Of a DNA stretch of 64,000 nt, positions 1 through 64,000 are shown piece by piece. Made by a program: the position numbers and the translations under genes. This stretch comes from Phoronis australis (lineage: Eukaryota; Animalia; Phoronida). Below the pieces are notes generated by a model. The model made no database searches, was not told the DNA's origin, and saw only the letters and a list, made by a program, of their open reading frames with translations. Each line of letters opens with the position of its first letter. Within the stretch, counting starts at the first letter, position 1. The stretch is from NCBI GenBank assembly GCA_002633005.1, contig NMRA01000418.1, forward strand, positions 307,173-371,172, read 5' to 3'.

Positions 1-708
1 GGATAATGATAAGTAATTGCCACAATTAATGAAAGTGATGGCAGTGAATTTATTGCAGAAGCGTTGGAAATGTATGTTGCTCATATGTAGGTTGTAATGG
101 CAAATCTTATTTTTTAAGTTCCAAATGGTTAACAGTATTGTTCTTTTGGTAGGAGTTCAGAATATAGTTGTATGTTTTCTAGCCAAGGGGGGCTGTTATA
201 ATTTTAATTTTTCTCTTTTTGAGTAATTTTCCAACTAATGTCATAATATTTAACACTTTTCTTGTGCAGTAACTTAAAATGAAAAAGATCAAATCAAGTT
301 ATCGTTCGTTTTTTTCTAGTTATGATGGCTTTTGAAGATAGGTTTTCTGTGCCAAATTTTGGAAAAAATCAGGTGTTTGAGGTCAAATTTAACAAAAACG
401 TGAAAGTCAAAGCTTGGGAACTTTTTAGATTCTTTAAGTATAATACTTAATTACCTTAAAAACACCAGAATTACCTTGCCTCCAAAAAGTAGCCACAGAA
501 GTGATTTTCTAGACTTCCTAGAGTCTAATGGACTAATACATATAGGTTTTCCCACATACATAGGGATAATATTGCCATTTCCTATCGAGAATTTATTTCA
601 TCTGGAAAGTCCCAAAGAGACCGGAATTATCGCCTGAGGGGCGACTATTCTCCAAAATCCAATCGGGCTCTAGAATACGGAGATAACGACTTCGCCATGT
701 AATAATCT

Positions 709-1627
709 GCATGTATGTGTTTAGGTATGTATATGGCATGTGAGTGTGTGTATGTGTGTACTTTGTTTGACGTCCAGATATGATTTCTACTTTTTGGGCT
801 AAAATCTTTGTATTTCCTCGGGTCATTGAAGGGCTTAAAATCTAGTATTGTATATCGAAATACCGAAACAACAGCAGCGGCAGTCAAATTTTATCACCCG
901 TAAAAACTGTCCAGCGGTATGTTAAAAGGTTACTAAACCCCTGTTTTGCTGATTTGAACCAATTCTCGTTATATCACCTGCGAATGCGTCATTGGCGTCC
1001 TACAGGAGTAGTAAGCGCATTATACCCTGTCTCAGAGATGAAATATCATGGTTCTATATGGATGTTATTCTCATAAGTAAGTAGTTTAAAGCGCAAGTCA
1101 CGCTTGTCGAATAGCAGACTTTGTCAGTACGGAGTTCTTGAATTTATTTCCAAATTGTTGAGGGTTGNGCATGTATGTGTTTAGGTATGTATATGGCATG
1201 TGAGTGTGTGTATGTGTGTACTTTGTTTGACGTCCAGATATGATTTCTACTTTTTGGGCTAAAATCTTAGTATTTCCTCGGGTCATTGAAGGGCTTAAAA
1301 TCTAGTATTGTATATCGAAATACCGAAACAACAGCAGCGGCTTTCAAATTTTATCACCCGTAAAAACTGTCCAGCGGTATGTTAAAAGGTTACTAAACCC
1401 CTGTTTTGCTGATTTGAACCAATTCTCCTTCTATCACCTGCGAATGCGTCATTGGCGTCCTACAGGAGTAGTAAGCGCATTATACCCTGTCTCAGAGATG
1501 AAATATCATGGTTCTATATGGATGTTATTCTCATAAGTAAGTAGTTTAAAGCGCAAGTCACGCTTGTCGAATAGCAGACTTTGTCAGTACGGAGTTCTTG
1601 AATTTATTTCCAAATTGTTGAGGGTTG
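709..1627. repeat. Near-identical ~460-bp direct duplication split by an N (709-1168 vs 1170-1627); probable scaffold-join/haplotype overlap
   Basis: Both copies run from GCATGTATGTGTTTAGG to TTGTTGAGGGTTG with only a few substitutions; a single n at 1169 sits at the junction. Confidence 0.85.
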
Positions 1628-2952
1628 ACGATGATTACAGACAATTTTTTGTTTCTCAATTATGGATTGGAAAGACATTTTTAGTATCTGGTATGCCAAA
1701 ATCAAAATAACAAGTTTTGTTTTCCTTTTAACTCGCATATCTCGAGTAATGAGAATTTTTGGTCAATACATGGACACAACCAATCACATCATTATTCATC
1801 CTGCACTGTGTTTAGCATGATAAGTCGTGTGATATTGCTGCTCGTGTGTTATGGCATGTGTTAAACAATGGCAATGCCTGTGTTGGTTATGACAACTCAG
1901 TAACTGATCAAGCCGTGGCTCTATTCACTTTCGGGACATCGGAGCAGCGCCCACATGGAACGCGAAGCTCGCATGGTGGTGGACATGCCACAATGGCGCA
2001 GGGTACGTTCTTTCGTCACACCCAAGTCCGTGGATGTCAGACACTTTCAACTGAAGTTAATTTTATTCTATTATTTCGTTTTTGAGATGTTGAATTCCGG
2101 GTGGTGGTATGCAGTGATATAAAAGAAGGTTCGATGTTTGTTCAAAACGGTATTCACTCATCAGAGCACACTTAAATTAAAATGGTGAACTCATGAAATA
2201 TCTAAAAAGCTGGCGATTGTCAACTCAAGGACATAATTATTTTTTTCAGAAACTAGTCATCAAATCAAATCTGCCCATGTCATTCACAACACTTTGACAC
2301 AGTCATGTTAACCGGTCATGGGTTTTAGGCAAAATTTCCATTCTGAAAGGTACATTGCTAGGAAAAATCCCTTTGAAACGATTCCATGGATAGCTGATTC
2401 ACTCGGCAGAGTAGGTAGAGAAGCATAATGATTTGCATTTTGTGAAAACTTTCGGGAGATTTGTATAGATCAATGAGATGAGCTGACAACTACAGCTTGT
2501 TGCACATGTAGCTCGCTGAATCGAGGGCTGCATGTAAACAGACGTGCGTGTTCAGTTGGTGACAGCCTTTTCAACAGAGTCGCCTCCAAGAAAGGAAACT
2601 CAAGACTCATATATTTTGCTGCATACACAGTCAGATTTTTTAAACTAAGCATTTTTGTCGACTTGCAGTAGGCCTACCCGTAATCGTAAACAGGAAAATC
2701 ATCAGCAAAAACTTTTAAAATTCAGCGAAAAAGTCAAAAAGTTGGCGATTTTTGGAAAACAGACAATCCCCAGTTCCTTTTTTAGAAAGTTATGTTGCCG
2801 TTATGCGACTGTATATATTGACTGAAATTGAGCACACTCTGAATAAAGCTTCCTTGTCTCAATGAGCTTCAACAACCATAACTCAGAGGTTGTACCTGGG
2901 TTACATATAGAACGTGTTATCTGGGTGTGGTATACGGAATACCTTTAGGAAA

Positions 2953-3040
2953 GGTACAGCTTCGCAAAAACATTCTCTAAAATGGAGTTGCCATAAAGGG
3001 TACAGCTTCGCAAAAACATTCTCTAAAATGGAGTTGCCAT
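2953..3040. repeat. Short tandem duplication (~45-bp period)
   Basis: GGTACAGCTTCGCAAAAACATTCTCTAAAATGGAGTTGCCAT occurs twice in tandem. Confidence 0.9.
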
Positions 3041-3199
3041 GAAGTTTAATATTTCAACGTTTAACAGATCAATGGGTGCATCACTTGAAGGAATATCAGC
3101 ATCAACAGCAAATTACAAAAAAATATGTAGCAAAAGTTCTAACTATAAAAATTCAAGCGAAGCCAACATAACGAAAAAAACATGAATTGCCATATCGAC

Positions 3200-3800
3200 T
3201 AGAGAAACAACAAGCAAAACACTTACAGTAAATTGCAATAACAATTAACACGTTCATCAAACAAGTAACATTTGAACATCACACCAACAAAAGATAACAC
3301 GCATGTAAAAACAAAACCAGTTCACGAAAAACAAATGTTAGGTTTTCCAAAGGAGTATTTTATATTTGCGGTATTGTGATACCGTTAATGAGATGGAATG
3401 TCTAAATGAAGATCAAGCGAAATAGATTGAATCTCAAAAACAATCAACATCTTCATCAAACAAACAATAAACGAACAATATATCAACAAAGATACGACGT
3501 ATGTAAAAACACAATTCGGTTCACTAAAAGTAAATATTACGTTCATTAGGCAAAAGGCATTTTGCTGTGCACTACAATATAATACTGCCTCAACATAAAG
3601 TTAACATACTTTACTGCCCGTCTTCGTGACAGTTGCAGACTATCAATGAGTTGTAATGGCCAAATAAATAACAAGCAAAACACAATCAATTCTAATAAGT
3701 GATTAACACGTTCACTTATCAAGTAACCATGGAACATCATCAGGTATGTAAAAAATAAAACCCGATTCATGAAAAACACTTGATAGGTTATGAAGTCATC
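3200..3800 (-). repeat. About three diverged ~200-250-bp A-rich tandem units in the putative 3' UTR/downstream region of gene A; paralogous array at ~45780-46380
   Basis: Recurring AACACGTTCAtcAAACAAgTAAcatttGAACATcA...GTAAAAAcAAAACC.GTTCAcgAAAA modules at ~3245, ~3445 and ~3705, and at ~45810, ~46070 and ~46320. Confidence 0.6.
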
Positions 3801-3959
3801 AAGCAACTGCAACATTTCGCAGAGATTTGTAAAAAATGATACCGTTTTAACTTTAGAATTCATCGTTTTCTTCCTTCGCGAAGGTTATGGTGAAGAAAAT
3901 CAGCTGGAATGCTCAAAATAAAAATTCGCACAGAGCCTGTCTCTGATAACTTCAAAGCT

Positions 3960-4045
3960 TTAAAAGGTGGTAGAGATCATCGCCATCACAACAAAGGCTG
4001 CCCCGAGGACGAGTTTGTTTGGAATGTCGTCGCGTCCAGCCGACA
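3960..4045 (-). CDS. Gene A terminal coding exon: GPI-anchor signal (V)SAGRDDIPNKLVLGAAFVVMAMISTTF*
   Basis: Acceptor tcttcttgcag|, phase 1, 86 nt to TAA. Small residues SAG, polar spacer and hydrophobic tail. Near-identical peptide in the paralog at 46547-46632. Confidence 0.85.
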
Positions 4046-4625
4046 CTGCAAGAAGACGTCAATGACATGTACAATTATTTTCACTAAATTAGCTGGAATC
4101 AGAACATCGTAAGAAATACTTTGCCAGGTAACCCTCACACTGTACACAATAATAGGCAAGCGACCTTAATCCTGCTCCCATCTTAATACCATATACATGT
4201 ACATTAAAGAGAAGGATGAGTTCTGTCAGCTTCTAACAAACCGAATTCTATTCGAGGTTTATATATTAAGGCTTTGTTCGTTTTTATGACGTGCAGTGAA
4301 TTTCAGTAAACTAAAATTAACACAGGGTGATCATAATTAAAGATATTTTTTGACAAAGGCCAGTGGTTGAGTAAGGTTAGAATTTATAAGGGACTGGAAA
4401 CTGCAGAACGTCCAACATGTTGTAGAGACACCTCAAGTTTGATATGGTACCTGAACCAGGTTGAAAGGGACACAATCTTTTGGCAGCGTGCAGGTCAGAC
4501 TTACCCATACAACTATTGATCTGAGACAATACTGAGGTATAAAGTATAAGGATAGAGTGTGTTGTTAGGGCCAGTGTGAGGTACTTGAAGACAAAGGTCA
4601 TGTTTTTCCACAATGCCTTGCTTAC

Positions 4626-4679
4626 CTCAAACAGATCAGATGTGATCAAGGCATTGGATGCACTTGAAGATATAGGAGA
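4626..4679 (-). other. Candidate 54-nt alternative cassette exon of gene A with an in-frame stop (VSYIFKCIQCLDHI*)
   Basis: gatttttag| acceptor and GAG|gtaagc donor; splice sites also present at the homologous position in gene B (47083-47138). Confidence 0.4.
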
Positions 4680-5898
4680 CTAAAAATCGGAAAGATTCTC
4701 CTAAATCTGCCTATGGGATATCAACAACCATTAGTGATGAAGAAGCCGAAACTTGATACACTCGCGGGTTATTGCCATACCGTTTGGTACTCATCATTTT
4801 CATTGTTCTCATTTGTATGGTTTTTAATGCATCCAGATAGACACTGGCACACTCTTGTATTCATGCAAATGTTTGAAATAGATAAAAAGAAAATTGATCT
4901 ATTTATTGTATTGATGCAATCATTTCGATATCTATTACAACATGTGTACATCAATTATTTGTTAGTAAATAATATTTAATTTGTTAGATTAATTTTTTGC
5001 AGTGCAAATATATTCTTGGCCAAACGAGTGAATGTCACGAACGAAAATTATGATCAATTAATGTCATTGAAAGTTAATTTGCGATGTAACTACACGTTAA
5101 AAGTAATGTATACCGTTAGTAATTAATTGTTGCCCTTAAAAGTTAACTTGTGCAACAATTAATAACATACACAACAAAGAATCAATAAACAAAGCTTAAA
5201 CCTAATGTATGCAATTTAAAGTTAATTTACGTTATTCTTGAGAATTAAATTTGCACAATTTGCGTGGCAAACGATACTTTTTAACTCTGTCACATCTGTG
5301 CAAAACCTCATTTCAGCTACACCACTTGAATGGCAAACCCTTTTCTTAGTTAGTTATCATCTTCAATAAGTTACCAGCAATGCCAATAACCTTTCACCAG
5401 GCACAAAACCTCATTCACATTTTTCACAAGTTGAATTTTATGCTGGCCAAATGTAGATACCTGACCGAGAAATTGATTAAAGCTGGTAAAACAGCAGGAG
5501 GAGATTGAGAGACGGACTAAACGCATCAGAGTAAAAACGAATGCATACAGATTTGGACCTTTAGAAGAAATGCCCTTCAGAGAATAAGCCTTTCAGAATT
5601 AGAGGACGATACAATTCCGATTTCCCAATTCCTTAAAACATATCCTCACCTGGAAAAATATTAAAAAATGTCAAAATAATTTGAGCAGTCCTAAAACAAC
5701 GAGACACACCTTACACGCATGCCTGCTGTTATCCATAAGTGACCACAGGACAATTGATCAAGAAACATTGAGTTCGTAGAACATTTGCAGTTTGAATATC
5801 TTAAATGCTTTTGATAACAATGTTATTAAAGATTCACATCAAAGTGGTATATTAGTGAACAAAATTAATTTTTGAACTAGAGAAAAATACAGACATAC

Positions 5899-5934
5899 CC
5901 CCACCTTCTCCGTTTTCGGTAGGCTTAAAGGTAA
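5899..5934 (-). CDS. Gene A stalk microexon (V)TFKPTENGEGG
   Basis: ggtttgcag|36 nt|gtatgt; phase 1-1; no stop. Confidence 0.85.
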
Positions 5935-6486
5935 CTGCAAACCATAATTTAGTTTTACAAAAACTATTCTCATCAAACTGGAGTCTCCACACAAATGGAA
6001 ACCCAAGTGGCAAAAAGTGCTGTGCGTAAATGAAACACGAACTTTTAATACGTTTTGCCCAGTGTTGATAGAATGAGTTCAGAGGGTGCTGTTGACATCT
6101 ACCTTGTGCTACAGCAGTCTATGACGCAAAATTCGAGTGTCAACAAGGTAAAACTCGACAATCGTTACAGTTCACTTGACCCCACTAAAGTGTTTCGTGG
6201 GTTCAGGTTGTTGATCACGACAACCACTGTGTTACTGGTTCCTATGTAAAACTTAAACAGTGAGACTACTCACGTACATGTACAGGATCCCAATTGTGAG
6301 ACGTCATTCAATAGGAATGTTTGAGCATTTATGTACAGGTAGCTTCCTTTTTGCTTCCCAGCGTTTCTTATTTCTCACTTGGTCAAACACACCTTTGAAA
6401 ACGACATATGGTCTGCCTACTTACATGTATATGATCTGTGTTCAGTGATCAAACTTAACTTTGAGTTAGAGAAAAATATTTCATAC

Positions 6487-6522
6487 CTCCACCTTTTCCA
6501 TTTTCTGTTGGCTTAACGGTAT
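6487..6522 (-). CDS. Gene A stalk microexon (D)TVKPTENGKGG
   Basis: gatttacag|36 nt|gtatga; phase 1-1. Confidence 0.85.
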
Positions 6523-6707
6523 CTGTAAATCATAATTTAGTTGCACCATGGATATTCTTATACAATGTACGTATCTATACTTCAAAGTTGAGGCTTTAGA
6601 GAAATGAAAACGCAAGCGGTGAAATTTTATAGAGTGTGTACACATACTTCTGCCAGTATGCTATGTCTTCAGTGAACAGAGTTACTTTGTTTGAAAAAAT
6701 GACGTAC

Positions 6708-6743
6708 CTCCACCAACTCCATTTTCAGTTTGATTAATGGTAA
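6708..6743 (-). CDS. Gene A stalk microexon (V)TINQTENGVGG with a weaker AAG acceptor
   Basis: ggttttaag|36 nt|gtacgt; phase 1-1; contains an N-Q-T sequon. Confidence 0.65.
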
Positions 6744-7202
6744 CTTAAAACCAAAATTTATTTTTACAAGTGTGCAATTTAAAGTTAATTTACACTATTC
6801 GTGAGACTTAATTTTGCACAATTTACGTGGCAAACGATACTTTTTAACTCTGTCACATCTGTGCAAAGCCTCATTTCTGCGACACCACTTGCATGGCAAC
6901 CACGTTTCCAATTCTTAGTTAGTTATCATCTTCAATAAGGCCCCTGTGAATGTCAATAATCTTTAAGGGTACCCCAGGCTGGCAGCGGATTTGTGAAGCA
7001 AACCAAGGTTTATGTGTAGCCGCAACATCTTATTCACGTATTTTCATGACTTGAATTTTTTGCTGGCCAATTGTTCAAACCTAACCAAAAAATTAATTAA
7101 AGCTGGTGAAACAGCAAAATGAGACTGGGAGATGAAGCCAATCCCTTTTCAAAGTGATTATTAAACCGGACAAATTGTTTACATAAATTTTGATGCCGAA
7201 CT

Positions 7203-8459
7203 CCTGTTGTAAGCAAACACGCATAATTTTCACAGATCACTGTTTAGTGTGTGGAAACTGTGGCTAAGCTCATCATTGCGAATCAAGGTAGTTGGGAAAG
7301 ACTCAAGTAGTCCTGTATCTGCATGGCGTATATGTACTGTGTAAGAAAAAGAAATGAAACTATGAAACTTGGAAATAGAAATACATCAAAATATGAAGAT
7401 ATAAAACAAAATAAAACATGTTTCTGTAACTTAATTACTACAGACTATATTGTATTCGTATCGAGAAGTATAGCAGTGTAAGAGATCACGTTTTGGACTA
7501 CATGCACATGTCAACTAGTCAGAGTAAAAAGGAATAGATACGCATTTGGTATCCACTTAGTGTCAAGAATGAATGAACCTTCAGAGGAAATGCCCTTCAG
7601 AGCATAAGCCTTTCAGAATTAGGGCACGATACAATTCCCAATTCCTTAAACCGTTTACGCAACATTTGGAAAAATATATACAAGATGTCAAAATAAATTT
7701 AGCAGTCTTAAAACAATGCGACAAACTTTAGACACATGTCTGCTGTTATCCATAAAAGTGACCACAGGACAGTTGATCAAGAAATATTGAGTTCGTAGGA
7801 AAAGACTTGCAGTTTAAACAACTTAAACGNCCCTGTTGTAAGCAAACACGCATAATTTTCACCGGCCACTGTTTAGTGTGTGGAAACTGTAGCTAAGCTC
7901 ATCATTGCGAATTAAGGTAGTTAGGAAAGACTCAAGTAGTCCTGTATCTGCATGGCGTAAATGTACTGAATAAGAAAAAGAAATGAAACTATGAAACTTG
8001 GAAATAGAAATGCATCAAAATATGAAGATAAAAAACAAAATAAAACATGTTTCTGTAACTTAATTACTACAGACTATATTGTGCTCGTATCGAGAAGTAT
8101 AGCAGTGTAAGAGATCACGTTTTGGACTACATGCACATGTCAACTAGTCAGAGTAAAAAGGAATAGATACGCATTTGGTATCCACTTAGTGTCAAGAATG
8201 AATGAACCTTCAGAGGAAATGCCCTTCAGAGCATAAGCCTTTCAGAAGAAGGGCACGATACAATTCCCAATTCCTTAAACCGTTTACGCAGCATTTGGAA
8301 AAATATATTACAAGATGTCAAAATAAATTTAGCAGTCCTAAAACAATTCGACAAACTTTAGACACATGTCTGCTGTTATCTATAAAAGTGACCACAGGAC
8401 AGTTGATCAAGAAATATTGAGTTCGTAGGAAAAGACTTGCAGTTTAAACAACTTAAACG
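7203..8459. repeat. Near-identical ~630-bp direct duplication split by an N (7203-7829 vs ~7832-8459); probable assembly overlap
   Basis: Both copies run CCTGTTGTAAGCAAACACGC...AACAACTTAAACG with few substitutions; n at 7830. Confidence 0.85.
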
Positions 8460-8551
8460 CTTTGATCAGAAAATGTTATGAATAGTTCTCGTGTATGTGG
8501 CATATTAGTGAACACAATTAATTTTTGAACTAGGGAAAAATAAAGACACAC

Positions 8552-8587
8552 CCGCACCTTCTCCGTTTCCAGTAGGCTTAAAGGTAC
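8552..8587 (-). CDS. Gene A stalk microexon (G)TFKPTGNGEGA
   Basis: ggtttgcag|36 nt|gtgtgt; phase 1-1; flanking introns homologous to those of the 5899 microexon. Confidence 0.75.
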
Positions 8588-9331
8588 CTGCAAACCATAA
8601 TTTAGTTTAATGCAATAATTATTCTCATCAAAGTGGAGTATCCACACAAATGGAAAAGCAAATTGGCGAAAATTTACTGTGTGCAAGTGAAACAAGAAAA
8701 CTTAATGTAATGTGCCCAGTCTTGATAGAAAGAGTACACAGGGTACCCTTGACATCTTTATTGTGCTAAAGCTGTGAAAAAAATTCAAGTGCCTAAGTAA
8801 AACTCGCGACAATCGTTACAGTTTACCTGACCCACCCTAAAGTGTTCCCTGGGGTTAAGGTAGTTGATCACGACAACCACTGTGTCAAACGTAATCAGTG
8901 AGACTACTCACATACAGGCTCCCAATGATGAGACGTCTCTCAATAGGAACGTTTGAGCATACAGGCTGGAGTTGTAGTAGGTTATTGTTGACAGATCTTG
9001 TACCATGCATTGAGGTGTGAATCGAATATTATGTGATATTATGTTTTATACCTAGTGTTGTACAGCACACATCATGGATTTTTGTCCAACCGGTCGTCTA
9101 GGAGTCGTAGACCGGCCGTCGACCGGTCGGTAAATTTGCCTGAGGATGGTTTTTGATTAATATAGAAATTTCGTTTTCATAGCAGTGAAGTCTCGAGTCC
9201 TCTCGTTTTCCATGTCCTTCTTCCAATTTAAAAAATAACACTAACCTCGTGAAAGCAGCATATGTCCTCCCTTCTATTAAGTTATGTCTTCAGTGAACAA
9301 AGTTAATTTTATACTAGAAAAAATGACATAC

Positions 9332-9367
9332 CTCCACTACCTCCATTTTCAGTTGGATTAATTGTAT
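9332..9367 (-). pseudogene. Inactivated stalk microexon (D)TINPTENGGSG with the acceptor AG lost
   Basis: Donor |gtatgt intact and frame open, but upstream reads ggtttatatat| instead of ggtttgcag|. Confidence 0.7.
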
Positions 9368-9589
9368 ATATAAACCATCAGCTTTACAAGAATTATTCTT
9401 ATACTTGAAAGTTGAATCTCCACAAAAATGGAAACACAAGTGGAGAAAACGTTCTAAAAGTAAATAACAAGAACAACGCCAGTATTGGAATGCGCCCACG
9501 AATGCCCTGCAAACAGTGTGCTAATTTGTATCCAAAGATGGCCATTACATGTTGAATCTATCTGAAAATGGCAACATCAATTTTTCTTT

Positions 9590-10330
9590 AATAGAAAGAT
9601 GAAAGTCGTCCGTTGTCAATTCATGAAAATACACTTATTAAATTTATGAAGGATACTGCATTGGATTTAGGACATATAGCTATAGAACTGAAAAAGAAAA
9701 CTGCCACTAAGACGTCCCACATCAGTCGAAAGCTATATCTCAAGTTTCATAAATATCCGTCAACGAACTTCAGAAAAACATAGGAAGACGGGAAAAATGA
9801 AATTGCCACAGCAATCGTCAGATAGGTCTGCAAGTTGTTGTCGTCCTTAGTCAGCTTCACATACAGCATCTAATTACACTTCAGAAATTTAACAAAGTTC
9901 CTGCAATGGCATAAACACACCACTAGGACCCCAAAAAGTACATGAAGTTATGGGAAAAATCATTGCCAGCCGCCAGCGAAGGAGAATATATGCTACTTTT
10001 TAAATCTTTAAAGTGGTTTGGTAGTCACAATAGCACACGTCAAAAAACAGTAAAAATGGTCATTAAGTGGCGCAAAATACCTTGAATCAAACGGAAAATT
10101 TTAGAAAGGAATCATCTCACTAATAAATGCTTATCTTATGAAAATCCGTTGAGATCAACTTAAAAAAATAACCAATAGGGATACATCTGTAGTCCAATCT
10201 GTCTGAAAATTGTCGTCCTCCTTCGTCAACATCACATACATATACTTGCTAAATTTTATCAAGTTTCCGAAAAGCGTTTACGATATGCAGGCTTAGATGC
10301 CAACATCAAAAAACTGCCACTGTGTACCTG
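9590..10330. repeat. Diverged tandem repeats (AAACTGCCAC / GTCGTCC...CACATAC modules), probably TE-derived
   Basis: Motifs recur several times at roughly 130-300-bp spacing. Confidence 0.4.
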
Positions 10331-10505
10331 AGCATGATTAGTGATTAACATCCATACGTCGTTTTTCTGCTGCACAATAGCTTCCCTTTAGCTTTGGCAG
10401 CATTTCTCACTAATCCCATTTGGCCAAACACCAATATTATTCTCGAGAAAACGATACATGGTCTGCCCACTATCAAGCTGTCTTCAGTGAACAAAGTTAA
10501 CATAC

Positions 10506-10541
10506 CTCTTCCTCCTCCGTTTTCAGTTGGTTTTATGGTAT
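10506..10541 (-). CDS. Gene A first stalk microexon (D)TIKPTENGGGR
   Basis: ggtttgcag|36 nt|gtatgt; phase 1-1, compatible with the phase-1 end of the Ig exon at 15908. Confidence 0.85.
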
Positions 10542-10789
10542 CTGCAAACCATAATTTAGTTGTACAATAAATATTCTTACGTATCTATAAGTCAAAGCTG
10601 AAGCGCAAGACAGTTACGTCTCAGAAAGATCAGGAATAGCATGTCTTCTTATTCAAAATTCTACTAAACCAAAAGAAATGAGAATTAAGTGCCAAAGGTG
10701 TTCAACATTTTTTGTCCTAATACCAAAAAAATTGTTCATCAGTTGTTAGAGCAGCCAGGACTGGGAATCCTGACATGTCTGACACAGTC

Positions 10790-11456
10790 ATAGCAGGCTG
10801 AGAATTTTACACGTTTGACACGCTCTGAAAATGTGGACTATTGGAACAGTGTGTCAAACGTGCCAAACGTGTAAAACGTGACGTTCCAAACGTGTAAAAT
10901 ATTGCGTGTCAAAAGTGGCGAAAACGTGGCAAAAACGTGTTATTTTCGTTCTAATACTCCACGATTGACACGTTTAGCGTGTAAAACATGGCGCTTTTGC
11001 CACGCTAGCGTGTCAAACGTGGCGTTTGTGCAACACTGGCGTGTTTAACGTGGCCCTTTTGTCATGCCAGCGTGTCAAACGTGACGCTTTTGCCATGCTA
11101 GCGTGTCAAACGTGGCACTTTTGCCACGCTAGCCTGTAATCTGGGTCATTGCCATGGTAGCGAGCCCACATTTAGCCTCAGGATGTGGACAAGCCATTTC
11201 TTGTTCATAGCAGCTCACCATCCACCATGGGAATCCATACTGAAAGCAAATGTATAAAGAGATTTCTTCTTTAAGTCACTGTTTATTGTGAAATATAAGT
11301 AATTCAAAACGTGATGATACAGAATCTTTAAAAGGATAACGTAATTATCTAATTCTTACAACAGACTGTTGTCACTAAATTTCATTGCATCTACAATAAC
11401 ATTAACAGAGAAATAAGAAAATGGTTCAGCATACATGTTCAAAGTGCTTAAGCTGC

Positions 11457-11513
<57 letters not shown>

Positions 11514-12460
11514 GTATGTACATGTATGTAAGTTAGCTTTTGAGTCATGCCAGTTGCTTGAAGACAGTTTATGAAGTAAACCATGCACTTTGTAACATTT
11601 TTGAATTACCAAGAACGATTCAACAATTGTCATAAAATTGAGCTGATGTTGACGTTGCAGCCCAAACCTCTACACACAATGTCTTATCCTCATTCAACCT
11701 GACACTAAATGGGAGGTGATCCTATAACAACAGTTATGAATTGATATATTAGGGAAGATGACAGGCGTTCCAACTTCATATGTTACCTGCGTAGTCAACA
11801 GGTTTAACTAACTCTTGTTTTCTGTTACAATCGAACTTGCCTGTTTATAAGAATGACAATTCGCAAGAAAAAATTATCAACCCACTGTCAACCAGAGCAT
11901 ACCAAACTTCTGTTAGTACTGCATCACCCTCAAAAACCATGCTTCATAAGCGCTTCTCTGACACAACAGCACTCTGACAGCTAAACCAACTCTAACTTAG
12001 TATTTCGACATTTAAAAAGGCAGTGAAATTTTTGGATAATGTTTAGTCATTCAAATCGGGTGATTACCTCCAAGCGGCCTTTTCAGAACTGCCAAGCCTA
12101 TTGAAAATGTATCTTTATTGAAGAGTTCTATCATATTTTATACGTTTGACACGCTAGCGTGTAAAATTTTACACGTTTGGCAAACTAGCGTTTCACATTT
12201 TAAATGTTTGACATGCTAGCGAGGCAAATTTTACACGTTTGACAAGCTAGCGTGACCAAATTTTACACGTTTGACAAGCTAGCGTGACCAAATTTTACAC
12301 GTTTGATACGCTAGCGTGGTACATTATTACGCGTTTGACACGCTGGCGTGTAAAATTTTACTCGTTTGACACGCTAGCGTGTCACATTTTACACGTTAGC
12401 GTGGTTTATTTTGACACGTATTAAACGCTTTTTAAACGTTCGACACTAGTTTGCTCACTG
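10790..12460. mobile_element. Non-autonomous element with ~22-bp subterminal minisatellite arrays in opposite orientations (10805-11135 and 12140-12445)
   Basis: CACGCTAGCGTGTCAAACGTGGC-type repeats on the left, TTTTACACGTTTGACACGCTAGCGTG on the right; related copy at 53670-54020. Confidence 0.6.
11459..11530. repeat. (TA)n followed by (TATG)n microsatellite
   Basis: Directly visible. Confidence 0.95.
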
Positions 12461-13019
12461 AATAAAGGGTTTATTCAGTGGAACTCAGCGTTTGTCTTCA
12501 GAAACTCACCCGGGTCTCGCATGGTAAGCTAGCAGCACATAGACACATATTGTCCTGAATGGGAGTGCTCCCAATAAAAGAACTGTATGAGACGTGCCGC
12601 ACAGAAGTCAATGGTGACTTTTTCACAGCAATTATTTTACAAAACTATCCTATGTCCAATGAAATTCTCTGGATGAGTTTCCTTAATTTTTTGCGAACCC
12701 CACTCCCAGGACTACCAGATTAGTTACCGAATTAACATGGATGAACTATTCAGTAAATTTGTAACATTGCATTAGAATAGGTGTTGACACTTAGAATAAA
12801 TTTTATTTGTTGCGATCAGAAACACGTTTTAGGACTCATGAAAATTACACATTATAGAATCACTTTTAGCTCGTTTCACATATTTTAATTCAGACCTTCA
12901 ACAAGGCATAGGAATACATGTATTTCTACATATGGATATGAAGATGAAATATCAAGTACATTCTGCCTTACAAGAGTGGTTTTGTCTAGTGTTTCTTTTA
13001 TAATTCTCTAATATTTCCC

Positions 13020-14300
13020 TGTTACAGGTGCGAGAAAACAACTGAAACCAGCCATCTTACCTTCTATTTTACCTTTCAGCAAAGTGAAAAGCATTCCTTC
13101 AGCACTAACCTGAGGGAATTGAACTTCTCAATTCAGAAAGTCAGCCCTTGATATCACTGATTATTGACTTTTTACATGGGGAAAATTACTTGTTTTTAGC
13201 AATTGATGATCTTCTTGCATGCATGAGGAACTAAGTTGTGTTATAGAAAAGTTAACACTAAACTTAATTAAACTGTTCTACAGCCTTCTTAAGAAAGCTC
13301 TAAAAATAGTTGCTCACATAAAAAATCTAATGCAGTTAAAGGGAATATTTTAATTTAATGGCGGGACACTTCTCTGGGTCAACAGGAATATGAAAATTCT
13401 CAAGTATAATTGGCAATCACTTCAGATTTATAAATACGCGGCGCAAATGCACTGTATGGGGCTTTGAAACTGAAAATTTATTTCGGTTTGAATAATAAGT
13501 GACAAACTCTCCTGCTGATGAAAAATTTATTCAATCATCAAAGTGAAACATTAATGGGCTTCTTACAGACATTAAGACAATCGATGCAGTCCCTGACTGT
13601 CATTTCCGCATAATGCGTACCAAGTTGAAAAGTTTTTACCATAAGTAAAAGCCTTTCTTCTGAAAGAAAAAGTTAATGTCACTCAGTTAAAACGAACAGG
13701 AATTTATACCAGATGCTTTTGGTTTTCATTTCACTGAGATAGAGTTTCAATGGCCTGTAGAAGACCTTGTAAAAAGGTCCAATTTTAGCACGTGGGTTTC
13801 CTTCATGTAACCTCTTTTCGCCTCTGTCAATAAATTCCTCAATTTGATCCTTGAAGGTAAACACAACATCATTATAATCTCTTGACTCGTTTGGGGCCTG
13901 AAATCTGACCCTGGACTAGACCTGTTTGTAACCAGGTTTCCTTAAGCTTCAGTCCCTCATAATTCTTCCAGGAAAGGAAACATTGGCCATTGTTGTCCAC
14001 ACTTTACAAATTGTCTATGAAAGGGCATCCTCACCAATGAGTCTGACTGGTGTAGCAGTCAGATATAATTCTTCTTCACACACAAACAATCCAATGGCAC
14101 ATTTCCGTATGGTAACTTAGTGCTGCGATTCACACTTCTCCAGGGCCACTGCAGCACTACTGGTTTGTGGATGACATGCTGTGGGAAGGGAAAGGAGTTA
14201 CAAAGCTTGTCTATGTTGCAGCTTGAAGTGGTGTTAAACATGTCACTGAACCTGGAACAAATATTGAAACATGAATAATTAAGTACGTCAGGTTGGATCA
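13020..14300. mobile_element. Decayed transposon coding remnant: YqaJ/lambda-exonuclease-like fragment on the - strand (~13750-14150) and possible THAP C-terminal motif on the + strand (~13030-13080); ISL2EU-like
   Basis: Minus frame VTIRKCAIGLFVCEEELYLTATP...GYKQV...DYNDVVFTFKDQIEEFI resembles YqaJ motifs (GLFV..PYLxAxPD; YYxQVQGQ; CDFVVxT). Plus frame RKQLKPAILPSILP resembles the THAP LKxxAVPSIF motif. Many stops. Confidence 0.45.
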
Positions 14301-15907
14301 AAAACTTTGCCCTTGTTTTTCAAAAATATGATGTGGTAACTGCTTTACAAAATTATTTTAAATAATTACTATTTCCAGAAAGCAAAGGTGTATATTTACA
14401 TAATAAGTATTGGTTTGTATAGAACTGCATCTTTATTTTTCATTCCTAGCCATAACAATGCTTTAAACGCATCACTTGTCTGCAAAATATGCAAGTTATT
14501 TGAGGCAACTTCAAACCGTTGTTACTATTTTCAAGCCTTTTGATTTTGGATACTTTCAGCAATTATAAACACCAATCACAGACTCATGGGTCTGTCAAGC
14601 ACACTTCTGGTGTACGGCTGAGGGATCCGTTTCTCAGACATTTTATCTTTCTTCTAATAGAAGATATGAAAACTTGGGTCACTTAAAATTATGGATAATC
14701 TTTCTGTTGTTTATGAATGATTAAAAATCCTGAGGCACCATTGTTTTCGTAATGGCAGTAAGAATTAAACATTCAAACACGATCTCACTCGTATGTTCAC
14801 ATTAAAATTGCAATTTTCAGAAAAACGACAGTCATATGAATTTATAAACGACTTGCTATATTTTGGGATGAGTTAAGACTGTTGGCAGTTGTTGAGAATT
14901 CAGACAATATAATATATTTTAGCAGTTTACAGTGGAGAAGCAAAACAGTTTCATAAAACGTGAAAGAACTTCAAGATATTTAAAAAGTACCTCACCATGT
15001 TCTTTCTCCCGAACGCTATTACTTATTATTATCACACATTCAGTTGCACCAAAAAGATCCCGAGTGCAACGTCCAGAATCGTAACACACATCACAACAAA
15101 CAATGATTAACCCGACTGGCGACTGCCGCGAAGTCGACATCGGTCAGTACCTCGATTAACAGGTATCACTATTTTAAACATGGAATAGTCGTTAAAATAA
15201 TCACAATCCTTACCTTTGGATAGGGTCATGCATACTTCCTCTCATAGAAGCACCCTAATGGCGCAATCTCAGATTCATTTTGCACGACTGCAAGCCATTT
15301 CACCATGCTCGCGAAATCTAACACCACTGGTACACGCGCACCCTCTAGGTAATGTAAATATTGTCGAATAGCAACTACATTGCAACAAAGTCACATGTGC
15401 TTAAAATTGGGCGTTGAAGATAACACAAGTTAAATGTTTGTTAAATTACAAATAATTGTAAAACTTGCGTGTTGCTCAAAACAAGCAATATGAAAGCAAA
15501 AATACAATTGATAATGCAACAAAAATTTGAACGGAACACTAGTTTATTGACGACTTCAGGAATCCCCTTTTCCACTTGGAATTTCTGATTTCTACATGGA
15601 AATTATGGCAATTTTCTTAGTGTCAAAAGGTGCAAAATATGGTGTACAGTGATGAACTTTTCTGGTCCAGGAATGCACGAGAACAACAGATGAAGCAACA
15701 CGCTGGTGAAAGAAAAAAAATGTACTGCCAAGGGTGTTTAGAAAATACATCTCCGTGTATCTCAAAGGTTACAATACAATAATTTCTTCAACACAACCAG
15801 ACTTGAACTCCATCTCCTGAGTAATGTCTTGTTACAGGCTAACCTATGAAATGCATACTATCATCTACAACTGAATAAGCCGCCTAGCAGTTTAAATAGC
15901 AACTTAC

Positions 15908-16225
15908 CGGTCTCCAGTGCCGCAGTTTCAGCAGACAAAGTAGCGTGCCTGTTGGATACTAAACATCTGAACTGTAGGCCTACAGCTTTATTCCAGTTGA
16001 CCGTCAGTGTGCTGATACCGGTCGTGGTTCCATCATTGTTGCTGTCAGTAGTCATGGTAACATTCTCAGTTATGTTTGTGTATGCAGCGTTACCAATCCG
16101 TCGTGACCACACCATAGATGCCTGTGGTTTGCCCAAGTTTGCTTCACATTGTATGACAGTTGGTCCTGCTCCACCAACAACAGGCTGCGTCGGGGCACCA
16201 GATATAGATGGTGTGCCTGGGAGGT
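15908..16225 (-). CDS. Gene A Ig domain 2 exon (C2/I-set-like): (Y)LPGTPSISGAPTQPVVGGAGPTVIQCEANLGKPQASMVWSRR...STLTVNWNKAVGLQFRCLVSNRHATLSAETAALET
   Basis: tttacctag| acceptor, G|gtaagt donor, 318 nt, phase 1-1. Canonical B-strand Cys, C-strand Trp and F-strand FRC; paralog at 61577-61888. Confidence 0.9.
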
Positions 16226-17477
16226 CTAGGTAAACAAGAATAAATGCACTACAGCATCAATTTATCAATCTAGTAACAACTGATCATGAAGATACCATAA
16301 CCATACTTGCGCAATGTTAAGGCCTGCACTGAAATGCATCATTTGTCATCAAACATGCTATCTCAGTGGAGTCCTACGGTTGCGCAACAAGAAAAACGCT
16401 GGGCCATTAACACGAGCCCGCGAGCCCACGGTGCATCACCTACGATGCTGAGGTAACCATGAATTCTTCTTGCGTTTTGCAATCACTACCGAAATTCCAG
16501 TTACAGTAGACACATTATTTATGGCATGTACTATTATTTATCCCATATACTTCGAATAAGAGTGCAATACAGTCATGTAACATTGTTTTCTCTATTGCAC
16601 TCCTGGAACTACTTTAACAGTGGCCACTGACATGGAAAGTTTAAAAGGTAAGTCAATGTCGACTGGACGTCGTTAGGCGGTTGGCAGGGGTAAGTTTAAT
16701 ACCATCTCGCCCAGTCACCTACGAACAAGGGTGCTACTAGGCCTGTAGAAGTTCACTTGCCGATAGCCCAATTTTCCAATCTCGAAAACACTTGAACGTT
16801 TCCCAGATGAAAATGAATCAATTTGCTCTTTCCTGTGCTGTTTTTTCTCCTAAATCGCGTCTCGGTTTTCTGCCAGTATAACATCGACGCAGTGCGCCCG
16901 AACCGTCAGTAGATGTTAACCGTTATGCAAGTGTATTACCATATTTCTTGGAACTGACTTTTTACTGTACAGTGTAATTTTAGCCAACATTATTTAACAG
17001 GAGCAACGCAGAGCATCTAATTTGCAGAAAGGGCGCCTTGGTTTCAAATCACAGGAGGCTGTGTTCAGCTAGTGTATATCATCTTGCGTAGCCGGCCTGC
17101 TAGCAAAATGAAGATTGTTTTCAAAATACAACAAGGTACATGTACTACATGTACCACTGTGTTTTGAGCTCCTACAGACATCGAAATTGCACACAGCAAG
17201 GGTAGTTCTGCTTGTCACCTCGCTATGAAACTTGTATGAACATGTAGAGCTATAAAGACTGACGGCAGTGCATGCAAAACCTGAGAGTCAACCGACAGTC
17301 AACTTGCTTGTTACAACAGTTTAAGTGAAAATGAATCTAATCATTCTTCACGTTTTGTAACAAAGAAGAGAACGCTTTGAAAACAGTACACTAGTGACAT
17401 GCGCACGCACCTTCCTAAAATTCTACAACTCTCGGGACATGAATTAAGGCAGCTTCGCAGAAGTAAATCTTTTTCAG

Positions 17478-18816
17478 AAATTTGGCAACCTTTTTCATGT
17501 CATTTTTAGTAAAAATGTGGTTGGTTGATAACCCCAGATATGTTTCCACCTAATAATTACCGTAATTTCTTTAATTAGTCACATCTTACTCCGGAAAGGG
17601 GTTAAAAATTTTCCGCCATTTTGCTTTCATATACATGTAGTTCAACTACAGTGTATGTGAGCTTTCAATTCAGTCATTATTTTGCCTCGATTGTGATAAG
17701 TTCGGTCATCATTTGCGTTTGTTTATGAGTCAGTCAACATGCCGCGCGATTGTTGCTTACCGGGGTGTACTCATTATTGTCTCACGCTAACGCATGGTAA
17801 GCCATCACATTGCTTCTCAAAATATGACACTCTCCGCAATACTAATGCAGCGTTTTCCGTCCACGCAACGTACCATTCAGTTGATAATTACTGAGTGCAT
17901 TTTTGAAGCGAGAAACCTCGCGAGCTGTGGCCTCTTCAGCGACTGTAATCCCTTCCCTCAAACGTAACGCAGAGCATGCAATTACGGGAAATAGCAGTGA
18001 TTCACATGAGTTGGTGATTTCTCCAGCACAGAGCAACGATGTTAAATAGTGGGAGTGAATACAGGCCCAGTTCGACACCCATGCAGTGAGGAGGATAGTT
18101 CGTCATCCACTTAACAGACTGGTGTTCCAAACTTTGATAAGGTTAATGTGCCTTGACTAAAGTATCGGAGCTATATAGATGTTGCCAGGTGCGTGACAAG
18201 AGAGTCACGAGGCGGGATGTCAGCGGTTTCGGTGCCCAGGTCAGCATCCAGTGGGAACAGCATAGGCATCCTATAGAGGTCGGTATAACAGTGCACACCG
18301 GGCACTTGCTCTAAGAGGTCCCACGACGTCTGTCCAAACCAGGGTGCGCCTCGTCGTGCTTATCGTGCCTCACTATACTTGAGTTGAAACATTATCCACC
18401 CACGGACTGTTTGTTTCCTCGTCACACTTTTATGTACAATGTCTTCGTCACTCACGTCACTGCGTCTGTGGTGTGGGTCGCCAACACCAGCCATATGATT
18501 TTCAGGCTACTAAAAACTAAACGAGAATAAATCCGACGCAGTTGAGTTCTCTAACAATCTAGCTTGTCGCAGAATACTCGTCAATGAGAAGTGGTGCCAA
18601 TTTTACGACGAAAACATCACGAAACAAGAGTGGAACACTGAGATACTCATAGTAAACTTGAACTCAGAAACAAAATGGAGAGAATAAGCCCCCTAAATGT
18701 GATTTCCTGAGTAGGGCACCACTAATTAAATGAATGTAGGAGAAGACATGATAAACTGGAATAATCCACGAACCGCATTTTCCCTAGAAATTACATGACA
18801 AAGTTGGGCTTCTCCT
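17478..18816. mobile_element. Internally deleted Kolobok-like DNA transposon with long imperfect TIRs and a THAP N-terminal remnant
   Basis: Right end ...GGGCTTCTCCT followed by TTAA; its reverse complement resembles 17480-17630. ATG at 17739 gives MPRDCCLPGCTHY...HCFSKYDTLR, resembling THAP CxxxxC/HxFP. Confidence 0.5.
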
Positions 18817-20541
18817 TTAAAATGCCAAAAACTTATGTGTTGTGGCGTCTAAGCAACCTTGTCAAACACCAACAGTTGATTGAAGTATCTGAGAAACAAG
18901 AAAATGACAATATTTCATGGCACCAAAAGCCAATCCAAAAGATCAAACCTCAATTTTGGCCGCAGAATAACGGTGGAACGCCAATTTTTTCAACAACGGT
19001 AAATAAATTTATTTTTAGTGTACTCAAAGAGGAGTGTAGTTTTGAACAACACAAAGTCTGTGTCATAAATTATCCGCTCACATTTTACCCACGTCAGCAT
19101 CAACCTCTAGTAGGTCAACACTATACAGCTTTGCGCCAGGGCTACGTCCTGCGTTGCTGGGAATTCTACGTAAAAAGTTTCTTGGTAGGAATTCTGCATT
19201 TTGTAAGAACGATGCTAACCCTAAAAGATGGTGACATCGCTGTACGAAACGACCATTTTTATTGACCTCAACAGCAAGTTTGTGGTGACCCATCGCAGGC
19301 TCCGCCCCCTTGTATAAAGTCACGTGACACCAGAGAAACACACATGATGTGGGAGGCAAATACACTGCCCTGCCTGGTAGAATCCATGAGTGTTTTTTTT
19401 TTTTTCGTCGACAAAGACAACAGGCGATGCTTTTCAGTTGAAAATCGTACATTCCTGATTAGAGAATTTGTCAAGGCGACGTTGAAAAAATAAGTGTTCG
19501 AGGACAAGTAATTCATAGCCAGCGAAGATCCGAAGAACATCAAAGGGAGTTCAAGTTCACAAGAACACTGACAAGACCACTAGTGCGATATATTCCTGTA
19601 AAGATGGGTATGCACGGTGCCATGTAGTTCAGGATATTTCGAACAAAATCAGTTAAAATTCATCGATAGATTTGCATTCTGCCGTCTGCTATATTCCGCC
19701 AAATGAAAAGTAGGTCACAACTGATGGGATTCCCCGTGTAAAGTACATCGAGTCCATAGCACTGTATATACTTTTCCAAACTTTGAACGAAATATTTTAA
19801 TTAAAAAAATCAAGCTCATAGCTCAATCACAAACATGTACTCATCTTGTCCTAAGCAAGCAGTTATAGCTCCGGTCGGTCTAGGGCTGGTTCCAATTCAA
19901 TATAGGGCATCAGATTGGCCGTAATCGCACCATTAAGACAACATTAAGTTACGTCAACTTGCTCATGAACATAACATTTTTGTAATTTCATTGCATAATG
20001 GTAGATTTCATTCAATTTAAGGGTAACATAATCCCTAAGCAGAGGAATGGTTCACAAAATATATGAAAAGTCTGGTGTAGTAACAAGAATGGCCATTCAC
20101 GAAAATAACTAAAATTGGCATAAAAAGTTATTTGATGTGTCACTTAGATCAAATTAATTATGTTTTTCACTTCATGTTAGCAAACTGAATCCTCAAAAAC
20201 TAAGGAAAAGCGTGGTCTTAACTCTTTAAAAAATTGTTGGCTGCTAAGAAAGTTAGAAATTCGAAGCGTATTGGATTACCTTGATTGGCGTGGATGAAGT
20301 ACGTCTAATATGCCACATGGCACATCATGCGCGGAACAATGCAACAAGTAAAACTTCATATTGCCAAATTTTGCAGTTTTCAGCATGCTTATTTTCCGTA
20401 AACGTTATACAAAACATTTTTTTAGGTTTCCCCTATTTGCAGGTAGTTAACGAGCCTTTAAATCTGTAAAATGTCAATATTGGAATCAATTTTGCTGCAA
20501 GATAACAGAAGACATGCATCCAACACCAAAACATTACTTAC

Positions 20542-20916
20542 ACTCTACAACAAGCTGGCTTACTGCAGTTTTACTAACGATGTTGTCAGCTATCACTTGC
20601 AAAGTGTACTGGCTTTCATCATCGGGTGTACATGTAACTTGCGACAAAGTGATGGTGAAGTTAGTTTTTCCATTAGAGTAGTCAGTAGAACAACGAGATG
20701 CATAACTTCCAACACATCCTCCATCAGCCTCAATTCTTTGTGTTTGTACTACTATAGGCGCCATAAAAACAATCTTGCCATCTTCTTTCTTCAACTCTAT
20801 TAGGCTTAATTTTTCATCACTGCCCAGCGCATAACCTATCCGAAACTCAGCATTACTACCATTGAGGCCAATGACTTTAGGACTTACAGACACACTAAGG
20901 GCAAAAACAGCAACAT
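20542..20916 (-). CDS. Gene A Ig domain 1 exon (atypical V-set-like): (D)VAVFALSVSVSPKVIGLNGSNAEFRIGY...FTITLSQVTCTPDDESQYTLQVIADNIVSKTAVSQLVVE
   Basis: ttttggtctttcag| acceptor, GAGT|gtaagt donor, 375 nt, phase 1-1. V-type pattern (G-x-x-A-x-F-x-I, ITLSQV, DESQY); joins the next exon as VVE-Y-LPGTP. Confidence 0.85.
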
Positions 20917-22485
20917 CTGAAAGACCAAAAAAGAAGGAATTAACATTACCGAAAACTTGCAAATTCACGCCATAGGCGCTTAAATTGGGAAACCCTGAGA
21001 CATGGAGGTGGGTGATTCAAGTCGGTGGGTGGGCGTCAGGGCAATTACCCTAGCAGTGGCAGCTTACATCCCAATTGGGCAAGCGCGCGATTTTTTCATT
21101 TAATCCTGGGACACATATTGTCGTTCAATAAGCAGACCACAAAGTTTGTCATGGCAGAAACAGGTTTTCGACTTCGAAAGTAACATTATTAATATGTTTT
21201 GGGTAAGGTATAGATTTGTTGCATGCATTTTTTATGGCCCTAAGTGGGCATAAAAAGTGCAGAACCGTTCTGCACACTTTGAGACTAAATAGGATAGTCT
21301 CGTATGAAAAAATCGCCTTCAGTCTGAATGTCTAAGCTTGTTTCAGGAAAATCAGGCTAAGACAGTCACAGTCGAAAAAGAAACAGATATGGTAAAACTT
21401 CAACAGCTACAGTATTTAGCACACAATATGGCATACAAGGGAAATTTGATTTTGTCAAATTTTTCAAGAGGAATAGATATTCACAAACTGTTATTCTATT
21501 GTTAGCTTACTACATGTATGTAGTGTGTAGATGTAACAAAACAACATTTGGTAATTCAAAGCTTTTTTATAATTTTCTGCTAAGCAATCAGCCTTTGAAA
21601 AATGGAAATTGACAATTCTGGTGATTATTTTTGTGCTAAATAAGTGATAATTGAAGTTACCGTAACTTCTTCGAAAAATGGGCTCAGTACATGTACATTG
21701 TAGTTGGCTAGGTTCGGCTTGGCCACAGCTGTGAGCTATTCCACCAATACTGCGCATTGTCCTGCTGCAAAACTTGCCTGAGGGTTATGTAGTCACCGAC
21801 CCTATTAAAATGTCCGTGGCCAACTTCCAAACGTCATATCTTGGAATTGCTGATCAGGTCATATGGAACTTTCACATACTATGCTTTATGAAATACTCTC
21901 CAAAATCCTATTAGGAACGTTTAAAATGGTCAATTTGACATGAGGGCTTATCAAAACATGAACTTAAAAGGTTTTACATAAGTGTTTGACATTTTCTTAG
22001 TGTACCAGAATGCTATGACCCACAAATGAAATAGCTGTCTCTAAAAAGACTGACTGTTGATGTAGCTATCTCTAAAAAGAGGCTGACTGTGCATAGATAG
22101 CCACAATTGAGCTACCTACAGTGTATCTGTAACCAAACGACTGGCTGTGCATAGATGGACATAAATTTGTCATGCTGATAATGTTGGCATGCTGCAACTA
22201 ACAGGGATAGCAATGGCTTCGTTATCTACCTTCTCTGTTTTGTTCCTTGACTGTTTACACATGACCTTCTGTTATAGTTTTGCTTATGGGTTTGGATTCG
22301 GTGACTGTGGCCATGCTGGTCCTGTTCCTCTGTGTTCTGCCGTTACTTGGACTCACGTTGATCTGTTCATGGTACCACCGGGAGAAGATAAAGAAATACT
22401 GGATCAGCAGAACACTGGGCAGGAAGTATCAGCACGTGTTTAAGTGAACTATAGTCAGTTTGGATTTTGTGTAAATGTAATGAGT

Positions 22486-22640
22486 AAAGCCAGCATACCA
22501 GTTACGATTGTTTATCAAGAGGTGTCGTGATTGTTTTTCAGTAACATGTTGTCGTGTCGACGGAACCAGCACACAAGAAATGATTTTTTATTGCCGACAT
22601 TGTTATCAATGAGAAATCGTATTGTGTACGCTGGCCTTCA
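22486..22640. mobile_element. Small MITE with imperfect terminal inverted repeats
   Basis: AAAGCCAGCATACCAGTTACGATT ... AATCGTATTGTGTACGCTGGCCTT. Confidence 0.5.
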
Positions 22641-24253
22641 GTAATTAGAAGTCTTCAGCAAGAGTTGAGCAGTGCACGGAGTGCTCAAGCAGTCTCAGTG
22701 AGTTAGTATTAGCTCAAGGAAGACTTACCATACTTGATGCACCAGAAAGAAAACTCATTACTAATGTACTTTAGTAGTGCTTGTCTGTGACAATGTTTAT
22801 TTGAATATTACGTAAAAATAGATGCACTGCTACAGTATGTTACCTGTCTTATGGATGGTAAGTAGAGTCTAAAAGCCATTATTTTTGTGGCCGGCAACAT
22901 TCATTTGTAAACATGGCTGTAATTCGGGAGCACGTTTTCCGGTATGCAAAATTGATTAAATACACGACGCTTTTCATTATTAATAGTATAAACATGAAAA
23001 ATGGCTGTGGATTGCTGACTGGCTCATTGGCTTGCCAGTGTCTACTTTAACGAGTTGGCATGACGACGTGTCATTTTGAATTCTTTATTTTTAGGCAATC
23101 ACTTCGCTCTGTGAAAACAGAAACAAGATTGAACAAACCCCGGCCTGCTGCGCCACTCAGACCACATAACCCATACCCTCAGCACCACCGGCGAGGGGCG
23201 AAAGTTTCCGCAACAAAAAGATTTCCCAGCCAATGCTGACAAGAAATACCAACGAAGCCTCAGATAGTAATTTGGCTCAAATGGCTCCTACACGTTATTA
23301 AAGAAAGCCCCGCCTCTTCCTGCCAATCCGCCTCCCGCCAGTCGCCATGTTGCTCCACCCAGGTCACAGTCTATGGCTGTTGCCCTACTGTCGCAGATCA
23401 AATCTCAACATATCCTAGGACCTCAAGGAAATCCAGTCAGGAAAAGTAGTTACTCCTACATTAGCGCGCTGCAAAATGTCATACCACGTAGCTTTATGAA
23501 ACTCGACTGGCCCTCCACTTAACGTAACAGCAAGTGCTGTTTCAGATCAGTGAATGGGTCTACATTTCGTTTACAGCGCCTGTAAATTGTTCGTGTTTTT
23601 CGTGCGACTGCGTTTAGTGGGAACGCTACCGGTCTCATCTCGTCGTTGTTAATGTCGTCGATAAACTATTGATTCACTCTATAGTTTATCTGGCTTTGGA
23701 TTAAAAACACGGACGATTCGTTCCTGGTCGACAAAAAACGTTTGGAATTACAACGAGAGTGTAGTGTGAAAGTTGCACAATTTAAATCTGAGGAAATATA
23801 CATGTATCTCAGTATCAACATCACGCGCTCTACGAGAGGGGGTTTGATTAATTGGTCAATTCAAGTATGGGTTGACCCATGAAACAAAAAGGGAGTTGAT
23901 TGATTGGTCAATTCAAATATGGGTCAACCCAGGAGAAAACTGTACCACACAAATGCTCCGTCTGGAAAAAAGTCGATGTTTCGAAGTTTTACCTGTTCTA
24001 GCCAAACACTCAAAAACTTGATCTACTGAACTCGAAAATGCAACGAAAAGGAAGCCCGACTACACTAGATAATTCTAAAACTTGTCTCCTAGACAAAGAT
24101 ACAATGTGCATCGGTGTCGACCACAGCGTCGTACATATGTAAGCACTCTCGTACAAGACTAGCGTCACATCTATAAAAATCTACGAAGTAGGCCTATATT
24201 AAGCCGGCGATCTGGTATTCAGAAGTGAAGGGACTTTAATCAGTAACACTCAC

Positions 24254-24299
24254 CCTTAAAAAACGCACTCAAAACTGCATAAACAAACAGCGATATCAT
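24254..24299 (-). CDS. Gene A first coding exon: signal peptide MISLFVYAVLSAFFK(D)
   Basis: ATG at 24299 with an in-frame upstream TGA; 46 nt; AAGG|gtgagt donor. Phase 1 joins the V exon to give MISLFVYAVLSAFFKDVAVFA-LSVS, a typical hydrophobic leader. Confidence 0.8.
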
Positions 24300-24361
24300 A
24301 TCTCAGCCTCGCATTTAGCAACACGGTTTTCACATTCGAAATGACAAGAACGCCACGACTT

Positions 24362-24393
24362 TGAATTGAGCGTGCATAGCGCGTGCATTTATA
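24362..24393 (-). promoter_or_regulatory. Putative core promoter of gene A: TATAAAT box plus Inr-like TCAATT
   Basis: Minus-strand TATAAAT at 24393-24387, TCAATTC about 26-31 nt downstream, and the ATG about 65 nt further on. Confidence 0.55.
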
Positions 24394-24482
24394 TCGCGTG
24401 GTGGGAGAACATAAGATCACCCAAGACTCCGACTTCCCGCCTTCCATCCTCGTGCAGGAGTTGGCATTCCTGGGTCCGGTCT

Positions 24483-25085
24483 GCAGAATTTTGAATGTTG
24501 GCCAAATCCCCTTTTGTCCACTGACGTCACAAGCATACTGGCGCCCCCCGTGGATACCCTGAGAACTCGTAAACAAGCATGCTGGCGACTGTGATTAAAG
24601 TATTTTTTATGATTTTTCCAGAGTCGCTATGTTTTAGTGTGTTTTTCAAATAATGTTGCATGTCATACCTCTCAGAAAATAATATTGTTCCATTAAATTA
24701 AGAAAATTTTAATATTCATTCTCGCGATCCTTCAACACCGACCATCCAAATGTTCTTCTACACAGGCGGCAAAGCCAAAGTTGTATCCCCATGCGAAATA
24801 GCCTTATTTACGCTCGACTAAAAAGGAATCTTTCAATCATAGTTAATTGATACTATATACCATTCATTATTATATACCATGCATTATGTTTTTAGAAAAA
24901 AACGATACTCAACGTCCCACAATAACTACAACTGTTCGCCAGCCTGTCTCGGCGTTGCTAGGCTGGATACTACCGGGTTCATGAACTCGGTTTATTTACG
25001 AGTTCTCAGGGCCTCCACTGGGAGCTCCAGTATGCTTGTGACGTCAGTGGACAAAAGGGGATTTGGCCAACATTCACCATTCTGC
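24483..25085. mobile_element. MITE with ~95-bp TIRs and a 9-bp TSD (GTCCGGTCT), Mutator-like; each TIR carries TGACGTCA
   Basis: 24483-24575 is the reverse complement of ~24992-25085; GTCCGGTCT at 24474-24482 and 25086-25094. Confidence 0.8.
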
Positions 25086-25840
25086 GTCCGGTCTCCAATC
25101 TCCGTACTCGAGATCTCATACTCAAAATCCTGCTCACTGGAATCGTACTCAAAAAAGCGTATCTAATGTCGCATTTCGAGTAGACTCCAAACGTACTTCA
25201 AGGGACTTATTTTTTAGATTTGCTGTGTCTCTCGGTGACCTTTCGATATTTTGTTCTCTCGCTCGCATTTATTTTTGAGTACGATTTGAAACACACCGCC
25301 AGAGCAAACTTGAAATCTGGAGCACATGCTCGGAATTTTACTCAAAATCTTACTCGAAATCAAGATGAGATACACTTCAGTTCAAATTTACACGAAAATT
25401 GAGTGCGTTCTCGAAATTACAAGAACAGATTTTTCAAGTATGACCTTGAATACCCCAAAGCTGAGACTGTACTCAAGCGACTCCAATCTCCGTACTCAGA
25501 CTCGAATCATACTCAAACTCACACTTCATACTCAATTCGAGTACAGGCTTTGGTGTATTCAATATCATACTCAAAAATATGTACTCAAAATTTCGAACAC
25601 AAACTCATTTTTCGAGTAAGCCTATACTCTAAATGAAATGTATTTCATCTATGTTTCGGGTACGATTTCCAGTAAAAATTTCGCCGAGTATACATGTACG
25701 CTCCAAATTTTAAGTTTGGTTTGGCAGTGTGCTTAAAATCGTACTCGAAAATAATTATGGCGGATGTGAGACAAGGATAAGTTATTCCACGAGCGAATAA
25801 AGAAAATGTCGAAAGACCATTGAGAGACACAGCAATGGGT
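25086..25840. mobile_element. GTACTC-rich non-autonomous DNA element family (terminus GGCCCGGTCTCCAATCT) with an internal inverted repeat; other copies ~29750-29966, 43617-44010, 60910-61220
   Basis: 25220-25380 is inverted relative to 25640-25835; shared terminal motif and ACTCGA-rich interior across copies. Confidence 0.65.
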
Positions 25841-27198
25841 TCTACCAAAGAGTGTACTAGTACAGGAGAGTTCACTCCGCCATTTTTACCATTCGCTGCT
25901 ATGGTTACCGGTGGAAACACTAGCGCTCCAAGCGGTGAATACTCAACACTTACATGTTGTTAGGAGCACAATTCGAACAATGTAAATACTCATAAATTCA
26001 TACTTTAATGACATTCAGCGTGCAATAAAATTACTCTGTGATTGAAAATGGTTAGAATACATAAAATAACATCCACTTACAATCAAATGAGTAAGAAAAT
26101 GTGCATTTTAATCAATATTAAAGCGTATTTCTTTTTTTCTCTTGAAGCTCCCTTCAAAATCCATCATGGTTTTGTGTCATGCTTGAGCTCTTAACAGGAC
26201 AATTATCGTTTCTTATAACAGTTCATACCTCCATGGGCTACATAATTTGAATGATTGCTCCTTGGGGTTCAGAGGGGAATGCCCCCCAGATGCCAGCTAA
26301 GGGGTACCAAGCAAAAACCAGGTGGGCGACCGGTTGTTGACCCCCTCCCAGGGGGGTTACTTGGGGAGTGCTGAACAGGTAAAAACCAATGGGTATGTAT
26401 GCGACATGGGTGTTGAGCCCCTCCCATCGTCACACATTTTGGTTGCTCCCCTGACCAATGACAAACATGTTACTCCCAGCTCACTGTTGGTTTTGTCTCC
26501 ACCCAACATTTTCGCAGTTGTTCCCTAGTCAATGCACCAGGCCATTAGCAACTTAGACAATGGTTTTGTGCAGTGGGTGTTACACAAGTGAGAAGAAGAA
26601 AGCAAGGCAATTCATCACTACCACAAATTCGTAATACAATTTTAGAACATTCCATTATTTCTTAGACATATATGTATGCCAGTATAGGGTAAACTCAATC
26701 CCACTCTCCCACTCACCAACAGTTACGAGTCAGTTGCTAATCTGTAGAATAGCTCACGACTTACAAAACGTAGTAACATTGAGTATAATATTAATCATAG
26801 CTAGTCAAAGTTCAAAATGTCATGACAAAAAATTAAGAAGTACTGAGCAGCAATCAAAATATTCACTACCCACTTAGCTTCATACAAACTGAATTAAAAA
26901 TACTTGGATGATAAAACCAAAATTTTATTTTATATACCTACTGTTCTTATTATCAATAACAGTGAATATTACATGTCAGTTAAAGCCAGACCACAAGATC
27001 ATATCTGATTCCTAGCCACTAGGGCTTAAATAAACCACAATCTCCAAAAAAACGTACAAAATATGCCACACATACACCAACCAATACCACAAGAATATCT
27101 GACCAACCTTGTCACTCTCTATTAATTCACTAGTAAACAACAGCACTTTTTTGCCAAAGAAATGCGTTATAACTAAAGCTGAAAACTAATTTACTTAC

Positions 27199-27671
27199 AG
27201 AGGTGTTTGTCATCGAGAAGCAAAACGATACGGATAGCTTGGGTTTAACAAAATTTCAGCCCACCATTCAGACTCTGAATGATCCATCAGTTTCACTGTG
27301 GCTCTCTCCAAATCACAAGCTAATCATGCATAGAGTGTTTCAATCTGATCATTCTTAATAAAATACGAAGACCAGATTTTGACTAATTGTCCTTTACACA
27401 TGATGTTCCAGTACTTGCTTTGTGACACGATAATCAGAAATGCAAAAAAGCCTATTCCAGAGCTGTAATATAATTTCCGGAGAAATTTTTTACCCTGACA
27501 TCCTCAAATTTGATGGATTCGGGACATCAAATATTGTTCGGCACTGCAGTCAATACCAGCTTGTTCTTCATTCATGAACATGGACTCCTCGAAGGGATGA
27601 GATCCTAACTTGCAGTTCTTGGACAAATAGGCTGCATCTCTCTTCATAAGATCAGCTCCCAGCGTTTGCAC
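27199..27671 (-). pseudogene. Exon-like 157-codon frame interrupted only by three TGA codons; product unknown
   Basis: ttacgttcag| acceptor and |gtaagt donor; in-frame TGA at 27504, 27324 and 27210; no TAA/TAG. Confidence 0.4.
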
Positions 27672-30020
27672 CTGAACGTAAATCAATGACTGAGAGACTA
27701 AGGAACAAACCTCATAACCACTAAGTTCACAGAAGACTGGTAGCCTACACTAAAGTACACTACACGACAGAATTCCTGTCGTAGTGCGATTGTAATAGAC
27801 ACAAAAGCGTTTTGGTGTCAACTGAAAAAAATCGGACCCAAATGTCGATCCAAGGATATTTGAACAGGGCCACGCCCCCGCATCATTGACACACAGAATT
27901 AAGTTTTCAATGACGCACTGCTTAACTTTATTGGTCCAACTGGCACATTAAAATTATGTTGAATCTTTCATCTTTTCAACGAGACCCACAGATTCTCTAA
28001 CTTTACTCCTAACTTGTGACCCTGAGGCTGTGATTGTGCCAAGGCCGTGTCACCAGTCATATTACCCATGGCCATGGCCATGGGTAAGTTTCCCTAAAAT
28101 TATTCCTGCGATCGTACGGGTGACAATTTGATTTGGAATTCATGGACTGCAAGTATCCAAAAAGCCGACGATCACATCTTACGTTCATCATAGTCCCTCC
28201 GCCGGCAGCCCGGTTGTAGAGTAGGCCTAGCATACACTGCAGACAACAGTGGCAACGGGACTGCGAGTGACTTGTTTAACAACCGTGAACAGAACACACA
28301 AATTAAATGCCAAAAACAGATAATCCTTACTTAACTGGTTCCATAGGAAACCTAAAAAATGACACGCAGGGGTTTTCGTGGATGAATTCATGCAATTTAT
28401 CGCACTGCAAAATGCGTCCATCCCCATTGTTTTGGCGCTTCCTGGTCGACAGTTGCTTAGTCACCACTTGGCGGCGCTAGTAGTAGCGGTAACAGCGAAC
28501 TCGCAAGTGAACTCTCCTATTCTACTACACTCCTTGGTTCTACGTCAAGACTTAACTAGCAAGAGAGAACAGGTAAGCAAACAACTGAGGCCCATAAATT
28601 TCGACTGGCGTTTCGGGCTGACGTGGACAATCGGCTAACTAGATAAGAACGCCACCACTAGCAATTAAGGTACAACATTTTGAAATTTGACCTCCCGTCA
28701 AAGAAAATTGTCAATTCGTCCTCTCTCTTAAAAATGTCGGCCTCTGATATGGTACCTGGCCCCGGTTTCCGGGGTCAACGGCCCACCACTGCATTACTAA
28801 GAAAGAAAATTTCAATATGCAGTCAATAGTTGGTGTGGCCATGCCAATTTTAGAATAGTCTAGACGCATTTCCTGAAAAGAGCCCTGTATAAGGTTCTAG
28901 AAGCATTTTTTAGTAAAAGTTGGGAACAAGACTTTTCACACAATCAAGGTATGGCGAATTCAACTAACCCTGTTCCCAAGCCGAATTTTGCATTTTTGAC
29001 CATCTAATTTGCATAAACAAAATGGCGGCCAAATTGTCAAGTTCAGATGTATTTTTGTGATAGAAATCACCATATACCCTTTAAAATGGTGAAATGTCTC
29101 ACCGGTACACTTCTTATAAATACTTCTTGTGCAATACATCACATATGAATACTAAAAAATGCAACTCTGAAAACTAATTATGCAAATTAGATGCCGCCAT
29201 TACCATACAATGTAATTTGCGTCTTAAGTTTGTGTTCCTGCAGGCTAACTTGAAAAATGAGTTGTTTATACTTATATTTTCATGGTCAACAAACATGCTA
29301 AAGACATTTTTGGGGCAATTTATTTCATATTTATTGGGTTATACATGTATACTTTCAGAATGGGGAAAAAATTAGTCATTAACCTGCAATGCTCGTCAAG
29401 CAAGGTGTCACTAGTTTGATGGAATATAGGACAAATCTTCACACTATCCCGTTATCTTCCATTCATAAAAATCAATATAGTTATTGTTATTGAAGACATT
29501 AAATTCTTATTTGCATGAATTATTTTCAGGCCTGCTGAACACAGTTTTAGCATTCACTTTTTTGTACTTCTTAACATGCCTAAAGCCAGGCAAGACTAGA
29601 AGTAAATGTGTCAAGTGTAGCGGAGAATGAACTTTTTTGCCCCCTTGGCTGAACCGGACACTAAGCATTCTACGTTATACTCTTGTAAGTGTAGCGACAA
29701 CGGACGATGATGTAGTTGTTAAGGTTGTATATATATATGCGAAAAGGGAGCGCTGAATACCCGCAACTTTGCGTCATTTGCAATTCACATCATAAAGAGT
29801 TCCATAGCAACTCGAATACGATTCTCAGATTTGAGAACATTTGGAGTCTACTTAAAATGCGACATTAAACACGCTTTTTTGAGTACGACTCCAGTGAGCA
29901 CGATTTTGAGTATGAAATCTCGAGTATGAGTATGAGTATTAGTATGGAGAATAGAGACAGGGCCCTGACTGCGTACAAAACCAACAACTTTAAAACTACT
30001 GACCATTTTCACTGTGAGTG

Positions 30021-33000
30021 CAGACCAGTCATTCTAGGGCTTCAGAGGGCCCAACCTAGAAAAACTTGCAAATGAAGGTTTTTTTGCAGAAATGGCATCT
30101 TTAAACAAGATGGCGGAAAAAATGGCCCTCCTTTACCGGTGTTTACTGCTTTCTGGCATGTTACTCATATGTAACAGCTAGAAATAAAACGATAAAGTTT
30201 GTCATTGATTTTATACAGTTCGTAACAGGCATACTAATCAAAAAATTCCAATATTCCGTGAAAGAAAACCAATATGGCCGACAAAATGTCTGCCGAAACG
30301 GCAATTTGGTACATTTTGTAAGATTTCGTTTTTTTATTTTGCCCTGAAAATTATAAAATTTTTATTCTTTTGTAATGTAGACAATTGAACATGTCTTACC
30401 TTACAATTGGTCACTGGTTGGGGAGAAAAAATCAAGATGGCTGACAAAATGGCGGCCAAAATTACCGCCAGGTCACAAAACCCCAATTTAAAGCATTTAC
30501 GTTCCTTAAACATTGTTTGTAACCTGATGGGCAATTACACAAAAACATTTTACAATCTACAGTCAGGGTTAATGAGTTGATTGTTTCTATAATTGGTTTT
30601 TCAGGTTTAGATACTAAATGTGAAATTTTAATCTCATTTTAGATTATATGACATAAAATTTGTTGTGTTTTTCAGAAAAGCCATTAGTTAAATTTTCATG
30701 ATAAACTTCACACACTCATTTATTTTTCTGTAAAATATATTCATTTGAGGTATCAAAGATAATATTTCTTAGAAAAATATGAAATTCTGGTGGAGATATT
30801 GGCTTATTCATAACACAAGCCCTGAATAAAATTGGGCAGAAAGTGGCTTTTTTCTCTGCTATTGGAGATATTATTAGATGTTCCCAAGCAATGATTTCGT
30901 CTGCTGCTGTCATGTGTTGAGAATTTGGCTGTTGATTTCATCTGAATTTGATGAAAAGGAAATAAAATTGTTCAACAAAAAGTTAGTAATTCAATTTTGT
31001 CATTTAGTATTCACACTTTGTTTAATATGAATGCTGATTTTAGAGGAAATTAGTGCTAGTAAACAAAACAAAAGTGATCTGCAGTCATTTGTTCCGAGCC
31101 AGGCTTGGCCGATTTCATACTGAGATGAGCTTAATGTCAGGCACAGAGCTTCACGAAGTTCTTGAGATAGTGCATGCATCAAATAGTGTGATCCTTATGT
31201 CCCACTTCCAAATATTGCCAGATCAAGTAACGTCAATACAGAACCAATGAAGACAGAAGTTCTGGTTCTTCAGAAATCCCAATAGTCCCAAATGTCACCA
31301 ACGCAGAACACACAGATTCCGTGCCAAGATGGGGAGCAATTCAATGCTTGAACACCCATATTGGCTCGTTAGAATATGGAGACAGATTCTTCAGACATCC
31401 CAACTGATCACATAACTAGATGTATACGCTGAGGCATGCAATGCACAGCCAGTGTCTTCCGATTCTGAACCTTGAGTTATAATGGAATACCCTCAAGAGA
31501 GTTCACTTCTGGCTTCCGAACAACTGCCACTGATATATTCAAATACGACTGAATCAGAGTATAGGTCTTCAGAATTCGCAGTGACAGAGAATAGTTCGTC
31601 AGAAGAATCAAAGGTCAATGTTATTCTTGATGATGATTTGAGAGGTTGTCTGAAGCTGTGTAATGATGTTATGTCTGGCATGACATCTGTGCGCGTTGAT
31701 GTATGCTCGTCGGATTGTCTTGTAGGTATCCATAGAAATTGAAGCACATAAATTAGACTTGTCCTTGCAAAGTCGAATCATTAGTCTTTGGCTTCAGTAT
31801 ATGAAGATGACTGACATCCTTCGACTTTTTAAAAGCACAAATAACGTCAGATTGGGAGCCTCACCTGAAATGCTGCCTTACTTTGCAGCTGCTGTTCACA
31901 ACTCTTATGCAAAATCTGCATACATATACTTGCAGCAGACGCAGCAACTCAGAGACACCCGTCCAGATGTCATAAGACGAAGTCAAAGATTTTGGACCCG
32001 CTTGTCATATGATCTTCTAATTGAACAAACGTTCATGAAAAGTTTGAAAGCACCAGGAGCTTTAATTAGATGTTGCGAAATGGGAGATACGCAGAGTGCA
32101 CCATGGCTGCTTTCCTTGCCGGCATACTTAAGTATAACTGGTACCATGCAGACTGGGACAAACCTGAGTTGTGAAACATGTCAGCAGCATAAAGAATGTA
32201 CCCAAAAAAGACAGTCGCGTGACGACAAAGACGTCCGCAGCCTTGTTGAATTCCTCCACAACAGAAACCCATTTTAAAAACAAACATTACAGAATATCGT
32301 CACTGGTGTGACTGCAGGCACGCGTGTCAATTCCGAAAATGGCAAACAAGTGGGGATGGCGATTCGCTTGTTTATGGAGGGTTCAAGGGTGAAAGACTTC
32401 ACTATCAGAAAGAAAGACAAGGTTGTGGCAATGACAAGTCAATCAGTCCATGTTGCTTATAGTGATTTTACACAAGTATCTCCACGATTGCTACTTCAGC
32501 GAATCCTGACAGCTGCAAAAGACAATAGTGAAAGTTTATGAAGCCTTTTGATGTTTGAGCTGTGTGCTGGTGCTCTGCTCTTTTTGAAACATCTGGTCTT
32601 CCCAGAGTCTCTAATAAATCAATATTTTCTGATGCAATCTGGTCCAGTGGGGGACTACCTGAGGATTTCAGTTTCCAGAAAACATGGTGATGCATGTAAT
32701 CGACGGCGGTTCTCTCCTTCACTGTATTCCATGGCCTAGAGGTGCAACATTTCAGTCGTTTGGCAGAGCATATGTGGATTACATTAGTAAGTGCACCCAG
32801 CCTACATGTACCTATAGAAAGAACAGTAGAGAAAGCAGCACAAGGTCCAACTACACTTATTGCAGACGACAGAGACATGTTGGTTCTTTTGTGTTGCCAT
32901 GCTACTTCACAACAAATAATGTTCATGAAATTTGACAAGAGGCACTGAAGCAAGAGGAGAGTCTGGGACATCAAGAAACTACAGTTGTCTCTTGGAGCCG

Positions 33001-34800
33001 AAACTTGCGCAGTTTTGCCATTTGCGCATGCAAAGGCTCTCCCATTCAAGAAACTGCATGATCGAGAATTTTGCTAAAACGCTAGAGTATTCACTAGACC
33101 CATGCAGCTGAAGCACGACATATTTGACGCTGGTAAGAGTTGTGTCTATGTCTGGCTCTGGAAATTTGGAGGACTCGCGATGCAGGCGATTTGTAGGTGA
33201 GGTGTCAGAATAGCTTCAGTTTAAATACAGTCATTACCACCAAATTTCTTCAGTAGCTAAATTCCATTGTGCCAGGACATATTATCAAGAGGAAGAGTGG
33301 TCAAGTGTCCGAGGCAGTGGCCTAGACTCACTGTATTGGGGACAGATGTTGGCAAGCAGGTGGAAAATTCATTCCCTCGACGACGGACCAGTCAGCAGCA
33401 CCAGAGAACCTGCTGAAAGTAGTAAGCTGCTCATATAAGACCAACTGCAGTTCCAAAAGATGTTCTTGCAAGAAGTTAGGATTGCCGTGCTGGGTTGCAT
33501 GTGGAGAATACTGGTTTAAGCTTAAACAATTCATTCTCAGTTCACAGAGATAAGTTGTGTAAATACTGGTTGATTGTTTACAGATTTTGATCGCAGACTG
33601 AGTATGACTGCTTCAGACAGACTTGTAACATCACTAAAGAGACGCGTAGTGGGAGCTGTGGAAGCACTTATATTATAAACTGTTTAACTTGCTAAACATA
33701 CCTTGCTTAACATTTATCTTGTCTCAACTGTTGCTGTATTCATTTGCATTTACAACTAACTGGAGGTGACACAAACGGTGTGGATAGTAGATCACTAAAT
33801 TAATCGCAGCACATTTTTTCAGGAGGAGAATGATCCTTCCATCCAGGTGAACCTGATGTTTTTCACCCAAATAAGTTATTATTCGTTAAACAATCTTGAA
33901 AATGGAAGTCGTAATCATCAGAGCCAGGCAAAAATTATTGTAATGGTCGTGCTGACCTAGAAAAACTCAGGATATGAATTCTGTATAGATGGCGTGTCTC
34001 TGGAATCTGAAGTTCTTACATGAAACAACTATTTGGTGGCCATCTTAGAAAATGGTGAAAGGAATCATTGAGTCTCAATGGATTAGTCGACCCAGAAAAC
34101 TTGCAATGTTTGAAGCAAGACGGCATACTAATCTGTTTGTGCGAAGTTGTGCGACTCTAAATAGTTTTGGAGGCAATCTTGGTAAATGGCGGACGGTGTC
34201 ACCACAGTCATGCAAAACTACTTCCAATGAATTTGTTGACCGAGAAAAGATAGGTAAACCTTTTTGAATTTATAATCTATCGCATTCCATTCTCGTGTTA
34301 TAATGGTCTTGTGAAAATCTGGCGGCCATTTTGTCCGCCATTTTGGAAATGGTGGAAGTATTCATTAGAGCCAAATGCCATCAATCTCAATGGATTAGTC
34401 GACCCAAAAAGGCTACGATGCAATATTTGAAGCAAGACGACACACTAATCTGTTCGTGCAAAGTTGTGCGACTCGAAGTACTATTGTACTTTTGGCGGCC
34501 ATCTTGGAAAATGGTAGACGGCGTAACCACAACAATGCAAAACTATTTTCAATGAATTTGTTGACCCATGAAAGATAGGTAAACCTTTTTGAATTATTAC
34601 TCTATCACATGCCACTCTCGAGTTATAATGGTCATCTGTAATGCTGGCGGCCATTTTGTCCGCCATCTTGAAAAACCAACTTCCGCCACTCCGATTCAGG
34701 TAGACTTTTTTTTCACACTAAGGGGTGTGAGGGGATACGATTTATGCAGTAAAACCTTCTGTTGCATTTTTTCCGGGACATCCGTAGAATGACTGGACTA
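30021..34800 (+). mobile_element. Degenerate Academ DNA transposon (transposase + XPG-like nuclease + Cys-rich C-terminus)
   Basis: TIRs CAGACCAGTCATTCTA / TAGAATGACTGGACTA. Fragments: MLPYFAAAVHNSYAKSAYIYLQ...IRRSQRFWTRLSYDLLIEQTFMKSLK (31759-32277), HVIDGGSLLHCIPWPRG and LIADDRDMLVLL (XPG-like), PENLLKVVSCSYKTNCSSKRCSCKKLGLPCWVACGE (~33400-33510). Frameshifted; no clear TSD. Confidence 0.8.
34030..34670. repeat. ~310-bp tandem duplication in the Academ subterminal region, rich in GCCATCTT/GCCATTTT
   Basis: TCTCAATGGATTAGTCGACCC...TTGAAGCAAGACG...AAGATAGGTAAACCTTTTTGAATT occurs twice. Confidence 0.8.
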
Positions 34801-36217
34801 AAAGTATTTTTGCCGTGTCTGTAGTCGGCTGCGGCTCACCACCAGAATTATTGTTACGTATTTTCGGTAATAAATCCGCATTTTTGGCAAAAAAACATAA
34901 TTAAGTTTCAAATCTGAGGTTTGCGTTACGCACGCGCGTAGAGGAATGAGTATTCCGATTGAGTGAATAGGATACAGCCGTGTCGTTATCAGGTTGACTG
35001 TGGCAAAGCAACATTTACATACATGTAGTCCAGCTCTCTTATTGTCTGCTTTCATCTGATAAGCTTAAGCAATCCAGCAATAATGTTGTAAACAGCACAC
35101 TCGCTAACCGCTATTTAAAATACTATTTGCAAACGACTTTCAACAATGTCGTCAAGCACATGTGTTTTGTATGAAATGCTTTCACCAAAAAACTTCGAAT
35201 GGAGAAAAAAGGTCGACTTTCAGAAAATTCAGACTTAACTTTCATTTGTCAATCCCTTTGATTTGGCCTCTTTAGCAGATCTTGACTAATACATCTTTTT
35301 CATGAAGCGGGGTTTTGTTATCCTCTTACCCTTCCCAACAATTTGAAGAAAGATTAAGGACTCTTGACAAAATCTGGACACTCACCAAGCGTAACCAGGG
35401 ACTTTGAAACTGAACGACTGGAGACTTTAGGGACTGTGACAGCAGGGTGTACCATAGAGTCATACATGTACTTGCGGGCATCACATCGTACGCCTGAACC
35501 AACTTAAGACGCATGTATTCGAACCCATAAATTAAATATACTCACAAAAACATGGCGCACATATCACAACAATCACACGTCCGACCACAGATATAGTCGC
35601 AAGAACATCGGATCCCACACACGGTAATGTTATCCTCTGGTGGTTCGTGCTTATGGTTCAGATGCTCTAACGTATGATTTGCGATCACATGAGTCATTTT
35701 TTGGGTTCGTAGGTGTTGAGTGATATCATAGTTACATTTTTAGTTTCCAATAAATGGCGCTCGCCTACATACTTAAGTGCTCTACTCAAAATGCTGATTT
35801 CGCATACACAAAATCATTTATCGCAACAGTATGCACGATTCATGGGTTTGTATGCACGTTTCCTAGGATTGTAGGTGGTTCATGCTTAAGACGCGATGCT
35901 CCTCCTCCTACGGCACCCTGGATTCAAAGGCCAATTTTGGCCTGTTAACATATCTTAACTGCTCTCCAACGGCTGTAGAATTTTCATGAGGGAATATATT
36001 GTTACCTTGTTAGAGCATATTACGGGCAACTCGGAAATCTGTGGACGACCAGTCGACGACCGATCGTGTAGCCGAGCGGCAGCCAACAATAAAGGTTTGC
36101 TAAGAGTCGTCAGCTGAGTCACCTCATCAGTTGGCAATTGAGTCAGCAAACAGGTCGCTTAGTTGAGACGACAAAGTCAAACTACGGGTATCCCAAGTTG
36201 GCAATTACTAGCTTCAA

Positions 36218-39200
36218 TGTCATGTTTTTCCCCGCGTGTGGGTGGGCACGTGTGCTCGCCAACCGTCACATTTCCCTCTGCGTGGTTGGCGCGTGTTGTC
36301 ACCCGCCGGTGCTAATATCTTTCAATGCGACGATAGATTGAACCCTTGTTCGAGTTAATTACTTGTTCTGTGCTCCACCCAGAATCCTTGACTTGTAATG
36401 AACTTACACTCGATGATTCAAATAACCTGCTTTCTTTGTGACTGGCTCTCTATTGACTGTCGTTGAAAGTTATAATTGTCTTCACTCTCTCTTGTAGCTA
36501 ACTTACAACTTTTAACTGACCTTTACAAACTCGTGGTAATAGACTCATGCAATGTTCACATTCCAGAGCTTTCCGGTATCTAAGCAATCATTCTACAAGG
36601 ATATACATGTACTATGCTCGAGAATGTTCCGGATTACCTTAATTAATGACATGCTATAACCTTACCGAATTGTCCACACTATTGTGTTTTGTTTTGACCT
36701 CAGGGGTCATGCCAGTCAATAAATATCTGCCAGAACACAAAATAGAACAACATAATAAAACTAACAGACTCGGACCATTGCTGACAGCAGACCTTTGCCG
36801 AAGAGAAAAATGCTCATTAATTTTATAACCATCATCTGGTACAGATATATTACCTTCAGCTTCTGAGTCCTTCTCTAAATTAAGTGCTACCTGTCTTGGC
36901 TCCCTTAGTCGACCAAAATAATCTTCTCCAACGTTAGACAATCCCGGGATATCTTTCACATGGAATATATAATTCTGCAGGCCATAGCACATCGCACAAC
37001 TCTAGTTCTTTCAATCTAGCAGGGCTTTCCCGCATAGATAAATCTTGGACACTGTAGATTTCTTTGTAATTCTTATGCCAAGCTCTAAACCGCCCTAATC
37101 AAAATGGGTGTCTTCAGTAGTCTCACATTCTTCCATTAACACGCGCCGATCACTCCATCTTTGTCTGCGATGTTGTCAGCCAAGTAAAACGCCTTCAACA
37201 GATTGGCATAAAAGATCTTAATTTTGCCTTTCATGTTGATTCTGTAGTCCATGCGGTTGACTACTTTTGTAACTTCGTATGACCACTTCTACTGCATTGC
37301 AAGCTTGTTGTGGTCTGAGGGAAATTATTCCAAAATTCTTTGTCCCAGTTGGAATTGCCTACATGTACATGTACCTCTGGCCTTCTTGTCGTAGTAATTC
37401 TTGGAAATACCCTATATAATTTTTTTCTACCTAACTCGCGGTTCCTAAACTCGAAGACATAGTGGAAAGTATTTCGGACTTTGTTGTTGTCTTACCCAGT
37501 CTGAGGTTTGTTCGGATCATGCATCGGATTTTTCAGTGTTCTTCCGTATAGCAACTCTAAGGGTGACAGTCCTGCGCTTGATTAGAGAATTCCAAGGTAA
37601 GCAAACAGGGCAGCCAGTGATCATTCTTGACACATCTCCTTCATCATGGCTTTCAGTACACCGTTTATTCTCTGTCACGTTTTCCCCGTGTGTGGGTGGG
37701 CGCTGGTTGTTACAGACCGGTGCTAATAGCTTTCGGTGTGAAGATTGACTGAAGACTGGTTCAAGTTAATCCTTTATTAATCCCGACCGTACGTTCACAA
37801 GCCTACTCAAACAAAACGTCCGACGTAATGTCTGTTTTATGCTCCAGCCAGTGCTGCGAAGCCTTGACTTGTATTGAACTTCTGAGATACTTCCAGCAAC
37901 TGTCACACTCGTTGGTTCAATAACCTGCCGTCTCTATAGCTGGCTCTCTATTGACTAACGCTGTAACTGCTGAATCTCTTCACTGCAACTCAACTGTAGT
38001 TCTCCTGATTAACTTGCTTGAACTTACTTGATCTCTCGACTTGATCTTCTTGGACTCAACCGACTAACACAAACACGTGCTTGTGAATGTGTAGCCTAAT
38101 GCATTGTTCTAGAACTTTCCTGAATCTACCCAACCATTCTACAAACATGTACTAGTCTCTAGAATATTCCAGACTGCATTAATCGCTGTAATGCTAGAGT
38201 CTTCTAGAAAGTTCCACACTATACTGTAGTAAACAAATTAGATCATCACTGTTCTGACCTCAGTCTTCTAGAAAGTTCCACACTATTTTGTAGTAAACAA
38301 ATTACATCATCACTGTACTTAACTCAGGGGTCATGCCAATCAAACAGAATAACAAAACAAAACAATGCAACTAAAAATACTGTCAGACTATATTCTGACA
38401 TTCTCTTGCAACGTTGCTTGTAAAGTGTCGTATACAGCCGATGTGCAATAACTGACTTCCTTCATCAATGCCGCTGTCAACTGCGTTCTACGATCACTCA
38501 GGATCTCTGGTGGGAGCCCTACTGTATTGAAGACCATTAACAATGCTTCAAATACACGCTGTCTCAATATTTGGTTGCACTACAGCTTCCGGGTACCTGG
38601 TGGCAAATAGTGCCACCGTGAGAATGTATTTGTTTCCCTTGTCGGAAACTGGAGCAATAGGGCTAAGCAGAACAATGGCGATAGTCCTGGAAGACTCCTG
38701 CATCAAAGGCATCTCTCCCGCCGGTATCTTGGCTTCTCGACCTTTCAGGAATCGTCTTCTGACAGGTGTCGCATGATCTGCACAATTGGGCCATTTCTGG
38801 TGCCACTCCTGGCCAATAGAAGTTGCTGGTAACAGTTGTCTTTCTAACACCGAGATGTCCACCGAGTACAGGTAAGCCCCTTCACGGACTTTCGTAAATT
38901 ACTCGACAGGACAACTTGTGTCACTTCATCACTGTCTTTATTCTTGAACACTTGATAGAGAATTCGTCTCTGGTCTTAAACAACCTATGGCTTCTTTCCT
39001 TGGATATGTCGTTGAGCCTTGACTTCAGCTTGTACAAAGCTTTTTTATTGATGGTCGGAGATGCATCTTGTGGTTTAAAGTCCGCTTTGTGTTGCTCTGC
39101 CTGAGCCCCGGTAGTCACTGCGACCGCTTTCCTGCTAGAGTCACCAGGATCCGTTCCTACTGAAAAATCAGTCATCTTCTGTCCCTCTGCAGTTCAGGTC
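36218..39200 (-). mobile_element. Decayed Ty3/gypsy LTR retrotransposon with integrase upstream of RNase H (Gmr1-like); 3' LTR at 36218-36786
   Basis: Minus order: integrase core IAPVSDKGNKYILTVALFATRYPEAV...PPEILSD (38450-38700); integrase C-terminus DHNKLAMQ*KWSYEV...FYANLLK (37190-37350); RNase H end LQNYIFHVKDIPGLSNVGEDYFGRL (36900-36990); then a TG...CA LTR. RT largely deleted. Confidence 0.8.
37673..38400. mobile_element. Solo LTR of a related family inserted in the integrase gene; 5-bp TSD TTCTC
   Basis: TGTCA...TGACA termini; TTCTC at 37668-37672 and 38401-38405; homologous to the LTR at 36218-36786. Removing it restores ...RINGVLKAMMKEMCQE. Confidence 0.85.
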
Positions 39201-42125
39201 ACTGGGTTCTTCTCTCGAGAAGTAGTGCCGACGTATTTACTAACTCTCTTATGTCACTATAATAAATCAATATTAATGAAAATACAGGAAGCCAAACAAG
39301 CCATCGAAATTTTTGTTGTTCATTATCCAGTGGCCACTCCAGTCTTAAACCCACGAAATATCAACTTCCTCTCGACTATTGAACATCGCATAATAGAATG
39401 TATTTTTAATGTCATGAAATTAGAACAAAGTACTCGTTCTTGCGGCATTACAAACGTAGTGGTAAAATCAATCGAATTATCTTGCAGCGTTTGAAGTCCG
39501 CCCAAGGGGTTGATATTCACAAAAATCCCTTCAGTGTTAAACTCACCCATCTTAATTACTGCGTTTTCTTCAATGGCGTTAAAATCAAGCATCTTGATTC
39601 AAAGAAGATTACCATATCAACATTCAGTTCTACGATACAGTCATACATGTATCTGTCATTTTGGAGCTTTTGAGCTTGAGAACGTGTGTGATTTCACAAT
39701 AAAAATTTAACGACGTCACTTTTGGATCAAAATCCAAATGCCTCTTTTAAACGAAATTATGGAAAAACTAATGTCATGACATTCGCTTAGTTTCTCATAT
39801 TAAAAGTACATAAAAGATGACATGTCAAACATTAAAATATGAAAATAAGTCGCATGAGTACCGAATCTGAATCAATGTCCCGAGACTGGGGCTGAGAGTA
39901 TTGCCTCCCATTCAGTACCTGATAATTCACCAAACCACTGCATCTTAATAAGTTGAGCAGTTCTAAAAAGTTATGGTTGTAAAGAGTGTAAAAGTTTGCG
40001 TAAAGGAATCGTGGAAAAGCACATTGATGAAACTTTGGCAAGAACATGCCACGGAGTGTCAAGAGACTACAAATTTCGAAAGACGAGAAATCATATAACA
40101 TAGATTGTATTTCTGGATTGAAGGTGCGTCACTGTAAGAATGAAGTAGAGCAATGGCCCCTCGGTGCACGGAATCTTCTGAATTAATGGCTCGCTGATAT
40201 CCTAGTTTCCTAATTTCTTGAAGCATTTCCTAAGCACTTGAAATCAGTGTTTCAAAAATCAGAGAATAGTTCAAACAGGATAACATACTGCTGCACAACT
40301 GATGTGCGCTGTTTTCCATAAAATTGACCACAGGACTGAACTTACTCTTAAAAAAAGGAAATTCGGAAGAAATATACAGTTTTGAGCAGCAGGTCGACTT
40401 TTGTTGGTAAAAATGTCGCTGTTAATTTTTGACGTGGCCAAGCGACATGTGTGACTCGGTCGTAACGTTAATAGGTGGGTGTTGAAAGTTTTCTACTGTA
40501 CATGTACTGCTGCAACTCTAGCTTAAAAACCAACTATTAAACAATTTGCGATTTAACACAACATGCGAATCTTGTTGATAAAAACTCTACTCTGAACACC
40601 AGTGAAGTTCCATGAGTTTACCTTCTTTGATAACAAGGCAAAGGAAGGTGGAACCTGCAAATTTCCTGTAGGTAATTAAGCTAAGAGACGTGCCTTTCTG
40701 ATCGTGACAAATTGAAGCCAACATTCACGTAGTTCTCTTTATATAGGTCTGTTAATATTTTGAATTCTTTGCCATCACTTCTTGAAACAACACATTCCAC
40801 GTATGGATCCAGATGGCGACGGATCGCCTTGCTCTGCAATGTTTGTGTTGCACCGATATGCCCATATAGCGGCCCTAGGTATGTCCATTAGCATCTTCCA
40901 AGATTTTGATTCTTAGAATTGAAACTACATGTTTATTAAAAGTGAGTCTAGAAGGGGAGTTGAAATATACCGTGAGCTTGTCGTTACAAACTTACTTCTT
41001 TTTGGAACTCCGCATAAATGGAAGTGTTAATTTTGCACCACATTGATCTAAACCCGTTCTGTATCACAACTGGGGCAACAATTTCAAATAAATATTGTTA
41101 TTATATTCGGCTGTATCTTTTTAGCTCATTGACGAAACTTGATGAGAATTGGCAAACTGGAAGCAGTTACAGAGGTGACGGTGACTTTCTGTTTTGGGGT
41201 TGATACGCCATATCTTTGCAACCTGTTTGTCATTTGTACGATTTGTGAGTACTTTTTACCCACATGTATTTATCTGCAAAACCACTCAAATAATCATGCA
41301 GATCGTTAGATGTGCTCCTAAAAGAACACGACAGGCATTTGTATTCGGACACTTCAGACCATCCCACCCGTAGTAGCAGTTGCGTCGGGAGTTGAATCGT
41401 TAACCTTTGGGAGGCTCTTTGTGAAATCTCGTACATGTACGTACATTGGTTATCCGAGCCACCAAAGTACAAGTTTCAGTCTATTTTGCAATTTACTTAT
41501 TTTGTTGTTGAAAACAAAAGGTTTGGAGACGGCTAATATTACCCACTGCGTTCTAGGGTTCCAGCAGCAAAATTAGAGGTCATTGAGTGCATAAAATATG
41601 ACATATTTTATATTTGTTAGGACTCATGCCCACGTACTAATAACGAAGTTGTTTTGAATTTTCACGAAAACACTGATTTTTGAAAATTTTTCGTTTTTAT
41701 AAGGGGTGCCTCTTGACCAAACCCTAAAATTACCAGGTCACAGGTTTAATTGTGTTTCAGAGGCAGAGAATCACTTTTAATGTTGCAATATTGTCTGTTT
41801 ATGGCGTTTCAAGCCTCTGATCAACTTCCGTCGTAATTCTCAACGAGTTTTGTAGTTTTCAGACCAATACAGCTTTTTCAACATCAGCACCTTGAATCAA
41901 TATTTAGGGAGCCCAAATGAATGAGCTTAGAGCACAATTACCGTGGTATACCCGAATTTCAAATTTACTTCATCACCCAAACATGCAGGCACCTACCTGC
42001 TTTCCTGTAATTCACGGCGTATTAAATTTGAATGCCTGTACTTACACACTTATATGGGTTACACATGTACATACAGTACATTAATACTTACATAGTACTT
42101 AAATACACAAATACATAGTACATGC

Positions 42126-42132
<7 letters not shown>

Positions 42133-42169
<37 letters not shown>

Positions 42170-42177
42170 TTGTGTGT
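42133..42177. repeat. (TG)n microsatellite
   Basis: Directly visible. Confidence 0.95.
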
Positions 42178-43616
42178 ACTATTTTTGACGCCCACATATA
42201 ATGCTTTGAACGTCTTTCAATACCCAATTCTTATTATTGTACATTGTAGCCCGCTTCTCATACATTGTATAGTTCCTCGGGTCAATGAAGTAATTAAATC
42301 TCCAATTCTACAAAACACCAAAACAACCCACCGCAAAAGCTACATGTATCTAGCTGTATGTTACAAGGATGGTTAACCGGTTTTGTCGATTGCAACCAAT
42401 TCTCGTTCTGTCACCTGCAATTGCATCTTAGCGGTCCCTATGGCTATTTGAAGTATGATTTAACTAATAACTGTGGTTTTTATCAGAGGTTATATATTAT
42501 GGTTCTAGCTGGGTGATCTTTCCCTACAGTAAGTTGTTTAAAGCGTAGGTCACGTTTGCCGACTTTGTACTGAGACCTAAAAATTATTTTCCAACTGTTG
42601 AGGATTGTGATGATTTCAGAGATTTATTTTATTTCTGAAAAACGAAGGGGAAAGTCGTTGTTAAGTATCAGGCAATAGGCCGAAACTGAGATTGGTATAC
42701 TTTTGCTGATCTCGAGTAATGCTCTATTGGTCGATACATCTTACACTGAATAGATTAAACAAATTACAACGTAATTCGTCCTCCACTGAGGTTAGTCGTG
42801 ATATATCGCTGCTAATTTTTCCATGAATTGTGCTATATAATAAACAAAATCGTTGCTTGTGTGGTGGTTGTGACAAATCGGTAACTGACCAAGATGACTC
42901 TATTCAATTTTCAGTTTTACAAAGACACAAGATCAAACCTAACAAGTGCCGATCCAGGATTTTTAAAGTGGTAGAGGTCAGAGCAAGGGAGTTTTAGAAG
43001 GGGGACCAAGTCAACAGGATTTGACATCACTAAGATCAAGGGAAAAAGGCCGGTCCGACCCCTTGACCCCTTTGGATCCTCAAGGTAGTCTTTGGATTCC
43101 TCAGAATACGACAGGTCAAGCAATGTGTCGTTGTCGTAAGCCCTGCGGGTTTGACTGAAGACGGCATCTTTTGAATCTTTTAACTGAGTTCCACATACAT
43201 CGGTCCCCTATTTAATGTTGCCGGGCAGGGACTCCCTTTACCCGCAAAAGAAAACACTAACATGACACAGACATGGACAATTATTATGCTGCGGCTAACT
43301 GTGAGCATGTACTTAATGTTTGCAAGTGTGTTCGGCTCAGAAAAGCTTATAGACCTTCTTCTCAAATGTCTGCACTCATTGCATATCAGTATACCGACAG
43401 GATGAAGGTTTCATAGTAGCACGTCGATAGTTTCTTAGTTGGGAGAATCCAGATCAACGCAGTACGGTGGCTTGAATACTTTAAACCTGGCTTTCCTAAA
43501 CCCGCTCCCTGGTCTAACAACACCAGGCTTTCAGACTTTTAAACCACGTTGGTGGATTGCTATTTAGATATAACATTAGACCGGCTTTAGGAAACCAGGT
43601 ATCAATCTTAAACCGG

Positions 43617-44010
43617 GGCGCGGTCTCTAATCTTTGTACTTGAAACGAACTCGAAATTATTTTTGGCAATTTCTCTGCTCCTTTTGTGCGAACTCAAGAT
43701 AATTGGTTATAAGACTGTGCTTGAATACATTATAGGTTACGCATATGAGTTTCTAGTCCAAGTTTGCACTTGAAGACCCTTATATTCGTCTACGAACTCG
43801 AGTAACAACTCGAAGATTCGAGTTCAACTTTTAGCCTTAATGTTGAGTTTATCAATTGCAAACGGTGACTAATAAATTATCAACGTAAGTTATTATGTAA
43901 TTGAGTATAGGATAATAGACACTTATCTTGAGTTCGCACAAACGTAAGGTAGAAAATGCCAAACATAGTTTCGAGTTCTATTTCGAGTAAAAAGATTAGA
44001 GACTGGGCCC
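43617..44010. mobile_element. MITE with long TIRs nested in another small inverted-repeat element (~43470-44030)
   Basis: GGCGCGGTCTCTAATCTTTGTACTTGAAA... vs ...TTTCGAGTAAAAAGATTAGAGACTGGGCCC. Confidence 0.7.
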
Positions 44011-46546
44011 TGGTTTTGTTGAACTACCTTTATGAAACCGCCAAATGGTGAATAAGAAGCAGTGCAAGCAAGAAGCGCGAGAGCATTGTGGAAAGACATT
44101 TTGCAGTGCTATCAATTTTACTAAATAATCCACGAAAACACCAGACGTGCCTCTTTTACGTTTCCTTAGAATCCATGATTGTAAGGATTTTTGTTATTCA
44201 ATAATATGCTAAATTGTCTTTCATTTTTGTGTTCTGTTCACGGTTGGAAGACGAGTCAATATCAGCCCGGTGCCGCTGTCCTCTGCAGTGCAGGCTACTG
44301 CACAGGCTACGCTCTGCCATTTGCATATACTTCGTCGTACTTCTACTAACATTATATGTGAGCGAGCATCAGAATGGTAAAGTGTTGTGGTAGTGATGAA
44401 TTGTCTTACTTTACAAAAACCAGTGGTCTGCAGTGGTAGCAGCCGGGCGTATTCAATAGGGAACATTCAAAATTGTTGGGTGGACATGAAACGCACAGTG
44501 ACATGGGAGGTATGAAAGATTATGAGGAACAGTAATTTGTCTTATTAAGAACTGAAACATGACACAACACCACGATGGCCAGTTTGAAGGCAGCTTCATG
44601 AGAATGAAAGGAAATACATTTCCATACTAATTTAAATACACAATTTCATTCTCAATCGATTATAAGTGGACGTCAGTTAACGAATTTTACCCATTTTCAA
44701 AATCCAGTAATTTTTTTGCGCATTGAACGTCATAAAAATTCGAATTCGTCAGTGTTTGCATACATGTAGTTTTGACTGCGCCGCTAAATTAGTGTTGGTT
44801 AATCGCCGCTTGGGACTCTAGTCCTTCGACCGATAACTATTGCGCGAATGGCAAGATGACGCATTGAACTGTCCTATTCTTCGTACTCTCCTTGGTCGAA
44901 TCGAATCTTCTCATGTCATTCACAACACTTTGACATTGACATAGTTAGCCGCTCATGTTTTTTGCAATATGTTTAGTCTGAAAGGTACATTGTTAGGAAA
45001 AAGCTCTTTGAAACTACGCCATGGATAACTTAATTACTCGGCAGTGTAGGTAGACAGCCACAATGATTAGCATTATGCGAACACTTACGGGTTATTTGAT
45101 TCGATCAGTGAGATGAGCTGACAATTACAGCTAATTGCTGCTCGTTGAATCTATTGTCATGTTTCAAGTTAACACATCGTGCATGTTGGTGACAGCCTTT
45201 CCTACAGGGACGTTTTCATAAAAGGGAAACTCAAACCTCACATATTTTTGCATGCACAGCAAGCATTTTTAAACGAAGCATTCTTGTTAACTAGCGGTAC
45301 CAGTAACCTTAAATATGAAAATCGTCAACTAGCATTTTTAAATCTAACAAAGAAGTTGACAAGTGGGCGATTTTTGAAAAAACGGACAATTCCGAGTTCG
45401 TTTTTGGAATGTTATGATGTCATCATATCGACTGAACTTGGGAACACTCAGAAAAAGTTTCCGTGTATCAATGAGCCTCAACATTTATGGGTCATTGGAT
45501 GTATGTATCTTCCTTATATACATGTACATATACAACGTATTATCTGGGCCCGTTATACGGAATATCGTCATGAAATCTGGAGCTTCTCAAAATCACTCTA
45601 AATGGTGTTTCCATAAAGTTTTACTTCAACTACAAGAGAACAGTGGGTACAACACTTGAAGGAATATCAACATCAACAGCAACCTACAAGAAAACATCTA
45701 GCAAAATCTTAACAATAACATTTTAAGTGAAGCCAACATCATCAAAAAAAACAAGAACCACGAAAAACTAGTGAAATAACAATCAAAACACTTACAGTTA
45801 ATTGTAATAACAACATGTTTATCAAACAATTAGTAATTGAACACCATACCAGCAAAAGATAACAACATGTAAAAAGAAAACCTTGTCCACGAAATTAAAG
45901 TTTAATGTTCTCAAAACAATACCTATTTTCTTCTGGTCTAGAAAATAATAGGGTTTTACAAAGGCGTGTTTTGTTGTTTCTTTTTTCGACGTACTCGAAT
46001 ACTGTAAATCAGTTAGAATGTTCAAATGAATAACAAGAAAAATAAATACAGTAAATCTCAATAACTATTAACCGTTCACCAAACAAATAATAAATGAACA
46101 TTACATAAACAAAATATATGATGTATGAAAAACCACTTTACAGGTCACGAAAAATTATCATTAGGTTCTCAAAACATTAAACATAGTGTAGAGCACTAGA
46201 ACATAATACTGTTTTAACATAAAGTACTTCATTGTTTACCTTTGCTACGCTTGCGGACTGATTATCAGTAGGAATGTCCAAATAATTGAGAAGCAAAACA
46301 GTAAATTTTAATAACAAATAATTAACACCACTGTCAATCAAATAACAATTGAAAGGCATCAAGAATATAAAAATTAATAGCTGGTTTATGTATTAAGTCA
46401 TTTCGCAACTAAAACGTTTTTTGTGAATTGCAAAAATAATGTACGGTTTTAACTTTTTGTCCTTTGCGACGGTTGCAGGATATTAAACCAGTTAGAATGT
46501 TCCAAATAAAAATAGCAAAGAGCCCGTCTGTGGTGAGTTTTGAGCT

Positions 46547-46632
46547 TCAAATGATGGTAGAGATCATCGCCATCACGACAAAGGCTGTCCCGAGTACGAT
46601 TTTGTTTGGAATATCGTCGTGTCCAGCCGAAA
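46547..46632 (-). CDS. Gene B terminal coding exon: GPI-anchor signal (V)SAGHDDIPNKIVLGTAFVVMAMISTII*
   Basis: ctctttttgcag| acceptor, phase 1, 86 nt to TGA; same length and frame as in gene A. Confidence 0.85.
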
Positions 46633-47082
46633 CTGCAAAAAGAGGTCAATCACAAGTACATTTATTGATAAGGTCGTCAATAAGATAGCTGGAATCAAAA
46701 CAACGTAAACCTCGAAATATAATCAATAATCTGAAAGTGACCTTAAATTTGCAGTGAACTCCAGTAAACTAGAATGAACATAGGATTGTCATTAGTGAAA
46801 ACATTTTTGGCATAGGCCAGTGATTGAGCAAGCTTAGAAGGTTCGGAAGAGGTAAGGGACTGAAAACGAACTTACAACATGTTGTAAGGACACTTCAAGT
46901 TTGAAACAAGACCAAACCAGGATGACAGGGACGAAAGGTTTTGCCAGATTACGTGTCAGGCTGGCCGCTCAGCGATTGACATATTGATACTGAGGTTAAC
47001 TGTATCAGTATACAATGTGTAGTCAGTGCCAGCATGGGGCTGTTCAAGATAAAAACATGATTTAATACCATGACCTCCTTAC

Positions 47083-47138
47083 CTGGAGCGTAGATAAAAT
47101 ATGATTAATATAGTGAACGCCGTGGCGGATATAGCATA
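47083..47138 (-). other. Candidate 56-nt frameshifting cassette exon of gene B
   Basis: ttttcctttgcag| acceptor, CAG|gtaagg donor; homologous to 4626-4679. Confidence 0.4.
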
Positions 47139-48756
47139 CTGCAAAGGAAAAAGGGCTCTCCCAAATTTTCCTATGGGTTGCCAACAATACTACCGATGGC
47201 GAAGTGAAAAATTGATAGACTCGATGGTAACTTCCAGGACCTGTTTTTTGAAAGTAAAACCAATTTTTACTCATTCTTTGAATTGTACACAAATGTCTGA
47301 CTTCTAATGCGCCCAGAAAAACACTGGCACTCTATGGTATTGGGGCAAACGTTTTAATGGAGATAAAAACAAAATTGATCTACAGTATCTACCTGTCTTC
47401 TTGTTTGATCTTCATAAATGAGGAAGTCATGAAATGAATGACGGAGAAGTTACTTTGAGCAGATTGTATTTGATGCATTTGTTCCTATGTCTATTAAAAT
47501 TTAGCTTTGGACATATCAAGTTAATTAAAGTTAGCAGCATCCCAGAAATATTATTTTATAGAATTAATAGACAAGTTTCTATTCTGAGTTTTCTGTAGTC
47601 AATGGAAATGAATGATTTGTGGAAATTGAAAGGTCACGATTGCATATATTTTAAATTGTTCAATGATGTAATTAATACATTTCAAAAGTATATTCTGGAA
47701 ATGTACTAAGATTAGGGAAATTGAAAGTTAATATGAGTTGTTGTGACCGCGGAGATACATCTCTTTCAAAGCATTATGCATAGTTGAACCAGTATACTCT
47801 GAAGTATATCTAATCAGAAGGTTTTTCATTGATGCGTCAGCTTTTTGATTCCCCTATAATATTTTCATAGCATAAACTGGACACGAAGCCAAATGTACTC
47901 CCTAATGATAATTACACATGTCCATGAAAAAATTATCTTCAGAATTAGTAATCACCTTCGGTAGGTCACCACTAATGTCGACCACAGTCAATAACCGTTT
48001 AATAGTAACCGAGGCTGGTTTTCAGACTTTTAAATCACAACATGTTTTGTTGATAGGCACAATATCTAAGTATTCATTTATTTTAATGAGGTGTACCTGA
48101 TGCAAATCAAAAGTTGAACTTGTCAAAATTAATGCTTCAAAGAGTGAAGGATTTTTAGAAAAATATAAAATTTTAATAGAAACGTTATCATAGTTCTACA
48201 TGTATTTCATGTTACACTTCGTCTTCAGATTTCACAACATACAGGAAATGCCTGACCCAGGAATATAATTAATCTGGTAAAACAACAAGCTAATATCGTG
48301 AAATGAAGTCGATGCCTATTCAAAAGAATATGGTAATCACTGAAGAAAAGATTTTAAATAAATGTTGACGATGAATACATGTTAGAAGCTAACAATACAT
48401 CAAACCCACGCTAAATTAACATTGACTACCGTTTAGGAGGAAAATATTTTTAAGTTCATAATTGCAAAAAATGTTATTTAAAGATCACGTATCTTCGTAT
48501 CTGCGTCGAGAGAGGTACTATGTCAGGAAAAAGAAGAGTAAGTTATAAAACAACAAAGTAAGAATTCTCAAAATTGAATAATAACCAAAATTAAAATGTT
48601 TGTGTTCATTAATACAGTTATGGTCTTCGACGGATTTGACAAGTCCAGCAGTTTAAGAGAACACGTTTTGAACAAAATGCGACACATTATCTGGCTACTA
48701 TTAAGCTCAGCCTAATCAGTGAACAAAGTTGAACTAAAGAAAATATACCGACATAC

Positions 48757-48786
48757 CTCCAGCTTTTACAGTTGATTTAATTGTAC
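48757..48786 (-). CDS. Gene B stalk microexon, 30 nt: (G)TIKSTVKAG
   Basis: gatttgcag|30 nt|gtatgt; phase 1-1; 6 nt shorter, frame preserved. Confidence 0.75.
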
Positions 48787-49401
48787 CTGCAAATCATAAG
48801 TTAGAGTAGATGGAAAACCAAGTGGCGTAAAGTTACTGTGAATAAATTGAAATAAAAATGAAAACTTATTCTAGTGTGTCCAGTGTTGATAGAATGACTA
48901 CACTTGGTAATGTTGACATATTTCTTGTTTTCAGAACGTCTATGACACAAAATGTAAGACTTCACGCTACGGTAAACCTCACGGCAATCGTTACTGACCG
49001 CACTTACATGTAAGGGTTACAATTGGTCAAGGTTCTTAAGTATGACAATCATTGTGTCAACCTTAATCAGAGACAATATTCACATACAAGCCCTCAATGC
49101 TGAGATGTCACTCAATAGGAACCTATGAGCAAACATCCTGGAGATGTTGCAGAGATTTTAGTTGATAGATCTTGTGCCATGCATTGAGGGACGAGCTGAA
49201 AATTCTGTTATGGTAGTATGTTTTCTGTGTACTTTACCTGAGGACGATTTTTGACTAATATGCAAACATAGTTTTCATGCTACATTCTGGTGTACCTATA
49301 GTTTTCCATTTCTTACTTCTAATTTAACATATGGCTTCCCCCTATTGAGTTATATCGTCCATGAACAGATTAAACTTTAAATAAGAAAAATATTGACATA
49401 C

Positions 49402-49437
49402 CTACACCTTCTCCATTTTCAGTTGGCTTAATGGTAT
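49402..49437 (-). CDS. Gene B stalk microexon (D)TIKPTENGEGV
   Basis: ggtttacag|36 nt|gtatgt; phase 1-1. Confidence 0.85.
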   Translation of the reverse strand: MPLSQLKMEKV

Positions 49438-50098
49438 CTGTAAACCATCAACTAGTTTGACAAGAATACGTTACTCGTTAAATTTAAGTTTGCATACACA
49501 TATATACCCTTAAGTTTCAAAAAAGTTGCTGTGAGTAAATAGAATGAATCAAAATATCTAATATCAATCTAAATAATGCATAGAGTGTTGACTTAATGAG
49601 TAAACAAGGAACTGTTGACATCTTTCCAGTGTTCAGCCAGTCTATGAGTCAAAATGTAAGTGGTCATGCCAAGGTACACTGTACAACTCAGGACAATCGT
49701 TACATTTCATCCCACATAACCTTATCAAAAGATTCTTGAGATCAACCTTTTTCTCCATGACAACAAAGACATGTCAAATGTTTAATCTGTGAGACAACAC
49801 ACAACTGAGTGAGTTGTGTTACATATGATGTCTCATGCACTGTGATGAGATGTGAGTATTATGTTAGGATATTTGGTTTTATTTCTACTATTGTACCTGA
49901 GGAGGATTATTGATTAATGTCCAAATGCCGTATTTATGATGCACTTTAAAGTCCTTTTTGTTTTTCCAGGATTTCTTACTTCTCATTTTGCAAAAACCTA
50001 ATATTATTCTCGTGAAAGCGACATATGGTCTGGCTACTATTAAGATCTCTCTTCAGTGAACAAAGTTAAAATTGAGTTCAAAAATATATCTTTCTTAC

Positions 50099-50134
50099 CT
50101 ACAGCTTTTCCAGTTTCTGTTGGCATAACGGTTT
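50099..50134 (-). CDS. Gene B stalk microexon (E)TVMPTETGKAV
   Basis: gatttacag|36 nt|gtaaga; phase 1-1. Confidence 0.85.
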   Translation of the reverse strand, partial: KPLCQQKLEKL

Positions 50135-51034
50135 CTGTAAATCATATTTTAGTGTTACAAGAAATATTCCTACATATCCACAAGTCCAAGTTCAGGCTCA
50201 AGAAAAAATTAAACCCGGGTGGCGATATTTTTGAGTGTGTGTATTTTTAAGTCACAAAAATAACATGGATGGATGTCTGCCTTTTCAATTTATGTTCAAT
50301 TCCACACTGTGGCACGATGCATAAGCTGAAACATTTTCTGAGCAACTTTCATATTTTAGGAAATTTGAACTCAGACGTTTCCAGACAAGCTGCTGTTACT
50401 ATACCCCTCAAACACAGGTTTTCATGGACGTCCCTCACAGCTCCTCAGTATCGCACTGGTAAAGACAACGGCGGAGACAGTCTTCTTCCCATTACGTATA
50501 ACTCCGATAACAGATTTGTAATTTTGGCCTCTTACATACACTTAGCAACAGGTATAATAAAATTAATTAAATCTGTGAAAATGTATTGATTAAATTCTAC
50601 ATGAGACACAGGCCCATAGTAGGAGCTCTTCAAAACCATTCAAGTAAGGAAATGAAGTTGCTCTCACAATTTGAACCAGAAAATCAAACCTCAAACATAA
50701 CATTGGAGTGTCATTGAAATGTATTGGATTTCATAACTAAAGAATTTTCAGTGTACACACGCTTATAAATGCATTAGAGTAAAACCATGAAAAGACAGTT
50801 CCCATACACGGAAAGGCAATGGTGTTTCGGAGTGAGGGCCCTTCAGCGCATACATGTAAGACTGCAGAGGAACAGTTCTGTTTTCTTTTGCCCTTTCCTT
50901 GTACCATTTTCGAAACACTTGGGAAAATGTTTTCAAAATGTCAAAATAGTTTGATACGTAAAAGATAGGCGGACCCAGCGTATTGTCTACTAAGGTTAAG
51001 TTAATTTTGAATGGGACAAAATGTTTTGACATAC

Positions 51035-51070
51035 CTCCATCCTCTCCATTTTCAGTAAGTTTGGTAGTGT
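51035..51070 (-). CDS. Gene B first stalk microexon (D)TTKLTENGEDG
   Basis: aatttacag|36 nt|gtatgt; phase 1-1. Confidence 0.8.
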
Positions 51071-53659
51071 CTGTAAATTATATCAAAGTTTATGATACTA
51101 AGTATTCATCTCTACATGTATATGCAACAGTTTGTGCACGATGACAAATAAAGATGCAAGATGCGAAATGATACTTTGCGTGCGCGGTTGTGAGACATGG
51201 GGATGTACAGTACGCTATTTCTTATAGGCAATTGCGACAACTGCACTTTATTGAAACAAATGAGGTTGAAAGTTGGCAATCCAAAAATTTTTGGATTGAC
51301 AACAAAACATTAGTTTATTCTTCAGGAGTTACAGCGGAAAGGAATCGTACATGTAGATCTAAAGTATTCCCACGAATTTTAACTGCCCGGACAACATGTA
51401 TGACGGGGCTTCAGCACCAAAGAGTGTATTATGAAAGTACGCCATTGCAGCAAGTCCATACATGACTGAGCATCAAAACCTTCAAACAAATTACTATCTC
51501 ACAAAACTTGTGAAACTTGTTCATGAAGAATTAAGTTCTACTCAGAACAACACGGTGACGTTCTATGAGTTTTGCTACTTTCCAAATGATGGTGCACATG
51601 ACAATTGTCACTGGTAGAGAGCGATGCCTGAAAACTAGCTTGGCGGCAAAAATAGTGTGGATTATGAACGAAGAAGAAATTCACCAGTCTGATGAAGAAC
51701 TACATATAGAGGTTGTCTATATCGTATGCAACCAAGCACAACGCGAGGTTTACAGCAAACTTGTGAATACATCAACATGAACACACCATACAATATTTCA
51801 TATGTAACGGACACGTTCCTAAATGAAGGTCAGATGTATTCTCCTCAACTGAAACACATACAACCTAAAACCAACATATCAATAAAAGCATCTGGAGCAA
51901 TTATTTGTATGCAAAATCTGGACTGAAGAATTCACCAAGCTCGTCTAAGTTATTCATCATTTACGTCCTCCAACTACACATGGACAACTGTAGCCCTGAT
52001 GGTGACATGATTCAGTGGACAGTGTGTGTATACCACCACACACAGTGTGAGACGCATTACACATGTAGAAATGTCAAGTTCAGTGATAGTGCTAAAGACG
52101 GCCCCAGTAATAACACTACTTCCGTTGCGTGCCGGTACCACATGTACTGTACTCGTGAGGTTCGGAAATGGGTGGGAATGACGTGGCATCTCCACAAGTC
52201 AAACTGACTTGATCATTGATGTAGCAGTCAAATGTTGAAATGTACCGAGTGGTGAACGTCTTCCATACTTAAATGTAATTAGCATCGGGTACAGGCACTG
52301 GTGCTAGTTAATGAAAAAGTCAAGGAGTATAATATATCCTCAATAAATAGCAGGAAGCACCTACTAAATATACTTGGCTCCAATTATGAAACAAAAATTG
52401 CTTGGAACCATAACTGCGATGTTTTGACATGCTGGAAGTTACCGCAGCTCCCCCTAGTAGAACAGCTCATCTGTATGTAATCTATAAAAAGTTTATTGAA
52501 GTAACAACCACCTGTAGTGATCAATGTGCTGTGATTTTTGATTCAAGAGTGAATGCATTAAAGTAATTAATTCATTAACTTAATAACTGATTCTTTCGCC
52601 AATTCAGTTTCAGATTTGGTGGAAAAAACATTTGCCAATAAGAAAGAAAGAAAAATCACGGAATCGTGGGATCTTAATTCTGCATGAATCTTGATTCGGC
52701 ATGAACCATAGTGAAAAATGCACATCCCAAGGCAGGGAGGGACAATTTAGCCACGTTTTGACAAAACGCTACACGTTCTAGTGAGAATGAAGCATTGTTA
52801 TGTACGAAACCAATTTTGATAAAATACACACTGCTATGCAGAACTGTCAATGTGTAGTCTTTACACGGCAACCTTTGACTGAATAACATTAATTGACCGA
52901 CCATGCTCTTTCTTTTGCACTTTTTGCACTGAATGTGATATAGTTTAAAGCATGTCACATTTGTAGTGTGATTTCACAGCGCAGATATCCATGTTCGAAA
53001 GGTCTGAAGTTTTGTTACAAATCATGCACAGCACTCTTTAACTTGTCCGTTTTACCTCACCTTAATCCAACTTTAGACCTCTTATCTCTTAAACATTGAC
53101 TATTGAAATTACATTTCCGCATTGTCACACTTTTAATCCACGATATCACTTGTAAACAATTGCATCGCGTCGCCGCGCTGGCGGAAGATATTGATGATAT
53201 AAAGGGACAGCATTTCCAACAGTTAAAAGTTACTCTAACTACGTACTTCAGCTAACAACATTTAAACATACTTAGTGATCTGTGACAAGTCACCATGTGT
53301 TTCGTGTGATTTCAACACATCCGCATATTTTAACTTTTGGAAATATAATTTTCAAAAAATACATTTTAAAATGAATAATACTGGCATCAATTACATGACA
53401 CTTAAAAGGATTATAATCATTTTTTCCAATTTTTAAAGAATCATGTTTTAAAGGCTAACTCGGACTTTTTTGTTTTCCCGGTGTTTTTACCCAGTACTAT
53501 GGACATAGCAACTCTTTATTTCCACAAAAATGACAGCAACACTCAAATATGCACAACTCATGAAATTTGGTATGATTCTTGGTATTTTTTGTTCTTCAGG
53601 AAATCAAATAGGTGTCCCATTTAATAACTGAAAGGCGCACATTGTGAAATCAACACAGA

Positions 53660-54020
53660 GCCCGCTTGATAATTTTACACGTCTGACATGCTCTGAGATT
53701 GCGGAGTATTGGAACAGCGTGTAAAGCATGTTTTACGTGTAAAACGGGGCATGTCAAACATGTAAAATGTGGCGTGTCGAACGTGTAAAACATAGGTTGT
53801 CAAACGCGTAAACATGTGTAAAAGTGGCGTGAAGAACGTGGCAGAAAACGAGTCAAACGTGGCATACATGTACATGTATATAACGTGGCAAAACCTGTAA
53901 TTTTCGTTCCAATACCCCACGGTTGACACGCTAGCGTGTACTACATGTACGTGGCACTTTGCTACGCTAGCATGTAATACGTGGTGCTTTCGCCACACTG
54001 GCGTGTCAAATGTGGCACTT
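53660..54020. repeat. CACG/CGTG-rich minisatellite element, homologous to 10790-11135
   Basis: AATTTTACACGTcTGACAtGCTCTGAgAtTGcGGAgTATTGGAACAG matches 10803-10850 and is followed by the same repeat units. Confidence 0.8.
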
Positions 54021-56399
54021 ATAATACATGTGTGGTTATAAATTTATTATATAAGTCTAGATGAATGCATTTTATAATTTTTCGAACATGACCAAAGAAT
54101 GATCATTCAGTTACGATTATTTAACTTTTCAAATGAAAAAAAAATGTTAAAAATCTAAACCTTCACATCAAAAATTTAGACCAACAACTCTCACGCACCA
54201 TCTGCACCTTGGTACAAGATATCAACATATGCAAAAGCCTTCTCAATGAAATATTACGTTGATTTTTAGAAAGATGGTCTTCTAATTGACCTAGGAAGTG
54301 CGATCTCGATCAACATAATTGGGCAGTGCTCGTCTGCCAGATGTCCCGCGATCAGCCTGGTGCAACATATGAACAAACAAAATCTGAAGTATCCTTTCTG
54401 AAATATTATGCCACAAGCGTTAAGGTATATTACACATGTATGCTCGTGAAACCATGTTCCACTAAAATTCAACAAAGTACGGTCAAATCGACAAATGCTG
54501 TGATACAGCACTTGGTAAAACTAATTTTTGAAACTTTATTGGAAATGTAGTAAGGAATGTAGAGTTGTGCAAGGAAGAGTGTGGACAAAATAACACCCAA
54601 ACTTATTACCGAAAACGTTTAGGTTTACAGCCTCGGTGCTTAAATTGGTGAAACTGTAAAGATAGAGAGTTGATGCTTAACTTGAGATGGGCGTTTAACT
54701 GGAGATAGATACTTAAATCAGAATTATAAGAAATTGAGTTTGAGTGCTAGTCCTAACAACTCGGGCAAAAATAGTTTATATTAGTAAGCTGGAATCATTG
54801 CACATGTACTTTAAAACTAACACAGCTTCTAAAGTTATATGGCATCTTAAATTTTTCACCAAAGGGCCTTGACTATGCTAGCCCATTCAGGTCCCTTAGT
54901 CCTCAAAACTGGTGCTGAATACAGGCCCCAATCCCCTCTAATGCAAAATTCCCCTCATCAGGTAAAAAGTCAAAACTGAAAGATAAAAAACTCACCCATG
55001 ATTTTAACCTCAAACAAACCCAAGAATTTCGTATTCAAAATTGCACAGAAACAAGTTCTTCAAGAGAATTGTTGAAAGGAATGCGGGGGAGAATAGAAAC
55101 ATAAAGTGTGTTTTTAGTGATGAACTTGCTACGCACTTCTCTGCAACAGTCTCAAACAGACCTTTCAACAGCTAGCTCATGAGGATTATTGACTGTGGTC
55201 AACAACACTGTCAGAACAACAGTTGAGCATTGCTCTTCTTGACTAAATTCTAAGGTGGAATATTAGGAATGAATGCTAAATTTGAGGATTGGGTAACTAA
55301 CTATATTAACTGTTTTTAGAGATTACATCATTCTATAGCTCCTCTCTTCAATATTATGCCAGCAAACTGTGTTCTGTTGTAAACGATTGTTGTTATTTAG
55401 ATGTGTTGACATATTTGGTGGCTAGATTTGAAAGTTATTTCTGGGCGGATGCCGAATTCCTCGTCAGGCCATTCTATTTTCATGAAACAAAACGAAGAAT
55501 AAGTAACAAGAAACTTGATAAGGCGTCTAAGCCATACCGTACTTAGACTTTTGTCGCCCTAATAGTTCTTAGTTTGATTACTTTTGTCTTTTGATGTATA
55601 TCACGGTCACTTGTTCACAAGGATTAATAGGGAGCAACTGTTAAAAGAAAATGCCACCCAAAAAAACCTATTTTGTATCAACTTAGTTCGAGTAGTTCCA
55701 CTTCACAACAGCAAGTTTAGTTCTTTACCTGACACTTGACGGGAGACTGAGGGGTTGAAATTAACCAATGAAGGCACTCGGTTCATCAATTGACCTTTCT
55801 CAAGCTCTGCTTCCTTGCGAAATGTGGACAAACAAACAATAAGTTTTACCCGGCAATGTGTTGTTTGTCGGATAAAATGGCGGCTTGGAAAGGAAGGTAT
55901 ATCAAGAATACTGCGTTCTGGTTGGTATCTTAAGCCGTCACTCAAAACTCTTGTGATAGGTCAATTCACAGCACGCTTGCTGGTGCCAGCTTATCGTTTG
56001 AATTTCTCGTTGTACATCAATAAATCATCAAAACTTTATGTAAACTCCGTACAAATGCACAGAATTCTTAAACAGGGGTGTTATTTTATTTCCCTGTTAC
56101 GAATTTATAGGTTTCTGAACGTACCGCAGCCTACAAAGTTCGGTAGGCTACTTTACAAAGGTTAATCTCCAAAATTTGGGGACTTTTCGGTGATTAATTC
56201 GAATTATTCTCACGCAAAATACAGACAGGAGAACATTGCTGTTCGTTGTAATTTTAGACTTGCCATTTTTTCAGTTCTAGTCTCAAAACATTATTTATTT
56301 GGAAACTAAACTTCCAGTTATGAAAAGATAGTACTAGTGAGCAAAAATAATGTGCACTTGACTATTTTGATGAATTACCACGAGACTGAAAATCCACTT

Positions 56400-56760
56400 T
56401 CTCGTCGAGGACCGCAGTCAGGTTCCCCTTACGGCGGAAACTTTGAATATGTTCATCACTTGGTTGGGCCAATCCGCCGTGGGATCGCTGCGACACTGTC
56501 ATGACCCCAATGGCACCGTACAAGGACCGCAGTAGCACCTCCATCACCGCCGTGAAATCGCCGAATACGTGGACTGGCAACCCAACGGCGATCCCGTGTT
56601 GGTTCTAATGTGGATGTGGTATTGCTACCACAGGAGTGCTGCGGGTATGGGGGTACCACTGCGGAGCCAGGGAGGAATTTTAGAAAACTTGGCGATCTTA
56701 ATGCAGTACTACTGTGCTCCTACGGCGGTGACAGCGGTGTTTGTACGGCTATAGCGTTCC
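56400..56760. mobile_element. GC-rich non-autonomous DNA transposon fragment (Harbinger-like)
   Basis: Abrupt GC-rich block with ACCGCAG/CGGCGG repeats around TTTGAATATGTTCA; family assignment by resemblance only. Confidence 0.35.
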
Positions 56761-57174
56761 CAATGAGTTTGCACTGAAGTTCATGCAAGGTGCTAATGCG
56801 GGCCACTATTGTAGTGTAAAAGTTTCGGTTTTCTGCTTAAACTTCAGTGTTCTTAAAAGCTGTACTTCAAATCACACGCATGACACAAATCAAACAGTGA
56901 ACATTAAAGTCCTTATCTCAAAGGGCATTCTAGTTCAAAAACTTGAAAATAGACACCAAAGTTAGTAATATGTAAAATGACACCGTGTTCACATCCTTTC
57001 TGTTATCAAACTAAAAGCCTGTTCAGCATTATTTTTTTCCTCGGCCGAGATCGGAAAATCATCGACTATTCCCGTCTATTGTGTCAGTTCAGGAACGATT
57101 CCTGATGGCCAGCCATGTTGCCCTTGAAAACATATTGACATCAGCGTGAGCGTAAAGGCGTTGTTACTTTGTTT

Positions 57175-58052
57175 GCTTGTCCCAATTCGTCGACCTCCAG
57201 TAAAAATGTGCAGAAAATTCATGCAATGCTTATGAATGACAGACAAATGACTGTTCAACATGTGGCAAATACTAGCTGTTCGCATCAGCAATGGATCCGT
57301 CTCTAAAATTTTGAGCGAACATTTGGGCATGTGCAGCTAAGTGCACGATGGCTGCCAAGAATGCAAATTTCAAAGGAATTTAGAGGAAGATTCGAAGCAG
57401 ATCCAGCCAAATATTCCAGAAAACTTGTAACCCAGCATGAGACATGGCTTGACCACTTTGAGCCAGGCTGAAAACAACAGAGTAAACAATGGAAGCACGT
57501 GGGTTCCTTAACCCCAAGAAAGTTCAAGTTGGGTGCCTTTGCGAGCAAAATTATGGCCCGTGTGTTCTGGGACAGCAAACAAGGTATTCTGATGATCGAC
57601 TGCTTAAAACGCTGACACACTGTTACTGGGGATTACTTTTGGAAAAACACAAAACTGCAATTAAAGAAAAGAGACGCTAGAAGTTTCGAGAGTTTGGAGA
57701 GTTTGCTTCAAGACAACGCACCTGCCGATACTGACAAGTTGCGGTGGCTTAAGCAAATAGATGTAGCTTTGAAATCCATCCGCACCCTGCCTATTCTCCA
57801 GACCTGATTTCTGTCTGTTTCTTTATTTGAAAGTCTACCTGCGTGGACGCCAGTATATGAGTGTTGATGACGTCATGAGAGCAGTGGAGGAGTATTTTTA
57901 GAGGCTCGACAAAAGTTCCATTTACGAAGGCATTGCAGAGATGAAAGAAATGAATAGATGCAAGGGGAGATTATATTGAAAAATAAAAGCCAAAATTAGT
58001 TGCTATGGCGTTGTGTTCTGGGAAAGACCGAGAACGTATTGAACGACCCTCT
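57175..58052 (+). mobile_element. Decayed mariner transposase with right TIR
   Basis: Motifs SARWLPR, (H)ETW, VFWD, QDNAP and HPAYSPDL in order; end ...TTGAACGACCCTCT followed by TA; frameshifts and stops. Confidence 0.9.
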
Positions 58053-58659
58053 TATGTATACGGCATTTATGATTTGAACCATTTATTCCGATAAAACAGC
58101 CGGGGACGGCATGCCTTCATCTTCTGTCAGTACGAGTGGTCTCGATCGGTCTGCACCGGGTCATCGGCTGCAGTTCCGAGTCAGGCTAAACAACTTCAAA
58201 CAAAATTTCCGTTGCCCCAGTTTGTCAACATTTTCAGTACAATGTGTCCCTATATTGGTTTTATTTGAGTTAAGGTCTGCTGTTGATTATTTTATATTCG
58301 TTTACAGGCTAGTAACAGACACTGCTCTAGTCACACAGCCGACGTATTTAAGCCTGGGTTCCTGAATGAATTGTACTTCCGGGTTCGCGGTTAGTTCAAA
58401 ATGGCGGTGTGAACTTCGGGTCTGAATCGTGACTGACGCGTTTATTTAAACTTTGTTCGACTACAGATTGTGTATTGGTTATGGGATAGGTACTGCGTGG
58501 AGTTATGAAGTCTTCTAACCATTCAACAAGGGTTAAAAACGTGTGCTACTAGGACGTTAACCACAGTTCAGGTTCATAGCAGAGTGCAGGCATATACCAC
58601 AGTGCCAATGTGGTTATACAACCCTTGTACAGTCTATGAGTCCTCTTGCTCCACACGGT

Positions 58660-59600
58660 TCAATAACTCCGAGAACAAAGATTACCCCCAGGAACCGTGA
58701 TAATAAGCTCTGCCAGTTGTTTGCCGTGGGCACCGTTGTAGTGGCCGGTGACTGTGGTCGTTCCTGGGTGCATTGCTTTCTGGATCCTGGAGCTTTTTGA
58801 GTTCCTGACGGAGGTCGCTTTGGCTGCGGACTGTGGCCAATTCTGGGGGGTGGCTTCCATAGAGAGTCACACTGGGACTGCAGCTGGAACTGCTGGTGGG
58901 ACTGCTACTGAGCCTGCTGCTAGGGTTCCTCTGGCACGATCATCCAAATCCAAGTAGCGTGCATGTAGAGCAGAGTTCCCTGCTTGGAACTGGCGCCACA
59001 GCGTCTAATGGAGCTCCATAATCACAGATTTGACAGTCACCGTAGGCCTCCCTCTCGTTCGCTAGCTTGATCAGGTTGATCAACTTCTGTTGGAACTCCA
59101 TTGACTGACGCCGTCTCTCCTCCAGAGTAGGTAACAGTTTATCCTCAACAGCCTGGGCCATGGCAGTCGAGAACTTAGGCCCCGCTGACAACAGAAGCAT
59201 CATATCGGTGATAGCCACGACCTTAAAAGAGTTGCAATTGGAAGATCAGGGTCAATAGCTGGATCATCAGAGCCCACAGCTGGGCCATCAGAGCCTATCG
59301 TTGGACCATCCGTCATGCCCCCTGCAACTTCGCTCTCCAAGTCTATGTACCGCGTGCTAATAGAACGATACCATACCAGCAGGAATGCTACTGGCTTATC
59401 AAGGCTGGCTGCCTGCTCAGCCCCCGCCTTCTTCATCTTATCTTTATAAGTATTGGGGTTCGACCTTGTTATAAATCTCAGGATGGTTACCTAGCTAGAC
59501 CACCATGGCCTATTCCTCCTCCTCCTCATTCAGATCAGTACGGACTTTTTTGTTGTTTGGTGGCTGCATAGATTATAGACAACTGATTCGCAACTCCGAC
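58660..59600 (-). pseudogene. Decayed MADF/Myb-SANT-like ORF, probably a Harbinger second ORF
   Basis: HPEIYNK...KDKMKK...EQAASLDKPVAFLLVWYRSISTRY resembles a MADF domain; followed by a low-complexity linker and a NEREAYGD segment; frameshifted. Confidence 0.5.
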
Positions 59601-61576
59601 ATTTTCATCTGTGCTAACCATAAGGAGCTGCCCCTCTCGTAAATTATCTGGTGCAGTTTACGGTTAGTGTATTGTGACGGGAAATTATCGAATCTACTTT
59701 ACTGTCCAGTCCAACCAAAAATATAATAAATTCGGCATTGAAAGGCTCTCAAAAGTCTTCCAATGGTAGAACTGTTGGTATTGTGAGTACTTTTGGCAAT
59801 GTTACTGGTCATTAATTGCAAAATTTAAACTTCGGTGCTTGCAAAATCCACAAGTAATCCTGAACCGTAGGGAAAAAAGACATACATGTACAACACAACG
59901 AATCAAATTTTGAAAATCATCGCCTTTGTACGATTCCTTGTTGTTGTCGCAAGACTGATGTTCCTCCCCAACAACCATGTCCATAACAGACGTTGCAAGT
60001 GATGGAAAATTGTGTTCTAAACTTTACTCTTAAAATTAGCATGGTAACACCAAGTATTGAAGGCATATTAAAATTCTTTCCTTGCGATTCATTGGTGGGC
60101 CCGTGAACGCGGTCTCGGGGGTCAGGCACCATATCACAGACACACAACCAACACTTTAAGGGAGAGTTATAATTGCACATTTTCTCTGAGGAGAGTTCAA
60201 TTTTCAATGCTTTGGACCTTAATTGCTAGCGGCGGCGTTCTTCCCTTGTTAGCCGGTTAGCCACGTCAGCCATTACGCCAGTCAACATTTTTGAGCCCCA
60301 CTTGCTTGATTCCTGGTCAACCCTTGTAGGCTTGCCCTTTCGCTTGCTAATTAGTTTTCATATAGAACCCATTGCTGTGTAGGGTTACGCTGATATCAAA
60401 ACTTTGAAATTGTATCTTTGTGTTTTTTTGTACAAAGTTAATTGCCACTTGGTACGTGAGTTAAAAAACTCTAGATGTACAGGCATTCAGAGTTCATCAG
60501 CAAACGTGACGAGACGTCTGCTTCGAAATCGGCAAATATATTCGGGAATACTATTCAAGTATTTAGGATATATCGATGACTAAACTATGAAGTGAAGTGT
60601 ACCTGACTGGGAAGCAAACTGTTTTTTAACTTTCATCCCCGTCTCGTCTTTGGGAAACCCTACAAACCGTTGGCACACCCTTTTCAATCGGGGCAGCACA
60701 AACTTGCCACACGGCTTTCCCCACAGCACCTTTTTGCACTTATAATGACTAGCTCGGACTAGGGATTACAATGCGCTTATTGCCAGGAATCGTAGAGTAA
60801 GAAGGATTTTATAAATTGACAGGCAATGAACTGCAGTGATACGGCAGGTTAATGATAAGAACTAGGAAGATTTAAAATCATTTATGATAATTGTTGTCTT
60901 TGAACTGACTTGCAGTGTATCTCAGTGATCTTTTGATGTTTTCATCTCTCGCTCGAATTTATTTTGGAGTACGATTTAAAGCACACTGCCAAACTAACTT
61001 GAAATTTGGAGCATATACTCGGAATTTTTACTAAGAAGCGTACTCGAAATATAGATGAGATACACTTCACTTTAAGTATACTTGGACAGTGAGTACTTGC
61101 TCGAAATTTCGAGTACAGATTGTTGGAGTATGACATTGAATACACCAAAGCTGAGTCTGTACTCGAGTGTGAGTTTGAATGTGAGTGGAGTCTGAGTACA
61201 GAGATTGGAGACCGGGCCCCGGTTTCGACATGGGATTTCTTTAGAGTCAAAACTGCCAATCCGGTAATGTTCTGTGAGTCAAAGGGTGCAAATTATGGTG
61301 TTACATAGAGTGAAGAACTTTTACCTCAAATGGAAAGGAAAATAAAGCAAAAACCTCAGGAATGCACTTATACAACACGATGAAAATACGCTGTGAACGA
61401 AAACGCACAACCTTGCACTGCAAAGGGTGCATCTTAGAGATTACAATACAATCATTTCTTTAACACGACCAGACTTGACTTCCATCTCCTGTCAGTATCG
61501 TCTTGTTACTGACTTCCTACTAAATGCATATTGTCACCTAAAACTTAGGTGAATCGCTTAATACGTAGTAACTTAC

Positions 61577-61888
61577 CGGTTACTTCAATGGCCCCGGTTT
61601 CAGCTGACCTAGTAGCCTGCCTATTGGACACTTGACATCTGAACTGTACATTATTATCAGCCGTATGCAAGTTGACCGTCAGTGTGCTGGTGCCATCATT
61701 GTTGTTGGTGATAGTCGTGTTAACATTCTCCGTTATGTTTGTGTATGCAGCGTTTCCAATCCGACGTGACCACACCATAGATGCCTGTGGCTTACCTAAG
61801 TTTGCTTTACATTGTAGAACAGTTGGTCCTGCTCCACCAGACACAGGCTGCGTCGGGGCACCGGATATAGATGGTGTGCCTGGGAGGA
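61577..61888 (-). CDS. Gene B Ig domain 2 exon: xLPGTPSISGAPTQPVSGGAGPTVLQCKANLGKPQASMVWSRR...STLTVNLHTADNNVQFRCQVSNRQATRSAETGAIEVT
   Basis: ttttttccctag| acceptor, G|gtaagt donor, 312 nt, phase 1-1; canonical Ig Cys/Trp/Cys. Upstream exons not found in the window. Confidence 0.9.
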
Positions 61889-64000
61889 CTAGGGAAAAAA
61901 GAACAAACACGTTACACCAAGTTATCTATCTAGTCACAACAGATCATGAAAATACCTGAACCCTGGCGCGATGTTTTAGCATGCACAGAAGTGTTATTTA
62001 ATGGCAGGATAAAACGTGCCCTTGCGGTAGATTCCTGATGGTGGTGTATTCAGTGGGCACTTTTTACACACTATTCACAGCAACAGTAGGGACGCTGAGG
62101 TGTTGACATGCGCCCATAGTGCATTGCACACGATATGTTTATAACGGAAACCAGGAGATTTCGCAGTAGTCAAATCAGCGCTGAGTCATGATTCATTGAA
62201 ATGTGTCGATCAGTTCTTTAAGTATAACCCAAAACACTTGAAAAGCCACATGTAGAGAACAAATTGGTGCTGACACACAGTCATCATATACGATGCAAAA
62301 ACAATTTCATTGAAATCCGTAAATTGGTTCTCGAGATAACATCCAAAAACACTCTTACCCAAACAAAAACTTGTAAAGCTCATTGTTACAATACTACAGT
62401 GAACAAATCCACCCCCAAAACCAACGGATTGGCACACTGATATCACACGTCTGTCAAGTTTCATTAACATGAGGCAATCGATTTTTAAACATCATCTAAA
62501 ATTGATAATTCCCAAAACACAAAAACACTTGAGAAAAAATAGTCAATAGGACGTGCTGCACTTCAACGAATACTATTACCGTGTATCAAGCAATCTTGCC
62601 CAAACTTACCGCCCAACCTCACGGGAAAACCGCCACTATGCAAAAATTGTTGGTAAAAATGAATGCACACTACACAACTTACATGGCAACTGTCGATGCT
62701 TACAGTAATTTATAATCGGATTTTGAACTTTACTCTGCTTAAATAAAACCATTTAATCCCCTTTCTTCTTGGCGTTCACTTAGAGATCTGACTGACATTC
62801 GATACTTCATGTATTTGGTTATCCGACAATGCGCAGCAATTGAATACAGTCAGGTAGGCTATCAGGCAATGACCTTGGCATTATTTTTCAGATGAAATGT
62901 TTGGAGAAACAGTTAATTTCATTCATTGTTTAGATTCATGTTTACAAAGGAGATCGTACCAAAATGTGAATAACACTGCATGCACGGAATAAATTATTTG
63001 TTATTCCGGTTATTCCGATGCATGTCATTTACGTTCAGCAAGAATATAATTAATTAACAGTATTAGCGAAAGTTTTGTTATACAAGTTAGTTTATTAGGT
63101 CTAAGCGAGATCAAATATGTTTCGGTTCTTGCCTAGAGCCGAATCATTAGTGATAAGTTCAGCATGGCATATTAGCGATCCAAAAACAACATGCCCCCCT
63201 GTGTCTTTGTCAGCCCTTGTTTTACCATGTTGCGATGTCGAAGTTTGATAGAGGCCTATGTCTCCAATCGATGTTACTAGTGGTTACCTATAAATAAGCT
63301 GATCACCAGTAGCCAGTGACTCGCAATAATTTGGCTTGCTATCCCTGACCACCGCCATTACTTATTTTGCACATTTCTGTGAACTGATGGCGCAATTTCA
63401 TAAACGCTACAGGAGACGTTTTGAGTGCTAAGGGAGCAAACACAAATCATCTGACAATAGTAACCTGCACTGAGACGGAGTTGTTTTGAGGCTTTTCACT
63501 CTATTTACTGAATACACAAACCACATAAGCACACAGATTTATTGTTGTGCAATTTGCACAGAATTGTTCTTCCGCAACTAAGCACCATTCGCCTGGTGCA
63601 ACGTTTCGCACACTATTTCGACAGGAAGTATTGCAATCGTTTGAGTTGTAACACTTGGACTTTGAACACATGGATGGAGTTTGCACTGGGAGTTTGACTT
63701 TGAATCTTTAACGACAATAATGGCAATTTTATTGCAGGTCAGTTATACAGTAGAAAAGTCGGGCGTATTTTTTCACCGAATGTTTTGTCCCATTTCACGC
63801 ATATTTAGCTTTTGAACGCACATGTTGGTTAATCAGAGCGCTGATTCAACATCACGATGTCAACCCTTGCAACAAATTCTTTAAACTCCAAACTGCGAAA
63901 GGGTGTGGTAATGTCTGGTAGCACAGCTTGAAAAAAACTTGATTAGTTTTCACATCTGCTCCCCACCAAGATATCACCACTGATGTTGCAATTGATTATA

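Follow-up and report, generated by a model that had tools for sequence, protein, structure and literature searches.

The 64,000-nucleotide stretch of Phoronis australis DNA analysed here (the window) holds a minus-strand gene for a protein with two immunoglobulin (Ig) domains, V and C2, in which a tandem array of 36-nt microexons lies between the C2 exon and the last coding exon. RNA reads establish these units, at the level of the gene family, as exons that are included in series; the number of units differs between genes, and stalked and stalkless transcripts are present in the same samples. The most probable reading, to which we give about even odds (0.5), is that the tandem phase-1 units are spliced one after another into a flexible tether that grows or shrinks as exon copies are gained or lost, the entire array being skipped at times.

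Architecture of the gene and its paralog

All parts of the gene are in phase 1, and the V and C2 exons, five units and the last exon translate as one stop-free reading. The V-set-like exon (20542..20916; 375 nt, phase 1-1), which has read depth, lacks by eye the usual B/F-strand Cys pair and C-strand Trp. Its Pfam V-set match falls below the cut-off (E 0.053), its ESM Atlas look-alikes are V-set-type clusters (0.92-0.95), and a single-sequence AlphaFold model had a pLDDT of 38 and was unusable. The best of these clusters carry mainly Cnidaria labels, based on few records. The C2-set exon (15908..16225; 318 nt, phase 1-1), which also has read depth, matches PF08205 (C2-set_2) with an E of 1.5e-6 and 28.6 bits against a cut-off of 21, and has an Atlas look-alike at 0.96; the second domain is thus of the C2 set, as in a CD48-like V+C2 GPI architecture. 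In the last coding exon (3960..4045), seen in the translation and in reads that run on through the 3' UTR to at least 3000, small residues are followed by a polar spacer, a hydrophobic tail and a stop, a layout that by eye is of the GPI-signal type and suggests that the protein is GPI-anchored.

At the 5' end, a transcribed minus-strand exon (22230..22470, 5' extent approximate) is spliced to the V exon by a CT..AC joint, 20916-22230, seen in 54+47 reads. A TAA stands nine codons ahead of the joint with no in-frame ATG after it, so this exon is probably an alternative 5' exon or a non-coding one. A candidate signal-peptide exon encoding MISLFVYAVLSAFFK is predicted by a script scan at 24254..24299 (minus strand; phase-1 donor GTGAGT); among the 19 candidates in 20917-45000 it is the nearest with a perfect donor, and it lies beyond the stretch covered by read mapping.

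The sequence-only reading had placed six 36-nt units, five of them flanked by AG/GT, between the phase-1 C2 exon that ends at 15908 and the phase-1 last exon at 4045, and we find the units, their peptides and their position on the minus strand as it described. In transcript order, microexon 1 (10506..10541; DTIKPTENGGGR) is flanked by AG/GT and lies in repeat-rich bins that mask its own read support. Microexon 2 (9332..9367) has lost its acceptor, with ATAT where AG is expected. Microexons 3 (8552..8587; GTFKPTGNGEGA; weak donor GTGTGT), 4 (6708..6743; VTINQTENGVGG), 5 (6487..6522; DTVKPTENGKGG) and 6 (5899..5934; VTFKPTENGEGG) all have AG/GT. Nine minus-strand places in the window, a count that takes in copy 1 itself and a partly matching paralog copy at 48751, match copy 1 at 24/36 letters or better; in 200 Markov resamples such matches averaged 0.02 and never exceeded 1.

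Acceptors of the units have short pyrimidine tracts broken by purines, and 5-30 nt downstream of the donors lies an 18-nt intronic motif, a candidate splicing element (10483..10500, minus strand). Further minus-strand sites are found in the same gene at 9289-9306, 6668-6685, 6441-6458 and 5851-5868, and in the paralog described below at 50052-50069 and 48715-48732. These seven matches in the window compare with 0.27 expected, and every one adjoins a unit; with up to 4 edits allowed the motif follows 9 of the 10 units, and its column identity is 0.73 versus 0.41 further downstream.

A tandem paralog with four units, absent from the sequence-only reading, occupies 46.5-62 kb. Its minus-strand parts are a C2-set exon (61577..61888; 78% identity over 591 nt, the V exon lying beyond the window), three 36-nt microexons (51035-51070, 50099-50134 and 49402-49437), a fourth of 30 nt that keeps the frame (48757-48786), and a last coding exon of the GPI-signal type (46547..46632). 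Neighbouring genes therefore differ in unit number, six versus four.

The six-unit count depends on the join at N 7830. This N is flanked by a 628-nt direct repeat (7203..8459, 96.8% identity) and probably marks an assembly join or overlap between copies 3 and 4. The join is plausible because the sequence ahead of the N agrees at 97% with the sequence that follows, but at only 78-82% with the tail of copy 6. An assembly artefact would account for the 628-nt repeat and not for the units, which are alike at 24-32 of 36 letters within the gene and recur in the paralog, and this origin was rejected. The N at 1168 shows the same repeat-flanked pattern.

Serial splicing of the units

Stranded RNA runs (X1-X4) were chosen by the same species label as the window. 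Nearly all of their reads differ from the window gene at 3912, 3927 and 4008 and derive from other alleles or paralogs, not from the window's own allele; as they cannot be phased to single genes, exon status is read at the family level. The joints used by the reads match the predicted boundaries 4045, 6487 and 6522. The GPI acceptor is joined to one or two units in 72 reads of X1 and 74 of X2, 146 in all, and units are joined to one another at 6522/6524-6487 and 9367-6487. Loose ends at a copy-5-like unit (189+178 and 217+180 reads) continue on both sides into further units, so that two units in series are seen within single reads, and overlapping reads link three or more. A copy-2-like unit is spliced in RNA as well (joint 9367-6487, 8+18 reads), with a one-letter difference from the window at 9357 in 17/17 and 30/30 reads.

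Reads at copy 4 differ from it at 4 sites and fit the third unit of the paralog better, and a 36-nt plus a 30-nt unit precede a GPI exon in 19+13 reads. The window's copies 3 (bin depth about 1 only) and 6 (0.06 and 1.04) are almost without coverage, intron bins in 4314-8453 outside the copy 4/5 bin have a depth below 2, and the strand fits a minus-strand gene. The commonest last unit differs by eye from window copy 6 at 8/36 letters; there are at least three last-unit variants in X1 and at least four in X2, a picture that alternative last-exon choice could also give. A further V-C2 joint type occurs in X3, and several paralogs are expressed.

Direct splicing from 15908 to 4045 in the absence of any microexon reads had been named in the sequence-only reading as a refutation of exon status. 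The outcome is mixed: such joints exist (34 reads, three different joints) alongside the unit-bearing joints, and the clean 4045-15908 joint was not found among the best 15 of 22 and the best 15 of 35 joints, nor does the window gene's own Ig end, 15908, occur in the direct joints listed. Skipping of the whole array is plausible because the 22 bridging letters of one direct joint, 4043-15925 (14 reads; letters from 7 X1 reads), are identical to those formed where the paralog's Ig end meets its GPI start.

These joints bear on a less likely alternative, put forward in the sequence-only reading, that regulated skipping of units in various combinations yields a ladder of isoforms from a single gene, with which cells tune the height of the receptor. 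All units are symmetric, the 4043-15925 joint equals the paralog junction though the paralog has four intact units, three or more kinds of unit come after a copy-5-like one in reads, and the broken pyrimidine tracts and common downstream motif would suit regulation; precedents are the stalk exons of CADM1 (PMC5385562) and CD46 (PMC2118878 and PMC7709105). Against a ladder stand the reads themselves, which are not assignable to genes when several paralogs are expressed, the missing 4045-15908 joint among those listed, and a Gly-rich chain that would give small, non-linear steps in length.

Constraint and turnover of the exon copies

The units show a protein-coding pattern of substitution: the coding frame gives pS 0.44, pN 0.19 and pN/pS 0.42, whereas the shifted frames give pN/pS of 0.85 and 1.0. 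Codon positions 1, 2 and 3 diverge by 0.13, 0.23 and 0.38 (permutation p 0.013), although the 36 pairwise comparisons and this p value are not independent, the copies being related by descent. The use of predicted boundaries by reads and the excess of third-position substitutions together bear out, at the family level, the claim that the units are real symmetric exons. A comparison of exon with flank divergence, proposed in the sequence-only reading, agrees: identity is 74% in exons, 50-55% in flanks more than about 45 nt away and 49% in random sequence. The nine 36-nt exons align without gaps and the tenth with a single gap of 6 nt, while the flanks need many. Two Thr and one Gly are invariant in all nine 36-nt copies. 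A tree of the ten cassettes shows no clustering by gene, and only the pairing of copies 3 and 6 is firm (100/99 support).

It is unlikely that the array is a tolerated linker, in which a single short hinge exon is required and the others arose neutrally by unequal crossing-over. Loss of the acceptor in one of six copies, the weak donor of another, the occurrence of stalkless transcripts and a pN/pS near 0.4, which is only moderate constraint, all fit that account. However, splice sites and frame are kept in 9 of 10 copies while the flanks have decayed to near random, and unit-bearing joints stand to direct ones at 146 to 34, detection of the two being unequal.

The serial, flexible tether that we favour would work as follows. 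Family transcripts splice the units serially between the second Ig domain and the predicted GPI signal. A cassette of about 150 nt, comprising acceptor, 36-nt exon, donor and downstream motif, would be copied in blocks, and tether length would differ between genes and alleles mainly because exon copies are gained and lost; the entire array is probably skipped in some transcripts. Because every copy is symmetric, the frame would never be shifted by gain, loss, the splice-site death of copy 2 or the 6-nt deletion in paralog copy 4. Copy number may also vary between alleles, as the differing arrays in reads suggest, but these could be further paralogs.

Properties of the stalk

The five-unit stalk contains 16 Gly and 10 Thr in 60 residues, and such a Gly/Thr-rich chain is likely to form a flexible tether. 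By a worm-like-chain estimate, each further unit adds about 0.4-1 nm once the stalk is close to full length, compared with a contour of 4.6 nm. The notion of a molecular ruler graded in 12-residue steps is weakened accordingly; a linear ruler is doubtful because the chain is so rich in Gly. Such a tether would make the V domain more mobile and let it reach farther; its reach would be close to zero in stalkless forms and roughly 4-9 nm with five units. The receptor may act in adhesion or recognition.

The two invariant Thr of the units may carry O-glycans. An improbable alternative goes further and holds that glycosylation and release, not height, are selected, with O-glycans on the Thr of the first half of a unit, a protease site in the Gly-rich second half, and shedding set by unit number. 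Its support is the invariance of both Thr in 9/9 copies and a layout like that of the 33-bp CADM1 exon 9 as described in PMC5385562, with Thr in the N-terminal half followed by non-glycosylatable residues. The argument is by analogy only. Moreover, GPI proteins can be freed by phospholipases, with no need of a site in the stalk.

Very improbable is the possibility that the window gene is a decaying copy with unused units, its RNA support coming from other members of the family. The window allele is absent from the listed runs, the RNA-supported upstream exon has no in-frame start and copy 2 is dead; yet the V and C2 exons, five units and the last exon are all stop-free, pN/pS among the gene's own six copies is 0.38, and in X1 and X2 coverage of the 3' UTR is at least 88%, far closer than the paralog's 68%. 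Mutually exclusive use in a Dscam-type cluster, with one unit per transcript, as the sequence-only reading had entertained, would suit equal-length homologous exons in tandem and several last-unit variants per sample, but is contradicted by reads with two units and overlaps of at least three in a row, is largely refuted at the family level and is scarcely credible.

A more speculative extension of the tether, possible but doubtful, is that polymorphic adhesion or self-recognition receptors have a digital reach of 0 to 5 or more 12-residue exons, governed jointly by haplotype and by a splicing switch at the intronic element that is duplicated along with each exon. If this were true, receptors at a contact would have to agree in height and in V domain before they could bind, and size-based control of recognition would have been invented independently outside vertebrates.

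Relation to known systems

Exon-encoded variable stalks are known from CD44 and CD45, and the antibody hinge of IGHG3 is rich in Cys and Pro. The window gene has short, frame-preserving juxtamembrane stalk exons of the CADM1/CD46 type. CADM1 (SynCAM1/Necl-2) is described as an Ig adhesion molecule with short in-frame, Thr-bearing exons 8/9 between its membrane-proximal Ig domain and the membrane and a form without any alternative exon, but it is transmembrane, its single-gene skipping is proven and its stalk exons encode 28 and 11 residues (PMC5385562); the window gene has homologous repeat units of one length and a predicted GPI anchor. CD46 has a juxtamembrane stalk of variable length from short Ser/Thr/Pro exons (STP-B, 15 residues), and differs in its complement-control modules, transmembrane anchor, S/T/P-rich rather than Gly-rich composition and proven isoforms, as reported in PMC2118878 and PMC7709105.

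Serial homologous mini-exons that differ in number between genes (here six and four) recall IGHG3 and chicken BG genes. In IGHG3, repeated hinge mini-exons of 15 residues each set linker length and alleles have 2-5 of them; that hinge lies between Fab and Fc and its allelic variation is proven, whereas variation in the window family is inferred (PMC8674132). The BG genes form a tandem Ig multigene family with 27-37 very short repeat exons, most of 21 nt and a few of 18 or 24 nt, their number varying between genes and haplotypes, although these repeats form a cytoplasmic coiled coil and not an extracellular tether in the account of PMC5938342. The design of vertebrate CADM1, CD46 and IgG3 is likely to have arisen independently here in an invertebrate variant.

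The likeness to the CD48/CD2 family, a small two-Ig cell-surface design in which engineered long forms of CD48 switched from enhancing to inhibiting recognition, showing that receptor size can matter (PMC2195552), is of architecture only, with no significant match to solved structures: PDB searches gave nothing better than E 0.0059. One protein search confirmed none of 610 candidates. A second gave 15 weak matches of mixed names, the best of the 10 examined being an unnamed 80-aa fragment at 48%. In a metagenome scan the unit pattern had no matches and none of 329 candidates for the C2 exon was confirmed. Membership by homology in CD2/SLAM, CEACAM, nectin or Beat was rejected, these searches having shown no significant similarity to named members. 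In the open-licence literature we found no published account of this receptor family or of a comparable array in any Ig gene of an invertebrate, and no paper joining microexons, tandem duplication, stalk and immunoglobulin; a 2025 review of invertebrate IgSF contains none of the words stalk, microexon and GPI.

Two invertebrate systems were considered and set aside. Hydractinia Alr genes, as portrayed in PMC9546547, are Ig genes that lie in clusters, encode each domain in a separate exon, include an unusual V-set and are alternatively spliced, but have an Fn3-like spacer, transmembrane helix and cytoplasmic tail, which the window gene lacks, and no paired cysteines in domain 2, where the window gene's domain has both Cys; here the C2 exon leads to low-complexity units, a hydrophobic tail and a stop. 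Schistosome MEG genes share runs of very short exons and splice variants, but their products are secreted and mostly built from 10-20 microexons (bioRxiv 10.1101/2023.06.21.545858). In the window gene the five intact units, a stalk under two Ig domains, total 180 nt versus 693 nt of Ig exons.

Exon birth, death and in-frame shortening can be seen within this one window, which offers a natural series for testing height versus glycosylation versus shedding as the selected trait of stalk exons, and a candidate co-duplicated splicing element for study. Gene finders are likely to overlook such exons and so to annotate a stalkless protein.

Architecture of the gene and its units

The minus-strand Ig gene, from an animal with spliceosomal introns, combines a 318-nt exon (16225-15908) encoding a C2-set domain that scores over the Pfam cut-off with a 375-nt exon (20916-20542) whose V-set score is weak (E 0.053) and in which, by eye, the Cys pair and Trp typical of such domains are missing. 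The Atlas look-alikes of the 375-nt exon fall in V-set-type clusters (0.92-0.95), pointing towards invertebrates without settling a taxon. The last exon (3960-4045) begins with small residues, goes on through a polar spacer and closes with a hydrophobic tail that reaches the stop, by eye the layout of a GPI signal. Between the 318-nt exon and the last exon (from 4045) lie six 36-nt minus-strand units, numbered in transcript order (10506-10541, 9332-9367, 8552-8587, 6708-6743, 6487-6522 and 5899-5934), with the places and peptides that the sequence-only reading had assigned to them. AG and GT border five of them, copy 2 (9332-9367) having lost its AG, and phase 1 holds at every joint from the 318-nt exon through the units to the last exon, the successive introns being 5366, 1138, 744, 1808, 185, 552 and 1853 nt long. 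The joined reading frame runs across V, C2, five units and tail with no stop.

Upstream, 54+47 reads connect 20916 with 22230, the end of an exon in which there is no in-frame ATG after a stop in the Ig frame. Read in another frame, this joint (22230-20888, minus strand) gives a short signal-peptide-like sequence that stops after 21 residues; the nearest good signal-type candidate exon predicted from the sequence is 24299-24254 (minus strand), outside the stretch compared with the reads. Protein searches found no named close relative.

A single N at 7830 is enclosed by a 628-nt repeat of 96.8% identity (7203-8459), probably an assembly or scaffold overlap and no real duplication. This join is not the origin of the units, yet the count of six runs through it. 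At 709-1627, another single N (1168) lies between 459-nt repeats of 98.9% identity, again a probable scaffold overlap with no real duplication.

Units are spliced in series at the family level

Three raw-read runs (X1, X2 and X3) and one contig set were taken by species label, with 18-19% of each raw run read; the counts of unit-bearing and direct joints that follow are from X1 and X2 only and cover the 15 joints listed of 22. The last exon shows strong, stranded expression in X1 and X2 and barely any in X3. Its acceptor is joined directly to a copy-5-like unit (6+7 reads), to one further 36-nt unit and then a copy-5-like unit (47+54 reads), or to a 30-nt unit followed by one resembling the third unit of the paralog, the second minus-strand gene at 46547-61888 (19+13 reads), a total of 146 unit-bearing reads among the joints listed. 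Since unit-to-unit joints are also found (3+4, 7+6 and 8+18 reads) and the copy-5-like unit has loose ends on both sides (189+178 and 217+180 reads), the main form carries at least three units in series. A unit one letter off dead copy 2 is spliced in the sampled animals. From these joints it follows that the units are real exons, serially included, at the level of the gene family; the mutually exclusive use that had been proposed is excluded by reads carrying units in series, and a ladder of stalk lengths made by a single gene is a possible reading.

Direct splicing of the C2 exon to the last exon also occurs, in three joints (8+6, 7+6 and 5+2; 34 reads among the joints listed), and in none of them does the C2 side end as in the window gene. 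The proposed refuting check, direct 15908-4045 splicing, had a mixed outcome. The 22 bridging letters of the 8+6 joint are those of the paralog's C2 end and last-exon start, and the paralog has four intact units, which suggests whole-array skipping in that gene; a unit-less sister gene would give an identical picture. The count of direct joints is probably too low, as reads from paralogs sit close to the likeness limit.

The window's allele is absent from the runs, as nearly all reads differ from it at 3912, 3927 and 4008. Copies 3 (8552-8587) and 6 (5899-5934) are covered to a depth of about 1 at most, and the last unit seen most often in the reads departs from copy 6, by eye, at 8 of 36 letters. 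Pooling of animals, additional paralogs or the use of alternative last exons could each account for the last-unit variants, of which at least three are listed for X1 and at least four for X2.

Run X3 has 254 reads that link V with C2 (16224-20547) with six other letters, and the last exon is nearly uncovered there; a family member of more distant kinship dominates this run. Within the 3' UTR (3247-3682), 18+16 reads of X1 and X2 jump backwards by 436 nt across 21 other letters; the UTR of the expressed copy, allele or paralog, is rearranged here. Intron segments at 9484-10256, 13420-14660 and 17894-18081 are deeply covered in every run, with loose ends, and are repeats expressed from elsewhere.

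History and constraint of the array

Copy 1 is matched at 24 or more of 36 letters by nine places (0.02 expected), and those outside the window gene's array belong to the co-linear paralog (46547-61888, minus strand), which carries a C2 exon and a last exon of its own, and four units (36, 36, 36 and 30 nt, the last shortened in frame), its V exon lying past 64000, outside the window. The two arrays are partly co-linear, units of the two genes intermingle in the tree, and copies 3 and 6 pair there as sisters; an array is therefore older than the gene split and was later remodelled. The best-supported picture is that a symmetric cassette would have multiplied in blocks. Minisatellite blocks of 31 bp lie upstream of the arrays in both genes (10975-11137, 12131-12397 and 53948-54020), the first two in inverted orientation. 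Broken open frames at 31476-33073 (plus), 37449-39598 and 58614-59490 (both minus) resemble what we take, by eye, to be transposon remnants, 38548-39598 being integrase-like.

Comparisons among the nine 36-nt copies are indications and not independent trials, because the copies share ancestry. Exons are 74% identical pairwise, flanks past ~45 nt 50-55% and random pairs 49%. In the phase-1 frame pS is 0.44, pN is 0.19 and stops are absent; in the shifted frames the ratios are 0.85 and 1.0, and one and eight copies contain stops. Divergence rises over codon positions 1, 2 and 3 (0.13, 0.23 and 0.38; permutation p 0.013). Two Thr, whose codons carry synonymous changes, and one Gly never vary. A single gap falls in an exon, the final copy of the paralog lacking 6 nt, and the flanks are gap-rich. 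On these indications the units are under coding constraint. An 18-nt motif 5-30 nt past the donor in nine of ten units has seven window matches at three or fewer mismatches (0.27 expected) and none elsewhere in the window. Its column identity (0.73) exceeds that of the sequence preceding it (0.64) and following it (0.41). The motif may act as a splicing element or just be a slow-decaying part of the cassette.

Relation to known stalks and proposed function

The stalk array is real, transcribed at the family level and a variation on an already known design. The stalk exons of CADM1 (PMC5385562) and the STP exons of CD46 (PMC2118878; PMC7709105) would be alike in working if skipping is real, and IGHG3 hinge exons (PMC8674132) and chicken BG 21-nt exons (PMC5938342) share the repeated build of variable number; the window gene belongs to none of these systems. 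It fails the Alr features (PMC9546547) and does not qualify as a micro-exon gene of the schistosome type (bioRxiv 10.1101/2023.06.21.545858). Literature listings that cover few subscription papers, and the review PMC11999971, showed no Ig gene of an invertebrate built on an array of this kind.

By analogy with CD48, which switched to the opposite effect when lengthened by engineering (PMC2195552), we infer that the stalk may set reach in adhesion or recognition. Of the 60 residues in its five intact units, 16 are Gly, 10 are Thr and 4 are Pro. In a worm-like-chain model with assumed persistence lengths, five units span 4-9 nm according to stiffness, and going from four to five units adds 0.4-1 nm, against a contour of 4.6 nm per unit. 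On this model the stalk is more of a tether than the rigid ruler with 12-residue steps that was proposed, unless glycans stiffen it. The large step in reach is from none to several units, the contrast present in the reads.

The translation of the common read units (4047-6487) has Gly-Ser-Gly amid acidic residues; among the window's units Ser-Gly occurs in dead copy 2 only. This Gly-Ser-Gly context resembles a glycosaminoglycan attachment site.
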